Assembly (NCBI GenBank): GCA_964534765.1
Contig: CAZHRJ010000001.1
Coordinates: 762-64,761 of the forward strand
From: an uncultured bacterium
GTDB lineage: Bacteria > Lindowbacteria > 2-12-FULL-62-27
Reading direction: 5' to 3'
Length of the DNA: 64,000 nucleotides
The notes below the pieces were generated by a model. It saw only the letters and a list, made by a program, of their open reading frames with translations, was not told where the DNA came from and did no database searches. This document shows positions 1-64,000 of this stretch, one piece after another (within the stretch, counting starts at the first letter, position 1; the number at the start of each line of letters is the position of its first letter). The position numbers were made by a program, and so were the translations under genes.

Positions 1-876
1 CCGCGCGAGTTGTCCAAGACCAAGGACATCACGGGAGGCCTCCCGCGCGTGGAGGAATTGTTTGAAGCGCGGGGTAAGACCGCGCGGGACGCGTTTATTT
101 CTCACATCGATGGGGTTGTGTCATTCGAAACAAAAAAGGTGAAGGCGGGGTACCGCAAGGTTGTCGTCACCAACACGGAAACCGGTGTGAAAAAAGAGTA
201 CGACATTCCCATGGGCCGGTACCTCAAGGTCCGGGAATCGGATCTGGTCAAACAGGGCGAGCCTTTGACCGACGGGCCCGTCAATCCGCACGACATATTA
301 AACGTCAAGGACTTGAAAGGCCTGATGCTGTATCTGGTGAACGAGGTTCAGGAGGTGTACCGCCGGCAGGGGGTTGACATCAACGACAAGCACATTGAGA
401 TCATCGTCCGGCAGATGCTGCGCAAAGTCGAGATCAAGGATCAGGGAGACTCGGAGTTTTCCATCGGGAGCCTGATTGACCGGTTTGTGCTGAAGGAAGC
501 CAACGAGCAGCTGATCCGGCAGGGGAAGAAACCGGCGTCCTTCACGCCCGTTTTGCTCGGCATCACCAAGGTCGCGCTGGAGACCGACAGTTTCATCTCC
601 GCCGCGTCGTTCCAGGAGACCCGGCGGGTGCTTACCGACGCGGCTACCAACGGTTCCGTGGACCGCCTGCGGGGTTTGAAAGAAAACGTGATCATCGGAC
701 ATCTGATTCCGGCAGGAACCGGACTGAAACCTTATCGTTCGCAGATTACGACACCGGCGGCGGATTCCGAAAAAATCCTCGGACGGTTCGGCATCGAAAA
801 AACGGCGGCGTCGGCCTCCGGCGAGCAGGCGCCCAGTCAGCCGGAACCCGAGCCGGAGCCTGTCACTGCCATTTGA
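1..876 (+). CDS. rpoC: DNA-directed RNA polymerase subunit beta' (C-terminal fragment; gene starts upstream of the window)
   Basis: The frame is open from base 1. Conserved beta' C-terminal blocks are present: [63 protein letters not shown]. Confidence 0.9.
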
Positions 877-919
877 CGATCCCGTGCCGGCCGTGACAGG
901 GATATCCAGCGACCCGGAT

Positions 920-992
920 GCCGGCGTAGCTCAGTCGGTAGAGCAACTCACTTGTAATGAGTAGGTCGTCGGTTCGATTCCGACCGCCGGCT
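920..992 (+). tRNA. tRNA-Thr (anticodon UGU)
   Basis: 73-nt cloverleaf. Acceptor stem GCCGGCG (920-926) pairs with CGCCGGC (985-991), discriminator T. D-loop AGCTCAGTCGGTAGAGC, anticodon stem ACTCA/TGAGT with loop CTTGTAA, T-arm GGTTCGATTCC. Confidence 0.9.
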
Positions 993-1019
993 GATTGACT
1001 TCAGGAGATCATCTTCCCC

Positions 1020-2183
1020 ATGCAGGATCAGGATCTGGCCGTCGGAGCGGACGGCGCGGTCGGGCTTGTCTCTCCAAAATCACTCGTCACCCATCGGGCG
1101 CCAAACCTCCTGCGGCTTGATTCCGGCAGAAAACTGGGACCCATCACCCAGGTCTACGAGACGTACGGAAAAATCAACCGGGCACGCGATAACGCGGTCC
1201 TCGTGTTTCACGCCCTCTCCGGCGACCATCACGCGGCCGGCCGGCACGGGCCGGATGACGACAAGCCCGGCTGGTGGGACAACATGATCGGGCCCGGGAA
1301 AGCGTTCGACACCGAGAGGGTCTTTGTCATCTGCGCCAATGTCATTGGCGGATGCCGGGGATCCACAGGCCCGGCCAGCGTCAATCCCGCAACCGGCGCG
1401 CCCTACGGCGGAACATTTCCGGTTGTCACTCTGAGGGACATGATCCGCGCGCAGAAGGCGCTGATCGATCATCTGCGAATCAGGAATCTTCTTGCCGTAA
1501 CCGGCAGTTCCATGGGCGGCATGATGGCGCTTCAATGGGCCATAGAATTTCCCCGATCCGTCCGATGCGTCATTCCCATAGCGACCGCCGCATACCAATC
1601 TCCCCAAAACATTGCGCTTCAGGAAGTCGGCCGGCGGGCGATCATGAGCGATTCGCGCTGGAATGGGGGGGATTACTACGGCGGCCCCGTGCCGGAGGGG
1701 GGCCTCAGCGTTGCGCGGATGATCGGACACATATCCTATCTGAGCGACCGGACCATGTGGGATAAGTTCGGCCGGAGGCTCAGAAACGGCGGCGGGTCTC
1801 AACTGGCCTACCGGTTCATACCGGAATTTCAGGTGGAAACCTATCTGCGGCATCAGGGGGAAGTTTTTGTCAAGCGGTTTGACGCCAACAGTTATCTCCA
1901 TATCACAAAAGCCATCGATTATTTCGATTTGACCAAAGGCTCAAAAAGCCCAACCCTGGCCGCGCGGCTGCGGCCGGTCCGCGCCCGGTTCTTGATTTTG
2001 TCATTCACGTCCGACTGGCTCTATCCGGTCGAGCGATCGGTCGAGCTGACGGAGGCGCTGAAGGTATCGGGCAAAGTCGTGCGGCACGAGACGATCCAGT
2101 CGACGTACGGACACGACGCCTGTTTTCTGGAGGCCAATCGCATGAGTCCTCTGATCCGCGATTTTCTGGGAACCAACCGCTGA
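1020..2183 (+). CDS. metX: homoserine O-acetyltransferase
   Basis: 387-aa ORF. Alpha/beta-hydrolase nucleophile elbow GSSMGGM, N-terminal FHALSGDHHAAG and C-terminal STYGHDACFLE are typical of MetX. The gene sits in an operon with metY. Confidence 0.9.
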   Translation: MQDQDLAVGADGAVGLVSPKSLVTHRAPNLLRLDSGRKLGPITQVYETYGKINRARDNAVLVFHALSGDHHAAGRHGPDDDKPGWWDNMIGPGKAFDTERVFVICANVIGGCRGSTGPASVNPATGAPYGGTFPVVTLRDMIRAQKALIDHLRIRNLLAVTGSSMGGMMALQWAIEFPRSVRCVIPIATAAYQSPQNIALQEVGRRAIMSDSRWNGGDYYGGPVPEGGLSVARMIGHISYLSDRTMWDKFGRRLRNGGGSQLAYRFIPEFQVETYLRHQGEVFVKRFDANSYLHITKAIDYFDLTKGSKSPTLAARLRPVRARFLILSFTSDWLYPVERSVELTEALKVSGKVVRHETIQSTYGHDACFLEANRMSPLIRDFLGTNR

Positions 2184-2184
2184 C

Positions 2185-2646
2185 ATGCCGCATCCGGCCG
2201 TCACTCTCATCCGATCCCGGGGGAAATTCACTTGGCGGGGAATTCCCACGCTGGTCTACAAACCGGCCGGAACAGGATTTAAAAAAATCATCCGCCGAGT
2301 CATTCTCGGTGAGCGGGAGCCGGATTTGCCCTTCCAGATCAGATACTTCGAAATGCGCCGCGAAGGATACTCCAGTCTGGAATGTCATGATCACCGGCAC
2401 GCGGTCGTGGTGATCCGCGGCCGGGGGAGGATATTTTTGAGGAACAAGCTGTACGCCCTCAAGCCGTTTGATTCGATTTATATCGGCAAGAATGTCGTCC
2501 ATCAATTTTATCAGACCGGCCGGGAGCCATTTGGGTTTCTCTGTGTGGTTGCCGCCCGACGCGACCGTCCTCGGCTGGTATCCGGGCCGGAAGCGCGGCG
2601 GTTGCGGAAACGATATGCCATCGGGACTGCATTCCTGAAAACATGA
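2185..2646 (+). CDS. cupin-domain protein
   Basis: 153-aa ORF starting 1 nt after the metX stop and overlapping metY by 4 bp. Cupin-like motif ECHDHRHAVVVIRGRG ... NVVHQFYQTG. Confidence 0.6.
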   Translation: MPHPAVTLIRSRGKFTWRGIPTLVYKPAGTGFKKIIRRVILGEREPDLPFQIRYFEMRREGYSSLECHDHRHAVVVIRGRGRIFLRNKLYALKPFDSIYIGKNVVHQFYQTGREPFGFLCVVAARRDRPRLVSGPEARRLRKRYAIGTAFLKT

Positions 2647-3929
2647 CCACTCCCAAACGCCACTTCGGATTCGAAACCCGGATGCTCCACGCCGGGCACA
2701 TTCCCGACTCCGCCACCGGATCGCGAGCCGTGCCGATTTACCAGACCACCTCCTATGTCTTTGAAGACACCGACTACGCCGCGCAGCTCTTTGCGTTGAA
2801 GCAATACGGCAACATCTACACGCGCCTCATGAACCCGACCACCGCTGTATTTGAGGAGCGACTGGCGTCTCTGGAAAACGCCACCGGATGCGTGGCCACT
2901 GCCAGCGGCCAGGCCGCCCAGTATCTAACCATCGCCACCCTGCTGGCCCCCGGTGACGAGATGGTCGCCTCGGCGCACCTCTACGGGGGAACCTACACCC
3001 AGTTTGTTCACACGTTTAAAAAGCTTTCGATCAAAGTCCACTTTGTGGATCCATCGGACCCGGTGAATTTTGAGAAAGCCCTCACCCCGGCCACCCGGGC
3101 CTTGTACGGGGAGACGATCGGCAATCCCAAGGGGAGCATTCTGGACATCGGGGCCGTGTCAGCCGTCGCGCGGGGCAGGCGGATACCGTTGATCGTCGAC
3201 AATACGTTCGCGACGCCGTTTCTATGCCGGCCGATGGATTTCGGGGCGGACATCGTTGTTCATTCGGCGACGAAGTTTATCGGCGGGCACGGCAATTCGA
3301 TTGCCGGGGCCGTTCTGGAATCGGGGAAATTTGATTACAGCCGATATCCCGCCATCGCGGACCCGTCGGCGTCGTATCACGACTTGAAGTTTTATGAGAC
3401 GTTCGGCCACTACGGATTCCTGATGAAACTCCGCGCGGAATCCCTTCGCGACATCGGGCCGTGTCTGTCGCCATTCAACGCCTTTTTGCTCATCCAGGGC
3501 CTCGAAACCCTGTCATTGCGGATGGAGCGGCACGTATCGAACGCTCTTGCCGTCGCCCGATTTCTCAAGGACCATCCGCGGGTTGAGTGGGTCTCCTACG
3601 CGGGCCTCCCGGACAATCCGTTTCACGCCCTTGCCCAAAAATACACGCCCAAAGGCCCGGGCGCGGTGTTTTCGTTCGGAATAAAAGGCGGCCGGGCGGC
3701 GGGCAAGGCATTCATCGAGTCGCTGGAAATTTTCTCTCATCTGGCCAACGTCGGCGACGCCAAAAGTCTCGTGATCCATCCGGCGTCGACCACCCACCAG
3801 CAACTGTCGGACGATGAGCTGGTCGCGTGCGGTGTCGGGCCGGAACTGATTCGACTTTCCGTCGGACTGGAAACGGTGGAGGATCTGATATGGGATCTGG
3901 ACCAGGCCTTAGCTGCGACATCTCATTAA
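2643..3929 (+). CDS. metY: O-acetylhomoserine sulfhydrylase (aminocarboxypropyltransferase)
   Basis: 428-aa ORF of the PLP-dependent Cys/Met-metabolism family. N-terminal FETRMLHAG, PLP-lysine block HSATKFIGGHG, C-terminal RLSVGLE. Confidence 0.9.
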   Translation: MTTPKRHFGFETRMLHAGHIPDSATGSRAVPIYQTTSYVFEDTDYAAQLFALKQYGNIYTRLMNPTTAVFEERLASLENATGCVATASGQAAQYLTIATLLAPGDEMVASAHLYGGTYTQFVHTFKKLSIKVHFVDPSDPVNFEKALTPATRALYGETIGNPKGSILDIGAVSAVARGRRIPLIVDNTFATPFLCRPMDFGADIVVHSATKFIGGHGNSIAGAVLESGKFDYSRYPAIADPSASYHDLKFYETFGHYGFLMKLRAESLRDIGPCLSPFNAFLLIQGLETLSLRMERHVSNALAVARFLKDHPRVEWVSYAGLPDNPFHALAQKYTPKGPGAVFSFGIKGGRAAGKAFIESLEIFSHLANVGDAKSLVIHPASTTHQQLSDDELVACGVGPELIRLSVGLETVEDLIWDLDQALAATSH

Positions 3930-4429
3930 ACTCGATCCTGCCCAAACACCTGCAGGACCGGTACCAGCATCCGGACCTGATTCGAAAGATTCTGGCCGAA
4001 AGCAAAACAATCGCCCTGGTCGGACTATCGTCCGACCGGCAGCGGCCGAGTTTCTTTGTGGCGTCCTACCTTCAATACGAAGGATACCGGATCATTCCGG
4101 TCAATCCGAAGGCGTCGACCATTCTTGGTGAAAAAGCGTATCCGGATGTCCGATCGATCCCTGAACCGGTTGATCTGATCGATGTGTTCCGCCGGCCGGA
4201 GGAATGCGAGGACATTGTGCGGCAGGCGATCGAAAAAAAGGCGAAGGCTGTCTGGTTTCAGCTTCGAATTGTCAACGAATCCGCCGCGCGTCTGGCCGAA
4301 ACGGCGGGTCTGCGGGTCGTCATGGACAAATGCGTGAAGATGGAACACGGCCGATACAACGGCAGCCTCCACTGGGTCGGCATGAACACCGAAATCATCA
4401 CCGCGCGCAAGGCCCGGCGGTTATACTGA
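3890..4429 (+). CDS. CoA-binding domain protein (YccU/YneT-like)
   Basis: ORF 3827..4429. The internal ATG at 3890 is preferred because upstream codons overlap metY. KTIALVGLSSDRQRPSFFVASYLQYEGYRIIPVNP is the typical CoA-binding Rossmann start. Confidence 0.7.
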   Translation: MGSGPGLSCDISLNSILPKHLQDRYQHPDLIRKILAESKTIALVGLSSDRQRPSFFVASYLQYEGYRIIPVNPKASTILGEKAYPDVRSIPEPVDLIDVFRRPEECEDIVRQAIEKKAKAVWFQLRIVNESAARLAETAGLRVVMDKCVKMEHGRYNGSLHWVGMNTEIITARKARRLY

Positions 4430-5476
4430 CGACGACCGTCGCCGGGAATGTCCCACGAGACCCGGATAAATCGCCGCCTTCAGGATGTGTTTCCCCTTGT
4501 AGGTTTCCCACAGGGCCCGGCCGACACCATCGAGGCCGTATCGATGGGTGATCAGCCCCTTTGTCCGGATTTTTCCTGCCGCCAGAAGTTTGAGAGCGTC
4601 CCGCGTGTCCGCGGAATCACAGGAGTAGCTCGTCGTGACCGACTGTTCTTTGAAATAGAGATCATGAAAATTCGGCCGGATGCGGGCGTCCGGCGGCATG
4701 GGCGCGAACAGCTGGATGGTGGCGCCCGGCGCGGCGGCTTGAAATCCCCACGCCAGAGCTTCCACGTTGGGCGGGCCAACCATGACGCAGTCCGCGCCCC
4801 GGCCGGCGGTCTCACGCCGCAGGCGGCCAAGATCGGGTTTAAAGGCCGCGGTGGCGCCGACCCTCAGAGCCGCGCGAAGGCGGTCGGCTTTCAGATCGCA
4901 CGCGAGGATCTTGCCGGCGCCGGCCAGTTTCGCTGATTGAATATTCAAAAGCCCCATGATCCCCGTCCCGATGATGAGGACGGTGTCCCCTTTTTTCAGG
5001 TGAAGCCGTTTCACGGCGTGAATACTGCAGGCCAGGGGCTCGATCAGTACCGCGTCCTCGTCCGGCACGGCGGGCGGAATTTTGAGCGTATCCTTTTGGA
5101 GGTTAAGCCGTGGAATGCGGACGTACTCGGCGAAACCGCCGGGATCGAGCCGCGTTTGATGAAACTCGCCGCAGAGCGTTGGATGACCGCGCCGGCAATC
5201 CACACATCGGCCGCAGGACGTGTGGTGATGGAAAAACACGCGATCGCCGATTCGGAACGGCGGCGAGCCGCGGCCCCGAATCAGCCGCACAATCGTTCCC
5301 ACCGGCTCATGGCCGAGAACGGCCGGACACTTCTGATTGACATACCACGGCATCGCCTCTCCCGTGCAGACACCGCAAACTCGGACCCTGACCAGCGCCT
5401 CTCCCGGACCGATCCGGGGCTCCGGGATTTCCTCGACGCGGACATCCGTGAACGAATAACACCGCGCGACCCTCAC
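4421..5476 (-). CDS. zinc-dependent medium-chain alcohol/polyol dehydrogenase
   Basis: 351 aa. Catalytic-Zn motif GHEPVG, structural-Zn Cys cluster CGRCVDCRRGHPTLC, Rossmann GTGIMG. Overlaps the upstream ADH gene by 4 bp. Confidence 0.8.
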   Translation of the reverse strand: MRVARCYSFTDVRVEEIPEPRIGPGEALVRVRVCGVCTGEAMPWYVNQKCPAVLGHEPVGTIVRLIRGRGSPPFRIGDRVFFHHHTSCGRCVDCRRGHPTLCGEFHQTRLDPGGFAEYVRIPRLNLQKDTLKIPPAVPDEDAVLIEPLACSIHAVKRLHLKKGDTVLIIGTGIMGLLNIQSAKLAGAGKILACDLKADRLRAALRVGATAAFKPDLGRLRRETAGRGADCVMVGPPNVEALAWGFQAAAPGATIQLFAPMPPDARIRPNFHDLYFKEQSVTTSYSCDSADTRDALKLLAAGKIRTKGLITHRYGLDGVGRALWETYKGKHILKAAIYPGLVGHSRRRSSSV

Positions 5477-6510
5477 GGAATAAACGCCACCTTCAAATAG
5501 TCCTTGCGCCCCCGGGCCGAAAAATACTTCGGAATTTCCGACAGCGGCACCCGATCCGAAATAAGGTCGACCGCGGGAACGACTCCGGATTCAAGCAGGT
5601 CCAGCGCCTGTCGGACGTCGGGCGGAGCGAAATGGAATGTGCCGTAGACTGTGAGATTCCCATAATGAATGATCCCGGGATCGATCGGCACACGCTCATC
5701 CGGCGGGCAGCCTCCAAACAGCAAAATCCTGCCGCCGGGCCGCACGGCGGCAAGGGCTTTTTCCCATACGACGCCTCTGCCCACGCCCTCGATCACCACA
5801 TCTGGACCGTGAGGAGGAAAGGCGGATTTGAGAGACTCTGGCGAAACTGTTGCGTCAAAAGTGAGATGAGCGCCGAGGCGCGCAGCCGCGTTCAGCCGGG
5901 CCGGATATTTTCCAACAACGCCGATTGAGCGGGCCTTGCGGTGCCGGGCCAGGCACGTCATCATGAGACCGATCGGTCCGTCACCCAGAATCAGCACCGA
6001 TTCTCCTTCCGACACATCCACCACATTCATGCCATGCACGCAACACGCCAGGGGCTCCATCAAGGCCCCCGCGTCGAAGGACATCGATGCTGGCAGCGGC
6101 AGGCAATTCTGGGCGTGCACATGGGGCGGAATTTTGATGTACTGCGCGTACGCGCCGTAAGCCATCCGGTCGGTCAAGCTGTCGCAGAGGTTTGGCTGCT
6201 GTTTGGAACAGAAAAAACACCGGCCGCAAGGGCCCGTATGGACACAGGCTACCCGGTCGCCCACTGAAAATCCTCTGACCGATTTTCCCACGCGGGCGAT
6301 CTCTCCTGAAAACTCGTGACCCAGCGGCCCCGGAATTTTGATCTTTGGATGTCCCCTCAGATACGCCTTCTGGTCTGTTCCACAGGTCAGGGCCGACCGG
6401 ACGCGAATCAGAAGATCGTCGTCCGAAATCTCCGGGACGGGCGCGTCTTCGACACGGAGATCCAGAGGCGCCCGCAGGATCGCCGCTCGCATCCAACTGG
6501 CGGCGGTCAT
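5473..6510 (-). CDS. zinc-dependent medium-chain alcohol/polyol dehydrogenase (second paralog)
   Basis: 345 aa. GHEFSGEI, CGRCFFCSKQQPNLC, GDGPIG. Overlaps the upstream lipid-kinase gene by 4 bp. Confidence 0.8.
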   Translation of the reverse strand: MTAASWMRAAILRAPLDLRVEDAPVPEISDDDLLIRVRSALTCGTDQKAYLRGHPKIKIPGPLGHEFSGEIARVGKSVRGFSVGDRVACVHTGPCGRCFFCSKQQPNLCDSLTDRMAYGAYAQYIKIPPHVHAQNCLPLPASMSFDAGALMEPLACCVHGMNVVDVSEGESVLILGDGPIGLMMTCLARHRKARSIGVVGKYPARLNAAARLGAHLTFDATVSPESLKSAFPPHGPDVVIEGVGRGVVWEKALAAVRPGGRILLFGGCPPDERVPIDPGIIHYGNLTVYGTFHFAPPDVRQALDLLESGVVPAVDLISDRVPLSEIPKYFSARGRKDYLKVAFIP

Positions 6511-7424
6511 TGGGGTGGCGTGGATCGCGGGACGAGGACGTGCAGGGATTTAGGCAGGATCGTGAGCTTCACCGGCAGTTTCGCGACGCAATCCCCGTCG
6601 GACTGGACCGGCCACGCGTGGGATACGCCGGAAGCGCGAATGGTGACGGTATGGGTACGAAGATATTCGACGTAAGCCAGCCGGACGTGGCTGCCGGATG
6701 AGATAGAGAGAAAAAATCGAAGGCTGGCGATCCGGCCGGATTTTTTGACGAGGATGACATCAAACCGGCCGTCATCGATCTTGGCCTTGGGCGCCATCGG
6801 GCTCGACCCGCCATACATCCGGGCGTTCTGGACAAAGACCTGATACGCCACCCGGTCAATCCCATGCTCATCCGTGACCGACATCCGGCACGGCCGGCGC
6901 GCGAGCCAGATCAGGATCCCGCGCAGAACATAAGCCCATTTTCCGAGTCGGCGTTTCAAACCGGGTCCGACCGTTCGGACCGCTTCGGCGTCAATTCCGC
7001 AGCTGGCCATCAGGAGGAATTTCATATCCCCCCCCTGTGTGTTTTCCCCCTCGGCCAACTGCCCGACATCGATGCTGACTCTCCCGCCGGCCATCAGGGC
7101 CGATACCGCGTCGGCCGGGTCGGCCGGGATGGACATCTCACGGCAAAAAACATTCACTGTCCCGCCCGGAAGGGGACAGAGCATGGTGTCGGTGTAGGTC
7201 AGGGCCTGGGCGGCCGCGGCCAGTGTGCCGTCGCCTCCGAGAACCCAGAGACGGTCCACGCGGGACGCGGCGGCCTTCAGTGACACATCGATGATTTCCG
7301 GAATGGTCGCAACCAAATGTTCTTCGCAGGCCACCTGGTGCTGCGTCAACCGTCTCCGAACCCTGTCCATCCGGTCAGGGGCGCAACCTGCGGCGGACGA
7401 GGTGTTAAGGATCAGCCAATCCAT
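6507..7424 (-). CDS. diacylglycerol-kinase-catalytic-domain lipid kinase (YegS/BmrU family)
   Basis: 305 aa with the DAGK_cat signature WVLGGDGTLAAAAQAL. Confidence 0.75.
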   Translation of the reverse strand: MDWLILNTSSAAGCAPDRMDRVRRRLTQHQVACEEHLVATIPEIIDVSLKAAASRVDRLWVLGGDGTLAAAAQALTYTDTMLCPLPGGTVNVFCREMSIPADPADAVSALMAGGRVSIDVGQLAEGENTQGGDMKFLLMASCGIDAEAVRTVGPGLKRRLGKWAYVLRGILIWLARRPCRMSVTDEHGIDRVAYQVFVQNARMYGGSSPMAPKAKIDDGRFDVILVKKSGRIASLRFFLSISSGSHVRLAYVEYLRTHTVTIRASGVSHAWPVQSDGDCVAKLPVKLTILPKSLHVLVPRSTPPQ

Positions 7425-7433
7425 ACCGGTCCG

Positions 7434-8153
7434 TTATGACTTCGGTTGAATTTCCCGTCGGGCGGGGGCAGGTTTTCGATCGGATAATTTAGCGTGTGAC
7501 GAATGGGACAAACGGGGTTTGGCGCGCTGCCGTATGTCCTGCTGCCTCGACCGGATGATCTCGCGATACCGGAAAGGGGAGAGGTTCCGAAGGAGGTAGG
7601 CCATCTGGCACGCGCGTTCGAGCGTGGTGGTCCAGTGGAGACCTTCTTCGAGATTTTCTCCGGCAGCGAAACTGCCGTGTCCCCGGATAACGGCGATGTG
7701 GGATCCGCGGGCGAACGCATCGGCCAGGAGTTTTCCCGTCTCCGCCGATCCTGAGACTTCTTTGGGTTTCAGTACCGGGATTTCTCCCAGAAAGAGAAAG
7801 GCCTCATTGTCGACCGGATAAATCACGTCTTCCACCAGCGAGAAGACAATCGTGTGGGGCGGATGGGCGTGCAGAATGGCCTTGGCTCCGGTATTCAAAT
7901 AAATCTGTCGATGCATCGGCAGTTCCACCGACGCGATGCCCTGGACGTCCTCGGACAGCGGAACGACGATGATGTCCGATTCGACCAGCCGGTCCAGACG
8001 CGACCCGGTCCGCGTAATGAAAATATCCGCGTCTCCCCGGATGCTGATATTTCCGGAATGGCTCGTGTTGATTCCCATCTGAAGCAACTTTTCGCCGGCG
8101 TCCTGAATCTGCCGGTAGGCGGTCTCACGCATCATGGACATACTGCCCCACAT
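7434..8153 (-). CDS. class II aldolase/adducin-family protein
   Basis: 239 aa. NTSHSGNISIR and AILHAHPPHTIVFS (His metal ligands) are typical of the fuculose-1-P aldolase / MtnB family. Carries a basic ~45-aa C-terminal tail. Confidence 0.8.
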   Translation of the reverse strand: MWGSMSMMRETAYRQIQDAGEKLLQMGINTSHSGNISIRGDADIFITRTGSRLDRLVESDIIVVPLSEDVQGIASVELPMHRQIYLNTGAKAILHAHPPHTIVFSLVEDVIYPVDNEAFLFLGEIPVLKPKEVSGSAETGKLLADAFARGSHIAVIRGHGSFAAGENLEEGLHWTTTLERACQMAYLLRNLSPFRYREIIRSRQQDIRQRAKPRLSHSSHAKLSDRKPAPARREIQPKS

Positions 8154-8199
8154 TAAACCCCCGGACCGGCCTATCCCGCAAGGGGGGGAGGGGATATTT

Positions 8200-9270
8200 T
8201 CAGGCCGAGGTCAGGGATCGCGCGAACGACGCGGACGAGATCAGGAGGATATTGGCCATGTGGCAGGCCCAGGACGCGCCCGTTTCGACGCCGACCGCCA
8301 CAGCCGCGTCAAAGACCAGCCGGTGGACAAACCCGATCAGGATGGCCAGACAGATCGCCCGGGCCACGTTGAACCGCAGCATTCTCATCCCGAACCACGC
8401 GCCGAGCAGAACGCCGATCGCCGGCGCGAACGCCGTGGCGATCCGGCTGTGAATTTCCTGCCGGGCGAGAAAACTTCTCGCCGAAATCAGCTCCCGGGCC
8501 GACATCCATTGAACCTGATTTTTCCGGTGCGCCACTTCAAACAAAAATTTCTCCGGCGGCGGTAAGGTCAGCGGATAATCCAGGCTGTCAAACGGCTGAT
8601 ATTTCAACACCTGACCGGTCGGCGGATCGATTCTCCGGTAAAATCCCGATTCCAGGAACCAACGGGTTCCCCGTTTGACCATCCGGCCGGCCTGGTAGAG
8701 TTCGGAGACGTTGGATCCGGAGAAAACGAGGATTTTGACCGATTCGATCTGATTTCGCGGCGTGCCGGGCAATCCGCCACCGGACTGGAGGGCCGCCTGA
8801 GTCAGCCGGACATAAAACGGTTCCGACATGGGATCGACCTGGCGGCCGGATTTGATCACGGATTTCAGGACATCCGCCTGCCGGTGCAATTCCGGCAGCC
8901 AGTCAAGCTGGCTGTGGAACACGAAGGCCAGAATCAATGTTGCCAGCCACAGGACGGGATAAAGAAGTTTGCGGTCGTGACATCCGGCCGACCGCATGGC
9001 GGTCAGTTCCAGCCGGCGGGAAAACTCGCCCATCGTAAACAGACCCGCCAGCACCAGCATCACCATCAACAGCTCGATCATGCGGGGAACACATCCCAGG
9101 ACCAGATACTCGAACAAATTCCCGACTGAGACATTCTGCTTCACAACATCGTCCAAAATGTCGAAAAGATTAATCAGGGAAGCGATTACACAACAAGTCA
9201 TTACAACAAAAAGAGTCGCCGCGACCGAGCGGCGGAAAATGTATCGGTACAGGATTTGCATATTTAGCAT
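8200..9270 (-). CDS. LptF/LptG-family (YjgP/YjgQ) permease
   Basis: 356 aa. Hydrophobic helices cluster at both ends around a central soluble (periplasmic-type) domain, which is the LptF/G layout. Confidence 0.65.
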   Translation of the reverse strand: MLNMQILYRYIFRRSVAATLFVVMTCCVIASLINLFDILDDVVKQNVSVGNLFEYLVLGCVPRMIELLMVMLVLAGLFTMGEFSRRLELTAMRSAGCHDRKLLYPVLWLATLILAFVFHSQLDWLPELHRQADVLKSVIKSGRQVDPMSEPFYVRLTQAALQSGGGLPGTPRNQIESVKILVFSGSNVSELYQAGRMVKRGTRWFLESGFYRRIDPPTGQVLKYQPFDSLDYPLTLPPPEKFLFEVAHRKNQVQWMSARELISARSFLARQEIHSRIATAFAPAIGVLLGAWFGMRMLRFNVARAICLAILIGFVHRLVFDAAVAVGVETGASWACHMANILLISSASFARSLTSA

Positions 9271-9347
9271 ATTACCGAAAGCAAAAGTGGCGTCGGCGCT
9301 CTTTGTCTTTGCGCTTCATCGCCGCTAAGTATAGCTTTGGGGTAAAG

Positions 9348-12300
9348 ATGAGGGCAAGGCGAAAGACCTTTTTGGCGATGGTCATGGCGCTGGCGGGGTT
9401 GGTGGTATCAACCCTGGCCGATGCCGCGCTGGCGGATCCGACCGCAATCACGCAGGATCTACTGGCCAAGGGGCTCTGGTCGGCCGGCCGAAAGGCCGAA
9501 CTGGAGGGGGAGTTTGGTCTGGCCGCTATGAATTACTTTCGTGCATATCATTTATACGACCATCTTTTTCGGGAAATGGAAACGGCGGAGGAAAAAGATA
9601 CCTGGAGCGAAAAAAAGATTCAGGCCTATTCCGACGGCCTGTCGGCCATCCGGCAGTACGAGCGTCTCCGTGGCGTCCGCGTGGACGTCAAGCAACTCCT
9701 TGACCTCACCAAACCACGGCTCATCACTCCGCCCAAACCTACCCTTAAGGACAAGCTTCCCCCCGTCACCCTCGCCGCTCGGCCGCTGCCGGTCGACGTC
9801 ACCGCGCCGCCGGAAGAAGAGGGCAAACAGGACAGACTGTTTGGGATTGAAAAGAGGGTGCAGATGCCGTTTGGAGGAGAGGGCAGGTCGGAATTGATTG
9901 TCCGCGGCAGGAAGTTTATCGGCTGGACCGCGTCATCGACACGGTTCAAAAAGTCGAGCGAGCTCCGAAAAAACACCAAGGACGTCAAGGTCGATCAGCA
10001 GCTGCAGATTCAGATTTCCGGAGACGTGGCGTTCCAGTTTCAGGAAGCCCTCACTGTCAACGTCCGGTTCGACGACGCCGAGCAGGACCAGAACCAGAAA
10101 CAGGCGATATCGATCAAGTTCGATCCCAAGAAAGACATCAACACGCCCCTGGGCGTCATGCGGCCCATCGCCGAATTCGGAGACGTGAATCTCAAGCTCG
10201 AGGGCACGTCCTACGCGGCCTACAACAAAAGCCTGTTCGGCCTGACCGCGGCCCTCACGTTCGACCGGTTTCACATTTTCAACCTGTTTCGGGCTGAAAA
10301 ATTCAGCACGAATTTCGTCGCGACCCAGACCAAAGGCATCAGCGCCCATAAGGAATTTACCGGCCAGAACACCCTGACCGTGAGCGACATTCCCGACATC
10401 ACCTACATCCCCCGGGTCTACTATGACGTCCTGGCCGAAAAATCGGATGCGCAGAAATCGAGCCTGTTGCCGATCAAAGTCGGGTCCGAGCAGATTTTCC
10501 GGGACGACAGGAACAGCTTCAACAACACGGCAAACACGCTCACCAACAAAACCGTCACCAACCAGGGCGCGTCCTTCAAGGGCGATTTCGACGCGCTCGT
10601 CTCCGGCCAGGACTATTTCATCGACTATCAACTCGGCATCATCCAGTTTAAATCCGCCGCCGCCGGAAACGCCGTTCTGGCGGTGTCCCTCACCACCGCG
10701 GACGGCGTGTCGATCACGGACAAGATGATCAAGGACGAGAACACGACGGACACATTCAAGAGCTACGAGTTGAAGAACCGCTATTCTCTGGGATCGACCA
10801 ACATCATCCGGAACGATCCGGATTTTATCATCCAGATCCGGGACCTGAACGGCAAATCGTTTTTTGACGCCGATTCCAATAACGTCCAGGATCCGGCCGC
10901 GGAAAAATCCTATAACGAAATTTTCGGGCTCGACGCCCAGCCCCTGGACGGCCGGACGGACGAGAAAAACATCGATTTCGATTTCGGAATTTTACGCTTC
11001 CCCGACAGCACGCCCTTTATCACCGAAAATACGGCCTTCGCCGGCCGGTCGAACGTCGAAATCTATTCGATCAGTTTTCCGACGACGAAATACAAAATCC
11101 ACGTCGAATTCGTGCAGAAGACGAACATCTATCTTCTGAATCCCGGCATCGTCAAAGGCAGCGAAATCATTTATGTCGACGGCGTTAAACTCTCCCGCGA
11201 CCAGGACTACTTCATCGATTACACGTCCGGGTTCCTCCAGTTTCTCAGGCCGGAACTCATCACCACCAAGAGCCTCATTGTGGTCGATTATGAGTATTTT
11301 CCGTTCACGAGCAAATCGAATCAGACGCTGATCGGGACCAGTCTAAAAATGACCGTGTCTCCGAACGTCTCCTGGGCGGCCACGTTCGTCTCCAATTTCG
11401 ACGACAAACCCAACGAGCGGCCGAAGGTCAATGAAGAGCCGAAAAAAGTCGAAATATCCGATTTCCTGATCAATGTGAATCCCCTGGGAATGGTGCGGGA
11501 GGGCCTGGGCAATTTCACCAAGAAACCGATCGCGTTCCTCAACCCCTTTAACCTGAGCTTCTCGTTCGAAAACGCGTCGAGCCGGTTCAATTACAACACG
11601 CACGGCGAGGCGATCCTGTCGGATTTCGAGGATGCCGGACTGATTACCCAATTGGGCAGCAGCCAGAACCAGTGGCGGCCGGAAATCCCGGATGGATTCG
11701 ACACCGGCGGCCGGGGCGACTACACGATCACACAGATTGCCGGCGTCGGGCACCTGGACAATCAGGCGAACGTCAACGCCGAGGATCTGAGAGACCAGGC
11801 GTCCCTGAAAGTCGGCTACACCTTCGCCACGACCGGGCAGGCCGACACCTATGTCTCCCTGTCGTTCCACATTTCGGACGTCACCCAGGATCTGTCGAAA
11901 CGGACGTTTCTTGAATTCTGGGTGAATGACGCCAACAATCCGGACGTCACGCTGGACATGGGGATTTTGAACGAGGATGGGGACAACGACGGTCTCCTGG
12001 ACTCCGAAGACGGCAACAAGGACAACCTGCTCAATTCCGGCGAGGATGCCGGAATCGACCTGGGGTTGACCAACCGCATCGGGACCGGCAACGGCATACT
12101 CGATTCGGAAGACCGGGACAAGGATGGGACGCTGGATGTGGACCAGGCCTTTTTCCGCGCGGTCCTGAGCGATTCGGCCGTGGTGGAAACCAAGACGTTT
12201 GACAACGGGTGGAAACGGTACCAGGTGTTTCTCAACACGCTCGTCGAGAACACTCAATACAGCAATCAAAAGGCCGACCTGAAAGCGATCAAGGACCTGC

Positions 12301-14726
12301 GTCTGACGTTCAGCAAGCCGGCCGGCAGTTCGGCGACGAGCGGGTCGCTGCTGATCAACGACATCTCCATCCAGGGAGTGAGCTGGGAGGACGACAATTT
12401 CAAAGACACGAAAACATTCACCGTCGGAGTGGTTTCCAGCAGGACCGATCCGTCGTTTACTCCTCCACCCGAAATCGTCGGCAACATCCCGACGCTGGAC
12501 GCCAAGGCCCTGGCGCTGTCCTACTCCTCCATGAAGGGTCAGCATGTCACGCAGTTTCTTCCCGCCGCCGACATCCGGCTGTCGCTCTACAAAAAACTCA
12601 ATTTCTGGGTCAAACCCGCGGACGCGACGAATTTCGGCGACACCTTCGTATTTCGATTCGGCCCCGACGCCGGAAATTTCTTCGAAAAGTCGGTTCTGCT
12701 GACGACGACCGATTGGACGGCCATCTCGATCAATCTCGAGGAAATCGAGGAGACCTTGATCAAACTCAACATCGATACCAGCCCGCCTTTCAACAAGACC
12801 ACCGGCGGCATCCGTTATTCCGGAGGCCCAACCCTTGACCGGATCCGGTATCTGGGCGCCGGGGTCGTATCCAATGGGATCGCCACCAATACCCGGATCT
12901 ACTTGGACGAGGTCACGGTCAAGGAGGTGGAAGAGGAGCGGGGCCGGGCGAACCGGTCGGCTTTTTCATCCTCGATGTTTTCCAATCTCATCACCCTGAA
13001 CGGCAACCGGGAGATCACCGACAACACCTTCCGGCCGATCGGCCGGATCAACTACACCGGCACCGGAGATTATGTGCCTGAGGACCGCCGTACGGAGGAC
13101 TATTCGGGGACATTGAATTTTTCGCGGTTCACGTTTTTGGACCGGCTGCTCAAATTGAGCATACCGGTGTCGTTTTCGAACAAGAAGGCCAAGACATTCA
13201 TCAATCCCGATCTGGTTGAGAACGTGAAGCGATCCGACCTGGGCGACAAAACATCAGACGGGAAATCGCTCGGATTCAGCGTCTCCCGGAACTCCTACTG
13301 GCCGTCCTTCGGCGCTAGCTGGAGCAAGCAGGAGGATAACGTCAATCAGAAACTGTTCAAATCCAAACAGGAAAACACCTCAAAATCCTACTCGACAAAT
13401 TACGGATACACCGTCAACAAAAAAATCCTATGGATCATCCCCATCGGCAACACGTTCGCGTTCAATACCAACTACTCGCGCAGCATCTCGACCAATGACC
13501 GCGACATCCTGCTCGGGTCGGAACGGAACAGCTATCAGAAATCCCAGAGTGACGGCGTCGGATTCAATATCCATTACACCATCACCCGGTGGTTTGACTG
13601 GACCATCGCCATCAACCAGTCCCTGTCCCGGCAAACCCAGTCCGAAACTCAGCCGCTCAAGAAAAACGGCCGCAGCCGGTCGTACTCATGGGGATGGCCG
13701 TTCCCTCCCTTTGCCGGATTCTCGCCGAATCTGAACTGGAGCCTGAACTATTCCGAAGGGTTCAACAACGAAAGCGAGCTGAAGAATATCGGATCATCCG
13801 GGAGTTTCGGCGCCAGCCTCGGCCTCCAGCCCCATGAGTGGTGGAAGCGGCTCAAATTTCTAACCATTTCCTACGCCTATAACATCTCGGGAAGCGCCAG
13901 TTATCAGAACGTTCCGGACCAGTTCGGGTTGAGCGCGGTCTTTGACGATTTTTATCGAAACATCCTTTTTTTCTGGAAAGGCGGCAGTCTCGAAGTGCTG
14001 TCCGACACGCTTGTTCTTGCGCGCAATTCCGCGAATGTCTCGCGGGGGCATTCCATCGGCGGCGGGATCAGCATCTGGAAGAGTCTGTCCACCAACTACA
14101 GCACGGCGTTCAACCGGAATGAGGTCCAGAGTTTGAACTCGATCGACGTCTCCGACGCGTTCAGTTTCAACCTCAATAACAACCTCGATCTCAGAACCGC
14201 CAGCAGACTCTTTCGCGGCGTCAACTCCGCATCGATCAGTTACACCTATGGATTCAGCTCATCCGCCAACAAGACCACCGAAAACAAGAACATCTCCAAC
14301 GGACTGACCTGGTCAATGGGCTGGACGGACCGGATGAGAACGAGCATGGGATACACGTTCGGATTTAACGCCGTAAAGGACCGGCTGTCGATCAGCAAGG
14401 GACAAGGCCAAACGGGCAATTTTTCGATGTCCTATCTGCTCAGCAATCCATTCAAGATGACAACCTTTACCGGAAACCTGCTTCGATTCCAAAACCGGCT
14501 GGAACTCCTCAACGCATTTAACTGGAGCAACACCAAAAACCAGATCGACGGTGTCAAAAAAACCGACAACATGACCTACGGCGGCAACGTCGGCATCAAC
14601 TACGATCTCCGCGAAAACTTCCGCATCGCCGCCGGCGGGACCTACACGGTCACCAGCAACGAGATCACCCCGGATGACGACAAAAGCGTGACCGCTCTGA
14701 ACGCGACGGCGGAACTACGGTTTTAG
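9348..14726 (+). CDS. giant outer-membrane protein, possibly SprA-like, with TSP3-type Ca-binding repeats
   Basis: ORF 9303..14726. The ATG at 9348 is preferred: GGGG is 6 nt upstream and it gives a classic signal peptide MRARRKTFLAMVMALAGLVVSTLADA. The C-terminal ~700 aa are S/N/T/G/Y-rich with an alternating pattern and end in ...TAELRF, the aromatic terminal residue typical of BAM substrates. Confidence 0.7.
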   Translation: MRARRKTFLAMVMALAGLVVSTLADAALADPTAITQDLLAKGLWSAGRKAELEGEFGLAAMNYFRAYHLYDHLFREMETAEEKDTWSEKKIQAYSDGLSAIRQYERLRGVRVDVKQLLDLTKPRLITPPKPTLKDKLPPVTLAARPLPVDVTAPPEEEGKQDRLFGIEKRVQMPFGGEGRSELIVRGRKFIGWTASSTRFKKSSELRKNTKDVKVDQQLQIQISGDVAFQFQEALTVNVRFDDAEQDQNQKQAISIKFDPKKDINTPLGVMRPIAEFGDVNLKLEGTSYAAYNKSLFGLTAALTFDRFHIFNLFRAEKFSTNFVATQTKGISAHKEFTGQNTLTVSDIPDITYIPRVYYDVLAEKSDAQKSSLLPIKVGSEQIFRDDRNSFNNTANTLTNKTVTNQGASFKGDFDALVSGQDYFIDYQLGIIQFKSAAAGNAVLAVSLTTADGVSITDKMIKDENTTDTFKSYELKNRYSLGSTNIIRNDPDFIIQIRDLNGKSFFDADSNNVQDPAAEKSYNEIFGLDAQPLDGRTDEKNIDFDFGILRFPDSTPFITENTAFAGRSNVEIYSISFPTTKYKIHVEFVQKTNIYLLNPGIVKGSEIIYVDGVKLSRDQDYFIDYTSGFLQFLRPELITTKSLIVVDYEYFPFTSKSNQTLIGTSLKMTVSPNVSWAATFVSNFDDKPNERPKVNEEPKKVEISDFLINVNPLGMVREGLGNFTKKPIAFLNPFNLSFSFENASSRFNYNTHGEAILSDFEDAGLITQLGSSQNQWRPEIPDGFDTGGRGDYTITQIAGVGHLDNQANVNAEDLRDQASLKVGYTFATTGQADTYVSLSFHISDVTQDLSKRTFLEFWVNDANNPDVTLDMGILNEDGDNDGLLDSEDGNKDNLLNSGEDAGIDLGLTNRIGTGNGILDSEDRDKDGTLDVDQAFFRAVLSDSAVVETKTFDNGWKRYQVFLNTLVENTQYSNQKADLKAIKDLRLTFSKPAGSSATSGSLLINDISIQGVSWEDDNFKDTKTFTVGVVSSRTDPSFTPPPEIVGNIPTLDAKALALSYSSMKGQHVTQFLPAADIRLSLYKKLNFWVKPADATNFGDTFVFRFGPDAGNFFEKSVLLTTTDWTAISINLEEIEETLIKLNIDTSPPFNKTTGGIRYSGGPTLDRIRYLGAGVVSNGIATNTRIYLDEVTVKEVEEERGRANRSAFSSSMFSNLITLNGNREITDNTFRPIGRINYTGTGDYVPEDRRTEDYSGTLNFSRFTFLDRLLKLSIPVSFSNKKAKTFINPDLVENVKRSDLGDKTSDGKSLGFSVSRNSYWPSFGASWSKQEDNVNQKLFKSKQENTSKSYSTNYGYTVNKKILWIIPIGNTFAFNTNYSRSISTNDRDILLGSERNSYQKSQSDGVGFNIHYTITRWFDWTIAINQSLSRQTQSETQPLKKNGRSRSYSWGWPFPPFAGFSPNLNWSLNYSEGFNNESELKNIGSSGSFGASLGLQPHEWWKRLKFLTISYAYNISGSASYQNVPDQFGLSAVFDDFYRNILFFWKGGSLEVLSDTLVLARNSANVSRGHSIGGGISIWKSLSTNYSTAFNRNEVQSLNSIDVSDAFSFNLNNNLDLRTASRLFRGVNSASISYTYGFSSSANKTTENKNISNGLTWSMGWTDRMRTSMGYTFGFNAVKDRLSISKGQGQTGNFSMSYLLSNPFKMTTFTGNLLRFQNRLELLNAFNWSNTKNQIDGVKKTDNMTYGGNVGINYDLRENFRIAAGGTYTVTSNEITPDDDKSVTALNATAELRF

Positions 14727-15446
14727 AAGAACCAGACCGAATGCGCTGTACCGGCACTGAGGCACGCCGTAAAAGGAGGCCAGTCGAACCAGATACTCAT
14801 CCCAGTTCCCGACGTCGAATCTCAACGGCTCGATCGGACTTAGACCTGACCACTCAACGATCCTATGGATGTCCGACGGCGTAAAGACATCCGCTTTGCC
14901 GGGTGTCGGGCGGTCCACATAGTCCACGGTCAGAATCAGCCGGCCACCGGGTTTGAGAGCACGGGATAAACACCGGACCGCCTTCTCCTGCTCGGCGGCC
15001 GGCTGGAGATGCTCCAGGACAGACATCGAACATACTCGGTCAAACGATTCGGCCGGCCAGGACAACGCCTGCATCGGCTCGATGTGATAATCAATGTCGA
15101 CGCCGAAGAACCGCGCATTTTTTCGAAGACGGGAAGTCAAATCGGGCGCGGTCGCCAGATGGAGCCTATGAAGGAACCGGTGGAGTCTGAGAAATTTTTT
15201 GGAACGAAATCCGTCGATATCGCACGCCGAGACGCGGCATCCCAGTCGGGCCAGATAATACTGAAACACCCCGCGGCCGCTGCCGGCGTCCAGAACGGTC
15301 TGGCCCGGCCGGAAATCGCCCTGCATCACAGCCCAGGGATATTCGAGATGCTTGCCGCCCTCGATTTCCGCGCGACGCATCCGGCCGTGGCCCATCCGGC
15401 AATGCCGGCCCAGCGGATGCGCATCGACCCCCATCATCCCATGCAT
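14715..15446 (-). CDS. class I SAM-dependent methyltransferase
   Basis: 243 aa. Motif I VLDAGSGRGVFQYYLARLG, acidic loop SACDID, post-II LKPGGRLILTV. Confidence 0.75.
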   Translation of the reverse strand: MHGMMGVDAHPLGRHCRMGHGRMRRAEIEGGKHLEYPWAVMQGDFRPGQTVLDAGSGRGVFQYYLARLGCRVSACDIDGFRSKKFLRLHRFLHRLHLATAPDLTSRLRKNARFFGVDIDYHIEPMQALSWPAESFDRVCSMSVLEHLQPAAEQEKAVRCLSRALKPGGRLILTVDYVDRPTPGKADVFTPSDIHRIVEWSGLSPIEPLRFDVGNWDEYLVRLASFYGVPQCRYSAFGLVLLKP

Positions 15447-15521
15447 GTCGTCCAGGATCCGTTGATACCTCGGATCGCCCCGGAAAGATTCCGCCGTGAG
15501 AACTGAGCAGGCGTCGATGGG

Positions 15522-16856
15522 TCAGATCCTGTCCAGAATCCCGGCGAATCGGGCCGTCATGCTTTCCGCGCGGGTTGAACCATCCGGCGGGACAGCGATC
15601 GAGGATGGCTGTTTTTTCCATTGATCATAGAGCGCGGTCAGCATGCCCGCGATTGACCGGAAATCGTCAACGCCGGCCAGTCGGGCCGACGCGGCCGGGC
15701 GATCCATCAGGAGCCGGCCGGTGGGAGTGTGGGGATCGACCAGCGCCAGAATGGGCCGGCCGGCGCCGAGATACTCAAACACTTTTCCGGGAATGAACGG
15801 ATCCCTGCCGGCCGGGAGACCCGTGATCAGGACCAGCCCAGAGGACTCGCAGAGTCTCGACATGACGGCGGAATGGGTAAGAAATCCACGGAAATGCACC
15901 ACCTCATCGAGGCCGGACGACCGGATCGAATCCGCGAAACTGTTTTCCGACACGCCCAGAAACTCGACCCGCAGGACGGACCGGGCATCCGGGCGGGCCT
16001 CCAGAAACCCGCGGACGCCGGACAAAAAGGGATTCGGATCGCGGGCGTAATAGAGGTTGCCGGCATGAACGAGCAGAAACTGATCCGGACTTGGCGAAAT
16101 GCTCCGGTCAAAATCCTCTTCGTCGTACGAGTTCCAGACGACATGGGTCTTGCCGGCAAGGGCAAGGTCGGGATAGGCGGCGATGTATTCCTCGCGAGTC
16201 GTGTCGCTGGTGTAAACGACGGCGGATGCGGCCCGCAGGCATCGCCGCTCCATCTTTTTTTCCAAATATCGCGTGAAGGCGAACCGGTCGGAACAGAGCG
16301 GATACAACGTCCAGTGATCCCGATAATCCCCAATGTAGGGCACGCCGGCCGACGCCAGGGCGCTGCCGATCAGCTGGGTTGAATGATACGGCGACGAAAC
16401 CAGCACGGCGCTGAACCGGTGATGGTAGTGCTGCCGGAAGGCCTCCCTGCGAGCGACCAAGGTCCAGAGGATCTGCTCATCCGGAGTAAAGACGGCCCGC
16501 TTTATTTTTCTGAGAATCGACCGGGCGGCATCCGACGGCGTCGTGAACCGTTTTGCCTGGAGACTCGATGCCGCGGCCTTCGACGATCCCGACGACGGCA
16601 CGCCGGCAAGCGCGAGCCGCCGGACCGGCAGGGGATCCGGCACTCTGACGACCTGAACGGTCGGGGGAATTTTTCGCGTCAAATCGTCGTCCTTCAGAAA
16701 ATAGTGGTCCGGGTCCGCCGTCAGAACTGTGACTTTCCATCCGAACGACCCCAGATGCCGGACCAGCCGGAGCATCCTCATCGATCCGGACTGGGCGGCG
16801 GGAGGAAAGGTATAGGCCACCAGCAGAAGATGTTTGACCGCTGATCCGGGCCGCAC
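15522..16856 (-). CDS. glycosyltransferase (GT-B fold, GT4-like)
   Basis: 444 aa. The C-terminal half has the GT1/GT4 pattern ...FIPGKVFEYLGAGRPILAL.... Confidence 0.65.
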   Translation of the reverse strand: MRPGSAVKHLLLVAYTFPPAAQSGSMRMLRLVRHLGSFGWKVTVLTADPDHYFLKDDDLTRKIPPTVQVVRVPDPLPVRRLALAGVPSSGSSKAAASSLQAKRFTTPSDAARSILRKIKRAVFTPDEQILWTLVARREAFRQHYHHRFSAVLVSSPYHSTQLIGSALASAGVPYIGDYRDHWTLYPLCSDRFAFTRYLEKKMERRCLRAASAVVYTSDTTREEYIAAYPDLALAGKTHVVWNSYDEEDFDRSISPSPDQFLLVHAGNLYYARDPNPFLSGVRGFLEARPDARSVLRVEFLGVSENSFADSIRSSGLDEVVHFRGFLTHSAVMSRLCESSGLVLITGLPAGRDPFIPGKVFEYLGAGRPILALVDPHTPTGRLLMDRPAASARLAGVDDFRSIAGMLTALYDQWKKQPSSIAVPPDGSTRAESMTARFAGILDRI

Positions 16857-18701
16857 CTATGACACTCCGAATCGGCGCATCCAGCGGCTTAAGAATAAAA
16901 GCGTCATCAATCCATACCCCAGATCCACTCCGGACGTCCGATGGAGGCGGACCAGCGATTCGACGGCGGCGCGGCGCAGCCGGCCGGTGGAGGTCAGGGG
17001 ATTATCAGGGGCGGTGAGTTCATCCCCCATCGCGGGGTTTTCCCGGATCCATCGGGAAAAAGGGACCGGGAAGCCCTGTTTTTTTCGGTACAAAATCCGG
17101 TCTGGAACAAGTCCTCGCATGGCTTGCTTCAAGATCCATTTCCCCTCGCCATTTCGATGTTTGAGAGACGCGGCAAGCCGGAATGCCCACTCGACCAGCG
17201 TATGATCGAGAAACGGGACCCGAAGTTCAACGGACGTTGCCATCGTCATTTTGTCGGCCTTGAGCAAAATGTCCTCCGGCAACCACGTCTTTGTGTCCAC
17301 GTACAGCATCCGGCCAAGATTGGACGCCTCCCTCGGAATCCGCCGGTCGACCGTTCGGAGCAGGTCCCACGGGTCCGGCGACGATTCGAACGCGGGATTC
17401 AGCCGCAGCCGTTCCTGCGGCAAAAAAGGGAGCGTCTGGGAATGAACCTCCAGAACCTCGCGGATGATCGCAAGCGTCCGGAGGGCGTTCCATCCGAAGT
17501 AATTCAAGCGCGCAAGAAGAGCGGATGGAAAGAGGTCAAAAAGGAAAGACAGTTTTTTATAGAGGGGAAACTTTCCATAGGCATATCCCGCCAGAGTCTC
17601 ATCAGCGCCTTCACCGGAAAGAAGCACGATATGTCCGTTGTCCCGGGCAAGTTTGGCCACAAAATAGAGCGGAACCGCCGCGGGATCGGCAATCGGCTCG
17701 TCCTGATACCACACAATCTCCTCCAGAAAATCGAGATATCCCTTCAAGTCCAGTCGCGTCTCGTGATGACGCGTCCGGATAAACGCCGACGCCTCCCGCG
17801 CGTAGCTGCCTTCCGAAAATCCCGATTCACCAAAATCAATGAAAAACGTGTCTACCGGATCCTTCCTCTCCTGCGCCGCCAGCGCGGCGATCGCGCTCGA
17901 GTCCACCCCGCCTGACAGGAACACTCCCAGCGGCACGTCCGACATGAGCTGGCCCCGGACCGCCTCCTTGAGCCGGCTGCGCAGCTCATCCGACGCGCGA
18001 TCCGGAGTCAGACGCAAATCCTCCCGAACTTCCAGATTCCAATACGGCCGGGTATCCCAACGGCCGCCCGCGGACCACACACCGATATATCCCGGCGGCA
18101 ACTTCTCGACTCCGGCAAACAAAGTCCGGGGCGCGGGAACGTATCTGAGGGCAAGATGGACCGGAAGAGATTCCTCATCCAGCCGCGCCGGAATCAGCCC
18201 GCTCGACACAAACGCCTTCGCCTCCGACGCGAACGCTATTCCGCCGCCGGATAATCGCGCAACATACAGCGGTTTCACGCCCAGACGATCCCGCGCCAGC
18301 ATAAGCCGGCCGCGGCGACGGTCCCATAGGGCGAAGGCGTAAATTCCGTTCAGCCGCTCGACCAGTGACTCATTCCATTCTTTATAGCCATGGACCAGAA
18401 CCTCGGTGTCGCACTGCGTCCGGAACCGGTGTCCGCGGGATTCGAGTTCGCGACGAATGGCGAGATGGTTGTAGATTTCGCCGTTGTAGGTCACGACGAC
18501 CGATTCGTCGGCGTCGGTCATCGGCTGGGCGCCGGCGGCTAGATCAATGATCGCCAGCCGTCGATGGCCTAAAAAAACCGCGGCGGACCGGTCCTCCCAG
18601 AATCCCTCACCATCCGGCCCGCGGTGTTTCTGAAGGTCGCACATGCGGCGCGCAATTTGCGGATCGACAGGGACACCGACGACACCGGCGATCCCACACA
18701 C
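16857..18701 (-). CDS. asparagine synthase (glutamine-hydrolysing)-family amidotransferase
   Basis: 614 aa. N-terminal nucleophile MCGIAG (Ntn glutaminase) and PP-loop SGGVDSS. Confidence 0.85.
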   Translation of the reverse strand: MCGIAGVVGVPVDPQIARRMCDLQKHRGPDGEGFWEDRSAAVFLGHRRLAIIDLAAGAQPMTDADESVVVTYNGEIYNHLAIRRELESRGHRFRTQCDTEVLVHGYKEWNESLVERLNGIYAFALWDRRRGRLMLARDRLGVKPLYVARLSGGGIAFASEAKAFVSSGLIPARLDEESLPVHLALRYVPAPRTLFAGVEKLPPGYIGVWSAGGRWDTRPYWNLEVREDLRLTPDRASDELRSRLKEAVRGQLMSDVPLGVFLSGGVDSSAIAALAAQERKDPVDTFFIDFGESGFSEGSYAREASAFIRTRHHETRLDLKGYLDFLEEIVWYQDEPIADPAAVPLYFVAKLARDNGHIVLLSGEGADETLAGYAYGKFPLYKKLSFLFDLFPSALLARLNYFGWNALRTLAIIREVLEVHSQTLPFLPQERLRLNPAFESSPDPWDLLRTVDRRIPREASNLGRMLYVDTKTWLPEDILLKADKMTMATSVELRVPFLDHTLVEWAFRLAASLKHRNGEGKWILKQAMRGLVPDRILYRKKQGFPVPFSRWIRENPAMGDELTAPDNPLTSTGRLRRAAVESLVRLHRTSGVDLGYGLMTLLFLSRWMRRFGVS

Positions 18702-18703
18702 AA

Positions 18704-19852
18704 CTAGACTGAGCCCGCCCTCTTCAGTGCGGCCACAATCCGAATCGCGGCCCGGCCGTCATCCACGCGCCGGACCAGCCGGCGGGCCGGCCAGTGGCGC
18801 CTTCGGCGATGGCGCAGGAGATGCCGTCTCCAGGCGAGAAGAATCTTTTTGGGATGGTTTCCCGTCAGACGATTGAACTTCCGTTCAATGGTTTCCGGCC
18901 GGTCGCTGTTGTTCCGGATGGTGAAACAGGGAACCCCCAGGAAACTCGTCTCATCCTGGATGCTCCCCGAATCGGTCATCACCAGGTCCGACCGGATCAT
19001 CAGCGCTAGAAAATCGATATATCCGAGCGGTTCGCACACGACGATCCGAGAGCTCCTGGCGGCGCCGGAGTCGATACCGAACTCGCGGATCATTTTTTGC
19101 GTCCGGGGATGCATTGGGAAAAGGATTGTCCTTTCCTCGGAAATCCTCGACAACGCCTCCCAGATCGGCACGAACGTCTCCGGATCGTCGACGTTTTCCG
19201 GCCGGTGAAGCGTCAGCAGGATGAACGGCAGATCCGGCGGCAGGCGGCGGCGGAGCACGGCGGACGTCAAAGGATTTCGGCGTCGGGCCTTGGGCAGAGA
19301 CGCGATCAGAGAATCGAACATGGTATTTCCGACCAGGGCGATCTTTCCGGGAGAAATACCTTCCCGTTTCAAATTCCGGGCGGCCGTGGTTGTCGGGGCG
19401 AACAGGAGATCGGAGATATGATCCGCCATGATGCGGTTGAGTTCCTCCGGGATCGAAAAATCCTCGTGGATATGCCGGATTCCGGCTTCGATATGGCCCA
19501 CCCGCAGGCCCACCTTTTTGGCGCATAGCGTCGCCGCGAGCGTCGAATTGACATCGCCGTACACCAGCACCCAGTCCGGTTTGGGGTCCTTCAGGAGATA
19601 CGGTTCCATCGCGAGGAGCGCCTTCGCGGTCTGCTGCGCGTGGGTTCCCGATCCGATTTCAAGATTGATATCCGCGGCCGGGATGCCCAGATCCCTGAAA
19701 AACGAATCCGATAGATTCGGGTTGTAGTGCTGGCCCGTGTGCAGAATCACATGATCCGTTCCGGCGGCCTTCAGGGCCTTGTGGACCGGCGCCAATTTGA
19801 CAAAGTTCGGCCGGGTGCCGACAACCGATAGAATTCTCACAATGCCCGTCAC
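18704..19852 (-). CDS. wecB: UDP-N-acetylglucosamine 2-epimerase (non-hydrolysing)
   Basis: 382-aa ORF. SVVGTRPNFVKLAP, HTGQHY and GNTMFDS are WecB/MnaA blocks. The true start may be the in-frame GTG at 19840 (MRILSVVGTRPNF). Confidence 0.85.
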   Translation of the reverse strand: MTGIVRILSVVGTRPNFVKLAPVHKALKAAGTDHVILHTGQHYNPNLSDSFFRDLGIPAADINLEIGSGTHAQQTAKALLAMEPYLLKDPKPDWVLVYGDVNSTLAATLCAKKVGLRVGHIEAGIRHIHEDFSIPEELNRIMADHISDLLFAPTTTAARNLKREGISPGKIALVGNTMFDSLIASLPKARRRNPLTSAVLRRRLPPDLPFILLTLHRPENVDDPETFVPIWEALSRISEERTILFPMHPRTQKMIREFGIDSGAARSSRIVVCEPLGYIDFLALMIRSDLVMTDSGSIQDETSFLGVPCFTIRNNSDRPETIERKFNRLTGNHPKKILLAWRRHLLRHRRRRHWPARRLVRRVDDGRAAIRIVAALKRAGSV

Positions 19853-19906
19853 TTTTCCTTATTTGGTTTTATAGCGCAATAGAACGGGAATAGTTATGAT
19901 TCATCA

Positions 19907-20869
19907 ATGAAAATTGTCGTCACCGGCGGCGGCGGATTCCTGGGCAGCGCGCTCGTTAGGAATCTCGCCGGCGCGCCTATGGCGGTCGTGAGCATCGATC
20001 ATGGGCGGGCTTACGACGTTCTCAAACAGAGCATGCCCTCCGGCGTCACCTGGGTAACCGGCGACATCGACGACCGGGAAGTTGTCCGGCGAAGTCTGGT
20101 TGGCGCCGATGTCCTGGTCCATCTGGCCGGGGTGTCCGGGGAACGGCGCTGCACGGCCGATCCGCTGAAATCGATCATGTCCAACGTGTATGGGACCCAT
20201 GTTCTGGTGGAGGCGGCCCGGGCGGCAAAGGTGCGGCAGATCCTATTTGCCTCCTCCTACTGGGTCTATTCCACGTATCTGGAGAGACCCATGCCGCTTT
20301 CCGAGTTGGATGACTTGAAAACCGACAGCGTCTACGGGGCGCAGAAGGCCGCGGCTGAAAGAATCATCCAGTCATCCGGCATTGCATCCGTCAGTTTCAG
20401 AATCACCGCCCTCTACGGGTTTGGGACAGGCTCCGGATCACAGTGGGAAAATCTGATCGGAAAATTCTTGATATCGGCTTTTTCCGGAAATCCTCTGACC
20501 CTTTACGGCGATGGCCGTCAGCAGATTGATTTCGTCTACGTCGAGGATGTCGTACGGGCCATGGCGCATGTCATCCGGAATCCGGAACCGGCCCATCGCG
20601 TGTTCAACGCCGGCGGCGGCAGGCCGGTACGGGTATCGGAGGCGGCCGAGTGTTTTCAGAAAATCTACCAGGAGAGGCAGGGCAAACCGCTGGAAATTCG
20701 CCGGGAGCCGGCGCCGCCGGGAAAAGTCTGGCCGGACAAATGGCTGGCAATCGATACGATCAGAAAATCCGTACCCGGATTTCCTTTCTCAACGCTTGCG
20801 CAGGGACTTACGGAAACCATCATACAGTATGAACAGCAGTTGGCGACGCCTCGGCAGGCAAAAATATGA
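19907..20869 (+). CDS. NAD-dependent epimerase/dehydratase (extended SDR)
   Basis: 320 aa. N-terminal VTGGGGFLGSAL and catalytic YGAQK. Confidence 0.8.
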   Translation: MKIVVTGGGGFLGSALVRNLAGAPMAVVSIDHGRAYDVLKQSMPSGVTWVTGDIDDREVVRRSLVGADVLVHLAGVSGERRCTADPLKSIMSNVYGTHVLVEAARAAKVRQILFASSYWVYSTYLERPMPLSELDDLKTDSVYGAQKAAAERIIQSSGIASVSFRITALYGFGTGSGSQWENLIGKFLISAFSGNPLTLYGDGRQQIDFVYVEDVVRAMAHVIRNPEPAHRVFNAGGGRPVRVSEAAECFQKIYQERQGKPLEIRREPAPPGKVWPDKWLAIDTIRKSVPGFPFSTLAQGLTETIIQYEQQLATPRQAKI

Positions 20870-22017
20870 CGGCCGGGAAAATTCCCTCCACTCAGCCCTA
20901 TTTCAGCTCCCGACAGCGGCGATTGATCCTGAGGTCGACGCTAGACATTCTCCGCACCGGCCGGCTGATTCTTGGACCCTACACGGAAAAGCTGGAGCGC
21001 GGGTTCGGCGGCTATATCGGATCGCCCTACGCCGTCGCCGTCAGTTCCTGCACCGCGGCGATGGAAATCGTTCTCCGCTGGATCGGCGTCGCCGGACGGG
21101 AGGTCATCGTGCCGACCAACACGTTTGTCGCGTCGGTCAACGCCGTGATCTTCGCGGGCGGCCGGCCGGTTCTGGCCGACATCGATGCGGATTCGCTGTG
21201 CCTGAGCCTGCGGGATACGGAACGAAAGATCAGCCGCGAAACGAAAGCGGTCATTTTGGTGCACATCGCGGGAATCGTTCATCCCCGGGTCGAATCGTTT
21301 CGGGACCTGTGCCGGCGGAGAAAGATTTTCCTGATCGAGGATGTCGCCCACGCCACGGGCGCGTCGATCGGCGCGAAGAGCGCAAAGAAGGCGGGCGGTT
21401 TTGGCGATGCCGGATGTTTTTCGTTCTACCCGACGAAAGTCATGACCACGGGCGCGGGCGGAATGATCACCACGCGCCACCGGGATCTGGCGGAATTCGC
21501 GGTCAGCCTGAGACACCACGGCGCCGGTCGAAGAGGAGGGTTGACCGACGTCCAGCGCCTCGGCAACGACTGGCTGATGGACGAATTCCGCGCGGGCGTA
21601 GGGCTGGCTCAGCTGGCGGATATCGAGTCGATGATCGCGGCCAGACGGCGCCTCGCCAAATCCTATTCCCAAGCCATCCGGGGGATGGCGGCCGTCAAAG
21701 CCATGGAGCCGCCGAAACACATCCGGCACGTGTATTACAAATATCCGGTCGTGACGCCCGATCCTCAGATCCGGCGGCGGCTCGTGGATACGTTGAAATC
21801 CCACTATGGAATCGACACCGGCTCCATTTATCTTCCGCCCGTCCATCGTCAGCCCTACCACGCCCGCGCGCTGGGTCTTCGGCCCGAGAACTTTCCGGAG
21901 GCCGAGGACATTCTTCCCCGTATCCTGTGTCTTCCCGTATATCCGCAGATGACGCAAAAAGATCAGAAGCGGGTGTTGGGCGCCCTGCGGGAAGTTTTGA
22001 GCCGGCTGAGACGATGA
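20866..22017 (+). CDS. DegT/DnrJ/EryC1/StrS-family sugar aminotransferase
   Basis: 383 aa. FSFYPTKVMTTGAGG carries the PLP-lysine block typical of the family. 4-bp overlaps at both ends. Confidence 0.85.
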   Translation: MTAGKIPSTQPYFSSRQRRLILRSTLDILRTGRLILGPYTEKLERGFGGYIGSPYAVAVSSCTAAMEIVLRWIGVAGREVIVPTNTFVASVNAVIFAGGRPVLADIDADSLCLSLRDTERKISRETKAVILVHIAGIVHPRVESFRDLCRRRKIFLIEDVAHATGASIGAKSAKKAGGFGDAGCFSFYPTKVMTTGAGGMITTRHRDLAEFAVSLRHHGAGRRGGLTDVQRLGNDWLMDEFRAGVGLAQLADIESMIAARRRLAKSYSQAIRGMAAVKAMEPPKHIRHVYYKYPVVTPDPQIRRRLVDTLKSHYGIDTGSIYLPPVHRQPYHARALGLRPENFPEAEDILPRILCLPVYPQMTQKDQKRVLGALREVLSRLRR

Positions 22018-22694
22018 GAGCCTGCATTCACCAGCCGAATTTTCTGCCGTATCTGGGGATTTTCAATAAAATCAAGCAGTCCGACATTTATGTCGTCTAT
22101 GACGTCGCCCAGTATGTCCGGGACCGGTTTGACAACCGAAACCAGATCAAAGGCCCGGCCGGACCGATCTGGCTGACCGTTCCGCTGCAGGTGAAAGACT
22201 CCTTTCTGAAGCGTTTTTTTGAGGTCAAACTTCCGGATGACCCGCACTGGAAAAAAAAGCACCTGCGAACCATTGAACACACTTATTCCCGGGCCGCGCA
22301 TTTCAAAACCTATTTTCCGCCGTTTGCGGGCATCTACGAGGGTCCGCACGCGACGCTGGCTGATATCAGCGTGGCCATCATAGAGTTTTTGCTGAAGGAA
22401 TTCCGGATCGGGACGCGGGTGGTGAGGACGACGGCGATGGATCTGGACAGTTCCCTGCAGTCCACAGAGATGATTGTTCAGATCCTGAAAAAACTGGGCG
22501 TGACCCGATACCTTGCCGGGGCGAGCGGAAAGAAATATATGGATATGGATCTGCTGGCGAAGGAAGGCATTCAGGTCGACTTTCAGCATTACGACCATCC
22601 GATCTACCGGCAGATGTATGGGGCCTTTGTGCCGAACCTGGCGGCCATTGATTTGTTGTTCAATGAAGGGGAAAATGCGGGGAATCTGATCTAG
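22014..22694 (+). CDS. WbqC-family protein
   Basis: C-terminal 226 codons of ORF 20511..22694. The ATG at 22014 overlaps the DegT stop (ATGA). MRACIHQPNFLPYLGIFNKI is the characteristic WbqC N-terminus. Confidence 0.7.
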   Translation: MRACIHQPNFLPYLGIFNKIKQSDIYVVYDVAQYVRDRFDNRNQIKGPAGPIWLTVPLQVKDSFLKRFFEVKLPDDPHWKKKHLRTIEHTYSRAAHFKTYFPPFAGIYEGPHATLADISVAIIEFLLKEFRIGTRVVRTTAMDLDSSLQSTEMIVQILKKLGVTRYLAGASGKKYMDMDLLAKEGIQVDFQHYDHPIYRQMYGAFVPNLAAIDLLFNEGENAGNLI

Positions 22695-22750
22695 ACCATG
22701 GAGGGTCAGTGCCGGCGATTGCCAGGGATGGCAAGGATTCGCCGGCCTAG
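22691..22750 (+). repeat. ~60-bp intergenic bulged-hairpin repeat, copy 1
   Basis: CTAGACCATGGAGGGTCAGTGCCGGCGATTGCCAGGGATGGCAAGGATTCGCCGGCCTAG is ~90% identical to 39734..39793. Stems GCCGGCGA/TCGCCGGC and TTGCCA/TGGCAA are conserved. Confidence 0.8.
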
Positions 22751-22762
22751 GAGGAGACACGC

Positions 22763-23371
22763 GTGAAAGTGCTTTGCATCGGCGCCCATCCGGATGATCT
22801 GGAGATCGGCATGGGCGGGACCATCGCCCGGTACGCGGCGGAAGGCCATCAGGTAGTGATGGCGATCTGCATGGTTCCGAACGAACGGGATGTCCGGAGC
22901 CGCGAGCTGGAGAGGGCGGCGAAGATTTTAGGGGCGAAACCCCGGGTCTTGCATTTGAATTTGGACCACAAAATTCTGACCAGGGAAATCATCGGAATCT
23001 TTGATAAGCTGATCGAGGACTTCAAGCCCGGCGTCATCTATACTCACTGGAACCACGATTCCCATCAGGACCACCGGATTATTTCCGAAGCCGTGTTTTC
23101 CGCCGCCCGAAGAAACCAGTGTGACGTGTTCATGTTCGAGCAGATTCTCCCGGGCGGAATCACGCCCTACGCCTTTCACGGCCAGAAAATCGTGGACGTA
23201 TCCAAATACATGAAATCCAAAATCGCCGCGCTCAAAGCCCACCGGACACAAATGCGGCGCTACAAGTTCGACTGGGTCGGCGGCGTGAAGGGCCGGTCGA
23301 GCCAGTGGGGCTATATGATCCGGGTCAAATACGCGGAAGCGTTTGAGGTCGTCAAGATCATCATCAAGTAG
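22763..23371 (+). CDS. PIG-L/LmbE-family deacetylase
   Basis: 202 aa. AHPDDLEIGMGGT and HQDH motifs. GGAGGAG Shine-Dalgarno upstream. Confidence 0.8.
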   Translation: MKVLCIGAHPDDLEIGMGGTIARYAAEGHQVVMAICMVPNERDVRSRELERAAKILGAKPRVLHLNLDHKILTREIIGIFDKLIEDFKPGVIYTHWNHDSHQDHRIISEAVFSAARRNQCDVFMFEQILPGGITPYAFHGQKIVDVSKYMKSKIAALKAHRTQMRRYKFDWVGGVKGRSSQWGYMIRVKYAEAFEVVKIIIK

Positions 23372-25022
23372 CGGATTTCCTTTTGATTCTCTTCCGAAAA
23401 TGTGTCAGAAAGAGATCGGTCACCTCATCCATTTCAGCCACTCGGACGGGTTTGCACGCGGCAACAAACACGCACACAAAAACCGCCGACAACACCGCCA
23501 GACGCATCAGGATCGACACCGTCAACCCCAACCCGGCGCCGGCCGACAGCGCGGCGGCGTCCAGACTCGCCCAGACCAGAGGCATTGCGAATCCGTATCG
23601 CAAGAGATGGGCGGCGGCGCCGGCAAGCAGGGAGACGCAGGCGATCTTGCCGCAGGTCCGCAGGATGTCCAGACCGCCCATGGGACCCAGCCGGCGGCGC
23701 ATCTGCCAGAAGAGACACGCAAACCAGACTCCCTCTCCCAGAGCGCGGCCAAGCGCGATCCCGCGGTGGGCCATCGAGTCGACCAGGATGACGTTCAAGG
23801 CCGTGTTCGCGATCATGGCCGCCACCGTGCTCCAGAGCGGAGTCAGAAAATCCTTCATCGCTATCAGGGACTGCAAGGTATGCGTCCGCCACACCAGGAG
23901 CAGCAGACCCAGAGTGTAGTAAATCAGCGCATCGGTCGTCAGCTGCGTCGCCGAGGCGTCAAACGCGCCTCTCTGAAACAACACCCGCACAATATCCGCC
24001 CGAAAAACAAACAGCAACACGGACATCGGCAGAAACAGCAGGGACAGCATCCGAAGGCCGCGGACGTAGGCGCTGCGATACCGCTGCGCATCCCCGGCAG
24101 ATGAAAAGGCGGTCATGGCGGAATTCAGGACGGTCATAAACGGCGTACCCAGACTGCTGAAGACGATCTGGATGGGCATATACGCGAAATTCAGGGCCGA
24201 GATGCTGCCCACCACCAGCCGGGACGCCAGAACCCGTTCCGCGAGGTTGGTCATCGCGTGTGCCGCGACGCGGATCACAACCGGCACCGTCTGAACCGAC
24301 AGTTCCCGGATGGCCGGATGGCGCAAATTGCAAACCAGCCGGTAGGGCGGGACGGCTTTCAGGACTGAGGGGATCTGGACCAGAAACTGCGTCGCGGCGG
24401 CGCCGATCATCCCCCAGGCCACGCCGATGATGCCGCCAAACCAGCCGCTCGACAGAATGGCGGAGATCATGGCGATATTAAAAAATATATTGCTGAGCGC
24501 CGGCGGCGTGAATTTCTGGGAAATCTGCAGAACGCTCTGGGACCAGATGATCAGGGCGTTCAAGATCACCACCAGTCCCATGATCCTCACCAGCCGGCGG
24601 GCCAGATCCCATTGTTCCGGCTGAAATCCCGGAGCGATCAGATGGATAACCGCCGGCATGATCAGAATGACGGCCAGCGCCAGAAGAACCGAGAATCCCA
24701 GCACCAGATGAAACATGCTCCAGACGACCTCCTGTAGCTGAGACCGCCGGGCGGCGACAAAAACGTATTCTCCCAGGATCGAGACCATCACCGTGCCAAG
24801 GCCGATGACAAAAATCGCTGATAAAAGCGATGGAACGATCAACGCCACCAGGTAAGCGTCCGTCAGGTGCCCCGCTCCAAACACGCCCGCCATCGCCGCC
24901 TCCCGGCCGAGGCCCAGGAGATGTCCGGCGAAGGTGATGGCGGTGACCGATACCGTTGCCTGGAAAACAGTTTTTGTCGTGACATCTCCGGAATCCATTT
25001 CCGGCGGCGGAATCTGCGGCAT
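23364..25022 (-). CDS. murJ: MurJ/MviN-family (MOP superfamily) lipid-linked oligosaccharide flippase
   Basis: 552-aa polytopic protein. The N-terminus ...LLGLGREAAMAGVFGAGHLTDAYLVA... matches the MurJ signature. Confidence 0.8.
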   Translation of the reverse strand: MPQIPPPEMDSGDVTTKTVFQATVSVTAITFAGHLLGLGREAAMAGVFGAGHLTDAYLVALIVPSLLSAIFVIGLGTVMVSILGEYVFVAARRSQLQEVVWSMFHLVLGFSVLLALAVILIMPAVIHLIAPGFQPEQWDLARRLVRIMGLVVILNALIIWSQSVLQISQKFTPPALSNIFFNIAMISAILSSGWFGGIIGVAWGMIGAAATQFLVQIPSVLKAVPPYRLVCNLRHPAIRELSVQTVPVVIRVAAHAMTNLAERVLASRLVVGSISALNFAYMPIQIVFSSLGTPFMTVLNSAMTAFSSAGDAQRYRSAYVRGLRMLSLLFLPMSVLLFVFRADIVRVLFQRGAFDASATQLTTDALIYYTLGLLLLVWRTHTLQSLIAMKDFLTPLWSTVAAMIANTALNVILVDSMAHRGIALGRALGEGVWFACLFWQMRRRLGPMGGLDILRTCGKIACVSLLAGAAAHLLRYGFAMPLVWASLDAAALSAGAGLGLTVSILMRLAVLSAVFVCVFVAACKPVRVAEMDEVTDLFLTHFRKRIKRKSAT

Positions 25023-25054
25023 CTTCGGAAATCAGGCTCTACGGCGCGGCGACG

Positions 25055-27154
25055 TCAGTCGCTGACGGCGATTCTGTCGAACTCGGCGTAGGATCGAAAC
25101 GCGGAGCTGATTGTCAGGATAAGCGCCAGCCGGTTTTTCCGGACTGCCGGGTCGTCCACCATGACGAATACTTTCTCGAAAAACCGGTGCAACGGGTCGG
25201 CCATCTGGAGGATGGACCGCAGCCGGTCCGTGTATTTCCGGTCGGGCAGGGCGCGCAGGCGGCCCTGCCAGGCCAGAAACGCCTCGTGAAGCAGCCGTTC
25301 CTCGTCCTGCTGAAACCGGGCAGGGTCCAGCGGCGGAATCTGTTTTTCGGATTTGACGATGTTGTGCGCGCGCTTGGCGGTGCGCAGCAGCGTCAGCCAC
25401 GCCTCGCCTCCTTCCGCGGAGACTTTCCGCATGGCCTCGACCTTGCCCGCTATTTCGCAGGCATCATCCGAGACCGGCAAACAGGCTGAGACGAATTCCG
25501 CCGGATGCTGTTCCCGCAGGAGGGATTCCAGCCGGCCACGAAAAAATTCCATGATGTCCGGCACGGCCCCGCGAAGCGCGGCCGGATCGGGAAAAATCTG
25601 CGCGGCGTCCTCGGCCAGTTTCCGCAGCGGCAGGTGCCAGGCGCGGGCCAGCAGGATTCGGGCGATGCCGATCGACGCGCGCCGCAGTCCATACGGATCG
25701 GCCGATGCGGTTGGCCGGAGACGGATCGAAAATGCGCCCAGCAACAGTTCCAGCTTGTCCGCCAGCGCCAGAAGGGCGGCAAGCGGCTGTTCGGGCAGAG
25801 CGTCCTGAGGACCTTTGGGCAGATAGTGATCCGCGATCGCCGCGGAGACTTCCGGCGGGAGTCCTTCGAGTTGGGCGTAGATCCGGCCCATGTGTCCCTG
25901 AAGATCCGGAAATTCACGGACGATGTCGGTCAACAGATCCGCTTTACACAGATAGGCCAATTCGCCGTAATTTTCCAGATCGATATCGATGCCCAGCCTC
26001 GGCGGCAGAATCACCATCAGGTCGCGGATGCGGCGCGCGCGGTCATGGAGAGTTCCGAGTCCTTCGAGGTAAACGACCTTTTTCAGGCCCTCAATCCGGT
26101 CCGACAACTTTTTTTTCTGATCCGACTCGAAAAAATATTTCGCGTCCGAAAACCGCGCGGTCAGAACTCGCTCGTTTCCGGCCGTCACCCCGCCGCCTCC
26201 GCGGATCGAATCCGGCGGGCCGTTTCGGACGACGAGAAAGTGCGGGGCCAGGGATCCGGCGTGGCTGAACACGGGGAAATACCGCTGGTGGCGGCTCATC
26301 GCGCTTTTGAGAATCGCGTCCGGGATGGACAGAAACGAGGGATCAAACGATCCCAGGAGGACCGTCGGGTATTCGGTCAGATTCACCACCTCGGATAGAA
26401 GTCCTTCCGGCATATCGGTCTTGAGGCGCCGCGGCCGCTTTGTGAGAAGGCGCCGGGATTCCAGCACAATTTTCTCCCGGCGGGACTCGGCTGAAACAAG
26501 AACGAGATATTTTTCGAGCCGTTTAAAATAGTCCGCCGCGGACGCCGGCCGAAACCATGCCGGATGGAAAAATTTGTTTCCACAGGTTTTGGGTCCCGAG
26601 ACAAGACCGAACGCCCGGAAGCGGACCGGGCGGCCATGGAAAAGACACATCAGCCATCTGACCGGGCGGGCAAAGGCCGGTGCGTCGCCGGTCATGGGCC
26701 AGCGCATGGTTTTTGGGAAAGTCATCGCGGTCAGAATGCCCGGAATCTGTTCCGCCAGGACTTGCGCCGCCGGCCGGCCTTTTTCCTTCAGCCGGACACC
26801 GACGAAGATCCGATCTTTTTTCCGTACCTGGATAACCTCTTTTTCGGTTGCCCCCGCCGATTTCAAAAATCCCAGCAGCGCCGGCGTCGGCCGGCCCTCT
26901 GAATCCCTCGCGGACTCCCAGGGCGGACCGGCGCGCTCGATCACTCTCGTTTCCGTGACGCGCTCGATCTTGCTCACATGGACCACCAGCCGGCACGGCG
27001 TGGCGAACACCCGGATGCCGCCGCCGGCGTGGCCGATCCGATGGTCTTTCAGCAGGCGGTCAACTTTTTCGGTGAGCTGCCCGGTCGCCAGGGGCAAAAA
27101 CCGCGCCGGAATTTCCTCGGTGCCGACCTCGAGAAGAAAATCCTGATCAGGCAT
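25055..27154 (-). CDS. glyS: glycine--tRNA ligase beta subunit
   Basis: ORF 25055..27178. The ATG at 27154 gives [19 protein letters not shown], the canonical GlyS start, 5 nt (27150-27154) downstream of the glyQ stop. Confidence 0.9.
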
Positions 27155-28046
27155 GAGGCGCCGCGAGCGGGAAGCCAAGGGATTCCCGAAGAGCGAGGTA
27201 ACCTCGAGCCGCCAGAGAAGCCAGCTGCCGGACGCGGAGGATGTAGGTCATTCGTTCGGACACGCTGACGCAGCCGCGGGCATCGAGAAGATTGAAGGTA
27301 TGGGAACATTTCTGGACAAATTCGTACCCGGGCAACACCAGTCCGGCGGCCATCAACCGGCGGGCCTCCGTCTCGAACACGTCAAATAACTTGAATAAAA
27401 CCTCCGGATCGGACTTCTCGAAATTATAGGTCGACTGTTCCCACTCATTCCGCTTGTGCATCTCCGCGTACGTGACCTCACGGTTCCATTTCAAATCATA
27501 CACGTTGTCGACGCCCTGGAGCGCCATGCAGATCCGTTCGAGGCCATAGGTGAGTTCCACGGGTATGGGATCCAGTTTGATGCCGCCGACTTCCTGGAAA
27601 TAGGTAAACTGCGTGATCTCCATCCCGTCCAGCCAGACCTCCCAGCCCAGCCCCCAAGCCCCGAGCGTCGGAGATTCCCAGTCATCCTCCACGAACCGGA
27701 TATCGTGTTCCCGCTCGGATATTCCCATCGCCCGCAGGGATCCAAGATACACCTCCTGGACGTCCGACGGAGCGGGTTTCAACAGGACCTGGTACTGGTA
27801 GTAATGCTGGAGCCGGTTGGGATTTTCACCGTATCGGCCGTCAGTGGGTCGCCGCGAGGGTTCCACGTATGCGCAACGCCATGGCTCAGGACCAAGGGAT
27901 CGAAGAAATGTGTTTTGATTGAATGTCCCCGCGCCGACTTCCAGGCCCGCGGGCTGGACGATGGCGCATCCCCGGTTTGACCAGTAGGCGCTGATCGCTG
28001 CGATCAGATCCTGGAAGTACATGACCTTCGGCATGTCCTTCAGCAC
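27147..28046 (-). CDS. glyQ: glycine--tRNA ligase alpha subunit
   Basis: 299 aa. [40 protein letters not shown]-type blocks and [16 protein letters not shown]. Confidence 0.95.
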
Positions 28047-28049
28047 GTC

Positions 28050-28403
28050 CTACTGCGCGGAGGAGGGGGCGCCGGCGGCGAGCCAGAGCAGATAATCGGG
28101 ATTTCCGCCTTCGACGCGGATCGCGATGATTTCGGGAACCGTATACGAATGGAGCCGCTTGATCTCCGCCGTCAGCGCTCCCAGATGGGCCTGCTGAGTT
28201 TTGATGATCAACACGCACTCCGTCGCCTCATCGATCTTGCCTTCCCACCAGTACAGCGACTTGGCGCCGGGCAGAATGTTGACACAGGCCGCCAGACGTT
28301 TTTCGAGAAGTCCCCGGGCAATTGTTTCACCCTGATCGGCGGTTTCGCAGGTCGCCAGCACCACCAGAAATTCCGGAAGCGATTCGATCATCCCTTCGGC
28401 CAT
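28050..28403 (-). CDS. cutA: divalent-cation tolerance protein CutA
   Basis: 117 aa. ...LLEKRLAACVNILPGAKSLYWWEGKI...HSYTVPEI... are typical CutA1 blocks. Confidence 0.85.
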   Translation of the reverse strand: MAEGMIESLPEFLVVLATCETADQGETIARGLLEKRLAACVNILPGAKSLYWWEGKIDEATECVLIIKTQQAHLGALTAEIKRLHSYTVPEIIAIRVEGGNPDYLLWLAAGAPSSAQ

Positions 28404-28458
28404 AGCGTGCTTCTATTACGAACCGTCCCTCCCTGTCAACCGAACGGGCGGGAGTGCC

Positions 28459-28710
28459 TTACGCTTTTTGGATGATCGCTTCGGCTTTTTCGATCAACAG
28501 ATCGACACGGCTCTTGCGGCGGGAGTGATACACGACGTGGCCGGCGATATAGAAGATGAGCGCGGGCGGCAAGACCATCAGCAGCACGATGCCCCAGAAA
28601 AATCCACGAGCCTGGTCCGGCTCCAGATCGCCGTAGCAGACCGGGCAGGCCATGGCGGATACCGATCCTACGGACAGGACGAGAGCCACCAGAGCGGCGA
28701 GTCGGCTCAT
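28459..28710 (-). CDS. small membrane protein with CPVC motif (hypothetical)
   Basis: Internal ATG of ORF 28459..28809 overlaps the coxD stop by 4 bp. Signal-like MSRLAALVALVLSVGSVSA, then MACPVCYG, one TM helix (FFWGIVLLMVLPPALIFYIAG) and a basic tail. Confidence 0.45.
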   Translation of the reverse strand: MSRLAALVALVLSVGSVSAMACPVCYGDLEPDQARGFFWGIVLLMVLPPALIFYIAGHVVYHSRRKSRVDLLIEKAEAIIQKA

Positions 28711-29054
28711 GACCGCGCTCCACCCAGGATGCCGGCGATATCGGGCGAGATGAGGAAGATCAGAATCAGAATCGCGATGAGAGACAGAACCACCACACCG
28801 TATATCCACTTGCCCTCAACTTTGAGGTGCATAAAAAACATAGCAATGAGAGTGACTTTGACCAGGGCTATGAACGCCGCGATCGAAATGGCGGTAACGC
28901 GCGTGACATGGAGGGAATTGACCCATACGGTCAGAACCGTCAGAATCGCCAGCGCCACAAAAATGGCCAGGTAGACCCTCACCATCTTCTGCGGGTCACC
29001 GTGCGATTGGGCACTTGTCTGAACCTCGGACAGAGCGTGTTTGGGCTGTTCCAT
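28707..29054 (-). CDS. cytochrome c oxidase subunit IV (prokaryotic small subunit)
   Basis: Internal ATG at 29054 (ATGA overlap with the coxC stop). 115 aa with three hydrophobic helices and the FFMHLK motif typical of bacterial subunit IV / CyoD-like proteins. Confidence 0.6.
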   Translation of the reverse strand: MEQPKHALSEVQTSAQSHGDPQKMVRVYLAIFVALAILTVLTVWVNSLHVTRVTAISIAAFIALVKVTLIAMFFMHLKVEGKWIYGVVVLSLIAILILIFLISPDIAGILGGARS

Positions 29055-29662
29055 CAGAGCAGATACAACAACGGAAACAGGACGACCCACACGAGGTCGA
29101 CGAAATGCCAGTAAATGCCCGCGTATTCGACTCGCTCGCATCGGTGAGGTGACCATTTGCCTCGTACCCCCTGAATGAGGATATAGGTGTTGAACGCCAG
29201 GCCGCCCAGAACATGCAATCCATGAAGACCGGTCATCGTGAAATAAAAGGACCCAAAAAGACCGCTTGACATCGTGATCCCCAGGTCCACCCACTTGTGC
29301 GGGTATTCGTAGGCCTTGACCGCCAAAAACAACAGCCCGCACAGAATCGTGGCCGCCATGTATCCGATCATCTGACCGGGCTTATTCTGTTGAATCGCCG
29401 CCAACGCCAATACCATTGTCACGCTGCTGATGATCAGAATCAAGGTATTCACAAACGCGATGGGCACGCCCAGCATCTCATGAGGAGGCATGATAAACAG
29501 CGGACTGCCCAGACGCAGCACAATGTAGGAACTGATCAGACTCCCGAACAACATCACTTCCGACGCCAGAAATACCCACATCCCCAGCTTCCCATGCGGC
29601 ACTCCGGTCGACGTCGGCTCGTCCGACGGATCGAGTATCCAGGGAATACGCGCGGCCGACAT
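29054..29662 (-). CDS. coxC: cytochrome c oxidase subunit III
   Basis: 202 aa. Heme-copper oxidase subunit III pattern ...FYFTMTGLHGLHVLGG...YWHFVDLVWV.... Confidence 0.85.
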   Translation of the reverse strand: MSAARIPWILDPSDEPTSTGVPHGKLGMWVFLASEVMLFGSLISSYIVLRLGSPLFIMPPHEMLGVPIAFVNTLILIISSVTMVLALAAIQQNKPGQMIGYMAATILCGLLFLAVKAYEYPHKWVDLGITMSSGLFGSFYFTMTGLHGLHVLGGLAFNTYILIQGVRGKWSPHRCERVEYAGIYWHFVDLVWVVLFPLLYLL

Positions 29663-31506
29663 TACTCTTGCGCCTGCTGCTGTTGCGGGCGCGGCCCGCC
29701 GACCAGATGCTGGTCCGCGATGTGCTGGGGGGACCAGTCAGTCTTGTGGCCGGGCACGCTGTATTCGTAAGGCCCGCGGTGAATGGTGATTTCCTCGGCG
29801 AAATTGCCGTGGGGCGGCGGAGAGGGACACGCGGCCCAATCCAGGGTTGTCGCTTTCCACGGATTCGACTCCACCTTCCGGCCATAGAACAGGCTGTGAA
29901 AAAAATTCACGATAAAGGGAATCTGAGCCAGGGCCAGGACCAGCGCCGAGCCGGACATGACCAGGTTTAGAATCAGGGTCGGTCTGTTGTGGATCTGAAA
30001 AGACGGATCATACTGCCGGCGCAGGACGCCCGACACACCCTGAACCATCATCGGCAGGAAAATGCCGTTCATCGCGATGATCGAAATCCAGAAATGCACC
30101 TTGCCCCAGAACACGTTCATCGTCCGGCCGAACATTTTTGGGAACCAGTAGTAAATCCCGGCAAAGAGCGCGATGAGACTTCCCGTCACCACCACATAAT
30201 GAAAATGGCCGATGACGTATAACGTATCGTGCAGGTAAATATCCGTCGGCGTAAACCCCAGCGGAAGGCCCGTGAGGCCGCCGATGCCGAACATGGGAAC
30301 GAAGGCCAGAGCAAAGAGCATGGGGGTGGTGAAATGGATCGAACCGTTTCTCAGACTCAGAAGAAAACAGGTCAGCACCATGACCGACGGGATCGAAATC
30401 AACATCGTGGTGACGGTGAAAAACTTCGTGACGTCCGTCCGCATCCCGCTCAAAAACATGTGATGCGCCCACACAATAAACGACAGACCCCCGATCGCGC
30501 AAAGCGAAATCACCAGCTCCTTGTATCCAAAAAGGGGCTTACGCGTGCCGCTGGCCAGAATCTCGGCCACAATCCCGAATTCGGGCAACAACAACACATA
30601 CACCTCCGGATGGGCCAAAAACCAGAAAAGGTGCTGCCACAGCAACGGATTTCCACCGCCCGGCTGGTCCACCGGGGCGCCGCCAAAAATCAAATTCGCG
30701 GGAATAAAAAAATTGGCTTTGCCCAGCCGGTCCATCAACTGAAGGATCGCCCCGCCCTGAAGCACCGGGAACGCCAGGACCAGCAGGATGGCGGTGACAA
30801 ACTGACACCAGACGAAAAACGGAAGACGCATCCAGGTCATTCCCCTGGCCCGGAGGTTCATGGTGGTGACGATGAAGTTGATCGCGCCAAAGAGGGACGA
30901 GGTGATGATGAACGTCATCGAGATGAGCCACATCGTCTGGCCTGTGAGTACCGCGTCCCAGCCCGATTTCTGCAGGATACCGTCCGCCAGGTCGGCCAGA
31001 GGCGAATAGGACGTCCAGCCCGACTGCGCCGCGCCGCCCGGCAAAAGAAAACTCGACAGCATCAGCGTCCCGCCGATCAGGAAAATCCAGTAGGACAACA
31101 TGTTCAAAAACGGAAACGCCATGTCCTTGGCGCCGATCTGAAGCGGCAGAACGAAATTCCCAAACGCCGCGACACCCAGAGGCACCACGCCGAGGAACAC
31201 CATGATGGTGCCGTGCATGGCGCCGAGCATATTGTAGAATTCGGGCAGCATCACCCCGCCGGGCGCCATGGTTTCGGGCAGAAAAGCGCCGATGAGCGGA
31301 ATGGGTTTGCCCGGAAAGGCCAACTGCCAGCGCATCAGAAGCATCATCGCGAAGCCGGAGAGCAAAAAGACAAGGGATGTGATCATGTACTGAATGCCGA
31401 TGATTTTATGGTCAGTCGAAAAAACATATTTCCGGATAAACGGCAACTCCGGATGGGCCTCGTGTCCGCCCGCCACCGCATGCCCTTCGGTTGCCGGTGT
31501 TTGCAT
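29662..31506 (-). CDS. coxA: cytochrome c oxidase subunit I
   Basis: ORF 29662..31620. The ATG at 31506 is preferred, 8 nt after the coxB stop. Signature blocks FWFLAHPEVYVLLLPEFG, WAHHMFLSG, VIGHFHYVV. Confidence 0.9.
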   Translation of the reverse strand: MQTPATEGHAVAGGHEAHPELPFIRKYVFSTDHKIIGIQYMITSLVFLLSGFAMMLLMRWQLAFPGKPIPLIGAFLPETMAPGGVMLPEFYNMLGAMHGTIMVFLGVVPLGVAAFGNFVLPLQIGAKDMAFPFLNMLSYWIFLIGGTLMLSSFLLPGGAAQSGWTSYSPLADLADGILQKSGWDAVLTGQTMWLISMTFIITSSLFGAINFIVTTMNLRARGMTWMRLPFFVWCQFVTAILLVLAFPVLQGGAILQLMDRLGKANFFIPANLIFGGAPVDQPGGGNPLLWQHLFWFLAHPEVYVLLLPEFGIVAEILASGTRKPLFGYKELVISLCAIGGLSFIVWAHHMFLSGMRTDVTKFFTVTTMLISIPSVMVLTCFLLSLRNGSIHFTTPMLFALAFVPMFGIGGLTGLPLGFTPTDIYLHDTLYVIGHFHYVVVTGSLIALFAGIYYWFPKMFGRTMNVFWGKVHFWISIIAMNGIFLPMMVQGVSGVLRRQYDPSFQIHNRPTLILNLVMSGSALVLALAQIPFIVNFFHSLFYGRKVESNPWKATTLDWAACPSPPPHGNFAEEITIHRGPYEYSVPGHKTDWSPQHIADQHLVGGPRPQQQQAQE

Positions 31507-31514
31507 GGAGTCTC

Positions 31515-32273
31515 CTACTGGGCCGACTTGCCGGCCAATTTTTTCTGGTACCAGGCGTCGAACCGATCCTGGGCCATGACGTTGACATCGCCCCGCATCC
31601 GGTAATGACCCAGTCCGCACAGCTGCGCGCAGGCGATTTCAAAATCTCCGAGAATCGTCGGCTCAAACCATATCCTGACCTTCAGACCCGGCGTGGCGTC
31701 CTGTTTGGTCCGAAATGCCGGGACATTGAAACTGTGGATGACGTCCATGGACGTGAGATAAACAAGGGTGGGTTTGCCGATCGGGACCGGCATCTGATTG
31801 ACCGAAAGGACATCATCCGCGGCGGCCGGGTCGATGTCGTCCAACCCGATCGGATTTCCGGGACTCACCAGTTTGATGTCCGTCCGGCCAAATACCCCAT
31901 CCCGGCCGGGATAGTGGAAATTCCACGCGAACTGCTGGGCATGCACCGCTACGACGTTGGCCGCCTTGGCGTCGGGCAACGTCTCCATCACATGGGCCCA
32001 CACCGGAAGACCGATGACGAAGATCATGAACATTTCAAAGACGAGAATGATGCCGTCCGGAACCATGGACGCAAGAATTCCCCCCTGTGAATAGACAGCC
32101 TGGGAACCCGGGCGGGCGCGGTACTTGATCAGGCAGTACGTAAAAAAAACGCCCCAACAGACAAAAATCAGCGCCATCGCAATGTGAAAAATATTGAGCT
32201 GTCGATCCAGACTCGCCGCATAGGTCGAGGCCGCAACCGGCATGCTCCATCCATACATCTGATCCACACTCAT
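31515..32273 (-). CDS. coxB: cytochrome c oxidase subunit II (CuA, no fused cytochrome c domain)
   Basis: CuA site HSFNVP...CAQLCGLGHYRM and two N-terminal TM helices. The ATG at 32273 is preferred over the TTG at 32309, which lies inside a consensus promoter. Confidence 0.85.
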   Translation of the reverse strand: MSVDQMYGWSMPVAASTYAASLDRQLNIFHIAMALIFVCWGVFFTYCLIKYRARPGSQAVYSQGGILASMVPDGIILVFEMFMIFVIGLPVWAHVMETLPDAKAANVVAVHAQQFAWNFHYPGRDGVFGRTDIKLVSPGNPIGLDDIDPAAADDVLSVNQMPVPIGKPTLVYLTSMDVIHSFNVPAFRTKQDATPGLKVRIWFEPTILGDFEIACAQLCGLGHYRMRGDVNVMAQDRFDAWYQKKLAGKSAQ

Positions 32274-32285
32274 GAATTGAGGGGG

Positions 32286-32314
32286 ATTATAGTCAATCCC
32301 AAGGGCCAAGTCAA
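32286..32314 (-). promoter_or_regulatory. sigma70-type promoter for the cox operon (TTGACT-17 nt-TATAAT)
   Basis: The minus strand reads TTGACT (32314..32309), a 17-nt spacer, then TATAAT (32291..32286). The ATG of coxB is 12 nt downstream of the -10 box. Confidence 0.45.
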
Positions 32315-32345
32315 ACCGGTGAATCGAAAATAAAAGGGGGGTGTT

Positions 32346-33899
32346 CTAAGCGAGTCTGTATTTCTTGACGCTCCGGCGGAACTGCCAGACCCGGCCCATC
32401 TCCCGGACCATGGCTCTGGCAAAGCCGGTTGTCTTGTTGAAAGAATCCTGCTGAAAGAAACTCTTGAAGAGATAGTAAATGCGTTTGGGCCGGATCGACA
32501 GATAGATGGAGTAGAAGAGGAAAAACCCAAGCAGAATGATGAGCGTTGTCTGGAGGGAGGAAAAGCGCGTGTTATAGGATGTCTTCTTGACAAAGAAACT
32601 CTGCGACGTAAAGAGGCTGAGAAAATAGTTATCGTCGAATTTCGGGATTTTGCCGGCGTTCACCAGGTCATGGAATATTTTGGTTCCCGGGTGGGGCGAA
32701 TAGGCGTTAATGTTCACGCCCGAAAATCCATGCCAGGCGCATTTGACGATGAAGGCGTACGTTTTGAAGATGCTCTCCCAGTCGTCGAACGGGAATCCGA
32801 CGATGATGTTCATGCTGATGCTCATCCCCTGCGAAATCGACGCGTCGGCGGATTTCAGCAAACTCGACAGCTTCACCTTCTTGTCGATGATCTTCAAGAT
32901 CCGCTCGTCCCCCGATTCGGGCGCGTAGGCGAAATCGGTGCACCCGCTCTGATAGAGCGCCCGCGCCACGTCGCCGTCGATCGCCTCGCTCCGGGTCCCC
33001 GACGGGATCTGGTAGGTGACTTTGAGGCCGCGCCGCAGGATCTCGCTCGTGAATTCCAGTATCCAGCTGCGTTTGACGATCGCCGTCAAATCCTCGAAAT
33101 GAAAGTCCGTGGCATCGTACTGGCGCATGTACTTTTCCATCTCATCCACAACTTTCCGATAGTCCCGCGCGACCCATATTGTTGTCCACATCTGGGGACT
33201 GGTGCAAAAGGTGCACTGGTAGGGGCAGCCGCGAGTGGCCAGCATCGGCATGTACCGGCCTTTGACGGCGCCGTGGGGCTGACCCATATTGATGTAGTCG
33301 TTGATGCGGAAATGCTTCCAGGACGGTTCCGGGATGGCATCGATATCATTTTTGAGCCTGCCCCGGCGCGGATTTTTGACAAAGGATCCGTTGCCGTTCT
33401 TGCGCCAGAATACCCCCGTCACCTGTTCGATGGGGGTTTTGTGGGAGGAAATATGCTCCGCGAGTTCCACAGCCGTTTCCTCGCCCTCGCCCGCCACGAT
33501 ATAGTCCACGCTCGATTGATCGAACACCACCTCCGGCATTCCCGATCCGTGTTCTCCGCCAAGGACGATCGGACGATTGGGAAAGGACTCGCGAACCGCC
33601 TCGATCAGTCTCCGGGTCGCCGGCCACTGACACGAAAACATGCTGCTCACGCCGATCATGTCCGTCTTCCGGTCGATCCGGTCCGCCACCTCCTTGAACG
33701 TCAGCCCGCGAAGATAGATGGGCCCGAATTGGGTGTACTGGGTCATGCCCTCGCCGATGGCATCGACGACCTGCACCTGATGCCCGGCTTCCTCGAGAGC
33801 GGCGGCAATATAGGCGGTTCCCAGCGGCGGAATGACCACATTGGATGCGTGGTTCAGAGGGAACGCAAACTTGGGTACTTCAACCAGCGTCACCAGCAT
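32346..33899 (-). CDS. B12-binding-domain radical SAM protein with C-terminal membrane anchor
   Basis: 517 aa. N-terminal cobalamin-binding-like Rossmann domain, radical SAM cluster motif RGCPYQCTFCTS (CxxxCxxC), C-terminal hydrophobic helix LQTTLIILLGFFLFYSIYLSI. Confidence 0.85.
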   Translation of the reverse strand: MLVTLVEVPKFAFPLNHASNVVIPPLGTAYIAAALEEAGHQVQVVDAIGEGMTQYTQFGPIYLRGLTFKEVADRIDRKTDMIGVSSMFSCQWPATRRLIEAVRESFPNRPIVLGGEHGSGMPEVVFDQSSVDYIVAGEGEETAVELAEHISSHKTPIEQVTGVFWRKNGNGSFVKNPRRGRLKNDIDAIPEPSWKHFRINDYINMGQPHGAVKGRYMPMLATRGCPYQCTFCTSPQMWTTIWVARDYRKVVDEMEKYMRQYDATDFHFEDLTAIVKRSWILEFTSEILRRGLKVTYQIPSGTRSEAIDGDVARALYQSGCTDFAYAPESGDERILKIIDKKVKLSSLLKSADASISQGMSISMNIIVGFPFDDWESIFKTYAFIVKCAWHGFSGVNINAYSPHPGTKIFHDLVNAGKIPKFDDNYFLSLFTSQSFFVKKTSYNTRFSSLQTTLIILLGFFLFYSIYLSIRPKRIYYLFKSFFQQDSFNKTTGFARAMVREMGRVWQFRRSVKKYRLA

Positions 33900-33984
33900 A
33901 CACCCTAATTATTAAAGAGGAGGGTTATTTTGTCAAGAGACTTGCCTTGCAAGAATGGGCGCAATCAGTTAGATACGCTTACTG

Positions 33985-35052
33985 ATGAAAATGAAAGCGC
34001 TGGTCCTGGCGGGCGGCAAGGGAACGCGGCTGAGACCCATCACCCATACCTCCGCCAAACAACTGATCCCGATCGCCAATAAACCGATTCTTGTCTACGG
34101 ATTGGAAGCCCTCGCCGCGGCCGGGATCCGGCAGGTCGGCATGATCGTGGGGGACACCGCCCAGTCAATCCGGGAGGCGGTCGGGGATGGCCATGCGTTA
34201 GGCATTGAGGTCACCTATCTTCCCCAGGATGCGCCGCTGGGACTGGCGCACGCCGTCTGGACCGCCCGGGATTTTCTCGGCCAGGACCCGTTCCTCATGT
34301 TTCTCGGGGACAACCTCATCAAAGATCCCTTAAAACCCCTCGTCGACCGGTTCCTGCGCGAGCAACCCAACGCGCTGCTGCTTCTGGCCCCGGTGCCCAA
34401 TCCGTCGGCATTCGGCGTGGTGGAACTGGCGGGTGACCGGATTGTCCGGCTGATCGAAAAGCCGAAAGTTCCGCCATCCAATCTCGCCCTGGTCGGCGTT
34501 TATCTCTTCGACTCCGAAATCCTCCGCGTGATTCCCAAACTCAAGCCATCCTGGCGAAACGAACTGGAGATCACCGAAGCCATCCAGATGCTTCTGGACG
34601 AAAAACGGCGGATTGTCTACCAGAAAATCGAGCAGTGGTGGAAAGACACCGGGAAAAAAGAGGACCTCCTCGACGCCAATCGATTCGTCCTCAAGGAAAT
34701 GTCCGGCGACGAAATCCTCGGCGACATCGTTCAGTCGGTCATTCATGGGCCTGTGCGAATCGGCAAGGGAACCCGGGTTGTGAAGTCGCGGATCACCGGG
34801 CCCTGTGTCATCGGCGAAAACGGCCTGATCGAGGACGCCGCAATCGGGCCATTCACTTCGATTGCGGCCAACGCCAAAATCGTGCGAACCGAAATTCATC
34901 ACAGCATTCTCATGGAAGACGTCACCCTGGCCGATTTGCCCAGGCCTCTAACGGACAGCCTCCTCGGACGCGGCGTCCAGATCGAACGGGACAACCTGCG
35001 GGGAGGCAGTTTCCGGATGATGGTGGGGGATCAGGGAGAAATCCAGTTGTGA
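33985..35052 (+). CDS. rmlA: glucose-1-phosphate thymidylyltransferase (long form with C-terminal left-handed beta-helix)
   Basis: 355 aa. LAGGKGTRLRPITHTSAKQLIPIANKP nucleotidyltransferase signature. The C-terminal hexapeptide-repeat-like region is typical of the long RmlA form. Confidence 0.75.
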   Translation: MKMKALVLAGGKGTRLRPITHTSAKQLIPIANKPILVYGLEALAAAGIRQVGMIVGDTAQSIREAVGDGHALGIEVTYLPQDAPLGLAHAVWTARDFLGQDPFLMFLGDNLIKDPLKPLVDRFLREQPNALLLLAPVPNPSAFGVVELAGDRIVRLIEKPKVPPSNLALVGVYLFDSEILRVIPKLKPSWRNELEITEAIQMLLDEKRRIVYQKIEQWWKDTGKKEDLLDANRFVLKEMSGDEILGDIVQSVIHGPVRIGKGTRVVKSRITGPCVIGENGLIEDAAIGPFTSIAANAKIVRTEIHHSILMEDVTLADLPRPLTDSLLGRGVQIERDNLRGGSFRMMVGDQGEIQL

Positions 35053-36074
35053 AGGTCCTGGTGACCGGTGGCTGCGGATTCATCGGCAGCCATGTGGTGC
35101 GATTGTTGATTTCAAAAGGTGTAGCGGTCGTCAATTTGGACAAGCTGACCTACGCCGGAAATCCTGAAAATGTGTGCGAAGCCGGCCAAAGCCGCCTGTA
35201 CCGGTTCATCCAGGGCGACATCTGTGACGCTAAAACCGTTGCCGGGGCGGCCGACGATGTCGACGGCATCATCAATCTGGCCGCGGAAACTCATGTCGAC
35301 CGGTCCATTCTCAATCCCGGCGAATTTGTCCGCACCGACATGCTCGGCACGTACGTTTTGCTCGAGGCGGCGCGCCAGGCGAAGGTGAAATTTTTTGTGC
35401 AGGTGAGTACCGATGAAGTCTACGGGTCGATCCTGAAAGGCAAATTCCGCGAAACCGACCCGGTCCGACCCACCAATCCCTATTCGGCTTCCAAACTTGG
35501 CGCGGACCGCCTGGCCTACAGCTATTGTTCGACGTACGGCCTCCGGGTGTCGATCACGCGCGGCAGCAACACGTACGGCCCGCGCCAGTTCCCGGAAAAA
35601 CTCATCCCCCTCACGATCATCCGCGCCCTGGCGGGAGAACCCATCCCGGTCTACGGGGACGGCCGAAACGTGAGGGACTGGCTGCACGTGGAAGACCATG
35701 CCCGCGCGATCTGGACGGTGGCCCGGCGCGGGAAGGCGGGCGAGGTCTATAACATTTCCGGCCGATGTGAAAGAGAAAATATCTGGACCGTCCGAAAAAT
35801 TATCCGGGCGCTTGACCGGCCCCTGTCCCTTATTCAGTACGTAAAGGATCGGGAAGGTCACGACCGCCGGTACGCGCTGGATGACCGGAAAATCCGGTCC
35901 GAGCTGGGCTGGACGCGATCCCATCCCGACTTCGCGCGGGAATTGGTCCACACGGCCCGCTGGTACCGGGACAACCGGCGGTGGTGGGAACCGACGGTGA
36001 AGCGGAATGCGGCGTTCAAAGCCTATTTTCAGAGGCAATACGGCGGGCGGTGGAAAAAGAAAGGGGCGAGGTGA
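35049..36074 (+). CDS. rfbB: dTDP-glucose 4,6-dehydratase
   Basis: The GTG at 35049 overlaps the rmlA stop (GTGA). VTGGCGFIGSH, STDEVYG, YSASK, DGRNVRDWLHVEDH are canonical RfbB blocks. Confidence 0.9.
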   Translation: MKVLVTGGCGFIGSHVVRLLISKGVAVVNLDKLTYAGNPENVCEAGQSRLYRFIQGDICDAKTVAGAADDVDGIINLAAETHVDRSILNPGEFVRTDMLGTYVLLEAARQAKVKFFVQVSTDEVYGSILKGKFRETDPVRPTNPYSASKLGADRLAYSYCSTYGLRVSITRGSNTYGPRQFPEKLIPLTIIRALAGEPIPVYGDGRNVRDWLHVEDHARAIWTVARRGKAGEVYNISGRCERENIWTVRKIIRALDRPLSLIQYVKDREGHDRRYALDDRKIRSELGWTRSHPDFARELVHTARWYRDNRRWWEPTVKRNAAFKAYFQRQYGGRWKKKGAR

Positions 36075-36080
36075 AGACGG

Positions 36081-36536
36081 ATGATTGAGGGAAGCTGGAT
36101 CAAGCAGTTGAAACTGATGTGCGATGAGAGGGGCCGGCTCATGGAGGTATTCCGGTGCGACGAGGAGGGATTTGTCAAATTCGGCCAGGTGTACATGACG
36201 ACCGCCTATCCCGGCGTGGTCAAGGCGTGGCACTATCACAAGCTGCAGGCGGACCATTTCGCGTGCCTCAAGGGCATGATGAAGCTGGTTCTGTATGACA
36301 GCCGGAAAACATCAAAGACGCGCGGGAAAGTTCAGGAAATTTTCCTCGGCGAGTACCAGCCGCTTCTGGTCAAGATTCCCAAGGGGGTCTACCATGGGTT
36401 CAAGTGCGTTTCGACCGAAGAGGCGTTGGTGATCAATATCCCGGACGAAGCCTACAACCGCCACCAGCCGGACGAATACCGGCTGCCGGCCCATACAAAA
36501 AAAATTCCATACGACTGGGCCCGGAAAGACGGATGA
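36081..36536 (+). CDS. RmlC-like cupin (short dTDP-4-dehydrorhamnose 3,5-epimerase-family protein)
   Basis: 151 aa. DERGRLMEVFR ... VVKAWHYHKLQADHFACLKG ... YDSRKTSKTRG matches the RmlC-type fold pattern. No rmlD is adjacent. Confidence 0.65.
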   Translation: MIEGSWIKQLKLMCDERGRLMEVFRCDEEGFVKFGQVYMTTAYPGVVKAWHYHKLQADHFACLKGMMKLVLYDSRKTSKTRGKVQEIFLGEYQPLLVKIPKGVYHGFKCVSTEEALVINIPDEAYNRHQPDEYRLPAHTKKIPYDWARKDG

Positions 36537-36570
36537 GTCTCCTCACGGTTTAGGACCGGCAACTGCGGGC

Positions 36571-37335
36571 ATGTGGAAGGGGAAAACGGTATCGGTTGTC
36601 CTGCCGACCTACAACGAGAAGGATTCCATCCGCCAGTGCATCAAGGAATTTTATGACACCGGGTTTGTGGATGACATCTTTGTCGTCAACAACAACGCCG
36701 CCGCCGGCACATCCCAGGAGGTCGCCGGGACCGGGGCGACGGAAATCTTCGAAGACAGACAGGGATACGGTTTTTCCAACCGATGCGGACTCCTTGCCGC
36801 CACGGGAAACCTGGTGGTGGTGTGCGAGCCGGACGCTACGTTCATTCCGAACGATCTGATCAAGTTTCTATCCTACAGCGACGATTTTGACGTTGTCCTG
36901 GGGACGCGCACCAGCAAGCTGCTGATCTGGGAAGGCGCGAACATGGGCTGGTTTCTCAGGTGGGGCAACATCCTGGTGGCCAAGGTCGCGGGATTGATGT
37001 TCAACTGCATGCAGCCGTCCGACATGGGATGCACCTACAAACTGCTTAATCGAAAAGCCCTGGACCGGCTCAATCCCCTGTTCACGGTGGGCGGGCTCCA
37101 TTTCAACGCGGAACTGCTCTGTTTGCTGTTCATGAGCAGGCTCCGCTTCATCGAAATCCCGGTCAACTACAAAAACCGGGTCGGCCAGTCCGCCGCCACG
37201 GGACGTAAATGGGTCGCTTTCTACGTCGGTTTTTGCATGATCGGATGCGTCCTGTCCTACTGGTGCCAGTTTCTCCTGCAAAAAGTGTCGGGTGGCCGGC
37301 CGCCAGGACCGCACGGTCAACCGGCGAATTCCTAG
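36571..37335 (+). CDS. GT2 glycosyltransferase, polyprenyl-phosphate sugar synthase-like (Dpm1/GtrB type)
   Basis: 254 aa. VSVVLPTYNEKDSI, the DxD-like region CEPDATF and a C-terminal hydrophobic tail. Confidence 0.75.
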   Translation: MWKGKTVSVVLPTYNEKDSIRQCIKEFYDTGFVDDIFVVNNNAAAGTSQEVAGTGATEIFEDRQGYGFSNRCGLLAATGNLVVVCEPDATFIPNDLIKFLSYSDDFDVVLGTRTSKLLIWEGANMGWFLRWGNILVAKVAGLMFNCMQPSDMGCTYKLLNRKALDRLNPLFTVGGLHFNAELLCLLFMSRLRFIEIPVNYKNRVGQSAATGRKWVAFYVGFCMIGCVLSYWCQFLLQKVSGGRPPGPHGQPANS

Positions 37336-37341
37336 AAGGCG

Positions 37342-38385
37342 ATGGCGGTGAACGCGGTGGATTCCATCCGGAATTTTTTTTCCGAACCTGCAGGCGGCGG
37401 AGACGGCGGCTCGACGCGCGGAACTCTTCTTCGGATCGATTACCTTTTGATCGTTCTTCTCATGGCGGTCTTCGCATGGAAATTATACAAGGTCTTTCTA
37501 CCCTACAATCTGAAATACGCTGAAACCCAGTTGAAACTCCACGGGCTGGTCCTGGCGGGCCAGGCCGACTCGCCGCCACAGCATCAAATGTACGCGCACT
37601 GCCATCTCCTCGAACTGGCCTTTCGGGCTCTGGCCCCCGATCGGCAGACCGCTATGGGATTCTCACACCTCTATGTCGCCTACTATTCCCTGGGCGCGCT
37701 GATCATGATCCCGCTCCTGTACCGGCTGTGCCGGCGGGGCTCGTCGCCGCTGGGCGCGGGACTGGCCTGTTATTATTTCATCGCCATCAGCCGGGTCCTC
37801 TGGTACGACAATATCTTTCAGCCCAAAGACATGTTCGGAATGGCGCTGGCGATCGTTTTGACCGAGTACGTTCTCGATGGGCGCTATCCAGCCGGATTCT
37901 GGATCAGCCTGCTGGTTTCGGGATTTGTCTGGGAAAAACATGTGTTCGTGCCGATCTGCGCGGGCATCCTGGCGATGATGCGCGGGCAAAACTGGAGGGC
38001 GGCGGCGATGCTGGTTGTCCTGGGAGGGCTGGTGGGGGCGGTCGGACAGATCTTTCCGAGACTCTACTACGGCCCCCGGCCATGGAACGGATACACACCG
38101 CTCGACAATATCCGGCATCTTCCCGTGACCATCCCGCTCTACCTTGCCGTTTTTGGCATTCCGATCCTGTATCTACTCCGCCATCCCGGCCGGGTTGCCC
38201 TGGCGCTGAAGGTGTTGATCGTGTCCCATTTCATCATCTGGCCCGGGCTGCAGTTTTCACTCGGAAAAATCCGGGAAATGAGAAACATCCTGATCCTCTA
38301 CGTCTACACGTGGCCGCTGCTGGCGGCAGCGGTCGACGCCCTCATACCCGCGCTGATCCGAGACCGACGCGAAGGTGACTTTTAG
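37342..38385 (+). CDS. polytopic membrane protein (hypothetical; candidate GT-C-type transferase or polymerase)
   Basis: 347 aa with at least 8 hydrophobic segments and no motif I can recognise. Starts 6 nt after the GtrB-like GT2 gene. Confidence 0.5.
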   Translation: MAVNAVDSIRNFFSEPAGGGDGGSTRGTLLRIDYLLIVLLMAVFAWKLYKVFLPYNLKYAETQLKLHGLVLAGQADSPPQHQMYAHCHLLELAFRALAPDRQTAMGFSHLYVAYYSLGALIMIPLLYRLCRRGSSPLGAGLACYYFIAISRVLWYDNIFQPKDMFGMALAIVLTEYVLDGRYPAGFWISLLVSGFVWEKHVFVPICAGILAMMRGQNWRAAAMLVVLGGLVGAVGQIFPRLYYGPRPWNGYTPLDNIRHLPVTIPLYLAVFGIPILYLLRHPGRVALALKVLIVSHFIIWPGLQFSLGKIREMRNILILYVYTWPLLAAAVDALIPALIRDRREGDF

Positions 38386-38445
38386 AGACCCTTGGCGGGA
38401 GGACCGGGAGCGCAATATTCAGTTGTAAGAACTTGTAGATTAGCA

Positions 38446-38473
38446 TTGAATATTTACAACTAATTGATATACT
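38446..38473 (+). promoter_or_regulatory. sigma70-type promoter (TTGAAT-16 nt-TATACT) giving a probably leaderless mRNA
   Basis: Lies in the AT-rich spacer 38430..38479. The -10 box ends 6 nt before the ATG at 38480 and there is no Shine-Dalgarno sequence. Confidence 0.4.
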
Positions 38474-38479
38474 AGTTCC

Positions 38480-39715
38480 ATGGAACCGGCGATGTTTCCG
38501 CGCGTGCTGGCGCCGGAGATGGAACGGCGGATCAAAAGCCCCTACGGGGTTCTGCTCCTTGGACCCCGGCAGACGGGCAAGACTACCTTGATTGAAAGCG
38601 TTGTGCAGCGAACACGCGGGGAGGTTCTGCGGTACCGGCTTCAGGAGACGAGGACGTTTGAAGAGATTGCCAAATATCCGAGAACCATACTGGAGGCGGT
38701 CGAGGCGGCGCTTGAGCAGGGACCTGTGACGCTTTTCATCGACGAGGTCCAGAAGGTTCCGGAACTGATCGGGGACTGCCAGAGTTTGCTTGACCGATTC
38801 AAGGGCAAAGTCAAAATCTATCTGACAGGGTCATCCGCCAGAAAGCTCCGGCGGCAGGGCGCCAATCTCCTTCCAGGTCGAGTGCTGAACTATTTCCTCC
38901 ATGCGCTGGCCGTGCCGGAAATCCGGCCGGTGATCCGCCAGAGAATCCTTCCGATGAAATGTTTGCAATCTCCGACGCCCGGTCGATTGAGGCTGGAGGA
39001 ATTTCTGGCGCTGGGAACGTTGCCGGGCATCCTGAGCGCCAGGTCTGATGTACGCGTTGACCTCCTCCGGTCATACGCTTCAGGGTATCTTCAAGAGGAG
39101 ATTCGCGCGGAGGCGTTGACCCGGAATCTGGGGGGGTTTGCGCGGTTTCTCGAACTGGCCGCCCTGGAATCCGGCACGGCGCCGAATCTCTCGAAACTTT
39201 CGCAGGAATGCGGCCTGCCGCTGTCGACGGTCAAGAACTACTTTCAAATCCTAGAGGACACGCTCATCACGCGGACCGTACCGGCGTTTGTCGGAAGCGG
39301 CCGAAAACGGCTGTTGACGACGCCGCGATACTACTTTTTCGACACCGGCGTCCGAAATGCCTGCGCCGGACTTCCGCTGGACGCCCGGTCGATCTCGCGA
39401 AGGGAAATGGGAGGACTGTTCGAACAATTTATCGTTTTGGAGTTCATGAAACGCATCGCTTATCTCAAAAAACCGTGGCAACTCTATTTCTGGCGCACCA
39501 CATACGGCGCGGAAGTCGACCTCATCCTGAAAACGGAACGGGAACTGATTCCGATCGAGATCAAGTACAGCGCCGTCCCAAGGCCGGAAGACATACGGCA
39601 TCTTCGTACGTTCATGTCGGATTACAAATGCCGGCTCGGATTTCTCATCGGTCTCTACCCGCGAGCGCTCAAAGTCGCGCCCGGGATTACGGCGATCTCG
39701 TGGCTCGAGATTTGA
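38480..39715 (+). CDS. AAA-family ATPase with DUF4143-type C-terminal domain
   Basis: 411 aa. Walker A GPRQTGKTT and Walker B LFIDEVQ. The C-terminal part (...YFWRTTYGAEVDLIL...IPIEIKY...) is typical of the AAA_14/DUF4143 family. Confidence 0.8.
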   Translation: MEPAMFPRVLAPEMERRIKSPYGVLLLGPRQTGKTTLIESVVQRTRGEVLRYRLQETRTFEEIAKYPRTILEAVEAALEQGPVTLFIDEVQKVPELIGDCQSLLDRFKGKVKIYLTGSSARKLRRQGANLLPGRVLNYFLHALAVPEIRPVIRQRILPMKCLQSPTPGRLRLEEFLALGTLPGILSARSDVRVDLLRSYASGYLQEEIRAEALTRNLGGFARFLELAALESGTAPNLSKLSQECGLPLSTVKNYFQILEDTLITRTVPAFVGSGRKRLLTTPRYYFFDTGVRNACAGLPLDARSISRREMGGLFEQFIVLEFMKRIAYLKKPWQLYFWRTTYGAEVDLILKTERELIPIEIKYSAVPRPEDIRHLRTFMSDYKCRLGFLIGLYPRALKVAPGITAISWLEI

Positions 39716-39733
39716 CGATCGATTTTCGCCGGC

Positions 39734-39793
39734 CTAGACCATGGAAGGTCTGTGCCGGCGATTGCCATGGATGGCAACGGTTCGCCGGCCTAA
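39734..39793 (+). repeat. ~60-bp intergenic bulged-hairpin repeat, copy 2
   Basis: CTAGACCATGGAAGGTCTGTGCCGGCGATTGCCATGGATGGCAACGGTTCGCCGGCCTAA. Flanked by the 12-bp direct repeat TTCGCCGGCCTA (39725..39736 and 39781..39792). Confidence 0.8.
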
Positions 39794-39824
39794 CCGCAAG
39801 GCTGTTTTCCACAGAAAAAACCGT

Positions 39825-40571
39825 TTATCGATCGTTCACCATCAAACAGGCCAACGTGGTCCCATTCATCCATCGTAATTTCCTGAATCGATCATCCGTT
39901 TGCCTCAATTCCTCAAGCGCTTCCGTTACACCCTCCCACGCCGAATAATCATGCCACAAAATAATCCCCTTCCGGTCGCCGATCAGTTGGATGGCGCTCT
40001 GCGAGTCGGTGTAGACGTTTTTGCGGGAGTGATTGGCATCGATGAAGATGAAGTCGACAGAATTTTTATATGGGGTGAAATCAAAAAATGTACTGTCTCC
40101 CTGGAGTTGAATGATTTTTTCGCGGGCGGAGTTCTTTTTAAACAAAGAACCCATGTCATCCGGCCGACCGATATCCAATGTGTAGATTTTTGTTTCAGCG
40201 CCGGAGTTCAAAGCGAAGTTCAGTGTTGCAAACCCGTTTGCGGTTCCGAATTCAAATATGGTTTTCGGCTGGAAATGCCGAACGAGACTGCTGAGAATGG
40301 CAATCTCTTGAAAGGAGGTATCCCCAATCTTGGATGATCCAAACCCCAGCGCAATTTGCGACTCGGGCGATCCTCCAATCTCCCAGTAGTCCGTTTTTTC
40401 CGCGCGGGGAATGACGTCGGGTTGAAATCCCAGAAAATGGGCCAGCCGGGCGACTTTAAGCCGCGCCTCCTTTTTCAATAAAACCCTCCCCAGCAGCAGA
40501 GTCCCGCACTCCCAGAGGCAAAATAGAAATTTTGGCAGAAAGCGTTTTGTGGTTACTACGACTCCATCCAT
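39825..40571 (-). CDS. class I SAM-dependent O-methyltransferase-like protein (lower-GC gene)
   Basis: 248 aa. IFEFGTANGFATLNFA (motif I), YTLDI, FIFIDANHS, IILWHDY. The pattern is typical of the TylF/CmcI-like methyltransferase group. Visibly more AT-rich than its neighbours. Confidence 0.7.
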   Translation of the reverse strand: MDGVVVTTKRFLPKFLFCLWECGTLLLGRVLLKKEARLKVARLAHFLGFQPDVIPRAEKTDYWEIGGSPESQIALGFGSSKIGDTSFQEIAILSSLVRHFQPKTIFEFGTANGFATLNFALNSGAETKIYTLDIGRPDDMGSLFKKNSAREKIIQLQGDSTFFDFTPYKNSVDFIFIDANHSRKNVYTDSQSAIQLIGDRKGIILWHDYSAWEGVTEALEELRQTDDRFRKLRWMNGTTLACLMVNDR

Positions 40572-40712
40572 TTGTAATCCTCATCCCTTATCGGCCGCGC
40601 CCACTGCGCTTATAGCTACGGCGATCATCAGGTGTCAACCGGTTGGGATTTGCCGAGATTCTCCGGAGTGTCTTGACGGTGTTGTTCTTCCTATATTTAT
40701 GTGAGGGCCACC

Positions 40713-41483
40713 ATGAATCGTCAGGAGGTGCCGGCCGACATTGAGCTGAGCGTCATCATACCGGCCTATAACGAGGAGAAGAAGATCGAGCGGGACCTGT
40801 CGCAGGCCTGTCAGTATCTCGATCAGTGCCCCTTTTCCTATGAGATCATCGTGGTGGACGATGCCAGCGGCGACCGAACCGTCGAGGTCGGCCAGGCAGC
40901 GGCCCACCGGATGGCGCCGGACAAACCGATTCGTTTCATCCGGCAGCCTGAAAACCTCGGCAAGGGCGCGGCCGTCCGGGCCGGCATGCGGGAGGCGCGG
41001 GGCCGATACGCGCTTTTTGCCGACGCCGGCACGTGCGTTCCCTACAACAACCTCGACCGGGGCCTGGCGCTGCTCAAAGGCGGAGTGGATATGGCCTATG
41101 GGACGAGAGCGGTGACGCAGGCGAGGATTCTCAAAAAGCAACCGCTCTACCGGCGGATGGGATCGATCGTATTTCACTGGATCGTCACCCACCCCATCGG
41201 CCTGCCTGAAATATCCGACACGCAGTGCGGGTTCAAGATGTTTACTCAAAAGGCCTATCAGGACATTTTCCAGGCCATTTCAACGCGGGGGTTCATGTTC
41301 GACATCGAGACTTTTCTATACGCCCGCGAGCGCGGCTTCGCCATCCAGTCCTTTCCGGTCGACTGGTCCAACGATCCCGACACCCGGTTTAAACCCGTTT
41401 CGGGCAGCATCCGGAATTTCATGGAAATCATCGCCATCAAGTGGCGGATCCATCGGATGAAACGCGGCAGGCCCCCCGAATGA
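40713..41483 (+). CDS. GT2 glycosyltransferase, polyprenyl-phosphate sugar synthase-like (Dpm1/GtrB type)
   Basis: ATG at 40713 within ORF 40701..41483. LSVIIPAYNEEKKI, VVDDASGDRT, FADAG and TQCGFKMF are GT2 blocks. Confidence 0.8.
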   Translation: MNRQEVPADIELSVIIPAYNEEKKIERDLSQACQYLDQCPFSYEIIVVDDASGDRTVEVGQAAAHRMAPDKPIRFIRQPENLGKGAAVRAGMREARGRYALFADAGTCVPYNNLDRGLALLKGGVDMAYGTRAVTQARILKKQPLYRRMGSIVFHWIVTHPIGLPEISDTQCGFKMFTQKAYQDIFQAISTRGFMFDIETFLYARERGFAIQSFPVDWSNDPDTRFKPVSGSIRNFMEIIAIKWRIHRMKRGRPPE

Positions 41484-43123
41484 CCGCCCAACGGCGCGAC
41501 TGGGTCCGATGGGTGCTCATCTGTCTGGCGCTGGCGGTTTTGCTCACCGCCTATGCCCTGCGATATCCGAACACCGACCCGGACCAGCACATTTTCGGAT
41601 CGATGATCCTCAAGGACCTCCATCCGGAACTGTACCCTCTCGACTTTTTTCTGTCGGACCAAAAAAACTTCCAATTCTACATCCCGTGGTACCGTGCGCT
41701 TGCGGCCTGGGTGGTGGGCGACGCGCGTGGAGAGGACCTGCTGGTGAGATACAACCTCCTGTTGTTTCCAAGCTATTTTCTGTTTCTTCTGGGGATGTAT
41801 CTGCTCATCTGGCAGTTGACGGGAAAGGCGTCTGTCGGCTGGATCGTCGCCCTGAGCGCGGTCTTGACCCGCCAGTGCCTCTCGGTCAACCCGTTCGGAA
41901 TAGGCCTTGCCCAGTCGATGGTCGGGTTGAAACTGTTTTTCGCGGGCGTTCCCTGGATACTTTACATCCTGGTGCGGATGCGCCTGGGTCGATCGGGGCA
42001 GTATCTGGCCTGTTTTCTTCTGGGCCTGCTTTCAAATCTTCACCCGATTCTCGGCCTGGGGATCATGCTCTGTATGGGCGCTGCGGTCTGGGTCATTCGA
42101 CAATCCATCGGATGGAAATGGTCTGACGGTTTCGTTTCCGCGGCCGCCTTTGCCGCCGGATTTTCTCCGTTTGTCTTTCAGTATCTCCATGCCCGCCCGC
42201 CGGTCATGGGCGCTGGGCCAACGCTCACCGCGGATGAATTCTGGACGGCTTTTTCCCCCGCCTGGGGGTATCTTCCGGTTTCGCTCAAGGGTCTGCGGAA
42301 TTTTCTCCTGGACGCGCTGCCGCTTTTGTGTTTCAGCGCCCTGGCGATCCGAGGCCGCAGTCGCGGCCGGCCTGGACAACGGCCGGCGTCAGAGACGCCG
42401 GCATTTGAAAGATTTTTTTGGGTCTTTGCGGCCGCGGCCCTGATTGTCCCGATCGTGGTCAGCGCCGCTATTCAGACCCAAAGCCACCTGACCAACCGGC
42501 CGCCGGTGATCGGCCTTGAGCCAATGCGCTGGACGAGCTTCATTTATCTGCCGCTGTTTGTTTTCACGTCTTTTTTCCTGGCGGACGCCATCGACCGCCG
42601 CAGGTCCCGGCTGACGATTCTGGCGGCGGTGTTGTTGCTCTTTGCTCAAAAAGAGTTTCCCGGCCGACAAATCGTTCGCGAGGCGCTCCGGGAAAGCGGC
42701 CTGCATTCGGAGAAGCGATTGGAGGTGTGGACCCGGGAGACCCGGAGGAAGGCCGATCTTCAGGAACTGGCCGAATGGGTCCGCCGGCACACCCGGGCCG
42801 ACGATCTTTTTTTCCATCCCCACTACGATTTCCGTTTTTACGCCGAACGATCGATCGTCGTCGGCTGGAAGGACGGATCCATGCTCACCCGCGCGGGACC
42901 CGGTCGAGTCCGGGAGTGGCTCAGTCGCTCCGGCGCGGTCCGGGAAGCGCTGGACTCAAAAGATCCGCGCAAAATACTGGATACGGCGAGACAATACGGC
43001 TGTCACTATATTGTCCTCCGCAGCGGGCCCGGCAGGGGACTGGACCGATTCCAGGAAGCTCCACTTTATGAAAACCAGACATACCGGATATATCCCGTGA
43101 CGGACAATGCCGGAAAAAGTTAA
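41480..43123 (+). CDS. large polytopic membrane protein with soluble C-terminal domain (hypothetical; candidate GT-C-type transferase)
   Basis: ATG at 41480 overlaps the GT2 stop (ATGA). About 370 aa with multiple TM helices, then a ~170-aa hydrophilic domain. Contains palindrome copy A. Confidence 0.55.
   Translation: MTAQRRDWVRWVLICLALAVLLTAYALRYPNTDPDQHIFGSMILKDLHPELYPLDFFLSDQKNFQFYIPWYRALAAWVVGDARGEDLLVRYNLLLFPSYFLFLLGMYLLIWQLTGKASVGWIVALSAVLTRQCLSVNPFGIGLAQSMVGLKLFFAGVPWILYILVRMRLGRSGQYLACFLLGLLSNLHPILGLGIMLCMGAAVWVIRQSIGWKWSDGFVSAAAFAAGFSPFVFQYLHARPPVMGAGPTLTADEFWTAFSPAWGYLPVSLKGLRNFLLDALPLLCFSALAIRGRSRGRPGQRPASETPAFERFFWVFAAAALIVPIVVSAAIQTQSHLTNRPPVIGLEPMRWTSFIYLPLFVFTSFFLADAIDRRRSRLTILAAVLLLFAQKEFPGRQIVREALRESGLHSEKRLEVWTRETRRKADLQELAEWVRRHTRADDLFFHPHYDFRFYAERSIVVGWKDGSMLTRAGPGRVREWLSRSGAVREALDSKDPRKILDTARQYGCHYIVLRSGPGRGLDRFQEAPLYENQTYRIYPVTDNAGKS
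42380..42407 (+). repeat. intragenic hairpin palindrome, copy A
   Basis: CGGCCGGCGTCAGAGACGCCGGCATTTG matches copy C at 26 of 28 positions. Stem CCGGCGTC/GACGCCGG. Translated in-frame as RPASETPAF. Confidence 0.85.
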
Positions 43124-43967
43124 AATCCCGTCGAGACACTGGTCGGCGGACCATGAGGACATGCTCGAGGAGTCCAGCCACAACCATTATCTCGACGTGG
43201 CGTCCCGCAAGAACGCGATCCGGTCTTTGTCGGACCGTCTGAGCCGGCCCAATGCCGCGTATCTGGAAGCCGGCTGTTCGACGGGCTGGCTTCTGGACGA
43301 TGTGCGGCGGACATTTCCCGGAATCCGATCGATCGGCGCGGACGCGATCCTGGCCGGTCTGCGGAAGATCCGCGGCCGAGGCAGCACCGCCGGTGTCCCA
43401 AGTGCCGGCGTCTCCGACGCCGGCCGAAGCCGCGATGCGTGTCTTGCGCAGTTTGATTTGTGCCGGGCGCCGTTTGCTGATCAACGTTTTGACGCCATCA
43501 GCTGCGTCAACGTGCTGGAACATATCGAGGAAGACATCCAGGCGATGCGGGAAATCCGCCGGATGTTGAAACCGGATGGGCGGGCGTTTCTCATGGTTCC
43601 CGCGTGTCCCGGTCTGTACGACTATTTCGACGAGGTCCACCAGCACGTGAGACGGTATGACCGGACCGAATTTCGAGATAAACTCCGGTTGGCCGGGTTC
43701 GACATCGTGCGGGAAAATTACATGGGAACCGTATTGTTCCCCCCGTTTTTTGTCGTAAAAAAAATCGGCCAGTGGAAGATGAAGGGGAAGAGCCTTGAGG
43801 AGAAACGGCATCACGTCATGAAAAATCTCAGTGGCGGCGGGGCCGGCGGCGGCCCGATCGGGTATCTGGGCGCTCTGGCGATGGCCGTGGATTGGCAACT
43901 GGGAAGGTGCTTCAGCCTTCCGTTCGGGATACGGCTGTTCGCGCTCGTGGAAAGGAGCGGCTCGTGA
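43107..43967 (+). CDS. class I SAM-dependent methyltransferase
   Basis: 286 aa. YLEAGCSTGWLL (motif I), DAISCVNVLEHI, LKPDGRAFLMVP. Contains palindrome copy B inside a non-conserved loop. Confidence 0.75.
   Translation: MPEKVKIPSRHWSADHEDMLEESSHNHYLDVASRKNAIRSLSDRLSRPNAAYLEAGCSTGWLLDDVRRTFPGIRSIGADAILAGLRKIRGRGSTAGVPSAGVSDAGRSRDACLAQFDLCRAPFADQRFDAISCVNVLEHIEEDIQAMREIRRMLKPDGRAFLMVPACPGLYDYFDEVHQHVRRYDRTEFRDKLRLAGFDIVRENYMGTVLFPPFFVVKKIGQWKMKGKSLEEKRHHVMKNLSGGGAGGGPIGYLGALAMAVDWQLGRCFSLPFGIRLFALVERSGS
43398..43426 (-). repeat. intragenic hairpin palindrome, copy B (inverted orientation)
   Basis: The reverse complement of CCAAGTGCCGGCGTCTCCGACGCCGGCCG is identical to copy C over 29 bp. Translated in-frame as PSAGVSDAGR. 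Confidence 0.9.
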
Positions 43968-44923
43968 ACATTATGGTGACCGGCGTGGCCGGGTTTATCG
44001 GATCCAACCTTGCCCAGACGTTGATCCAGGCGGGCCATGTGGTCGTCGGTATTGACAACCTGTCCGCGGGAACACGGGAAAATGTTCCGGCCGGGGTCGA
44101 TCTGCGTCAGGCCGACATCCGGTCCAAAGAGATTTATCCGCTTTTTCAAGGCCGGGACGCCGTCTTTCATCTGGCGGCGAAGAATTGTCTGCTGGATTGT
44201 CTTCACAATCCGGTCGAAACCGCCGACATCAACGTCGGCGGCACGGCCAACGTCCTCGAAGCGGCGCGGCTGGCCGGGGTGCGGAAGTTCGTCTATGCCG
44301 ATTCCTCGGCCGAATACGAGGGAGTCCCGGACCTGCCGTCGAGGATCGAGCGGATCGACCCGCAGGGCGCGTACGCGGTGAGCAAACGCGGTGGCGCGCT
44401 CTTTTGCGAGACGTATCACCGGTATTTCGGATTGAATGTGACCATCCTCCGGTACTTCAACGTCTACGGGCCGGCCCAGGATTTTCGCCGGGTGATCCCG
44501 CCGGTCATGAGCGCGTTTATTTTGAAGATGCTAAAAGGCGATGCGCCCGTGATCTACGGCACAGGCGAAAAGCGGCGGGATTTTATTTACGTGGACGACG
44601 TGAACCGATTCCACCTGCTGGTCCTCAAAGACGCCCGGACCAGCGGCCGGACGTACAACGTGGGATCAGGATCGAATTATTCCGTGAACGACATTTTCCG
44701 GCTCATCGAGGATATTCTTCAGACCGGCCTAAAACCCATCCACCAGGCGCCTCTGCCCAACGACGCCGACGCCACCCTCGCCGACCTCGCTGACTCGCTC
44801 ACGCTTGGCTGGAAACCGGAAATCGCCATCCGGGAGGGATTACGCCTGACCGTGGACTATTTGAAAAGCAAAATTGAAACGGAGGCCCGCCTCGGGGCAG
44901 CCGGGCTTGGCCGGACGACATGA
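43964..44923 (+). CDS. NAD-dependent epimerase/dehydratase (extended SDR)
   Basis: GTG at 43964 (GTGA overlap with the upstream stop) or ATG at 43973. VTGVAGFIGSNL and YAVSK catalytic motifs. Confidence 0.8.
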   Translation: MNIMVTGVAGFIGSNLAQTLIQAGHVVVGIDNLSAGTRENVPAGVDLRQADIRSKEIYPLFQGRDAVFHLAAKNCLLDCLHNPVETADINVGGTANVLEAARLAGVRKFVYADSSAEYEGVPDLPSRIERIDPQGAYAVSKRGGALFCETYHRYFGLNVTILRYFNVYGPAQDFRRVIPPVMSAFILKMLKGDAPVIYGTGEKRRDFIYVDDVNRFHLLVLKDARTSGRTYNVGSGSNYSVNDIFRLIEDILQTGLKPIHQAPLPNDADATLADLADSLTLGWKPEIAIREGLRLTVDYLKSKIETEARLGAAGLGRTT

Positions 44924-45948
44924 TCATTACCCGGACCCCATTTCGCATCCCGCTGGGCGGCGGCGGGACGGACCTTCCGTCGTTTTACCGGCGGGAGGGC
45001 GGGTTTGTATTCAGCGCGGGAATCGATAAATACATGTTCATCTGCGTCAACCAGCCGATCGTCGACGATCTCATCCGTCTGAAATATTCCAAAACCGAAA
45101 TGGTCGGTTCGGTCGGCCAGGTTCAGCACGATCTGGCCCGGGAGGCGCTTCGACGGGTCGGATTCCGAAATTCCGTCGAGATCGTCTCCATGGCCGACGT
45201 CCCGGCGGGCACGGGGCTTGGATCATCCAGCTGTTATCTGGTCGGCCTCCTGAACGCCCTTCATACCCTCCGGCGGGATTTCGTGTCCCTGAAGGATCTG
45301 GCCGAGGAGGCCTGTGCGATTGAGATTCGGACTTTGAAAAAACCCATCGGCAAACAGGACCAGTACCTCGCGGCATTCGGAGGGCTGACGGTTCTGGACA
45401 TTTCCAAAACGGGAAAAGTGACGGTCACGCCGGCCAAGGTCAGCCGTGAAACCGTGGATGACCTCGAAAAACACATGCTGCTCTTCTTCACCGGCACCAT
45501 GCGAAACGCGCTCGATATCCTGTCCGAACAGAGCCGGGCGACAGAGAAGCGGGAGAATAAGGTTGTTTCAAGTCTTCAGCGGATCAAGGAAATTGGATTC
45601 CGGATCCGGGAGGCGATCGAATCCGGGGACCTCACGCGGTTTGGACTTCTCATGGACGAGCACTGGCGATACAAGAAAAAACTCTCGACAAAAATTTCCG
45701 ACAGGCGATTTGACGAGTTGTACGATCTGGCGAAAAAAAGCGGGGCGCTTGGCGGAAAAATCACGGGCGCCGGCGGCGGCGGGTTTTTCGTGTTTTATTG
45801 CGACGGCAAACCCGACCGGCTTCGAAAGGCCATGAGGGATCGGGGACTGCGGGAAATGCGATACCGCTTTGATTTCGAGGGGACCAAGGTTATTTCAAAT
45901 TTTCTCAATTACCGCGTCACCGACGCGCCGGAGGACGCGCCGCGGTAA
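44920..45948 (+). CDS. hddA: GHMP-family sugar kinase, D-glycero-alpha-D-manno-heptose 7-phosphate kinase-like
   Basis: 342 aa. RTPFRIPLGGGGTDLPSFY N-terminus, GHMP motif PAGTGLGSSS, C-terminal GAGGGGF. Context with gmhA, gmhB and hddC. Confidence 0.7.
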   Translation: MIITRTPFRIPLGGGGTDLPSFYRREGGFVFSAGIDKYMFICVNQPIVDDLIRLKYSKTEMVGSVGQVQHDLAREALRRVGFRNSVEIVSMADVPAGTGLGSSSCYLVGLLNALHTLRRDFVSLKDLAEEACAIEIRTLKKPIGKQDQYLAAFGGLTVLDISKTGKVTVTPAKVSRETVDDLEKHMLLFFTGTMRNALDILSEQSRATEKRENKVVSSLQRIKEIGFRIREAIESGDLTRFGLLMDEHWRYKKKLSTKISDRRFDELYDLAKKSGALGGKITGAGGGGFFVFYCDGKPDRLRKAMRDRGLREMRYRFDFEGTKVISNFLNYRVTDAPEDAPR

Positions 45949-46658
45949 TGAAAGCCATGGTTCTCGCCGCGGGCAGGGGCACGCGGCTCAAACCCCATAC
46001 CGACACCATCCCCAAACCCATGATGCCCGTCGCCGGCCGGCCGCTGCTTGAGCATATTTTTGAGCAAATCCGTGCGGCGGGGATCGCGGACATTGTCGTC
46101 AATCTTCACCACCGGCCCGAAGTCATCCAGAATTATTTCAGGGACGGCGGCCGGCACAACATCCGGCTGACCTATTCATTCGAGCCGGACCTGCTCGGCA
46201 CTGCGGGAGCGGTTTTGAAGCTAGCGGCGGAGTTTACGGAGACTTTTCTGGTGTATTACGGCGACAATTACGTCGAATTGGATTTGCCGGACCTGATCCG
46301 ATCGCATCGACAGTCGAAATCGGATGCGACGATCGCGGTATTTTCCTGCGAGGAGCCGCATCGATCCGGGATCGTTCAGGCGGATGACAGCGGCCGGATT
46401 TTCAATTTTGTCGAAAAACCCGACCCCGAGATCGATGTCGGCCGGCTGGCCAACGCCGGCGTCTACGTGCTGGAACCGAAAGTCATCCCGGTCATTCCCG
46501 CCGGGCGGGCGGTTGATTTTGGCCGGGACATTTTTCCGGAACTGATCCGGAATCACTTCTTCCTCCAAGCCTATCCCCTTCGGGCAGCGGTCTACGGCAT
46601 CGACACGCCGGAGCTTCACGCCAGACTCGTCCGGCATCTTGCTGAGCGAACCAATTGA
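45948..46658 (+). CDS. hddC: sugar-1-phosphate nucleotidyltransferase, heptose 1-phosphate guanylyltransferase-like
   Basis: 236 aa. LAAGRGTRLKPHTDTIPKPMMPVAGRP signature and NAGVYVLEP. Confidence 0.7.
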   Translation: MKAMVLAAGRGTRLKPHTDTIPKPMMPVAGRPLLEHIFEQIRAAGIADIVVNLHHRPEVIQNYFRDGGRHNIRLTYSFEPDLLGTAGAVLKLAAEFTETFLVYYGDNYVELDLPDLIRSHRQSKSDATIAVFSCEEPHRSGIVQADDSGRIFNFVEKPDPEIDVGRLANAGVYVLEPKVIPVIPAGRAVDFGRDIFPELIRNHFFLQAYPLRAAVYGIDTPELHARLVRHLAERTN

Positions 46659-46692
46659 AATACCGGCGGGGGATGGCTATTCTTCAAGGGAC

Positions 46693-47292
46693 ATGAAAAA
46701 CAGGGAGTATATCGAATCCTATTTGGCGGGGATCAAACAGATTTCCGAAGAGATCAGCCGGGAGGACATTGACCGGGTGATCGAGTCGCTGTACGAGGCG
46801 TGGGCCGGTGGCCGACGAATCTTTATTTTCGGAAACGGCGGGTCGGCCGGGACCGCGTCGCATTTCGCGGCCGACCTCAACAAGTGCACGTCGATCGAGG
46901 GGAAGAGACGGATCAAGGTCATGAGCCTGGTGGACAGCGTTCCGTGGGTGAGCGCTCTCACCAACGACGACGGCTGGGACAATGTCTATGTGGAACAGAT
47001 GAAAAATTTTTTCGAGACCGGAGACGTGGCGCTGGCCCTGAGCGTCCATGGGGGTTCGGGCAAGGACAAGGCGGGGTTGTGGTCCCAGAACCTCCTGAAG
47101 GCCCTGCAGTACGCGCAAAGCAGGGGCGGCAAGGCGCTGGGATTTTCCGGATTCGACGGCGGCGCGATGAAAGAGATGGCGGACGTCTGCGTTGTGGTTC
47201 CCTACAACACAACACCCCATGTGGAGTCGTTCCACGTCGTCCTGCACCATCTGGTGACGTTTCGCCTGGCCGAGCGCATTCGATGTACTTAG
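46693..47292 (+). CDS. gmhA: sedoheptulose 7-phosphate isomerase (SIS domain)
   Basis: ATG at 46693 (AAGGGA 4 nt upstream) within ORF 46639..47292. FGNGGSAGTASHFAADL and the HVVLHHL-type C-terminus. Confidence 0.8.
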   Translation: MKNREYIESYLAGIKQISEEISREDIDRVIESLYEAWAGGRRIFIFGNGGSAGTASHFAADLNKCTSIEGKRRIKVMSLVDSVPWVSALTNDDGWDNVYVEQMKNFFETGDVALALSVHGGSGKDKAGLWSQNLLKALQYAQSRGGKALGFSGFDGGAMKEMADVCVVVPYNTTPHVESFHVVLHHLVTFRLAERIRCT

Positions 47293-47351
47293 AGCCTGTA
47301 ACAAAATGACAAATAGGTTCCCGCCCCGCCGGCCATTTTGATACAGGCTCT
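47291..47351 (+). promoter_or_regulatory. 18-bp-stem hairpin spanning the gmhA stop and the gmhB start, enclosing an 11-codon mini-ORF
   Basis: AGAGCCTGTAACAAAATG (47291..47308) pairs with CATTTTGATACAGGCTCT (47334..47351) at 17 of 18 positions, with a 25-nt loop. The TTG start of gmhB (47338) is in the 3' arm. Mini-ORF: ATG at 47306 to TGA at 47339-47341. Confidence 0.6.
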
Positions 47352-47910
47352 TAGCCGCCGCGCCGTTTTTCTTGATCGGGACGGAGTCATCAATAAGGTC
47401 GAACTGGGCCCGGACGGCAGACCCATGACGCTGACGACGCCGGAGGAATTTGAATTCATGCCCGGCGTTGAAGAGGCCCTCCGGCATCTCCACGACACGG
47501 GGCTATTGATCTTTGTGGTCACCAATCAGCCCGATGTGGCACGCGGCAAACTCGATCCTCTCCAGCTTCGACGAATCCATGACCGCCTCGCCGGCGGGTT
47601 TCCGTTTGACGGCATCTATACCTGTTTGCACGACGATCCGGACAACTGCGACTGCCGGAAGCCCAAACCGGGGCTCATCCTGCGCGCGGCGCGCGAATTC
47701 GATATCGATCCCGCGCGAGGATTCATGGTCGGAGACCACCAGCGGGACGTCGGCGCCGGCCGAAACGCCGGATGCGCGACGATTTTGATCCGGCGGCCCT
47801 ACAGCGGCGACTCGGCCGGCGGCGCGCAGCCCGATTACATCGTGCGGGACCTTCCGGATGCGGCGGAGACGATCATCCGATTGTGCCGGCCGGAACCGAA
47901 GGGATCGTAG
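47338..47910 (+). CDS. gmhB: D,D-heptose 1,7-bisphosphate phosphatase (HAD-IIIA)
   Basis: 190 aa. HAD motif I AVFLDRDGVIN, VVTNQ, Zn-finger-like CxHxxxxxCxCRKP and MVGD. Confidence 0.8.
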   Translation: MIQALSRRAVFLDRDGVINKVELGPDGRPMTLTTPEEFEFMPGVEEALRHLHDTGLLIFVVTNQPDVARGKLDPLQLRRIHDRLAGGFPFDGIYTCLHDDPDNCDCRKPKPGLILRAAREFDIDPARGFMVGDHQRDVGAGRNAGCATILIRRPYSGDSAGGAQPDYIVRDLPDAAETIIRLCRPEPKGS

Positions 47911-47913
47911 GCC

Positions 47914-48591
47914 GTGGTTGATTTGAACCGCTACAAATTCTTCATCGGAAAACAACTCTTCGCGCGCCAGTTTCGGCGGGTTGTGCCGCGCCTCCGATGC
48001 CCCATCCTCGATGTCGGATCGGGATCAGGCCCGTTTCGGCGGCATATGCCGGCCGGGCGGATCCTCTCCATGGACATCGACATGAGACTGCGGCCGGCAA
48101 TTGTGGCGAACGCCCGGCAAATGCCGTTTGAAACGGGCGCCTTTCAGAGCGTCATCTGCACCGAGGTCCTCGAACACGTTCCCCAGCCGGATCAGTGTCT
48201 TCAGGAAATCCGGCGGGTGTTGGCGCCGGGTGGAATTCTGTATCTGACGGTTCCCATGCTGTGGCCGCTGCATTACGAGCCGCACGATTACTACCGGTAT
48301 ACCCGGCACGGCATTCGATACCTTCTCGAAACCGCCGGATTTGAGCTGATGGAGACGAACCCGATCGGCGGACTTTTTTCGTTTCTGTGCATGCGCGTGG
48401 GGGAAAAGGGATTCAATCTTGTTCACAAACTCGCCTTTTTCCTTCCCAAACCATGCCGGCATTTCTGGAGCGTCCCGCTGACGCTCCCGATTTTTTTTGC
48501 GCTGTATCTTCTGTCATTCCTGTTTGACCCGCTCATGAAAAAGGATGTTTTTGCCTGGGCGGTTCTGGCAAGAAGCGGCCGGACAGGGTAA
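47914..48591 (+). CDS. class I SAM-dependent methyltransferase with C-terminal hydrophobic segments
   Basis: 225 aa, GTG start. ILDVGSGSGPF, FQSVICTEVLEHV, LAPGGILYLTVP. Confidence 0.7.
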   Translation: MVDLNRYKFFIGKQLFARQFRRVVPRLRCPILDVGSGSGPFRRHMPAGRILSMDIDMRLRPAIVANARQMPFETGAFQSVICTEVLEHVPQPDQCLQEIRRVLAPGGILYLTVPMLWPLHYEPHDYYRYTRHGIRYLLETAGFELMETNPIGGLFSFLCMRVGEKGFNLVHKLAFFLPKPCRHFWSVPLTLPIFFALYLLSFLFDPLMKKDVFAWAVLARSGRTG

Positions 48592-48594
48592 TCC

Positions 48595-49707
48595 ATGCGA
48601 ATTTGCTTTTACACCTTTTCCTTTTTCCCGACGATCGGCGGATCGGAGATCATCCTCCACGGTCTTGCGGACAGTCTGACCCGGCGGGGGCATACGGTCG
48701 TGGTGTGGGCGCCGTTTGTCCGGGGAAAAAACAATCACATCGACACGGTCTACCGGTTGAGACGATACAGCCGCCCGATATCCAAACGCATCGGCGTCCG
48801 GCAGACCGTTCCGTGGCTCCTCTTGGAATTCGCCCGCACCCGGTATAACGTCCTCCATTGCCACGGCGCCTATCCGGCCGCCTATGTCGGCGCGGCGGTC
48901 AAATGGATGATCAAGGTGCCGATGGTTGTCCGGCCGCACGGATCGGACATTCTTCAAGGGGAATGGATCCGTCAAAATCCCAGATTGGAACGGCGGATGA
49001 CTCAGTCGCTCCAAAAGGCCGACCGGATTGTGGCTCAGGGACAGTCTTTGAAATCGGAGCTGCTCAGACTCGGCCTTCCGGACACCCGCGTCGAAATCAT
49101 TCACAACGGCGTCCAAAGATCCCCAGTCCGGCCGGTGGCGCCCGCGGCATCGACGCGCGAGCCGCCCTACGTATTGTCCCTGGGAAGCCTGAGCCAGAAG
49201 AAGGGATATGATCTGCTGCTCAGGGCATTTTATGACATCGCGACGGACATCCCGGACATCCGGCTGGTCATCGCGGGCGGCGGGTCGCGATATTTGGAAC
49301 TGATGGATTTGACCATCAAACTCTCCCTTGAAAATCGTGTCCGGTGGATGGGCGAAGTCAGCGGCGAGAGAAAACAGCAGCTTCTGGAGGGCGCGCTGGC
49401 CTACGTGTGCCCGTCCAGACGGGAACCGTTTTCGAACGCGCTACTCGAGGCGATGGCGGCCGGCCTGCCGATTGTGGCCACCCGTGTGGGCGGCAATGCC
49501 GAGATGCTGGAGGACGATCGGTCCGCCATCCTGGTGCCGCCGGAAGATCCCCTCCTGCTGGCCGGCGCCATCCGGCGGGTCATCCAGGACAAGCCGCTGC
49601 GGGACAGGCTGGGTGAAGAATCCTACCGTCGGTCGGAACTGTTTGACTGGGATCGGATGGTGACGCAGTATGAAGATCTGTATCGACGGGTGAGCGGGAA
49701 AAATTGA
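48595..49707 (+). CDS. GT4-family glycosyltransferase
   Basis: 370 aa. N-terminal FPTIGGSEI and the C-terminal EX7E-type block PSRREPFSNALLEAMAAGLPIVATRVGG. Confidence 0.8.
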   Translation: MRICFYTFSFFPTIGGSEIILHGLADSLTRRGHTVVVWAPFVRGKNNHIDTVYRLRRYSRPISKRIGVRQTVPWLLLEFARTRYNVLHCHGAYPAAYVGAAVKWMIKVPMVVRPHGSDILQGEWIRQNPRLERRMTQSLQKADRIVAQGQSLKSELLRLGLPDTRVEIIHNGVQRSPVRPVAPAASTREPPYVLSLGSLSQKKGYDLLLRAFYDIATDIPDIRLVIAGGGSRYLELMDLTIKLSLENRVRWMGEVSGERKQQLLEGALAYVCPSRREPFSNALLEAMAAGLPIVATRVGGNAEMLEDDRSAILVPPEDPLLLAGAIRRVIQDKPLRDRLGEESYRRSELFDWDRMVTQYEDLYRRVSGKN

Positions 49708-50897
49708 AAGACCTGATTGGCCTGTTTCTCAAAAGACCTTTCACGGCATTTCTGGTCTGGCTGTTTCGATTCTATTCCCATTTTCGGCCCCGGCCCGCGC
49801 CGGATTCTTTGGCGTCGGACCTCCGGTCGAGCGCGTCATCCATTCTCATCTTCAGCACCGCGGGCATCGGCGACACTCTGTCCGACACGCCCGCGATCCG
49901 GGCGGTCAAGGAAAGTTTTCCAATGGCCCGGGTGACGGTGGTGGTTCATGAGAAACGCAAAGACCTTCTGGCGGCGAATCCCTGGATCGACCGGTTGATT
50001 CCCCACCGGAAAAATCCATTCCGCTTTTTTAAAACGCTCCGCGCGGTCCAGTCCGACCGGCCGGCGTCGGAGACGCCGGCACTTGGAGCGCCGGAGGCGC
50101 TGATCCGGCCGAGAGTGGCAATCGTTCTGAGAGCCAACGATCCGGACATCTGGCCGCTGGCCTATCTTTCGGGAGCGCCTGCGGTTGTCAGCCGGCGGGA
50201 GAGCACGGTGTTTCCTTTTCTGGTAAACGTCCCGGTCGATGTCCCCGACTGGCCGAACCTTCCGGGCGTGCTTCAAACGCTGGCCGTGGTTAAAGCCATC
50301 GGAGCGCAGGCGAGCGACTGCCGGATCGTCTACAGGGTCACGGAGGATGACCGGCGGGAGTTTCAAAAAACATGGTCCGGGCCGACTGACCATCTGGTGG
50401 CCGTGCAGATTCATCACAGCCCGCGCCTGGCATTCCGGGATTGGCCGGCATCTTCGTTCGTTGCCCTTTGCGAAAAAATACTGGCCGCCTGGCCACGCCT
50501 TTCCATCTGTCTGACCGGCGGACCGGCCGACATCAACAAAGCCCGGCGGATCACCGAGGCGGTTTCTTTGCGCGACGATTGCCCGCGGCTGATCAACGTC
50601 GCCGGAAAACTCACGCTTCGCCAGACCGCGGTGTTGCTGGAGCGGTCCACCGTTTTCATCACAACCGACACCGGGCTCATGCATCTGGGATTCGCTCTCC
50701 AGATTCCCACACTGGCCATGCTTCATCCCTATAACGCCGGCCGGGTCGGCCCATACGGATACGGCGCGATGCACACCGCCTGCGTCATGGCCGGCCCACC
50801 GGCCGACGGCGCGGGAAATTTGAGGCCCCTCTCGGAGTTGTCCTGCGAAACGGTGTTTGAAGCGTTTAAGGATCTGTATGTGCGGCATATTCGGTAA
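49704..50897 (+). CDS. GT9-family glycosyltransferase (heptosyltransferase-like)
   Basis: 397 aa, TTG start overlapping the upstream stop. ILIFSTAGIGDTLSDTPAIRAVKESFP and TTDTGLMHLGFALQIPTLAM are GT9 blocks. Contains palindrome copy C in an inserted loop. Confidence 0.75.
   Translation: MKDLIGLFLKRPFTAFLVWLFRFYSHFRPRPAPDSLASDLRSSASSILIFSTAGIGDTLSDTPAIRAVKESFPMARVTVVVHEKRKDLLAANPWIDRLIPHRKNPFRFFKTLRAVQSDRPASETPALGAPEALIRPRVAIVLRANDPDIWPLAYLSGAPAVVSRRESTVFPFLVNVPVDVPDWPNLPGVLQTLAVVKAIGAQASDCRIVYRVTEDDRREFQKTWSGPTDHLVAVQIHHSPRLAFRDWPASSFVALCEKILAAWPRLSICLTGGPADINKARRITEAVSLRDDCPRLINVAGKLTLRQTAVLLERSTVFITTDTGLMHLGFALQIPTLAMLHPYNAGRVGPYGYGAMHTACVMAGPPADGAGNLRPLSELSCETVFEAFKDLYVRHIR
50058..50086 (+). 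repeat. intragenic hairpin palindrome, copy C
   Basis: CGGCCGGCGTCGGAGACGCCGGCACTTGG with a perfect 8-bp stem CCGGCGTC/GACGCCGG and a 3-nt loop, followed by a second palindrome AGCGCC-GGA-GGCGCT (50087..50101). Translated in-frame as RPASETPALG. Confidence 0.9.
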
Positions 50898-52755
50898 ATT
50901 GTCTTTTGGCGGCGCGTCGCCGCTGGGCCGGGACATCCTCCGGCGGATGGCGGACTGCCTCAAACCCCGTGGACCGGATGATGAAGGATTTTATTCCGAC
51001 GGCCCGATCGAGCTGGGGATGCGGCGGCTGAGCGTTATTGATGTGGCCGGCGGCCGGCAGCCGATGTCGGACGAAACGGGGCGCGTCACGATCGTTTACA
51101 ACGGGGAAATCTATAATTTTCTCGACCTGCGCGCGGATCTGGAAAAACGGGGCGGCCGGTTCAGGACTCGAAGCGACACGGAGGTCATGCTGGCGCTCTA
51201 CCTGAAAAAGGGAATTGCCTTTCTGGATGACCTTCGCGGAATGTTCGCGTTCGCCCTCTGGGACAGGGAATCCCAAACGCTGATCCTCGCGCGGGACAGG
51301 CTTGGCAAAAAGCCCCTCTACTATGCGCCCAGTGCCGGGGGAATCACGTTCGCGTCCGAAATCAAGGCCGTCCGGATGGCTCCGGATGTTTCCCGCGATC
51401 TTCACCCGGCGTCGATCGACCGCTACTTCTCGATGAACTTTATTCCCCATCCCGACACGGTATTTGCGGCAATCAAGAAACTCCCGCCGGCTCATTATCT
51501 CGTCGCGCGCGCGGACGGGATCAAGCAAATCACCCGATACTGGCAGCTCGCGTTTGAGCCGAAACGGTCCATCGGGATCGAGGACGCGAAATCCGAACTG
51601 CTCCGGCATCTGCGCGAGTCCACCCGCATCCGGATGATCAGCGACGTTCCCCTGGGACTGCTCCTCAGCGGAGGACTCGATTCCAGCGCCATCGCGGCTC
51701 TTGCGGCTGAGGGAGGCCGACGGATCAAAACATTCTCCGTCGGATTCGAAAACGGTTCGGGCACCGGCGGCGCCGCCGAAATCGCGAAGCAGTTTCAGAC
51801 CGATCACCAGTCGCTGATTCTGAAACCCCAGGTGGCGGAGATTCTCCCGCGCCTGGCGGAAACGTTTGACGAGCCGTTTGCCGATTCATCGGCTGTGCCC
51901 ACCTATTTGATTGCGACGGAAGCGCGAAAGTCTGTGACCGTGGCACTGAACGGCGACGGCGGGGATGAGGCGTTTGCCGGATACCCGCGATACGCATCGG
52001 TTGCCGCGGCCGCGCAGGCCCTCGCCCGAGCGCCGGAATGGGTTCAGGAGTCCATCCGCGGACGACTCGCGGAACCCGCGATTGACCTGACGGCCGGCTC
52101 TGCCGAATTCCTCCTGCGCAAACTCCGAAAATGGCTGGCGCCCGAGCAGCGCGTGCTTTTTCAGCCCGAATCCTTCACGCCCGGCGAACGCCGGCGGCTC
52201 TATCGGCCTGATTTCAAGGCGCGCCTCCGCCGGCAGGACTGGGAACTCTTGATGCGGGATCTCCGGGACCCGATCGCGCGGACAGTGGACGCCGCCGAAC
52301 GGGTAATGGCCGCCGACATCGGGCTGTATCTGCCGGGCGACTTGCTGGTCAAAATGGACATGGCCACCATGGCCAACTCTCTGGAAGCCCGGTCACCCCT
52401 GCTGGACCACCGGCTTTTGGAATTCGCCGCTGCTCTGCCGATGCGATACAAAATCCGCGGCGGGATTCAAAAATGGATTTTCCGGGAAACCATGAGACCG
52501 TTTTTGCCCGAATCGGTTCTGTCCCTGGAAAAAAAGGGGTTCGCGCTGCCTCTCAGATCGTGGCTCCGCGCAGACCTGCGGCCGATGATCCGGGATACAC
52601 TGGAAACCAATCCGCGCGGCCTGACGCGGTTTCTGGCCAGGGATGAATTACGTACCGTTGTTCAAAAAATCCTCAGCCGGCCCAGCGGCGGAGAAAAGAA
52701 ACTCTGGGCGCTGCTCATGTTTGAACTCTGGTACCGGGGCGTTTTTCCCGAATGA
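50878..52755 (+). CDS. asparagine synthase (glutamine-hydrolysing)-family amidotransferase (second paralog)
   Basis: ATG at 50878 gives the MCGIFG Ntn nucleophile start. PP-loop SGGLDSS. Confidence 0.85.
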
Positions 52756-54070
52756 AGGCGTGAAAGGCGTCGATCACATAGTCGAGCATTTCCGGGGTCA
52801 GACCCGGATACACACCGATCCAGAACGTCCGATTCATGACGATATCCGTGTTCTCAAGCGTCCCCGCCACGCGGTGCGGGACTGAGAAATAGGCCGGCTG
52901 ACGAAGAAGATTTCCGCCGAACAAAAGCCGGGTTGAAATCTTGCGCTCATCCAAAAACCGGATGATGGCTGGCCGATCAAACGGGGCGGCCGGACGGATC
53001 GTCATTAAAAAACCAAACCAGCTCGGGTCGCTCCCGTCCGTCGCGCGCGGCAGGATGAAAAATTCCTCCAGATCCTTCAGCCCCTCATACAGCGTCTGCC
53101 AGTTTCGGCGTCTGGCGTCGATAAACGAAGGCAATTTTTTAAGCTGCGCCACCCCAACCGCCGCCTGGAGATCCGTTGCTTTCAAGTTGTAGCCAATATG
53201 CGAATAGATGTACTTGTGATCGTACCCGGCAGGCAGGTCGCCCAGTTTCCAGTCGTATCGTTTTCCGCAGGTGTTCTCCTTGCCCGGATCGCACCAGCAA
53301 TCCCGGCCCCAGTCCCGGAACGATTCCACCAGGACTTTGAGTTGCGGGTCCCGTGTGGCCACGGCGCCGCCTTCGCCCATGGTCATGTGATGGGCCGGAT
53401 AAAAACTGAACGTCGACAGATGACCGACCGATCCGGCGCGTTTTTCGCGATAGATCGATCCCAGGGCGTCGCAGGTGTCTTCGATGAGCCACAGATCGTG
53501 TTTCCGGGCCAGATCCGACACGGCGTCGAGATCAAACGGGTTTCCGAGCGTATGCGCCATCATGATCGCCTTCGTTTTAGGCCCGATCGACTCCGCCACG
53601 CGCGCCGCGGACGCGTTATACGTTGCGAGCTCGATGTCGACAAACACGGGAACCAGCCGGTTTTGAAGGATGGGGTTGAGCGTCGTCGGAAACCCGGACG
53701 CCACCGTCACCACCTCGTCCCCATCCCGGAGTCGCCGGTCGCCCAGTTTGGGAGAGGTGAGAGCCGATAGGGCCAGGAGATTCGCGGACGATCCGGAATT
53801 GCAGAGCATCGCGTGCCGCACTCCCAGAAATCGGCCAAACTCCCGCTCAAATTGGTCCGCGAATCGGCCCGTCGTCAGCCAGAAATCGAGCGCGGACTCC
53901 GTCAGAGTCTGAACTTCATCCGCGTCGAACACCCGGCCCGCGTAATAGACGGGGCTTTCGCCCGGAACAAACGGGGGAGCCTTCAGAGCCAATTCCCAGT
54001 ACTCGGCGACCTTGGCCAGAATTTCCCTCTTCAGCCGGGCCGCATCGGCGACCGGCGGACTGCGATCCAT
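52715..54070 (-). CDS. rfbH: RfbH/DdhC-like PLP/PMP-dependent sugar dehydrase (DegT superfamily)
   Basis: ATG at 54070 within ORF 52715..54148. [47 protein letters not shown] resemble CDP-6-deoxy-D-xylo-4-hexulose-3-dehydrase-type proteins. The family call is firmer than the exact activity. Confidence 0.7.
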
Positions 54071-54129
54071 GAAGGCACGGTAGCAAGGCTTCACCGAGTT
54101 GACTACGCCCGTCCGATGTGATTTTTTGC

Positions 54130-55044
54130 ATGTCCATGACGTCACCACCCGATCCGCCGTTGGTCAGCATCGGTCTGCCGGTGTTCAATGAGGAAAAAGA
54201 CATTCGCGTCGCGATGGACTCGCTCCTGGGCCAGACTTATCGGCGAATCGAGCTGGTCGTTTCCGACAACGCCTCCACGGACCGTACCGGAGATATCTGC
54301 CGGGACTATGCGGCCCGGGACAGCCGGATCCGGTATGTCCGGCAGAGCCGCAATCTGGGCATGACCCGAAACCAGAACATCGTGGTCGAACTGGCCAGCG
54401 GAGATTATTTCATGTGGGGGTCGGGGAATGACCGGTGGCAACCACAGTTTATTGAAAAATGTCTGCCGGCGCTTCTGGATGATGACAGCGTCGTGCTGTG
54501 CTATCCGATCATTGAGAAGATGGATGCCGAGGGCCGCCCGGCTGAGGAGCGGTACCCGATCCGGCTCGATACGCGCGGGATGGGCATATCGTCCAGGGCC
54601 AATCTGGTGGCATGGGGACTGAGCAGCTGCGAATTATTTTACGGCCTTCACCGCCTGATCGTTCTCAAACGGACGAACCTGTTTCGAAATGTCATCAGCC
54701 CCGACAATTGTCTGGTGTTTGAACTCGCCCTCCATGGCGCCTTCGCCCATGTCCCTCTCCCGCTCTTTACCATGCGGATGCCGCCGCCATCGAGCCGGCA
54801 TCTGCGGGACAGCATCGAGGCGTACCGATCCGTGTTCTATCCGGAGGACCGGAAACGGTTTCGGTTATGGCTGACCCACTGGCGATTTTTGTATGAACAC
54901 CTGGCGGCGGTCTGCCGCGTGCCCGGGGTTCCCATGCGGCGAAAACCCATTCTCCTCCTCAGCGCGCTGTTCGCAGTCCTTGCCCGGAAGGGAAAACATA
55001 TGATCCACGATCTGATCGAGGCGGTGGGCCTGCCCAGACCTTGA
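54130..55044 (+). CDS. GT2-family glycosyltransferase
   Basis: ATG at 54130 within ORF 54118..55044. [37 protein letters not shown]. Paralog of 62601..63503. Confidence 0.75.
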
Positions 55045-56066
55045 AATGCCGAGCCGAAACTTGCGGCCAATGGATTCCTGATGTACGCCATGGGGTTGTG
55101 GATGATGATCTGAACACGCGCCTGTACCGCAAGCTCTTGTGGCTGCGGCACAGCGAGGAAAAACTTGTGCAGCTCTATAAAGAACAGCAAATGCGCACCC
55201 CCACCCATTTCGGCACGGGCCAGGAGGCTGTGGCGGTTGGAGTCTGTGAGGCGCTGGAGAAGACGGACGTGATCTACAGCCACCACCGCTGCCATAACCA
55301 CTACCTGGCCAAGGGCGGCGGGCTCGAAAGCCTGGCGGCGGAACTGTATGGCCGGGACACCGGCTGTTCCGGCGGCCGGGGCGGATCGGTGCATCTGACC
55401 AGCCGGGCCCACGGGTTTGTGGCGTCGTCGGCGATCCTGGCTCAAACCATTCCGGTCGCTACGGGCAGCGCGCTGAGTTTCAAGATGGATGGTCAGCCCC
55501 GGGTGGCGGCGTGTTTTTTTGGGGAGGCGGCATGCGAAGAGGGCGCCTGCTACGAAAGCATGAACTACGCGGCCATCCATCAGTTGCCGGTATTGTATGT
55601 GTGCGAAAATAACCTCTATTCGACCGAAAGCCCCCTGCATGTCCGGCAGCCGAAGGGAACACAGCTGTGCGAACGCGCGCGGGCGTTCAAGATTCCGGCG
55701 GAAACGGTTGACGGCAACGATGTCTTCGCCGTTTATCGGGCGGCGGCGTCAGCGGTGGAGTCGATCCGGGGTGGGAACGGTCCGCGATTTCTGGAATGCA
55801 TGACCTACCGGTGGCGGGAACACGTCGGGCCGCATTTCGATCACGATCAGAATCGAACCTACCGCAGCCGGGAAGAGCTGGAGGCGTGGATGGACAAATG
55901 CCCCGTGAAACGCGCCGCGGCTTATCTGCTGGACCGGAATCTGGCGACTCAGCCGGATTTGGATCGCTGGCGGGCCGAAGTCGATGAAGAAATCCAATCA
56001 GCCGTTACGGCGGCCAAGGAGGCCGCATGGCCTTCTGCCTCAACCTTGTTTGACCACGTCTGGTAG
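55041..56066 (+). CDS. thiamine-diphosphate-dependent dehydrogenase E1 component, alpha subunit
   Basis: 341 aa, TTG start overlapping the upstream stop (an in-frame GTG a few codons downstream is also possible). HFGTGQEAVAVG, YRCHNHYLAKG-type block, GGRGGSVH, FFGEAACEEG are PDH/acetoin-DH E1-alpha patterns. Confidence 0.8.
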   Translation: MKCRAETCGQWIPDVRHGVVDDDLNTRLYRKLLWLRHSEEKLVQLYKEQQMRTPTHFGTGQEAVAVGVCEALEKTDVIYSHHRCHNHYLAKGGGLESLAAELYGRDTGCSGGRGGSVHLTSRAHGFVASSAILAQTIPVATGSALSFKMDGQPRVAACFFGEAACEEGACYESMNYAAIHQLPVLYVCENNLYSTESPLHVRQPKGTQLCERARAFKIPAETVDGNDVFAVYRAAASAVESIRGGNGPRFLECMTYRWREHVGPHFDHDQNRTYRSREELEAWMDKCPVKRAAAYLLDRNLATQPDLDRWRAEVDEEIQSAVTAAKEAAWPSASTLFDHVW

Positions 56067-56078
56067 GGCCAACAGCGC

Positions 56079-57113
56079 ATGCGGAATCTGAAATACTGGC
56101 AGGCGCTGTCCGAGGGGCTCATTCAGGCGATGGAGCGTGACCCGGCAATTTTCGTGACCGGGATTTCGGTCGATTACTCATCGGGCATATTCGGATCGAC
56201 CGTGGAGGCGTGCCGGCGATTCGGGCCGAGACGAGTATTTGACGCGCCGGCGATGGAAAACGCGCTCACCGGCATCGCGATCGGCGCGGCGGCGATGGGC
56301 AAACGGCCGATGCTGGTGCATCCGCGGAATGATTTCATGTTCCTCGCGCTCGATCAGATGATCAACCTGGCGGCGAAATGGAAATACATGTTCGGCGGAA
56401 ATGCCGGCGACATGGGCATCGTGATCCGCGCCGTTGTCGGCAAGGGATGGGGCCAGGGGGCCACGCACTCTCAGAGCCTTCACGCAATCCTCGCCCATTT
56501 TCCGGGACTCAAGGTCCTCCTGCCCGCGTCTCCAAAAGACGCCAAGGGGCTGACGCTCGCGGCGCTTCGAAGCCCATCGCCGGTTGTCATCCTGGAACAT
56601 CGGGCGCTCTACAACACCGAAGGACCCGTCCCGGAGGAACCCGTCGAGACTCCCATCGGTCAGGCGGACGTCATTCGGCAAGGCCGGGACGTCACCATTG
56701 TCGCGGCGTCCCTGATGGTCCAGGAAGCGTTCATTGCGGCGGAGGAACTGGAAAAGGAGGGCGTGTCGGTCGAGCTTATCGATATTCGATCCATGCGGCC
56801 GCTCGATGAAAAAACGATTCTCGACTCCATTCGAAAAACCGGCCGGCTGGTCGTGGTCGACACCAGCTGGGAGATGTGCGGCATGACCAGCGAAATCGCG
56901 GCCCTCGCGGCCGAAAAAGCTTTCCCGGATCTAAAAGCGCCCGTGCGCCGACTGGCCCTGGCCAATTGCCCGGCGCCGGTGTCGATGTCTCTCGAAAACG
57001 TGTTTTACCCGAAACCCTCGACCATCGCGAAAGCGGTTCTCGCCATGCTCGGCAAATCCAGCGACCGAATCGGCGATATCGATCCCGAGGACACGTTTAA
57101 AGGCCCCTACTGA
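56079..57113 (+). CDS. thiamine-diphosphate-dependent dehydrogenase E1 component, beta subunit (transketolase-like)
   Basis: 344 aa. RVFDAPAMENALTGIAIGAA, GATHSQS, IDIRSMRPLD are E1-beta blocks. Confidence 0.85.
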   Translation: MRNLKYWQALSEGLIQAMERDPAIFVTGISVDYSSGIFGSTVEACRRFGPRRVFDAPAMENALTGIAIGAAAMGKRPMLVHPRNDFMFLALDQMINLAAKWKYMFGGNAGDMGIVIRAVVGKGWGQGATHSQSLHAILAHFPGLKVLLPASPKDAKGLTLAALRSPSPVVILEHRALYNTEGPVPEEPVETPIGQADVIRQGRDVTIVAASLMVQEAFIAAEELEKEGVSVELIDIRSMRPLDEKTILDSIRKTGRLVVVDTSWEMCGMTSEIAALAAEKAFPDLKAPVRRLALANCPAPVSMSLENVFYPKPSTIAKAVLAMLGKSSDRIGDIDPEDTFKGPY

Positions 57114-58447
57114 CCGCCGTCCGTCGTGGGAGGTGGAGCGCCCAGGACAATTTGTCTCAGTCCCGCATAACGGCATTTAGTACGGTCAAGCGTGTCAAAC
57201 GGATCGATAACGGTCCCACCGGCCATCCACGCGCGAATTTCGGACGGAGGAATTTCCGAGAATTCCTTCCAGGGCGTCATGATCGCCAGCACGTCAACGC
57301 CATCACAGGCCGCCCGCGGGCTGCGAGTCTGGATAACATCCGGCGCTTCCGCGGCGCTGACCCGCGCCTGGGGATCATAGGCCTTGATCGGCCGGTCACA
57401 CTGACCGGCCGGGAGTTGGGAAAGTGCGCGTATGAGTTCGATTGAAGGCGAGTTTTTAATCGAAGCCGTGTCTGTCTTGTAGGCGATTCCCCAGATGCCG
57501 ATCTTCGCGGGCGCCCGCCGAGTCGCGCCGGCGGACAGAACATGCCGCTCGATCATCGCCATCGGCCAGTTTTTCCGATGCCGGCTGTTGGCCAGAAACG
57601 ATTCGGCGGCACGCCCGTCAGCGCCATGCGTTACGGCCAGATCGCAGACCGCCGTGATATCCCGCTCGATGTTCCCGCCGCCGATGCCCAGACCCGGGAC
57701 CAGATACGCGTAGGGACCAATCCGTCGGTCGGTCTTCAGCGCCGGGATGATTTCCGACCAGTCCGCTCCGGTCGACTCGCAAATCTCCGCCAGGGTGTTG
57801 GCCACGGTCAGAGACGAGGCCAGACAGAGATTGATTGATATTTTGGCAAGTTCCGCGCTTTCATACTTCATCCGGAAAATCGGGCAGCCGTACGCGCCTA
57901 AAACCGCGGCGTACGATTCAGGCAAAGGCTCTCCGGGATTCTCACAACCGATGATGAACCGCTCGGGATGAATGGCCCGGTCGACCGCGTTGCCGAAAAT
58001 CAGCGTTTCAACCTGGTAATAGAGCCGGATTCCAGGAGCAGGGCACATCCTCCCGATCGAAGAAACCAGGGAACGCATCATGCCGGGCTGAATCTGGCTC
58101 ATGACGATAAACACCGTGTTCGGCCTAATCTCGCCGACCGCGCGCGCGAATACCTCATGAAATCGGGTGAGGTCGCATCGGTTCTGATCGTCCGTGGCAA
58201 GGTCGAGTGACAGATACACGACGGGGCAGGATGATAGCGCCGACGCGTCGGACGTGAATCGAATGGACCCTGAATGCGCGCGCCACAGATCGGCCAGGCC
58301 CTTTTCGTAAATTGGAAACTTCCCCTGCGACAGATCCCGGCATAGCGAATCACTCGGGTCAAACGCCACAACCGGGCCCAGACCCCTCGATGCCGCGGCG
58401 AGACTGGACACGATCCCCAGATGCGACAGTCCGGCGAATCCGATCAT
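57107..58447 (-). CDS. nucleotide-sugar dehydrogenase (UDP-glucose/GDP-mannose dehydrogenase family)
   Basis: ATG at 58447 (ATGA overlap with the upstream stop) within ORF 57107..58666. N-terminal Rossmann MIGFAGLSHLGIV, central GLGIGGGNIERD-type catalytic region, C-terminal GIAYKTDTASIKNSP. Confidence 0.7.
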   Translation of the reverse strand: MIGFAGLSHLGIVSSLAAASRGLGPVVAFDPSDSLCRDLSQGKFPIYEKGLADLWRAHSGSIRFTSDASALSSCPVVYLSLDLATDDQNRCDLTRFHEVFARAVGEIRPNTVFIVMSQIQPGMMRSLVSSIGRMCPAPGIRLYYQVETLIFGNAVDRAIHPERFIIGCENPGEPLPESYAAVLGAYGCPIFRMKYESAELAKISINLCLASSLTVANTLAEICESTGADWSEIIPALKTDRRIGPYAYLVPGLGIGGGNIERDITAVCDLAVTHGADGRAAESFLANSRHRKNWPMAMIERHVLSAGATRRAPAKIGIWGIAYKTDTASIKNSPSIELIRALSQLPAGQCDRPIKAYDPQARVSAAEAPDVIQTRSPRAACDGVDVLAIMTPWKEFSEIPPSEIRAWMAGGTVIDPFDTLDRTKCRYAGLRQIVLGAPPPTTDGGQ

Positions 58448-59367
58448 GTCGAAATACCGTTGAGGATTGAATGGATCCACACGTCGTTGTCCAGGTTCGT
58501 GCCGGCCGGAGGCGCTGATCCTGCGCCGGCGCAGAGGCTCTGAAAATGCCGGTATTCCATCCCCCATGTCGGGTCCGGCCCATCCACGCGCTCGATCTCT
58601 TCTTCCGGGCGGCCGCTGGGAAATATGCGTTTGCGAATCCTTAGCGTGTTTGGCCCCCATTTGCAAAGTCCGCCCACATGGAGACTGCCCAGCTCGCCGA
58701 TAACGTCGATGCGGAACGTGTTTTTCCAGGAAACCAGCGACATCTCCAGTTCAATCACCGGCAGGCCGTCGCGGCTGATCAGGATGGCGTGGTCATAGGC
58801 GTTGTTTTCAAACCGGTTCAGACACGAAACCGAATAGTCCCGCTTCTTTTGCCCGAACAAAAAATCCGTGAGATCCAGAAGATGGGATCCCAGATCGGAA
58901 ACGACGCCAAGACCCTTGTCGCGCCATGGCGAATTCCTGAAATCCCGCGCGGTGCCGTTTCCATAATGGAGTTTCGCCAGATACACAGACCCGATCACTC
59001 GCTGGTCCAAAAGCGATTTTAATCGCGCGATGTTGGGTTCGAATCGGTGGTTGTACGCCGTATAACACGCCACGTTCCGGGACCGCGCCAGGGACTGCAC
59101 CGCCGATATCTCGCTCGCGTCGGCCGGCAGGAGCGGTTTTTCCACCAGAACATGCTTCTCGCTCGACAGCAGGTACTCCACAATTGGAATCTTCGCGGAT
59201 TCGGGCGTGCACACCATCGCGGCGTCGTAGTCCCCAATCGGTACGTCCTCAACGCGCCGGTATCGGGCATCCGGAACGACGGGATCCACCGTGGCGACGA
59301 CATCACTGCCGGCCACGGCGATTCGTTTACGGCCCTGAATCCCGAGGCCGACGACGATCATTCTCAC
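58444..59367 (-). CDS. Gfo/Idh/MocA-family oxidoreductase
   Basis: 307 aa. MRMIVVGLGIQGRKR Rossmann start and EKPL motif (VLVEKPLL). Confidence 0.8.
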   Translation of the reverse strand: MRMIVVGLGIQGRKRIAVAGSDVVATVDPVVPDARYRRVEDVPIGDYDAAMVCTPESAKIPIVEYLLSSEKHVLVEKPLLPADASEISAVQSLARSRNVACYTAYNHRFEPNIARLKSLLDQRVIGSVYLAKLHYGNGTARDFRNSPWRDKGLGVVSDLGSHLLDLTDFLFGQKKRDYSVSCLNRFENNAYDHAILISRDGLPVIELEMSLVSWKNTFRIDVIGELGSLHVGGLCKWGPNTLRIRKRIFPSGRPEEEIERVDGPDPTWGMEYRHFQSLCAGAGSAPPAGTNLDNDVWIHSILNGIST

Positions 59368-60917
59368 GCAAACGTCAGCTTCTTTTCCACCGAATCGAGC
59401 TTCGCATTGATGTCCGCCGGCGTCACGGGAATGTTGCCTTCACGCTCGCACGCCACAGCCGCCGCCATCGACCCCAGAATCGACGCGATCACCGGCGATC
59501 GCGTGGTCGCCAGGGACAGAGTCGAATAGGCCAGGAGCGCGTCGCCCGCGCCCACCGCGTCGGCCACTCGGACGGCGAAACTGTCCACTGTGAAAAATGA
59601 CCGGACGTCAAAACTCGGCCGGATATACGTGATGATCCCCCGCGACCCCAGCTTCAAGATCAGTGTCCTGCACCGTGACCGTTTGTACAACTCCAGCGCC
59701 AGCGGCCGGATCACCGAATCCTGTTCGCCGAGCGAAAATCTCGCCTCCCGCTCGTTCGGCGTGATGAGATCAAATTCCTGAAAATCGAGAATATTCCCCC
59801 ACCGGCTCGCAACCTGGCTGTCGGCAACGCGAATCGGACCCTTCGGCAGGGCCGCGGTGAGGTCCGGAATGCTCTCGTGATTGAAAATTCCGTGCCGAAA
59901 ATCGCTGAATATGAAAGCGTCCGACGACTCGGCCGACAACCGGGCCTTGAGCTTGTCCACGATCCGCGCGGTGATCGGCCGGTTGTCCACCCGGTCGAAC
60001 TTGAGAAGCCGGTATCCATCCGAGATGAAAACATTTTTTTGCGTCGTCGGCCGGGTCGAATCGACGACAAACTCGCCCTCCACGCCGGCGCTGGTGACTT
60101 CGCGGACAACGAAATCCTTGAGCGCGTCATTCCCTAAAACGGTGGAAAACCGGACCCGGGCGCCGGTCGCCGCCACATGCCGGGCCACAACCGCCGCGCC
60201 GCCGGCAAAATCTATGTGCCGGTCGTACTTGACGCTCAGTGTCGGAGTCTTGACCGACCCGCTGTTGATCGTGGTGCAGTAGGTGTAGGAATCGACAATG
60301 GTGTCGCCCAGAACGTGGACGCGCGCGCCCCGGAACGATTCGATGGCGCTGCGCAGAGTCCCAACCGTGATGCCTTCCGACTCCATGAGCGTCCCGAGTT
60401 TTTCGATTGCCAGGCCCGGGATGCCGCTTTCGATGAAGGCCGATGATGAAAAAACAACGTCGCCCGGCGTGAAGATGATCTCTCCGCCATACGCGTTCAG
60501 AGCCTCGATCTCCTCACCGGTCTTCGGATGGACCCCGCCCTCGAAATACTCGTATCCCTTCGCGAAAAAGTCCGGCTGGATCGTCCGGATCGATTCAATG
60601 GGAGTGGCGTTGTCGTCGATCAGGACGAAGTCCACCATCTCGAGCGCGGCGAGGTTCATCGCGCGCAGGTCCTGCGGAACAAACGGCCGGAAATTCGCCT
60701 TGCTGATGTGCGCGTCGCAGGTGAGACTCGCGATCAGAACGTCGGCCTTGGACTTGGCGTACATCAGGTGCCGGATGTGTCCCGGATGAACCAGATCAAA
60801 CGTTCCATGACACAGGATGACCCATTTCTTGCGCGGCCGGGGACCCAGGATGTCGACAAGTTCCCGGCGGGTTTTGATTTTCCGGCGGTATCCGCCGTCG
60901 ATTGCCGGCTGGGTCAT
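59364..60917 (-). CDS. bifunctional nucleotidyltransferase (RfaE domain II-like, N-terminal) / PfkB sugar kinase (RfaE domain I-like, C-terminal)
   Basis: 517 aa. N-terminal HGTFDLVHPGHIRHL (HxGH cytidylyl/adenylyltransferase motif) ... PDFFAKGYEY. C-terminal half has the PfkB pattern HVLGDTIVDSY ... DAVGAGDALLA. The domain order is the reverse of HldE. Confidence 0.75.
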   Translation of the reverse strand: MTQPAIDGGYRRKIKTRRELVDILGPRPRKKWVILCHGTFDLVHPGHIRHLMYAKSKADVLIASLTCDAHISKANFRPFVPQDLRAMNLAALEMVDFVLIDDNATPIESIRTIQPDFFAKGYEYFEGGVHPKTGEEIEALNAYGGEIIFTPGDVVFSSSAFIESGIPGLAIEKLGTLMESEGITVGTLRSAIESFRGARVHVLGDTIVDSYTYCTTINSGSVKTPTLSVKYDRHIDFAGGAAVVARHVAATGARVRFSTVLGNDALKDFVVREVTSAGVEGEFVVDSTRPTTQKNVFISDGYRLLKFDRVDNRPITARIVDKLKARLSAESSDAFIFSDFRHGIFNHESIPDLTAALPKGPIRVADSQVASRWGNILDFQEFDLITPNEREARFSLGEQDSVIRPLALELYKRSRCRTLILKLGSRGIITYIRPSFDVRSFFTVDSFAVRVADAVGAGDALLAYSTLSLATTRSPVIASILGSMAAAVACEREGNIPVTPADINAKLDSVEKKLTFA

Positions 60918-60936
60918 CGGTTGGTCGGGATGGGAT

Positions 60937-61716
60937 CTAGGCGGGCGCTACCCCGGACTTTGCGGTGATCGTGTAATTGGCCGCGACCGCGTCCTTGCGG
61001 AACATCTTGACCGTGTCGAGTGAAAACTCATCGAGACTTTTTCCGACGAGCGGCAGTTTGGAGAGGACGTCATTTGTGGCCGTGATGATGTGGCATCCGA
61101 CCGCGGCGGCCTGAAAGACATTGAGAAGTTCCCGTGGACTGGCCCAGATCAACTCGGACGCGGGATTGGACTTGAGAATCTTCACGCACTCCGACATGAT
61201 CGGACACGGATCGCGGCCCGTGTCGGCGATCCGGCCGGCGAAGACCGACACGTAACTGCGGACGTCTTTCGACAAATGGTTCAACACCGCCGTCACCTGT
61301 TCCGGAGTCATGACGGCCGTGACGTTGACCTGCACCCCCGCGCCCGTCAAGTCCCGGATGAGAGGGCCGGAAAAATCGCCGCGGGTATTGCTGACGGGAA
61401 TTTTGACATAGATGTTTTTCGCCGCGCCGGAGGACGCGCCGCAGGACGCGCCCCAGGACGCGATTTCCATCGCCTGAACACGCATCTCGGCAAAGTCATC
61501 CGAAAAAACTTCAAAGGAGATTGGCTTTTCGCCGATGATCGCCAGCGCCTCCTGCGCAAAGGCCCTGTAATCAGTCACGCCGGCCTTGCGCATCAGCGTC
61601 GGATTCGTTGTGAATCCCCGGATCAGCGGATTCTTCGCCAATTCGGCTATGACATCAATATCCGCGCCGTCGCCGAACAGTTTCACCTTCAGACTCCGAC
61701 CATCGATCATGGCCAC
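60937..61716 (-). CDS. transaldolase-family protein
   Basis: 259 aa. GFTTNPTLM block and IYVKIP (Schiff-base lysine region). Confidence 0.8.
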   Translation of the reverse strand: MAMIDGRSLKVKLFGDGADIDVIAELAKNPLIRGFTTNPTLMRKAGVTDYRAFAQEALAIIGEKPISFEVFSDDFAEMRVQAMEIASWGASCGASSGAAKNIYVKIPVSNTRGDFSGPLIRDLTGAGVQVNVTAVMTPEQVTAVLNHLSKDVRSYVSVFAGRIADTGRDPCPIMSECVKILKSNPASELIWASPRELLNVFQAAAVGCHIITATNDVLSKLPLVGKSLDEFSLDTVKMFRKDAVAANYTITAKSGVAPA

Positions 61717-61770
61717 ACTGTATCACACCCTGTTTCTCTGGCAAGATCGACTATGATACGGTTGGCGGTC

Positions 61771-62604
61771 ATGAAGGCTCTTGAAGGCCGCGCCGGGATC
61801 GTCACCGGCGCGGGACGCGGGATCGGCCGCGCCATCGCGCTGGCATTGGCCGGCGAAGGCGCTCGGCTGGTACTCGTGTCCCGCACGCAAACGGAACTAG
61901 AGGAAACGGAAAAGCTGATTCTGTCAGCCGGTGGCGCCGCGCGGATCATGGCCGCCGACGTGTCTCAACCCGATACCGCCGGTCGGGCGGTGGAGGCCTG
62001 CGGAGAATTCTTCGGATCGGTCGACATCCTGGTCAATTCGGCGGGAATCATCGGACCCATTGGGCCCGTGGAAGAGGCGTCGCTTCATGACTGGCGGCGG
62101 ACGATCGACATCAACCTCACGGCGACGTTTCTCTTCATCAAGGCCGTCCTGCCGATCATGAAAAAACAAAAGCGCGGGAAAATCATCAACCTTTCCGGTG
62201 GCGGCGCGTCCGCCGGGTTTCCCCTGCACGCCGCGTACGCCGCGGCCAAAGTCGCCATCGTCCGGCTGACGGAAACGGTCGCCATGGAAGTCATCGACCA
62301 CAACATCCAGGTCAATGCCATCGCGCCCGGCACGGTCAACACGCGGATCTTCGAGGAAATGCTCGCCGCCGGCCCGCGGGGCGGAGAGGCCGATTACATC
62401 AGGCTCCAGGAACAAAAAAAATCCGGCGGGGTACCGCCTGAAAAAGCCGCCCAGCTCGCCGTATTCCTCGCCTCGGACGCGGCCGGCGCCCTGTCAGGCC
62501 GGCTGGTCAGCGCCGTATGGGACAAATGGCAATCCTGGTCGGCGGATGACCTGCGCCGGATTCAGTCCGGCGAGATGTTGCAGCTTCGCCGCCTGACAGG
62601 CTAG
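61771..62604 (+). CDS. SDR-family oxidoreductase
   Basis: The ATG at 61771 gives MKALEGRAGIVTGAGRGIGRAIA; an alternative ATG lies at 61753. NSAG and catalytic YAAAK. The upstream part of ORF 61090..62604 is antisense to the transaldolase gene. Confidence 0.85.
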   Translation: MKALEGRAGIVTGAGRGIGRAIALALAGEGARLVLVSRTQTELEETEKLILSAGGAARIMAADVSQPDTAGRAVEACGEFFGSVDILVNSAGIIGPIGPVEEASLHDWRRTIDINLTATFLFIKAVLPIMKKQKRGKIINLSGGGASAGFPLHAAYAAAKVAIVRLTETVAMEVIDHNIQVNAIAPGTVNTRIFEEMLAAGPRGGEADYIRLQEQKKSGGVPPEKAAQLAVFLASDAAGALSGRLVSAVWDKWQSWSADDLRRIQSGEMLQLRRLTG

Positions 62605-63503
62605 GGCCGGCGGATTCCGACCAGTTCGATGAGATCGTGGGCGAGATGTTTGCCGCGTTTGGCCAGGAAATAAAACAGCGTGCTGAGGATCAATACCGGT
62701 TTTCGACCCCGGGCAACCGGCGCGCGGAGAATCGCGCCGAGATGCGCGAACAACAAGCGCCAGAATGTCAGCCGCATGCCGAGGTATTTGCGGCCCTCGC
62801 CGGAGTACATAGTCGTTCGGTAATTCTCCAGTTTGTCCCGCAGGTGCGTGAGGCGTTTGGTTATTTTAAGGAAATAGAGTTCTTCCGGGACAAACGCGAT
62901 GGATCCGATCAGGGTCAGCTCAAATAAAACCAGATTGTCGTTGCACATCACCGGCCGGTAGAGCCGGGTTTTTCGCAGCGATTCGGCGCGAAAAATACCG
63001 TAGATCGGATCGCTTCCCTGAAGACCCCAGAAAAGCACATTGACCCGGGATGCGACGTTCATCCATCGCGTGTCCAGCCGGCCCTGAGGCGCCGCCGGCA
63101 CCCTCGTCCCATCCACCTCAACACCCGGCACCAGCGGATACGCGCAGACCACCGCGGGGTCGGACTCGAGTATCGGGAGAAGCTTTGAAATATACCCGGA
63201 CGCGTGCAGATCGTGGCCCGCCGCCCAGGCAAAATAGGGACTCCGGCATTGGCTGAATACGAAATTCGGATTTTCCACAATGCCGAGCCGGCGCGCGTGC
63301 CGGATGTACCGGATGCGGCTGTCGCGCGCGGCGTATTCACGGCAGATGCTTTCCGTCGCGTCAGTCGAGGCGTCGTCCGAAATGACGAGTTCAAAATCTT
63401 TGTAATCCTGCGCTAGAATCCCGTCGAGCGTCGCCCGAATGTTGTTTTCCTCGTTGCGCGCGAACATCCCGATGCAGACTGTGGGAATCCGGTTCGTTTC
63501 CAT
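62601..63503 (-). CDS. GT2-family glycosyltransferase (paralog of 54130..55044)
   Basis: 300 aa. VCIGMFARNEENNI, VISDDASTDAT, RIRYIRHARRLG. The C-terminal RKPVLILSTLFYFLAKRGKHLAHDLIELVG parallels the paralog. Confidence 0.75.
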   Translation of the reverse strand: METNRIPTVCIGMFARNEENNIRATLDGILAQDYKDFELVISDDASTDATESICREYAARDSRIRYIRHARRLGIVENPNFVFSQCRSPYFAWAAGHDLHASGYISKLLPILESDPAVVCAYPLVPGVEVDGTRVPAAPQGRLDTRWMNVASRVNVLFWGLQGSDPIYGIFRAESLRKTRLYRPVMCNDNLVLFELTLIGSIAFVPEELYFLKITKRLTHLRDKLENYRTTMYSGEGRKYLGMRLTFWRLLFAHLGAILRAPVARGRKPVLILSTLFYFLAKRGKHLAHDLIELVGIRRP

Positions 63504-63548
63504 ATCCTATGCGGGGCCGACTGTAATTAAACGTCGAATCGAACGCAA

Positions 63549-64000
63549 CTACCGATCTCCATGTACCAAACGGGAATCGTCGGAGGCCAGAGAGGTCCGG
63601 ACCTGCCGGACGGTTTCCTCCATTACCGGACTTGCGGCCGGCGGGGCGTCACCGGATAAACTCCGGATAACCCGGTGTCGGTCGCCTTCGTGGTAGGGAC
63701 CGCTCCGGGACGGATCGGTATGCCAGAACAGTGTCACGGTCCGGCATCCCACGGCGTAAGCCATCACGGCAATGCCGGTATCGCCGGATACCAGCACCGC
63801 CAGACGGCGTAACAGGTCCGGCATGTCCTCGATTGCAACCGACCCGGCCAGATTGAACATGCGAGACGGCGACTCGGAACAAATCTCGCCGCATAAAACC
63901 CTCTCGCGGGCTGACCCGGTCGCCAGGATGACGGACCGCGGAAACTCGCGCAATAGCTCGACGGCCAGACGGCGGTACTGCGCCGTCGGCCAGCGCTTCT
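63549..64000 (-). CDS. GT9-family glycosyltransferase (C-terminal part; 5' end beyond the window)
   Basis: The frame stays open to base 64000 (..RWPTAQYRRLAVELLREFPRSVILATG..). GT9 block VSGDTGIAVMAYAVGCRTVTLFWHTDP. Confidence 0.7.
   Translation of the reverse strand, partial: KRWPTAQYRRLAVELLREFPRSVILATGSARERVLCGEICSESPSRMFNLAGSVAIEDMPDLLRRLAVLVSGDTGIAVMAYAVGCRTVTLFWHTDPSRSGPYHEGDRHRVIRSLSGDAPPAASPVMEETVRQVRTSLASDDSRLVHGDR

Follow-up and report, generated by a model that had tools for sequence, protein, structure and literature searches.

A compact, highly divergent member of the SprA/Sov superfamily, probably a T9SS-type outer-membrane translocon, encoded divergently from lptG in a Lindowbacteria genome

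A SprA-like gene lies between a divergent LptG-like permease gene and a convergent methyltransferase gene in a 64-kb stretch of DNA from an uncultured member of the Lindowbacteria (the window, meaning here the whole 64,000 nucleotides that were analysed). The gene borders an LPS core and O-antigen biosynthesis region containing heptosyltransferase, HldE and RfbH genes and, housekeeping functions aside, the scanned ORFs of the window belong to LPS core, O-antigen and polysaccharide biosynthesis. The features of the locus, with the basis of each assignment in brackets, are:

8200..9270, minus strand: LptF/LptG-family permease gene, divergent, closest to LptG (PF03739, 136 bits)
9271..9347, no strand: divergent intergenic region of 77 bp (coordinates)
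9348..14726, plus strand: SprA-like gene (ORF, translation, orthologues, family profile, hhalign)
9348..9434, plus strand: predicted Sec-type signal peptide, about aa 1-29 (basic n-region, hydrophobic core, A-x-A)
9435..9872, plus strand: N-terminal extension, aa 30-175, a probably helical segment and then a Pro-rich linker (precedes the SprA-aligned core)
9891..10394, plus strand: first long beta-strand block, aa 182-349, with six predicted strands of 10-19 residues and three shorter (DSSP, AlphaFold N-segment)
10395..11321, plus strand: inserted domains with two DYFIDY..G motifs (motif positions; TIGR04189 match)
11322..11591, plus strand: middle block of four predicted long beta-strands, aa 659-748 (DSSP concordant in both overlapping models)
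11592..12890, plus strand: middle domains, aa 749-1181, with acidic repeat and putative beta-sandwich modules (invariant residues, weak domain matches)
12891..14723, plus strand: predicted C-terminal barrel block, aa 1182-1792, with 26 long beta-strands and Phe as the last residue (AlphaFold C-segment)
14715..15446, minus strand: SAM-methyltransferase gene, convergent (Pfam Methyltransf_11 and related families)

The plus-strand ORF spans 9303-14726 and its start ATG at 9348 gives a cysteine-free protein of 1,792 aa followed by a stop, in keeping with the length of about 1,790 aa proposed in the initial annotation. The SprA-like gene is real rather than a chance ORF, since five orthologues share 62-67% identity with the window protein across the full length. 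The two orthologues that come from named genomes both belong to Candidatus Lindowbacteria MAGs, a group filed by NCBI taxonomy under 'Bacteria candidate phyla' outside the FCB group. The permease gene scores 100.8 bits against the LptG model TIGR04408 (cutoff 240), and the 77 bp that it shares with the SprA-like gene, as first described, hold a single weak minus-strand match to a sigma-70-like promoter, too slight to indicate a function. At the 3′ end the methyltransferase gene, which is kept at the same position in the Lindowbacteria loci L001, L003 and L004, shares 12 nt with the SprA-like gene when its longest ORF is taken.

Most of the domain layout initially read from the sequence was borne out. 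The N-terminus, MRARRKTFLAMVMALAGLVVSTLADAALA, resembles a Sec signal peptide by eye and has equivalents in the orthologues, and the Pro-rich linker is reflected in a proline content of 11% in aa 101-200. The 'TPR-like' label given to the short N-terminal helical segment was not confirmed, the segment having no Pfam match. The hhalign match to canonical SprA begins at aa 186, C-terminal of the N-terminal extension. In the family-profile comparison with 6H3I_A the first strand block (aa 182-349) aligns to SprA 144-330. Exactly two copies of the DYFIDY..G motif are present, at aa 422 and 620 (nt 10611 and 11205, respectively), matching the repeat noted near 10610 and 11205, and both align to counterpart motifs in SprA when a 41-sequence family profile is compared with 6H3I_A. 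Across the 41-sequence family alignment D620, Y621, D624, Y625 and G628 are invariant or nearly so. In the acidic repeat, which is rich in D/E/N/G and covers aa 870-933 (nt 11955-12146), the residues G872, E876, E887, E899, D900 and G902 are invariant. The middle domains also gave a weak choice-of-anchor-J match and secondary Foldseek matches to carbohydrate-binding modules. By hhalign, the C-terminal barrel block pairs with the corresponding end of canonical SprA. A Ser/Asn/Thr/Gly/Tyr-rich C-terminal region exists as claimed but is about 600 aa long rather than about 700, because the S/T/N/G/Y fraction rises, from 0.19-0.36 earlier in the protein to 0.39-0.51, only over aa 1201-1792. The AELRF terminus is likewise present, a terminal Phe being found also in 118 of the 155 retrieved relatives.

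The initial annotation had pointed to SprA of the T9SS (type IX secretion system) as the nearest resemblance and had looked to a profile-HMM search for a decision. That search gave a divided answer, in that the NCBIfam SprA model TIGR04189 returned a significant match (E=6.6e-17) but at 60 bits against a curated cutoff of 200, placing the protein below the equivalog threshold, while Pfam returned no family at E <=1 in a scan of the 1,792-aa protein and so no SprA_N (PF14349), which is present in canonical SprA proteins and in P0156, an intermediate SprA homologue. The TIGR04189 match is confined to aa 398-776 (profile positions 353-783 of 2319), such that the DYFIDY..G domains are the sole stretch matching this model directly. 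Among the sequence profiles run against the PDB only the 41-sequence profile reached SprA, there being no sequence match for a profile of six close orthologues or for the DYFIDY region alone. The 41-sequence profile matched Flavobacterium johnsoniae SprA (6H3I chain A) at E=4e-75, with profile positions 131-1480 corresponding to SprA 144-2080. Comparison by hhalign with nine canonical SprA proteins gave a Prob of 100% and E=1.3e-75 over 1,550 aligned columns, with window aa 186-1792 collinear with canonical SprA 172-2384 of 2388, a correspondence that opens at the first predicted strands of the barrel and runs on to the terminal Phe. Signature motifs are common to the two, the initially noted patterns QLQIQISG...VNVRFDD and DY-x-I-DY-x-x-G both aligning to equivalent motifs in SprA.

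Against this collinearity stand clear differences from SprA/Sov (TIGR04189, PF14349; PDB 6H3I, 6H3J, 8GL6, 8GL8). Identity to canonical SprA is about 16% by hhalign, the N-terminal extension is unlike that of SprA, and the window protein has 1,792 aa against about 2,400. Five canonical-only inserts of at least 25 aa, 257 aa in total, are missing from it, with many small deletions accounting for the remainder of the approximately 600-aa difference. At the level of sequence comparison, the predicted protein is a distant, full-length homologue of SprA that lies outside the curated SprA equivalog, under both curated thresholds.

Structure prediction was carried out with AlphaFold on two overlapping 1,200-aa segments using 48-sequence alignments, giving a mean pLDDT of 84.4 for aa 176-1375 (N segment) and 85.2 for aa 593-1792 (C segment), with concordant secondary structure where the two segments overlap. 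In Foldseek searches of the PDB the best four matches of each model were the SprA chains 8GL6, 8GL8, 6H3I and 6H3J, with E-values of 1.3e-51 to 1.8e-36 for the N segment (next-best match 2.2e-08) and 1.5e-48 to 4e-35 for the C segment (next-best 2.5e-05), SprA chains alone matching at E <=1e-35; TM values of the two segment models to the SprA chains were 0.39-0.52. Counted from the DSSP strings of the separate segment models, strands of at least 10 residues number 6 (aa 182-328) + 4 (aa 659-748) + 26 (aa 1182-1792), or about 36, in three blocks, SprA itself being a 36-strand outer-membrane barrel (PMC10994853). The predicted fold matches that of SprA, and the window protein would form a giant capped barrel with the inserted DYFIDY..G domains (10395..11321) probably forming the cap. 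Segment-wise prediction and strand counting had been suggested as a check. The initial comparison with SprA holds through collinear homology over the full length and through two models that strongly match SprA chains and no others.

Relatives were gathered by an exhaustive HMMER search with aa 176-1375 as the query, yielding 1,067 cluster representatives at E <=1e-3 and 315 at <=1e-30 (clusters at 50% identity), mostly 1,600-2,100 aa in length. Word-indexed protein searching under-reports the family, returning 5 relatives with the single protein and 16 with a diverse alignment. Among the members looked up, the name, where the source gives one, is always 'hypothetical protein', reflecting the fact that the family scores below the curated SprA thresholds. 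Labelled hosts comprise Elusimicrobiota, Hydrogenedentota, Caldisericota, Lindowbacteria and unclassified MAGs. The T9SS has been described as confined to the Bacteroidota/FCB superphylum (PMC7463736, PMC10994853, PMC12398890), a range outside which the Lindowbacteria host of the window gene, as a candidate phylum, falls. A literature search joining Lindowbacteria or Elusimicrobia with T9SS or SprA found nothing relevant. Genomic context was drawn from 93 loci encoding relatives, the metagenome scan using an 11-sequence alignment; the first 90 loci together with the window form 35 lineages at 50% identity, with L091-L093 looked at singly.

The adjacency to LptF/G is a deeply conserved linkage. 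In a six-frame HMM search lptF/lptG, as one or two genes, lay directly upstream in 16 of the 31 lineages whose upstream sequence was long enough to tell, and downstream in one further lineage, making LptF/LptG by far the commonest recurring neighbour (16 lineages versus at most 6 for any other family). The linkage is found across the whole divergence range, including an Elusimicrobiota MAG, a Hydrogenedentota MAG and the Pfam-positive intermediate. In Hydrogenedentota lptF/lptG are divergent from the SprA-like gene, and in Elusimicrobia HGW-1 lptF, lptG and the sprA-like gene are co-directional and operon-like with a 41-bp gap. The intermediate P0156 (2,040 aa, loci L007 and L008) resembles the window protein in having divergent lptF/lptG directly upstream and in being shorter than canonical SprA, but differs in reaching the Pfam SprA_N threshold and shares 22% identity with it. 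In contrast, canonical flavobacterial sprA, in the one genome inspected, follows ruvA and has no Lpt neighbour. No report of an lptF/lptG-SprA linkage was found in a literature search.

The absence of gldK/L/M/N and porV-like genes from the window, remarked on in the initial annotation, is confirmed among its scanned ORFs. The family-library scan, which covered all but about a dozen small ORFs of the 64 kb, also detected no SprE/PorW, no PorV/PorQ-like protein, no cargo with a C-terminal sorting domain (CTD) of type A (TIGR04183) or type B (TIGR04131) and no other part of a T9SS. Near the window gene no GldKLMN, SprE or PorV was seen, a further difference from SprA/Sov systems, and T9SS markers were also not found in the other Lindowbacteria loci, which bring the Lindowbacteria sequence to about 130 kb in all. 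GldK/L/M/N were seen near none of the relatives. A common terminal domain of about 100 aa was found in 23 neighbour proteins from 14 of the 35 lineages, a raw count with no genome-wide background density, and in three lineages its carrier is the gene immediately downstream. This domain scored above the cutoff of TIGR04183 (T9SS type A sorting domain) in two of three tails and in four of ten full-length proteins, its carriers including M6 metalloproteases, a subtilisin-type protease and a beta-propeller protein. PorV/PorQ-like proteins are encoded near the SprA-like gene in about six lineages. At the Elusimicrobiota locus L010 the gene for one such family member (120 bits versus 90) has a CTD-bearing M6 protease on one side and the lptFG-SprA-like pair on the other, and at L067 a full-length PorU sortase (606 bits versus a cutoff of 420) is encoded two genes upstream. 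Because relatives in other phyla have PorV/PorQ-like, PorU and CTD-cargo genes nearby, it is plausible that T9SS partners are encoded elsewhere in the Lindowbacteria genome.

Taken together, the window gene, divergent from lptG, encodes a compact and strongly diverged SprA/Sov-superfamily protein that probably serves as a T9SS-type outer-membrane translocon. The superfamily was founded on the 36-strand T9SS translocon of the outer membrane. An alternative is that the primary role lies in an LPS or outer-membrane-lipid pathway, with a SprA-derived barrel with a lateral opening acting with LptB2FG, for instance as an LPS insertase, be it alternative or accessory, or as an LPS-dependent anchoring site, and not as a protein translocon. 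In favour of this are the standing of LptF/LptG as the most recurrent neighbour, in both divergent and operon-like layouts, the position of the window gene at the edge of the LPS core/O-antigen region and the lack of such a linkage in canonical Bacteroidota sprA, as judged from one flavobacterial genome. However, the linkage is absent from about half of the lineages, Pfam detects no OstA/LptD-type beta-jellyroll or other Lpt domain, collinearity with a protein translocon extends over the entire protein, and the relatives co-localise with CTD cargo, PorV/PorQ-like proteins and PorU, a feature shared with SprA/Sov, making an LPS role unlikely. LptD, the 26-strand outer-membrane LPS translocon, resembles the window protein as a very large outer-membrane barrel with a genomic tie to Lpt genes, but the window protein has neither sequence homology to LptD nor its OstA N-terminal jellyroll (no match in Pfam or NCBIfam), and LptD is a weak Foldseek match to the window model (E=2e-3, rank 46). 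An LptD analogue was ranked low, there being no OstA domain and collinearity with SprA throughout.

Quite unlikely too is a SprA-derived giant barrel put to some other use in Lindowbacteria, such as large-solute or polymer uptake, surface-layer or appendage anchoring, or polysaccharide export, with no T9SS partners. The failure to find a T9SS partner or cargo in the Lindowbacteria sequence searched, the strong divergence and shorter length relative to canonical SprA, and the polysaccharide genes all around would be in keeping with such repurposing, but relatives of the same architecture with 27-33% identity occur in T9SS-like neighbourhoods and the family-specific cap motifs are conserved. The large size and S/T/N/G-rich composition could also suggest an adhesin of beta-helix or repeat type, or an ORF that is spurious or in decay, in either case with no barrel. 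Yet the models, both of high confidence, are made up of long antiparallel strands with a strong match to SprA only, self-BLAST of the 1,792-aa protein revealed no internal tandem repeats, and the ORF is intact in six orthologues (62-67% identity) with its terminal Phe conserved, leaving this reading with a negligible probability; a beta-helix or adhesin is ruled out by the AlphaFold models and Foldseek. The LPS, repurposed-barrel and adhesin readings are ranked below a T9SS-type translocon because no Lpt domain was found, collinearity with SprA extends throughout and the models are of barrel type.

As a T9SS-type translocon, the SprA-like protein would be exported via Sec and inserted into the outer membrane by BAM, as its terminal Phe suggests. 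The barrel would be built from the three strand blocks (aa 182-349, 659-748 and 1182-1792), and the cap from the inserted DYFIDY domains together with the acidic-repeat domains. By analogy with the neighbourhoods of the relatives, folded proteins bearing a T9SS type A C-terminal sorting domain would cross the outer membrane through this barrel and be handed over to PorV/PorQ-like shuttle proteins. The translocon may be co-expressed with LPS export, lptG being divergent, as is suggested by the conservation of the lptF/lptG linkage across phyla. Although speculative, the likeliest meaning of the lptFG linkage is that the translocon and LPS export are regulated together. This would agree with what is described for Bacteroidota, in which type A cargo becomes covalently linked to LPS (PMC7463736, PMC12860637).

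A more tentative extension, which is possible but doubtful, is that a compact SprA-type family, widespread outside the FCB group (Elusimicrobiota, Hydrogenedentota, Lindowbacteria and others), is mechanistically coupled to LptB2FG, with cargo anchored to newly exported LPS or with no GldKLMN motor/ring. Were this so, it would account for 'orphan' T9SS sorting domains in phyla such as Poribacteria, in which such domains have been reported with no Por structural genes found (PMC3909097).

Membership of the SprA superfamily is itself clear, and what is new is the family-wide lptFG linkage together with the unannotated spread of the family over candidate phyla. The T9SS translocon has been described in the literature as the largest known single-chain outer-membrane barrel, and the present family, with at least 1,067 clusters at 50% identity, retains the whole SprA architecture despite sub-threshold scores. 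If its members are working translocons, T9SS-type secretion would extend well past the limits now accepted for it, the secretomes predicted for many candidate phyla would need revision, and structure-function work would gain a 'minimal SprA' from nature that is shorter by about 600 aa. The conservation of the lptF/lptG linkage, in turn, provides a testable lead on how cargo export may be coordinated with the export of LPS.

Beside the SprA-like gene the Lindowbacteria loci have one LptF/LptG-family gene, whereas most other lineages, defined by grouping the relatives' loci at 50% identity, carry an lptF-lptG pair. The product of the window gene scores 100.8 bits, well under the curated LptG cutoff of 240, and in Lindowbacteria the gene for its partner permease must lie at another place. 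On the other side a convergent methyltransferase gene, as delimited by the longest-ORF call, overlaps the final 12 nt of the SprA-like gene (14715-14726), with a methyltransferase also holding the same position in the other Lindowbacteria loci L001, L003 and L004.

Window 8200-9270, single LptF/LptG-family gene, adjoining the SprA-like gene
Window 14715-15446, minus strand, convergent methyltransferase gene (longest-ORF call)
Window 20511-22694, ORF of 727 aa with a WbqC-like domain

The WbqC-like domain is confined to the C-terminal 220 aa of the 727-aa ORF, and an NCBIfam scan of this ORF returned no match. Either the N-terminal ~500 aa form a domain that lacks annotation, or the reading frame has been called too long in this GC-rich DNA.

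Among the relatives' loci other neighbors were observed. In two lineages unrelated to each other, the SprA-like gene is bordered by type II secretion or type IV pilus genes; one of these lineages is represented by L007, a locus with the intermediate SprA homologue P0156. Giant repeat proteins of >3,000 aa are encoded <10 kb from the SprA-like gene in two lineages, that of L091 (a Hydrogenedentota MAG) having fn3 and alpha-amylase domains and that of L005 having Big_13 domains with a T9SS-like C-terminal sorting domain at its end, followed in L005 by a PorV/PorQ-like gene. In five lineages a ComF/GntX-like gene, its product combining a double zinc ribbon with a phosphoribosyltransferase, directly follows the SprA-like gene and is read in the same direction; the window has no such gene. 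Two LAGLIDADG homing-endonuclease ORFs, which may be intron-encoded, occupy a gene-poor stretch of L093, a Caldisericota-labelled MAG contig.

L005:4813-8308 and L007:18162-22228, ATPases and platform protein (MshEN/T2SSE, T2SSF) of type II secretion or type IV pilus
L091:20223-26453 and L005:25428-25763, giant repeat protein entries
L040:15028-16035, L092:15217-16062 and L093:5275-5919, among others, ComF/GntX-like gene, same strand as the SprA-like gene
L093:12307-13547, two LAGLIDADG homing-endonuclease ORFs
L007:16172-17095 and L083:14594-15571, Peptidase_M28-family gene, directly downstream of the SprA-like gene

The Peptidase_M28-family gene lies directly 3′ of the SprA-like gene in three lineages. 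Glutaminyl cyclases processing T9SS cargo have an M28-like fold, and on the basis of this shared fold the Peptidase_M28-family neighbor could be a cargo-maturation enzyme.

Follow-up and report, generated by a model that had tools for sequence, protein, structure and literature searches.

A 48-nucleotide double hairpin within coding sequences of Candidatus Lindowbacteria-like groundwater bacteria, very probably a mobile in-frame element

The palindrome that lies within the GT9 (heptosyltransferase-like) gene of the window, by which we mean the whole 64-kb stretch of DNA analyzed here, is very probably one copy of a non-autonomous, mobile element of 48 nt that sits in frame in coding sequence. 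The preliminary description had presented it as the founding copy of a three-member family with a 28- to 29-nt core, or else a longer and open-ended unit; we instead find at least 103 distinct sites in several genomes and a defined double hairpin, GCCGGCGTC-GGA-GACGCCGGC ACTTGGG GCGCC-GGA-GGCGC TGAYCCG, whose length corresponds to 16 codons and is a multiple of three. The two hairpins are different from each other, stand in direct orientation and have the GGA loop in common. Hairpin 1 forms the left end of the unit, hairpin 2 ends 7 nt before the right end, and both the spacer between them (ACTTGGG) and the tail (TGAYCCG) are conserved, the conserved block running from -3 to +46 relative to the start of CCGGCGTC.

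Three clear copies lie within one 7.7-kb stretch of the window, in a single gene cluster and in three different ORFs with Pfam support. What had been stated about the 29-mer CGGCCGGCGTCGGAGACGCCGGCACTTGG and the palindrome that follows it holds throughout: the 29-mer is exact at 50058-50086 (+) and 43398-43426 (-) and recurs with 3 mismatches at 42380-42408 (+), where 26 of the first 28 nt are identical, and the second palindrome, AGCGCC-GGA-GGCGCT, occupies 50087-50101. The chance expectation for matches to the 29-mer is 0 in dinucleotide shuffles. Copies in the genome itself were counted within the 64-kb window, with which the fetched loci do not overlap. Copy C, in the GT9 gene, is a complete unit (GCCGGCGTCGGAGACGCCGGCACTTGGAGCGCCGGAGGCGCTGATCCG; 50060..50107, +; nhmmer E = 1e-15) with hairpin 1 at 50060-50080 (9-bp stem, GGA loop) and hairpin 2 at 50087-50101 (6-bp stem, GGA loop); it is translated in frame F1 as (D)RPASETPALGAPEAL(I), and as DNA it has a folding energy of -19.5 kcal/mol (z = -4.7), both strands forming the two hairpins. 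Copy B is also complete and lies in the opposite orientation in a methyltransferase gene (43377..43424, -; nhmmer E = 3e-12), where it is read antisense, in frame R0, as ..STAGVPSAGVSDAGRS..; its hairpin 1 is exact, and its hairpin 2 is divergent (CACC/GGTG), one of the changes being a compensatory A-T pair. Copies B and C are alike over 54 nt at 85%, which bears out the reported similarity beyond the core. Copy A (42382..42407, +; nhmmer model positions 1-26, E = 3e-7) consists of hairpin 1 plus CATTTG, 26-28 nt in all, and is the sole orphan hairpin 1, with no hairpin 2; it reads RPASETPAF in a variable basic loop of a DUF6798 membrane protein. A tentative fourth copy is the possible remnant CGGCCGGAGGCGCTGATCC at 58503..58529 (+; nhmmer E = 0.17, a weak match), which has 17 consecutive bases in common with hairpin 2 and the tail of the unit and codes for GAGSAPPAG near the C-terminus of the ORF at 58444-59367 (-). 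It resembles the 24-nt derivatives with hairpin 2 only that occur at loci L013, L021, and L025. An Rfam search of the window gave no match at the element, the sole match being a tRNA at 920-992.

Comparison of the host proteins with their homologs indicates insertion. The host of copy C (49704..50897, +; 397 aa; Pfam PF01075, E = 1e-17) returned 111 homologs, and all 19 of those aligned have a gap of 16 aa opposite the copy, so that the insertion, previously put at about 20 aa, measures 16 aa (48 nt). In an AlphaFold model of this protein, the one host for which the insert was modeled, the insert falls in a coil (117-137) between a helix and a strand, and its block has a pLDDT of 60 versus 90.4 for the whole model, in agreement with the proposed loop location. 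The host of copy B, a class I SAM-dependent methyltransferase (43107..43967, +; 286 aa; Pfam Methyltransf_23/11/25), shows an equally clean 16-aa gap opposite the copy in 12/12 homologs, and a glutamyl-tRNA synthetase (GluRS), another host of the unit, shows a gap of 15 residues relative to PDB 8i9i. At the DNA level, a UvrD-like gene offers an exact 48-nt empty site in a related genome (L057, site 466, versus L091); this was the one clean 48-nt gap among five candidates from a BLAST search with joined flanks, and the regions of the other four were too diverged to read. The host of copy A, a polytopic membrane protein whose C-terminal domain is DUF6798 (41441..43123, +; 560 aa; Pfam PF20604), has no 16-aa gap in the homolog alignment and is 3 aa longer than its closest homolog. 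Since the homologs show a variable loop only, we rejected an insertion for copy A and regard it as a remnant, either truncated or decayed. The earlier proposal of insertion within genes is upheld by the GT9 and methyltransferase homologs and by the empty UvrD-like site, and insertion is not demonstrable for copy A.

A pattern scan of 185,579 species genomes (the GTDB species set) found 55 loci in two genomes only, Cand. Lindowbacteria RIFCSPLOWO2_12_FULL_62_27 and an NC_groundwater MAG, and a metagenome scan showed that several metagenomes carry the unit too. Species genomes and metagenomes together hold 103 distinct sites and 56 distinct 48-mers. The unit is lineage-specific, belonging to Candidatus Lindowbacteria-like groundwater bacteria, and we found no description of repeats in Lindowbacteria in the literature. 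Nine metagenome matches (L056, L058, L073, L076, L079, L109, L131, L143, and L145) contain hairpin 1 alone, and we excluded them as palindromes arising by chance.

The relationship of the unit to coding sequence is close. Fifty-nine of the 103 sites (∼57%) are ORF-internal and 32% lie at ORF ends (19 at 3′ ends and 14 at 5′ ends), with the other 11 having weak or no ORF context. In-frame insertion is tolerated, as had been suggested. Five of the six frames of the unit are open, and the internal sites use four of them (R0, 27; F0, 15; F1, 9; R1, 8), each giving Pro/Ala/Gly/Ser-rich, linker-like peptides (an example of an insert junction peptide is ...SASGAPSAGVSDAG...); the remaining two, the TGA frame and an arginine-rich frame, have 0 internal sites. 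The hosts, confirmed by Pfam and PDB, include GluRS, FtsK, LepA, and NAD-GDH. With four frames, both strands, and different hosts in use, the near-identity of the copies lies at the level of DNA and not of protein, as had been argued from the window.

In the stem alignment 97.6% of cells are paired, and at pairs 31-39 and 32-38 both sides have changed in 16-17/55 sequences, a count made per sequence and not per event that corresponds, estimated by eye, to ∼5-6 independent events. Hairpin 1 has two further covarying pairs, 0/500 shuffles reach the observed value, and the folding z-scores of the copies range from -3 to -5.9. Subfamilies of the unit are set apart by compensatory stem changes, so that hairpin pairing matters for propagation. 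Copies are also nested within other copies, in the loop of hairpin 2 (L031) or of hairpin 1 (L090 and L141), and excising the nested copy gives back the host copy without duplication. Inside ORFs there are tandem arrays with units head to tail at an exact period of 48 nt, and the 24-nt internal deletions fall between GGCG repeats.

The 79 single sites give the target consensus CCG|GCCGGCG, with C/C/G at 72/82/95% in the left flank; the UvrD-like site has the left flank CTC. Repeats at the junctions vary in length from 1 to 13 nt over these sites, so we regard the consensus as a preference, and a target-site duplication was rejected both on this ground and because nested copies restore their host exactly. 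The target is the same sequence as the head-to-tail junction of two units, which would explain the 48-nt arrays and the frequent GCCGGCG in the right flank. The GT9 junction shares 6 nt (CGGCCG) with the ends of the unit, and the only inverted sequence at the unit ends, CGGCCGG/CCGGCCG, is partly flank sequence. The top strand of the element lies on the G-rich strand at 64/90 sites (p = 2e-5; gene baseline, 51%), a bias that is weaker with one site per locus (F, 19/23; R, 19/35) and significant for sense-oriented sites only. As a test of orientation, GC skew was suggestive and not robust after thinning to one site per locus, and for this phylum the use of local GC skew to stand in for the direction of replication has yet to be validated.

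We consider the whole to be best explained, with moderate confidence, by a hairpin-dependent non-autonomous mobile element that resembles Rickettsia palindromic elements (RPEs) or intragenic REPs and is probably moved as single-stranded DNA (ssDNA). The unit inserts as a 48-nt block, with no target-site duplication and with a preference for sites like the consensus; the loops of existing copies also serve as insertion sites, and copies persist in genes, essential ones included. A hairpin-recognizing enzyme would act in trans on the single-stranded unit, cutting 3′ of the left-flank (C)CG and 3′ of the terminal CCG, and selection would then purge copies in the TGA and arginine-rich frames. The likeliest mover may be an HUH-Y1 transposase, either of the IS200/IS605 or of the RAYT type, although we put forward this HUH/ssDNA class only tentatively. 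A crude motif scan of the window and 146 loci (∼1.1 Mb), in which the regular expression HxH(hydrophobic)...Y-x-x-x-N/Q was applied to all six-frame ORFs, found no HUH-Y1 or other transposase, no TnpA of the IS200/IS605 family, and no RAYT gene flanked by repeats. The sole match of the expression was a cupin false positive. An IS608-type mechanism explains the conserved left flank and leaves the right-flank GCCGGCG preference unexplained. It is also conceivable, if unlikely, that the unit is the smallest described mobile element built for life in coding sequence and has a non-canonical mover, neither RAYT nor IS200 TnpA. As such it would be an ssDNA module of 16 codons, free of stops, whose targets are its own hairpin loops and sequences that mimic the junction of its own circle (CCG|GCCGGCG). 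It would be moved, for example, by a new class of HUH enzyme or recombinase or by a host replication or repair activity, and would continually supply the proteins of a candidate phylum with new flexible linkers and repeat tracts.

Mobility of a hairpin-dependent element has to be weighed against spread without any transposase, in which the hairpins would stall replication and the nascent strand would switch template to another copy by the CCGGCCG microhomology found at either end of the unit, copy the 48 nt and return, with slippage also producing the tandem arrays and 24-nt deletion derivatives. The microhomology that junctions often share with the unit ends (median, ∼6 nt over the 79 sites) is what this process predicts, as are the lack of target duplication, the exact period of the arrays, and deletions between GGCG repeats, and it would account for the failure of the motif scan of the window and 146 loci to find a transposase. 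We nevertheless judge it unlikely: junction identity is just 1-2 nt at 16/79 sites, the UvrD-like site has CTC as its left flank, and ∼100 unlinked sites with precise ends would be unusual for ectopic template switching. Recognition of a folded substrate is the better match for the loop insertions and for the subfamilies whose stems have changed in pairs.

A host-recruited sequence, retained for its usefulness and not selfish, such as a site bound or processed by a DNA- or RNA-binding protein, a polar chromosome signal, or a selected flexible peptide, would be consistent with the very high conservation (many copies are identical across all 48 nt in the two species-level genomes), with stems preserved by compensatory change, and with the orientation bias toward the G-rich strand. 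High identity is also what recent spread predicts, however, and one and the same DNA serves in four frames and in both orientations relative to transcription, which leaves no one peptide or mRNA structure for selection to act on. The unit moreover occupies unrelated positions in unrelated genes and is absent from orthologs, and nesting and tandem copies look like proliferation rather than placement; we therefore regard recruitment by the host as very unlikely. A local gene-conversion patch confined to the three sites and a conserved protein motif were the two outcomes that the preliminary description had named as refuting it. The three clear copies of the window do share 7.7 kb of one glycan-synthesis cluster, but ∼100 further sites lie beyond the window in unrelated genes and other genomes, homologs lack the peptide altogether, and four frames are in use, so that neither outcome holds and both readings are extremely improbable.

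In-frame “selfish DNA” within genes has so far been represented mainly by the RPEs and by scattered intragenic REPs, and the unit adds a clean and very compact example from a free-living lineage that is uncultured. Its anatomy can be read with unusual clarity, from the exact 48-nt length and the target preference to nesting, tandems, and paired stem changes. Some nine-tenths of the sites fall within ORFs or at their ends, among them the ORFs for the essential glutamyl-tRNA synthetase, FtsK, and LepA. No enzyme is known to move RPEs or CGTC repeats, and two short hairpins provide a tractable substrate with which to find the mover of such elements. The sites also amount to a natural experiment on where in a protein a flexible insertion of 16 residues can be tolerated, and for annotators the unit accounts for odd stretches of low complexity, and for extensions at the N- or C-terminus, in these genomes.

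Among known systems, REPs and REPINs, which are mobilized by RAYT (TnpA-REP) and include intragenic GTAG- and CGTC-tagged forms, are likewise short GC-rich hairpins in many copies with per-genome subfamilies (PMC3733652, PMC6006769, PMC3116915), and both they and the unit are presumed to be processed in the form of folded single strands. REPs can lie in frame within genes (PMC6006769, PMC3733652), and frame-preserving intragenic REPs have been described from Opitutus terrae, R. conorii, and tnpA-REP genes (PMC3733652, PMC6006769, PMC3116915). REPs are mostly extragenic, however, whereas 59/103 sites of the unit are ORF-internal and 33 are at ORF ends; the hairpins of a REPIN form an inverted pair and those of the unit a head-to-tail doublet, an arrangement that is rare for dimers in REP families. 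The guide tetranucleotide of REPs, GTAG/GTGG located 0-2 nt 5′ of the hairpin foot, is absent from the consensus of 61 copies, with (C)CG preceding hairpin 1 and ACTTGGG preceding hairpin 2. CGTC-tagged REPs, which include RPE-4 and RPE-6, have an unpaired terminal CGTC, an 8- to 9-bp stem starting from A/T pairs, a 4- to 5-nt loop, and a CCA tail (PMC3733652). The unit, in contrast, has CGTC only in the stem of hairpin 1 by the loop and none unpaired, its stems start with G-C, its loops are 3 nt, and its tail is TGAYCCG. A classical MITE was rejected, there being no terminal inverted repeats beyond CGGCCGG/CCGGCCG and no target duplication of fixed length.

PATEs are miniature derivatives of the IS200/IS605 family, and the miniature derivatives described for this family are far longer than 48 nt. 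The unit resembles the family in its subterminal hairpins at both ends, the lack of notable terminal inverted repeats and target duplication, the short conserved left-flank sequence, and a hint of strand bias. Elements of the IS608 type carry subterminal hairpins, move in the form of ssDNA circles, insert with no duplication, and target the lagging-strand template (PMC6006769, PMC3733652). The left cut of the unit would differ in falling at the very foot of hairpin 1, and the right-flank preference belongs to the unit and not to IS608. PARCELs are similar in being intragenic tandem repeats with dyad symmetry in the DNA and apparent movement within and between genomes, but they are amphipathic domains of 25 residues, belong to proteins of unknown function, and spread with whole ORFs, whereas the unit comprises 16 codons, enters ordinary enzymes as a single insertion, and gives linker-like peptides that are not amphipathic.

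The RPEs (RPE-1 to RPE-10; Ogata et al. 2000, as summarized in PMC10969869), already named in the preliminary description, can fairly be called a functional analogue. Like the unit, they are palindromic repeats dispersed in frame among unrelated functional genes, with a peptide that is tolerated in loops, as the gaps in GT9, methyltransferase, and GluRS homologs and the low-confidence coil of the GT9 model illustrate for the unit, and neither has a known transposase. RPEs are by their description about 100-150 bp long, versus 48 nt, and are hosted by Rickettsia rather than by an uncultured Lindowbacteria-like groundwater bacterium; the unit differs further in its exact tandem arrays, its nesting within loops of its own, and its use of four frames.

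The palindromic repeats noticed in the window are genuine, and the preliminary description was accurate about the copies, the second palindrome, and the three ORFs that host them. CGGCCGGCGTCGGAGACGCCGGCACTTGG occurs exactly at 50058-50086 (+) and 43398-43426 (-) and with three mismatches at 42380-42408 (+), with no match in 100 dinucleotide-preserving shuffles, and the palindrome AGCGCC-GGA-GGCGCT directly follows the first of these at 50087-50101. The three copies lie in separate Pfam-supported ORFs, all on the + strand, encoding a DUF6798 membrane protein (41441-43123, host of copy A), a SAM-dependent methyltransferase (43107-43967, copy B), and a family 9 glycosyltransferase (GT9; 49704-50897, copy C), and a repeat search found that similarity between copies B and C reaches 54 nt at 85%. 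We note that all three clear copies fall within one glycan/LPS-type gene cluster (window ~40700-52800, + strand) of GT2-like, DUF6798 membrane protein, methyltransferase, epimerase/dehydratase-like, GT4-like, GT9, and asparagine-synthase-like ORFs, and that start and stop codons overlap in several cases; Pfam supplied the names of three of these ORFs, and the remainder were read from translations.

What had been described as a three-member family comprises 103 distinct sites. A scan of 185,579 species, one genome each, with CCGGCGTCNGAGACGCCGGCAYTTG returned 55 loci confined to two genomes, Candidatus Lindowbacteria bacterium RIFCSPLOWO2_12_FULL_62_27 (43 loci) and "bacterium NC_groundwater_1274_Ag_S-0.2um_61_68" (12 loci). 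None of the 55 overlaps the window, which is therefore from a third carrier. Scanning metagenomes with the hairpin 1 core added 91 loci, partly from the same Lindowbacteria genome and otherwise from other samples (Ga0114945, Ga0137796, Ga0156027, Ga0209343, OBEQ01, and others). Nine metagenome loci were rejected as family members, their match to hairpin 1 alone being attributable to chance. Removal of duplicates left the 103 sites, with 56 distinct 48-mers.

The repeated unit, whose core was first described as 28-29 bp, is a 48-nt double hairpin, GCCGGCGTC-GGA-GACGCCGGC ACTTGGG GCGCC-GGA-GGCGC TGAYCCG, as defined by per-column conservation in an ungapped alignment of 61 copies, in which it is flanked on the left by (C)CG (66/85/97%) and on the right by GCCG (70-75%) and then GCG (56%). 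Folding predicts two hairpins on either strand, and copy C folded as DNA reaches -19.5 kcal/mol (z = -4.7). Across 55 distinct full-length sequences, paired cells make up 97.6% of the total, and both sides of the two central pairs of hairpin 2 have changed in 16-17 sequences, giving stem variants GCCGC/GCGGC, GCCTC/GAGGC, GCGGC/GCCGC, GCGTC/GACGC, and CACC/GGTG that represent perhaps five or six independent events. Covariation is also seen at two pairs in hairpin 1 (GTCGGAGTC/GACTCCGAC), the hairpin 2 pairs that are outermost or next to the loop are invariant, and none of 500 shuffles reached the score observed.

Shortened forms of the unit also occur. Among the 146 loci fetched around repeat matches (L-numbers), 24-nt derivatives (8 codons) containing only hairpin 2, CGGCCGGCG-CCGGAGGCGCTGAYCCG-GCCG, are present at L013 4680(-), L021 195(+), and L025 7127(-); they look like products of a deletion between the unit's two GGCG repeats, and they also keep the reading frame. 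The window holds the three copies and one weak remnant at 58503-58529 (CGGCCGGAGGCGCTGATCC), which has 17 consecutive bases in common with hairpin 2 and the tail of the unit, encodes GAGSAPPAG near the C-terminus of an ORF at 58444-59367 (-), and is probably a decayed short derivative and hence a fourth trace of the family. Copy A consists of hairpin 1 only and is read as a truncated remnant; because the variable basic loop that contains it exceeds that of the closest homolog by only three residues, it is not demonstrable as an insertion. Directly 3' of it, an A/T-rich segment containing seven consecutive T (42404-42428, TTTGAAAGATTTTTTTGGGTCTTT) gives the hairpin the appearance of an intrinsic terminator, yet this segment lies inside the 560-aa membrane-protein ORF and is translated there as FERFFWVF, where a predicted transmembrane segment begins.

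Two other features of the window are unrelated to this family. A 59-nt repeat at 22691-22749 and 39734-39792 (92% identity; CTAGACCATGGAGGGTCAGTGCCGGCGATTGCCAGGGATGGCAAGGATTCGCCGGCCTA) folds into a small hairpin with a long nested one after it (~-30 kcal/mol as RNA). Each copy is apparently intergenic, the one at 22691-22749 having a stop codon on one side and, on the other, the GGAGG motif and GTG start codon of the following gene. None of the 146 fetched loci yielded a copy. A tRNA-Thr (anticodon TGT) at 920-992 is the sole Rfam/ARAGORN match in the 64 kb.

Comparison with homologs and with an empty site identifies the unit as an insertion whose length is exactly 48 nt. The GT9 of the window carries 16 residues (DRPASETPALGAPEAL), rather than the ~20 first estimated, that are missing from 19/19 aligned homologs (39-58% identical), and alignment of the methyltransferase with 12 homologs leaves a clean gap of 16 residues. 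The GT9 homologs read x-R-P-D at the junction, which indicates that the target already resembled CGGCCG. In a glutamyl-tRNA synthetase (L039), the peptide corresponds to a 15-residue gap against PDB 8i9i in the catalytic domain, and a UvrD-like gene carries the unit in L057 (Ga0137796) but lacks it in L091 (Lindowbacteria genome), the DNA gap being exactly 48 nt. Three copies are nested within other copies, in the loop of hairpin 2 (L031) or hairpin 1 (L090, L141), and deletion of 48 nt gives back a canonical host copy that shows no duplication. Two or three units repeating at exactly 48 nt form arrays in L057, L090, L120, L124, and L133, in every case inside ORFs with good coding scores, such that in these relatives the unit builds 16-residue repeat tracts within them. 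The 6.7-kb metagenome contig Ga0114945_10006011 (L120) has three separate arrays, at 3340-3500, 5255-5367, and 6525-6639, of 3, 2, and at least 2 copies. The earlier proposal of a mobile palindromic element that tolerates in-frame insertion, resembling the Rickettsia palindromic elements (RPEs), was right.

A codon-usage model trained on the loci, which separates real genes from shadow ORFs, placed 59 of the 103 sites internal to an ORF, 19 at an ORF 3' end, 14 at a 5' end, and 11 in regions of weak or no coding signal. Internal sites use frame R0 (antisense; ..SASGAPSAGVSDAG..) 27 times, F0 (AGVGDAGTWGAGGADP) 15 times, F1 (RPASETPALGAPEAL) 9 times, and R1 (GSAPPAPQVPASPTPA) 8 times, and none of the 59 uses the TGA frame or the arginine-rich frame (DQRLRRPKCRRLRRRP). 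Pfam-confirmed hosts include NAD-glutamate dehydrogenase, a CHASE histidine kinase, GH116, GluRS, squalene/phytoene synthase, a Ser/Thr kinase, several TPR proteins, FtsK and a sigma-54 activator (both with the unit in a linker), a CO-dehydrogenase flavoprotein whose FAD domain match is split into two stretches, and LepA, with the unit at its N-terminus. AlphaFold modelling of the GT9 in the window (mean pLDDT 90.4) places the insert in a coil (117-137) between a helix (105-116) and a strand (138-141). This coil scores 60, less than any other block of the protein. Units at gene ends contribute coding sequence as well: that at L005 6765(+) forms the final ~18 residues encoded by a gene, with the stop, 4 codons on, lying just 5' of the ribosome-binding site of a response-regulator gene, and that at L018 5099(+) forms an N-terminal extension of LepA immediately 5' of IRNFCIIAHVDHGKST.

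The empty site reconstructed from 79 single sites is CCG|GCCGGCG, with left positions at 72/82/95% and right positions declining from 76% to 49%. Flanks are identical to the unit end over 1 to 13 nt, with mostly 0 in a control 15 nt further out; the unit thus favours a target sequence and does not duplicate it. The favoured sequence is identical to the junction of two head-to-tail units, which would account for the tandem arrays. The unit inserts as a fixed 48-nt block without target duplication, has a conserved left flank, upholds hairpin pairing through compensatory change, enters hairpin loops, and arrays head to tail. These features fit a model in which the folded single strand of the unit would be moved by a hairpin-recognising enzyme, the mode of IS608 and ISDra2 and one proposed for REPs and RAYT transposases (PMC6006769). 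By our own reasoning, a double-stranded 48-bp circle is physically implausible.

The main rival is enzyme-free spread by template switching at CCGGCCG microhomology, which accounts for the junction identities and the tandem arrays but fits poorly with sites of only 1-2 nt junction identity and with precise ends at ~100 unlinked places. Single-strand movement by an enzyme has points against it in turn: a motif scan saw no HUH-Y1 gene in ~1.1 Mb around the copies, the unit lacks a GTAG guide, and its right-flank preference is not a trait of IS608. The G-rich strand of the locus carries the unit's top strand at 64/90 sites, with genes unbiased at 51%; this orientation bias, which comes mainly from sense-oriented sites and is weaker at one site per locus, is only a hint.

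Rfam has no match at the unit's position, and none of the papers searched reports repeats from Lindowbacteria. In-frame palindromic insertion has precedents. The unit is a clear, compact, and well-delimited case from an uncultured lineage, with a mechanism readable from sequence with unusual ease. Like RPEs, it is a palindrome that sits in frame, is tolerated, and has no known transposase (PMC10969869), but RPEs are 100-150 nt long. It works similarly to intragenic GTAG- and CGTC-tagged REPs in Opitutus terrae and R. conorii (PMC3733652), and frame-preserving REPs are also known within tnpA-REP genes (PMC6006769). The unit is not a classical MITE, since it makes no duplication and has hardly any terminal inverted repeat. 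Unlike REPs, it is mostly intragenic; it has neither the GTAG foot of GTAG-tagged REPs nor the unpaired tag of CGTC-tagged REPs. Its loops are 3 nt, and it joins two different hairpins head to tail, whereas REPINs are an inverted pair. The unit is not a member of the RPE or REP families, from which it is set apart by their defining features.
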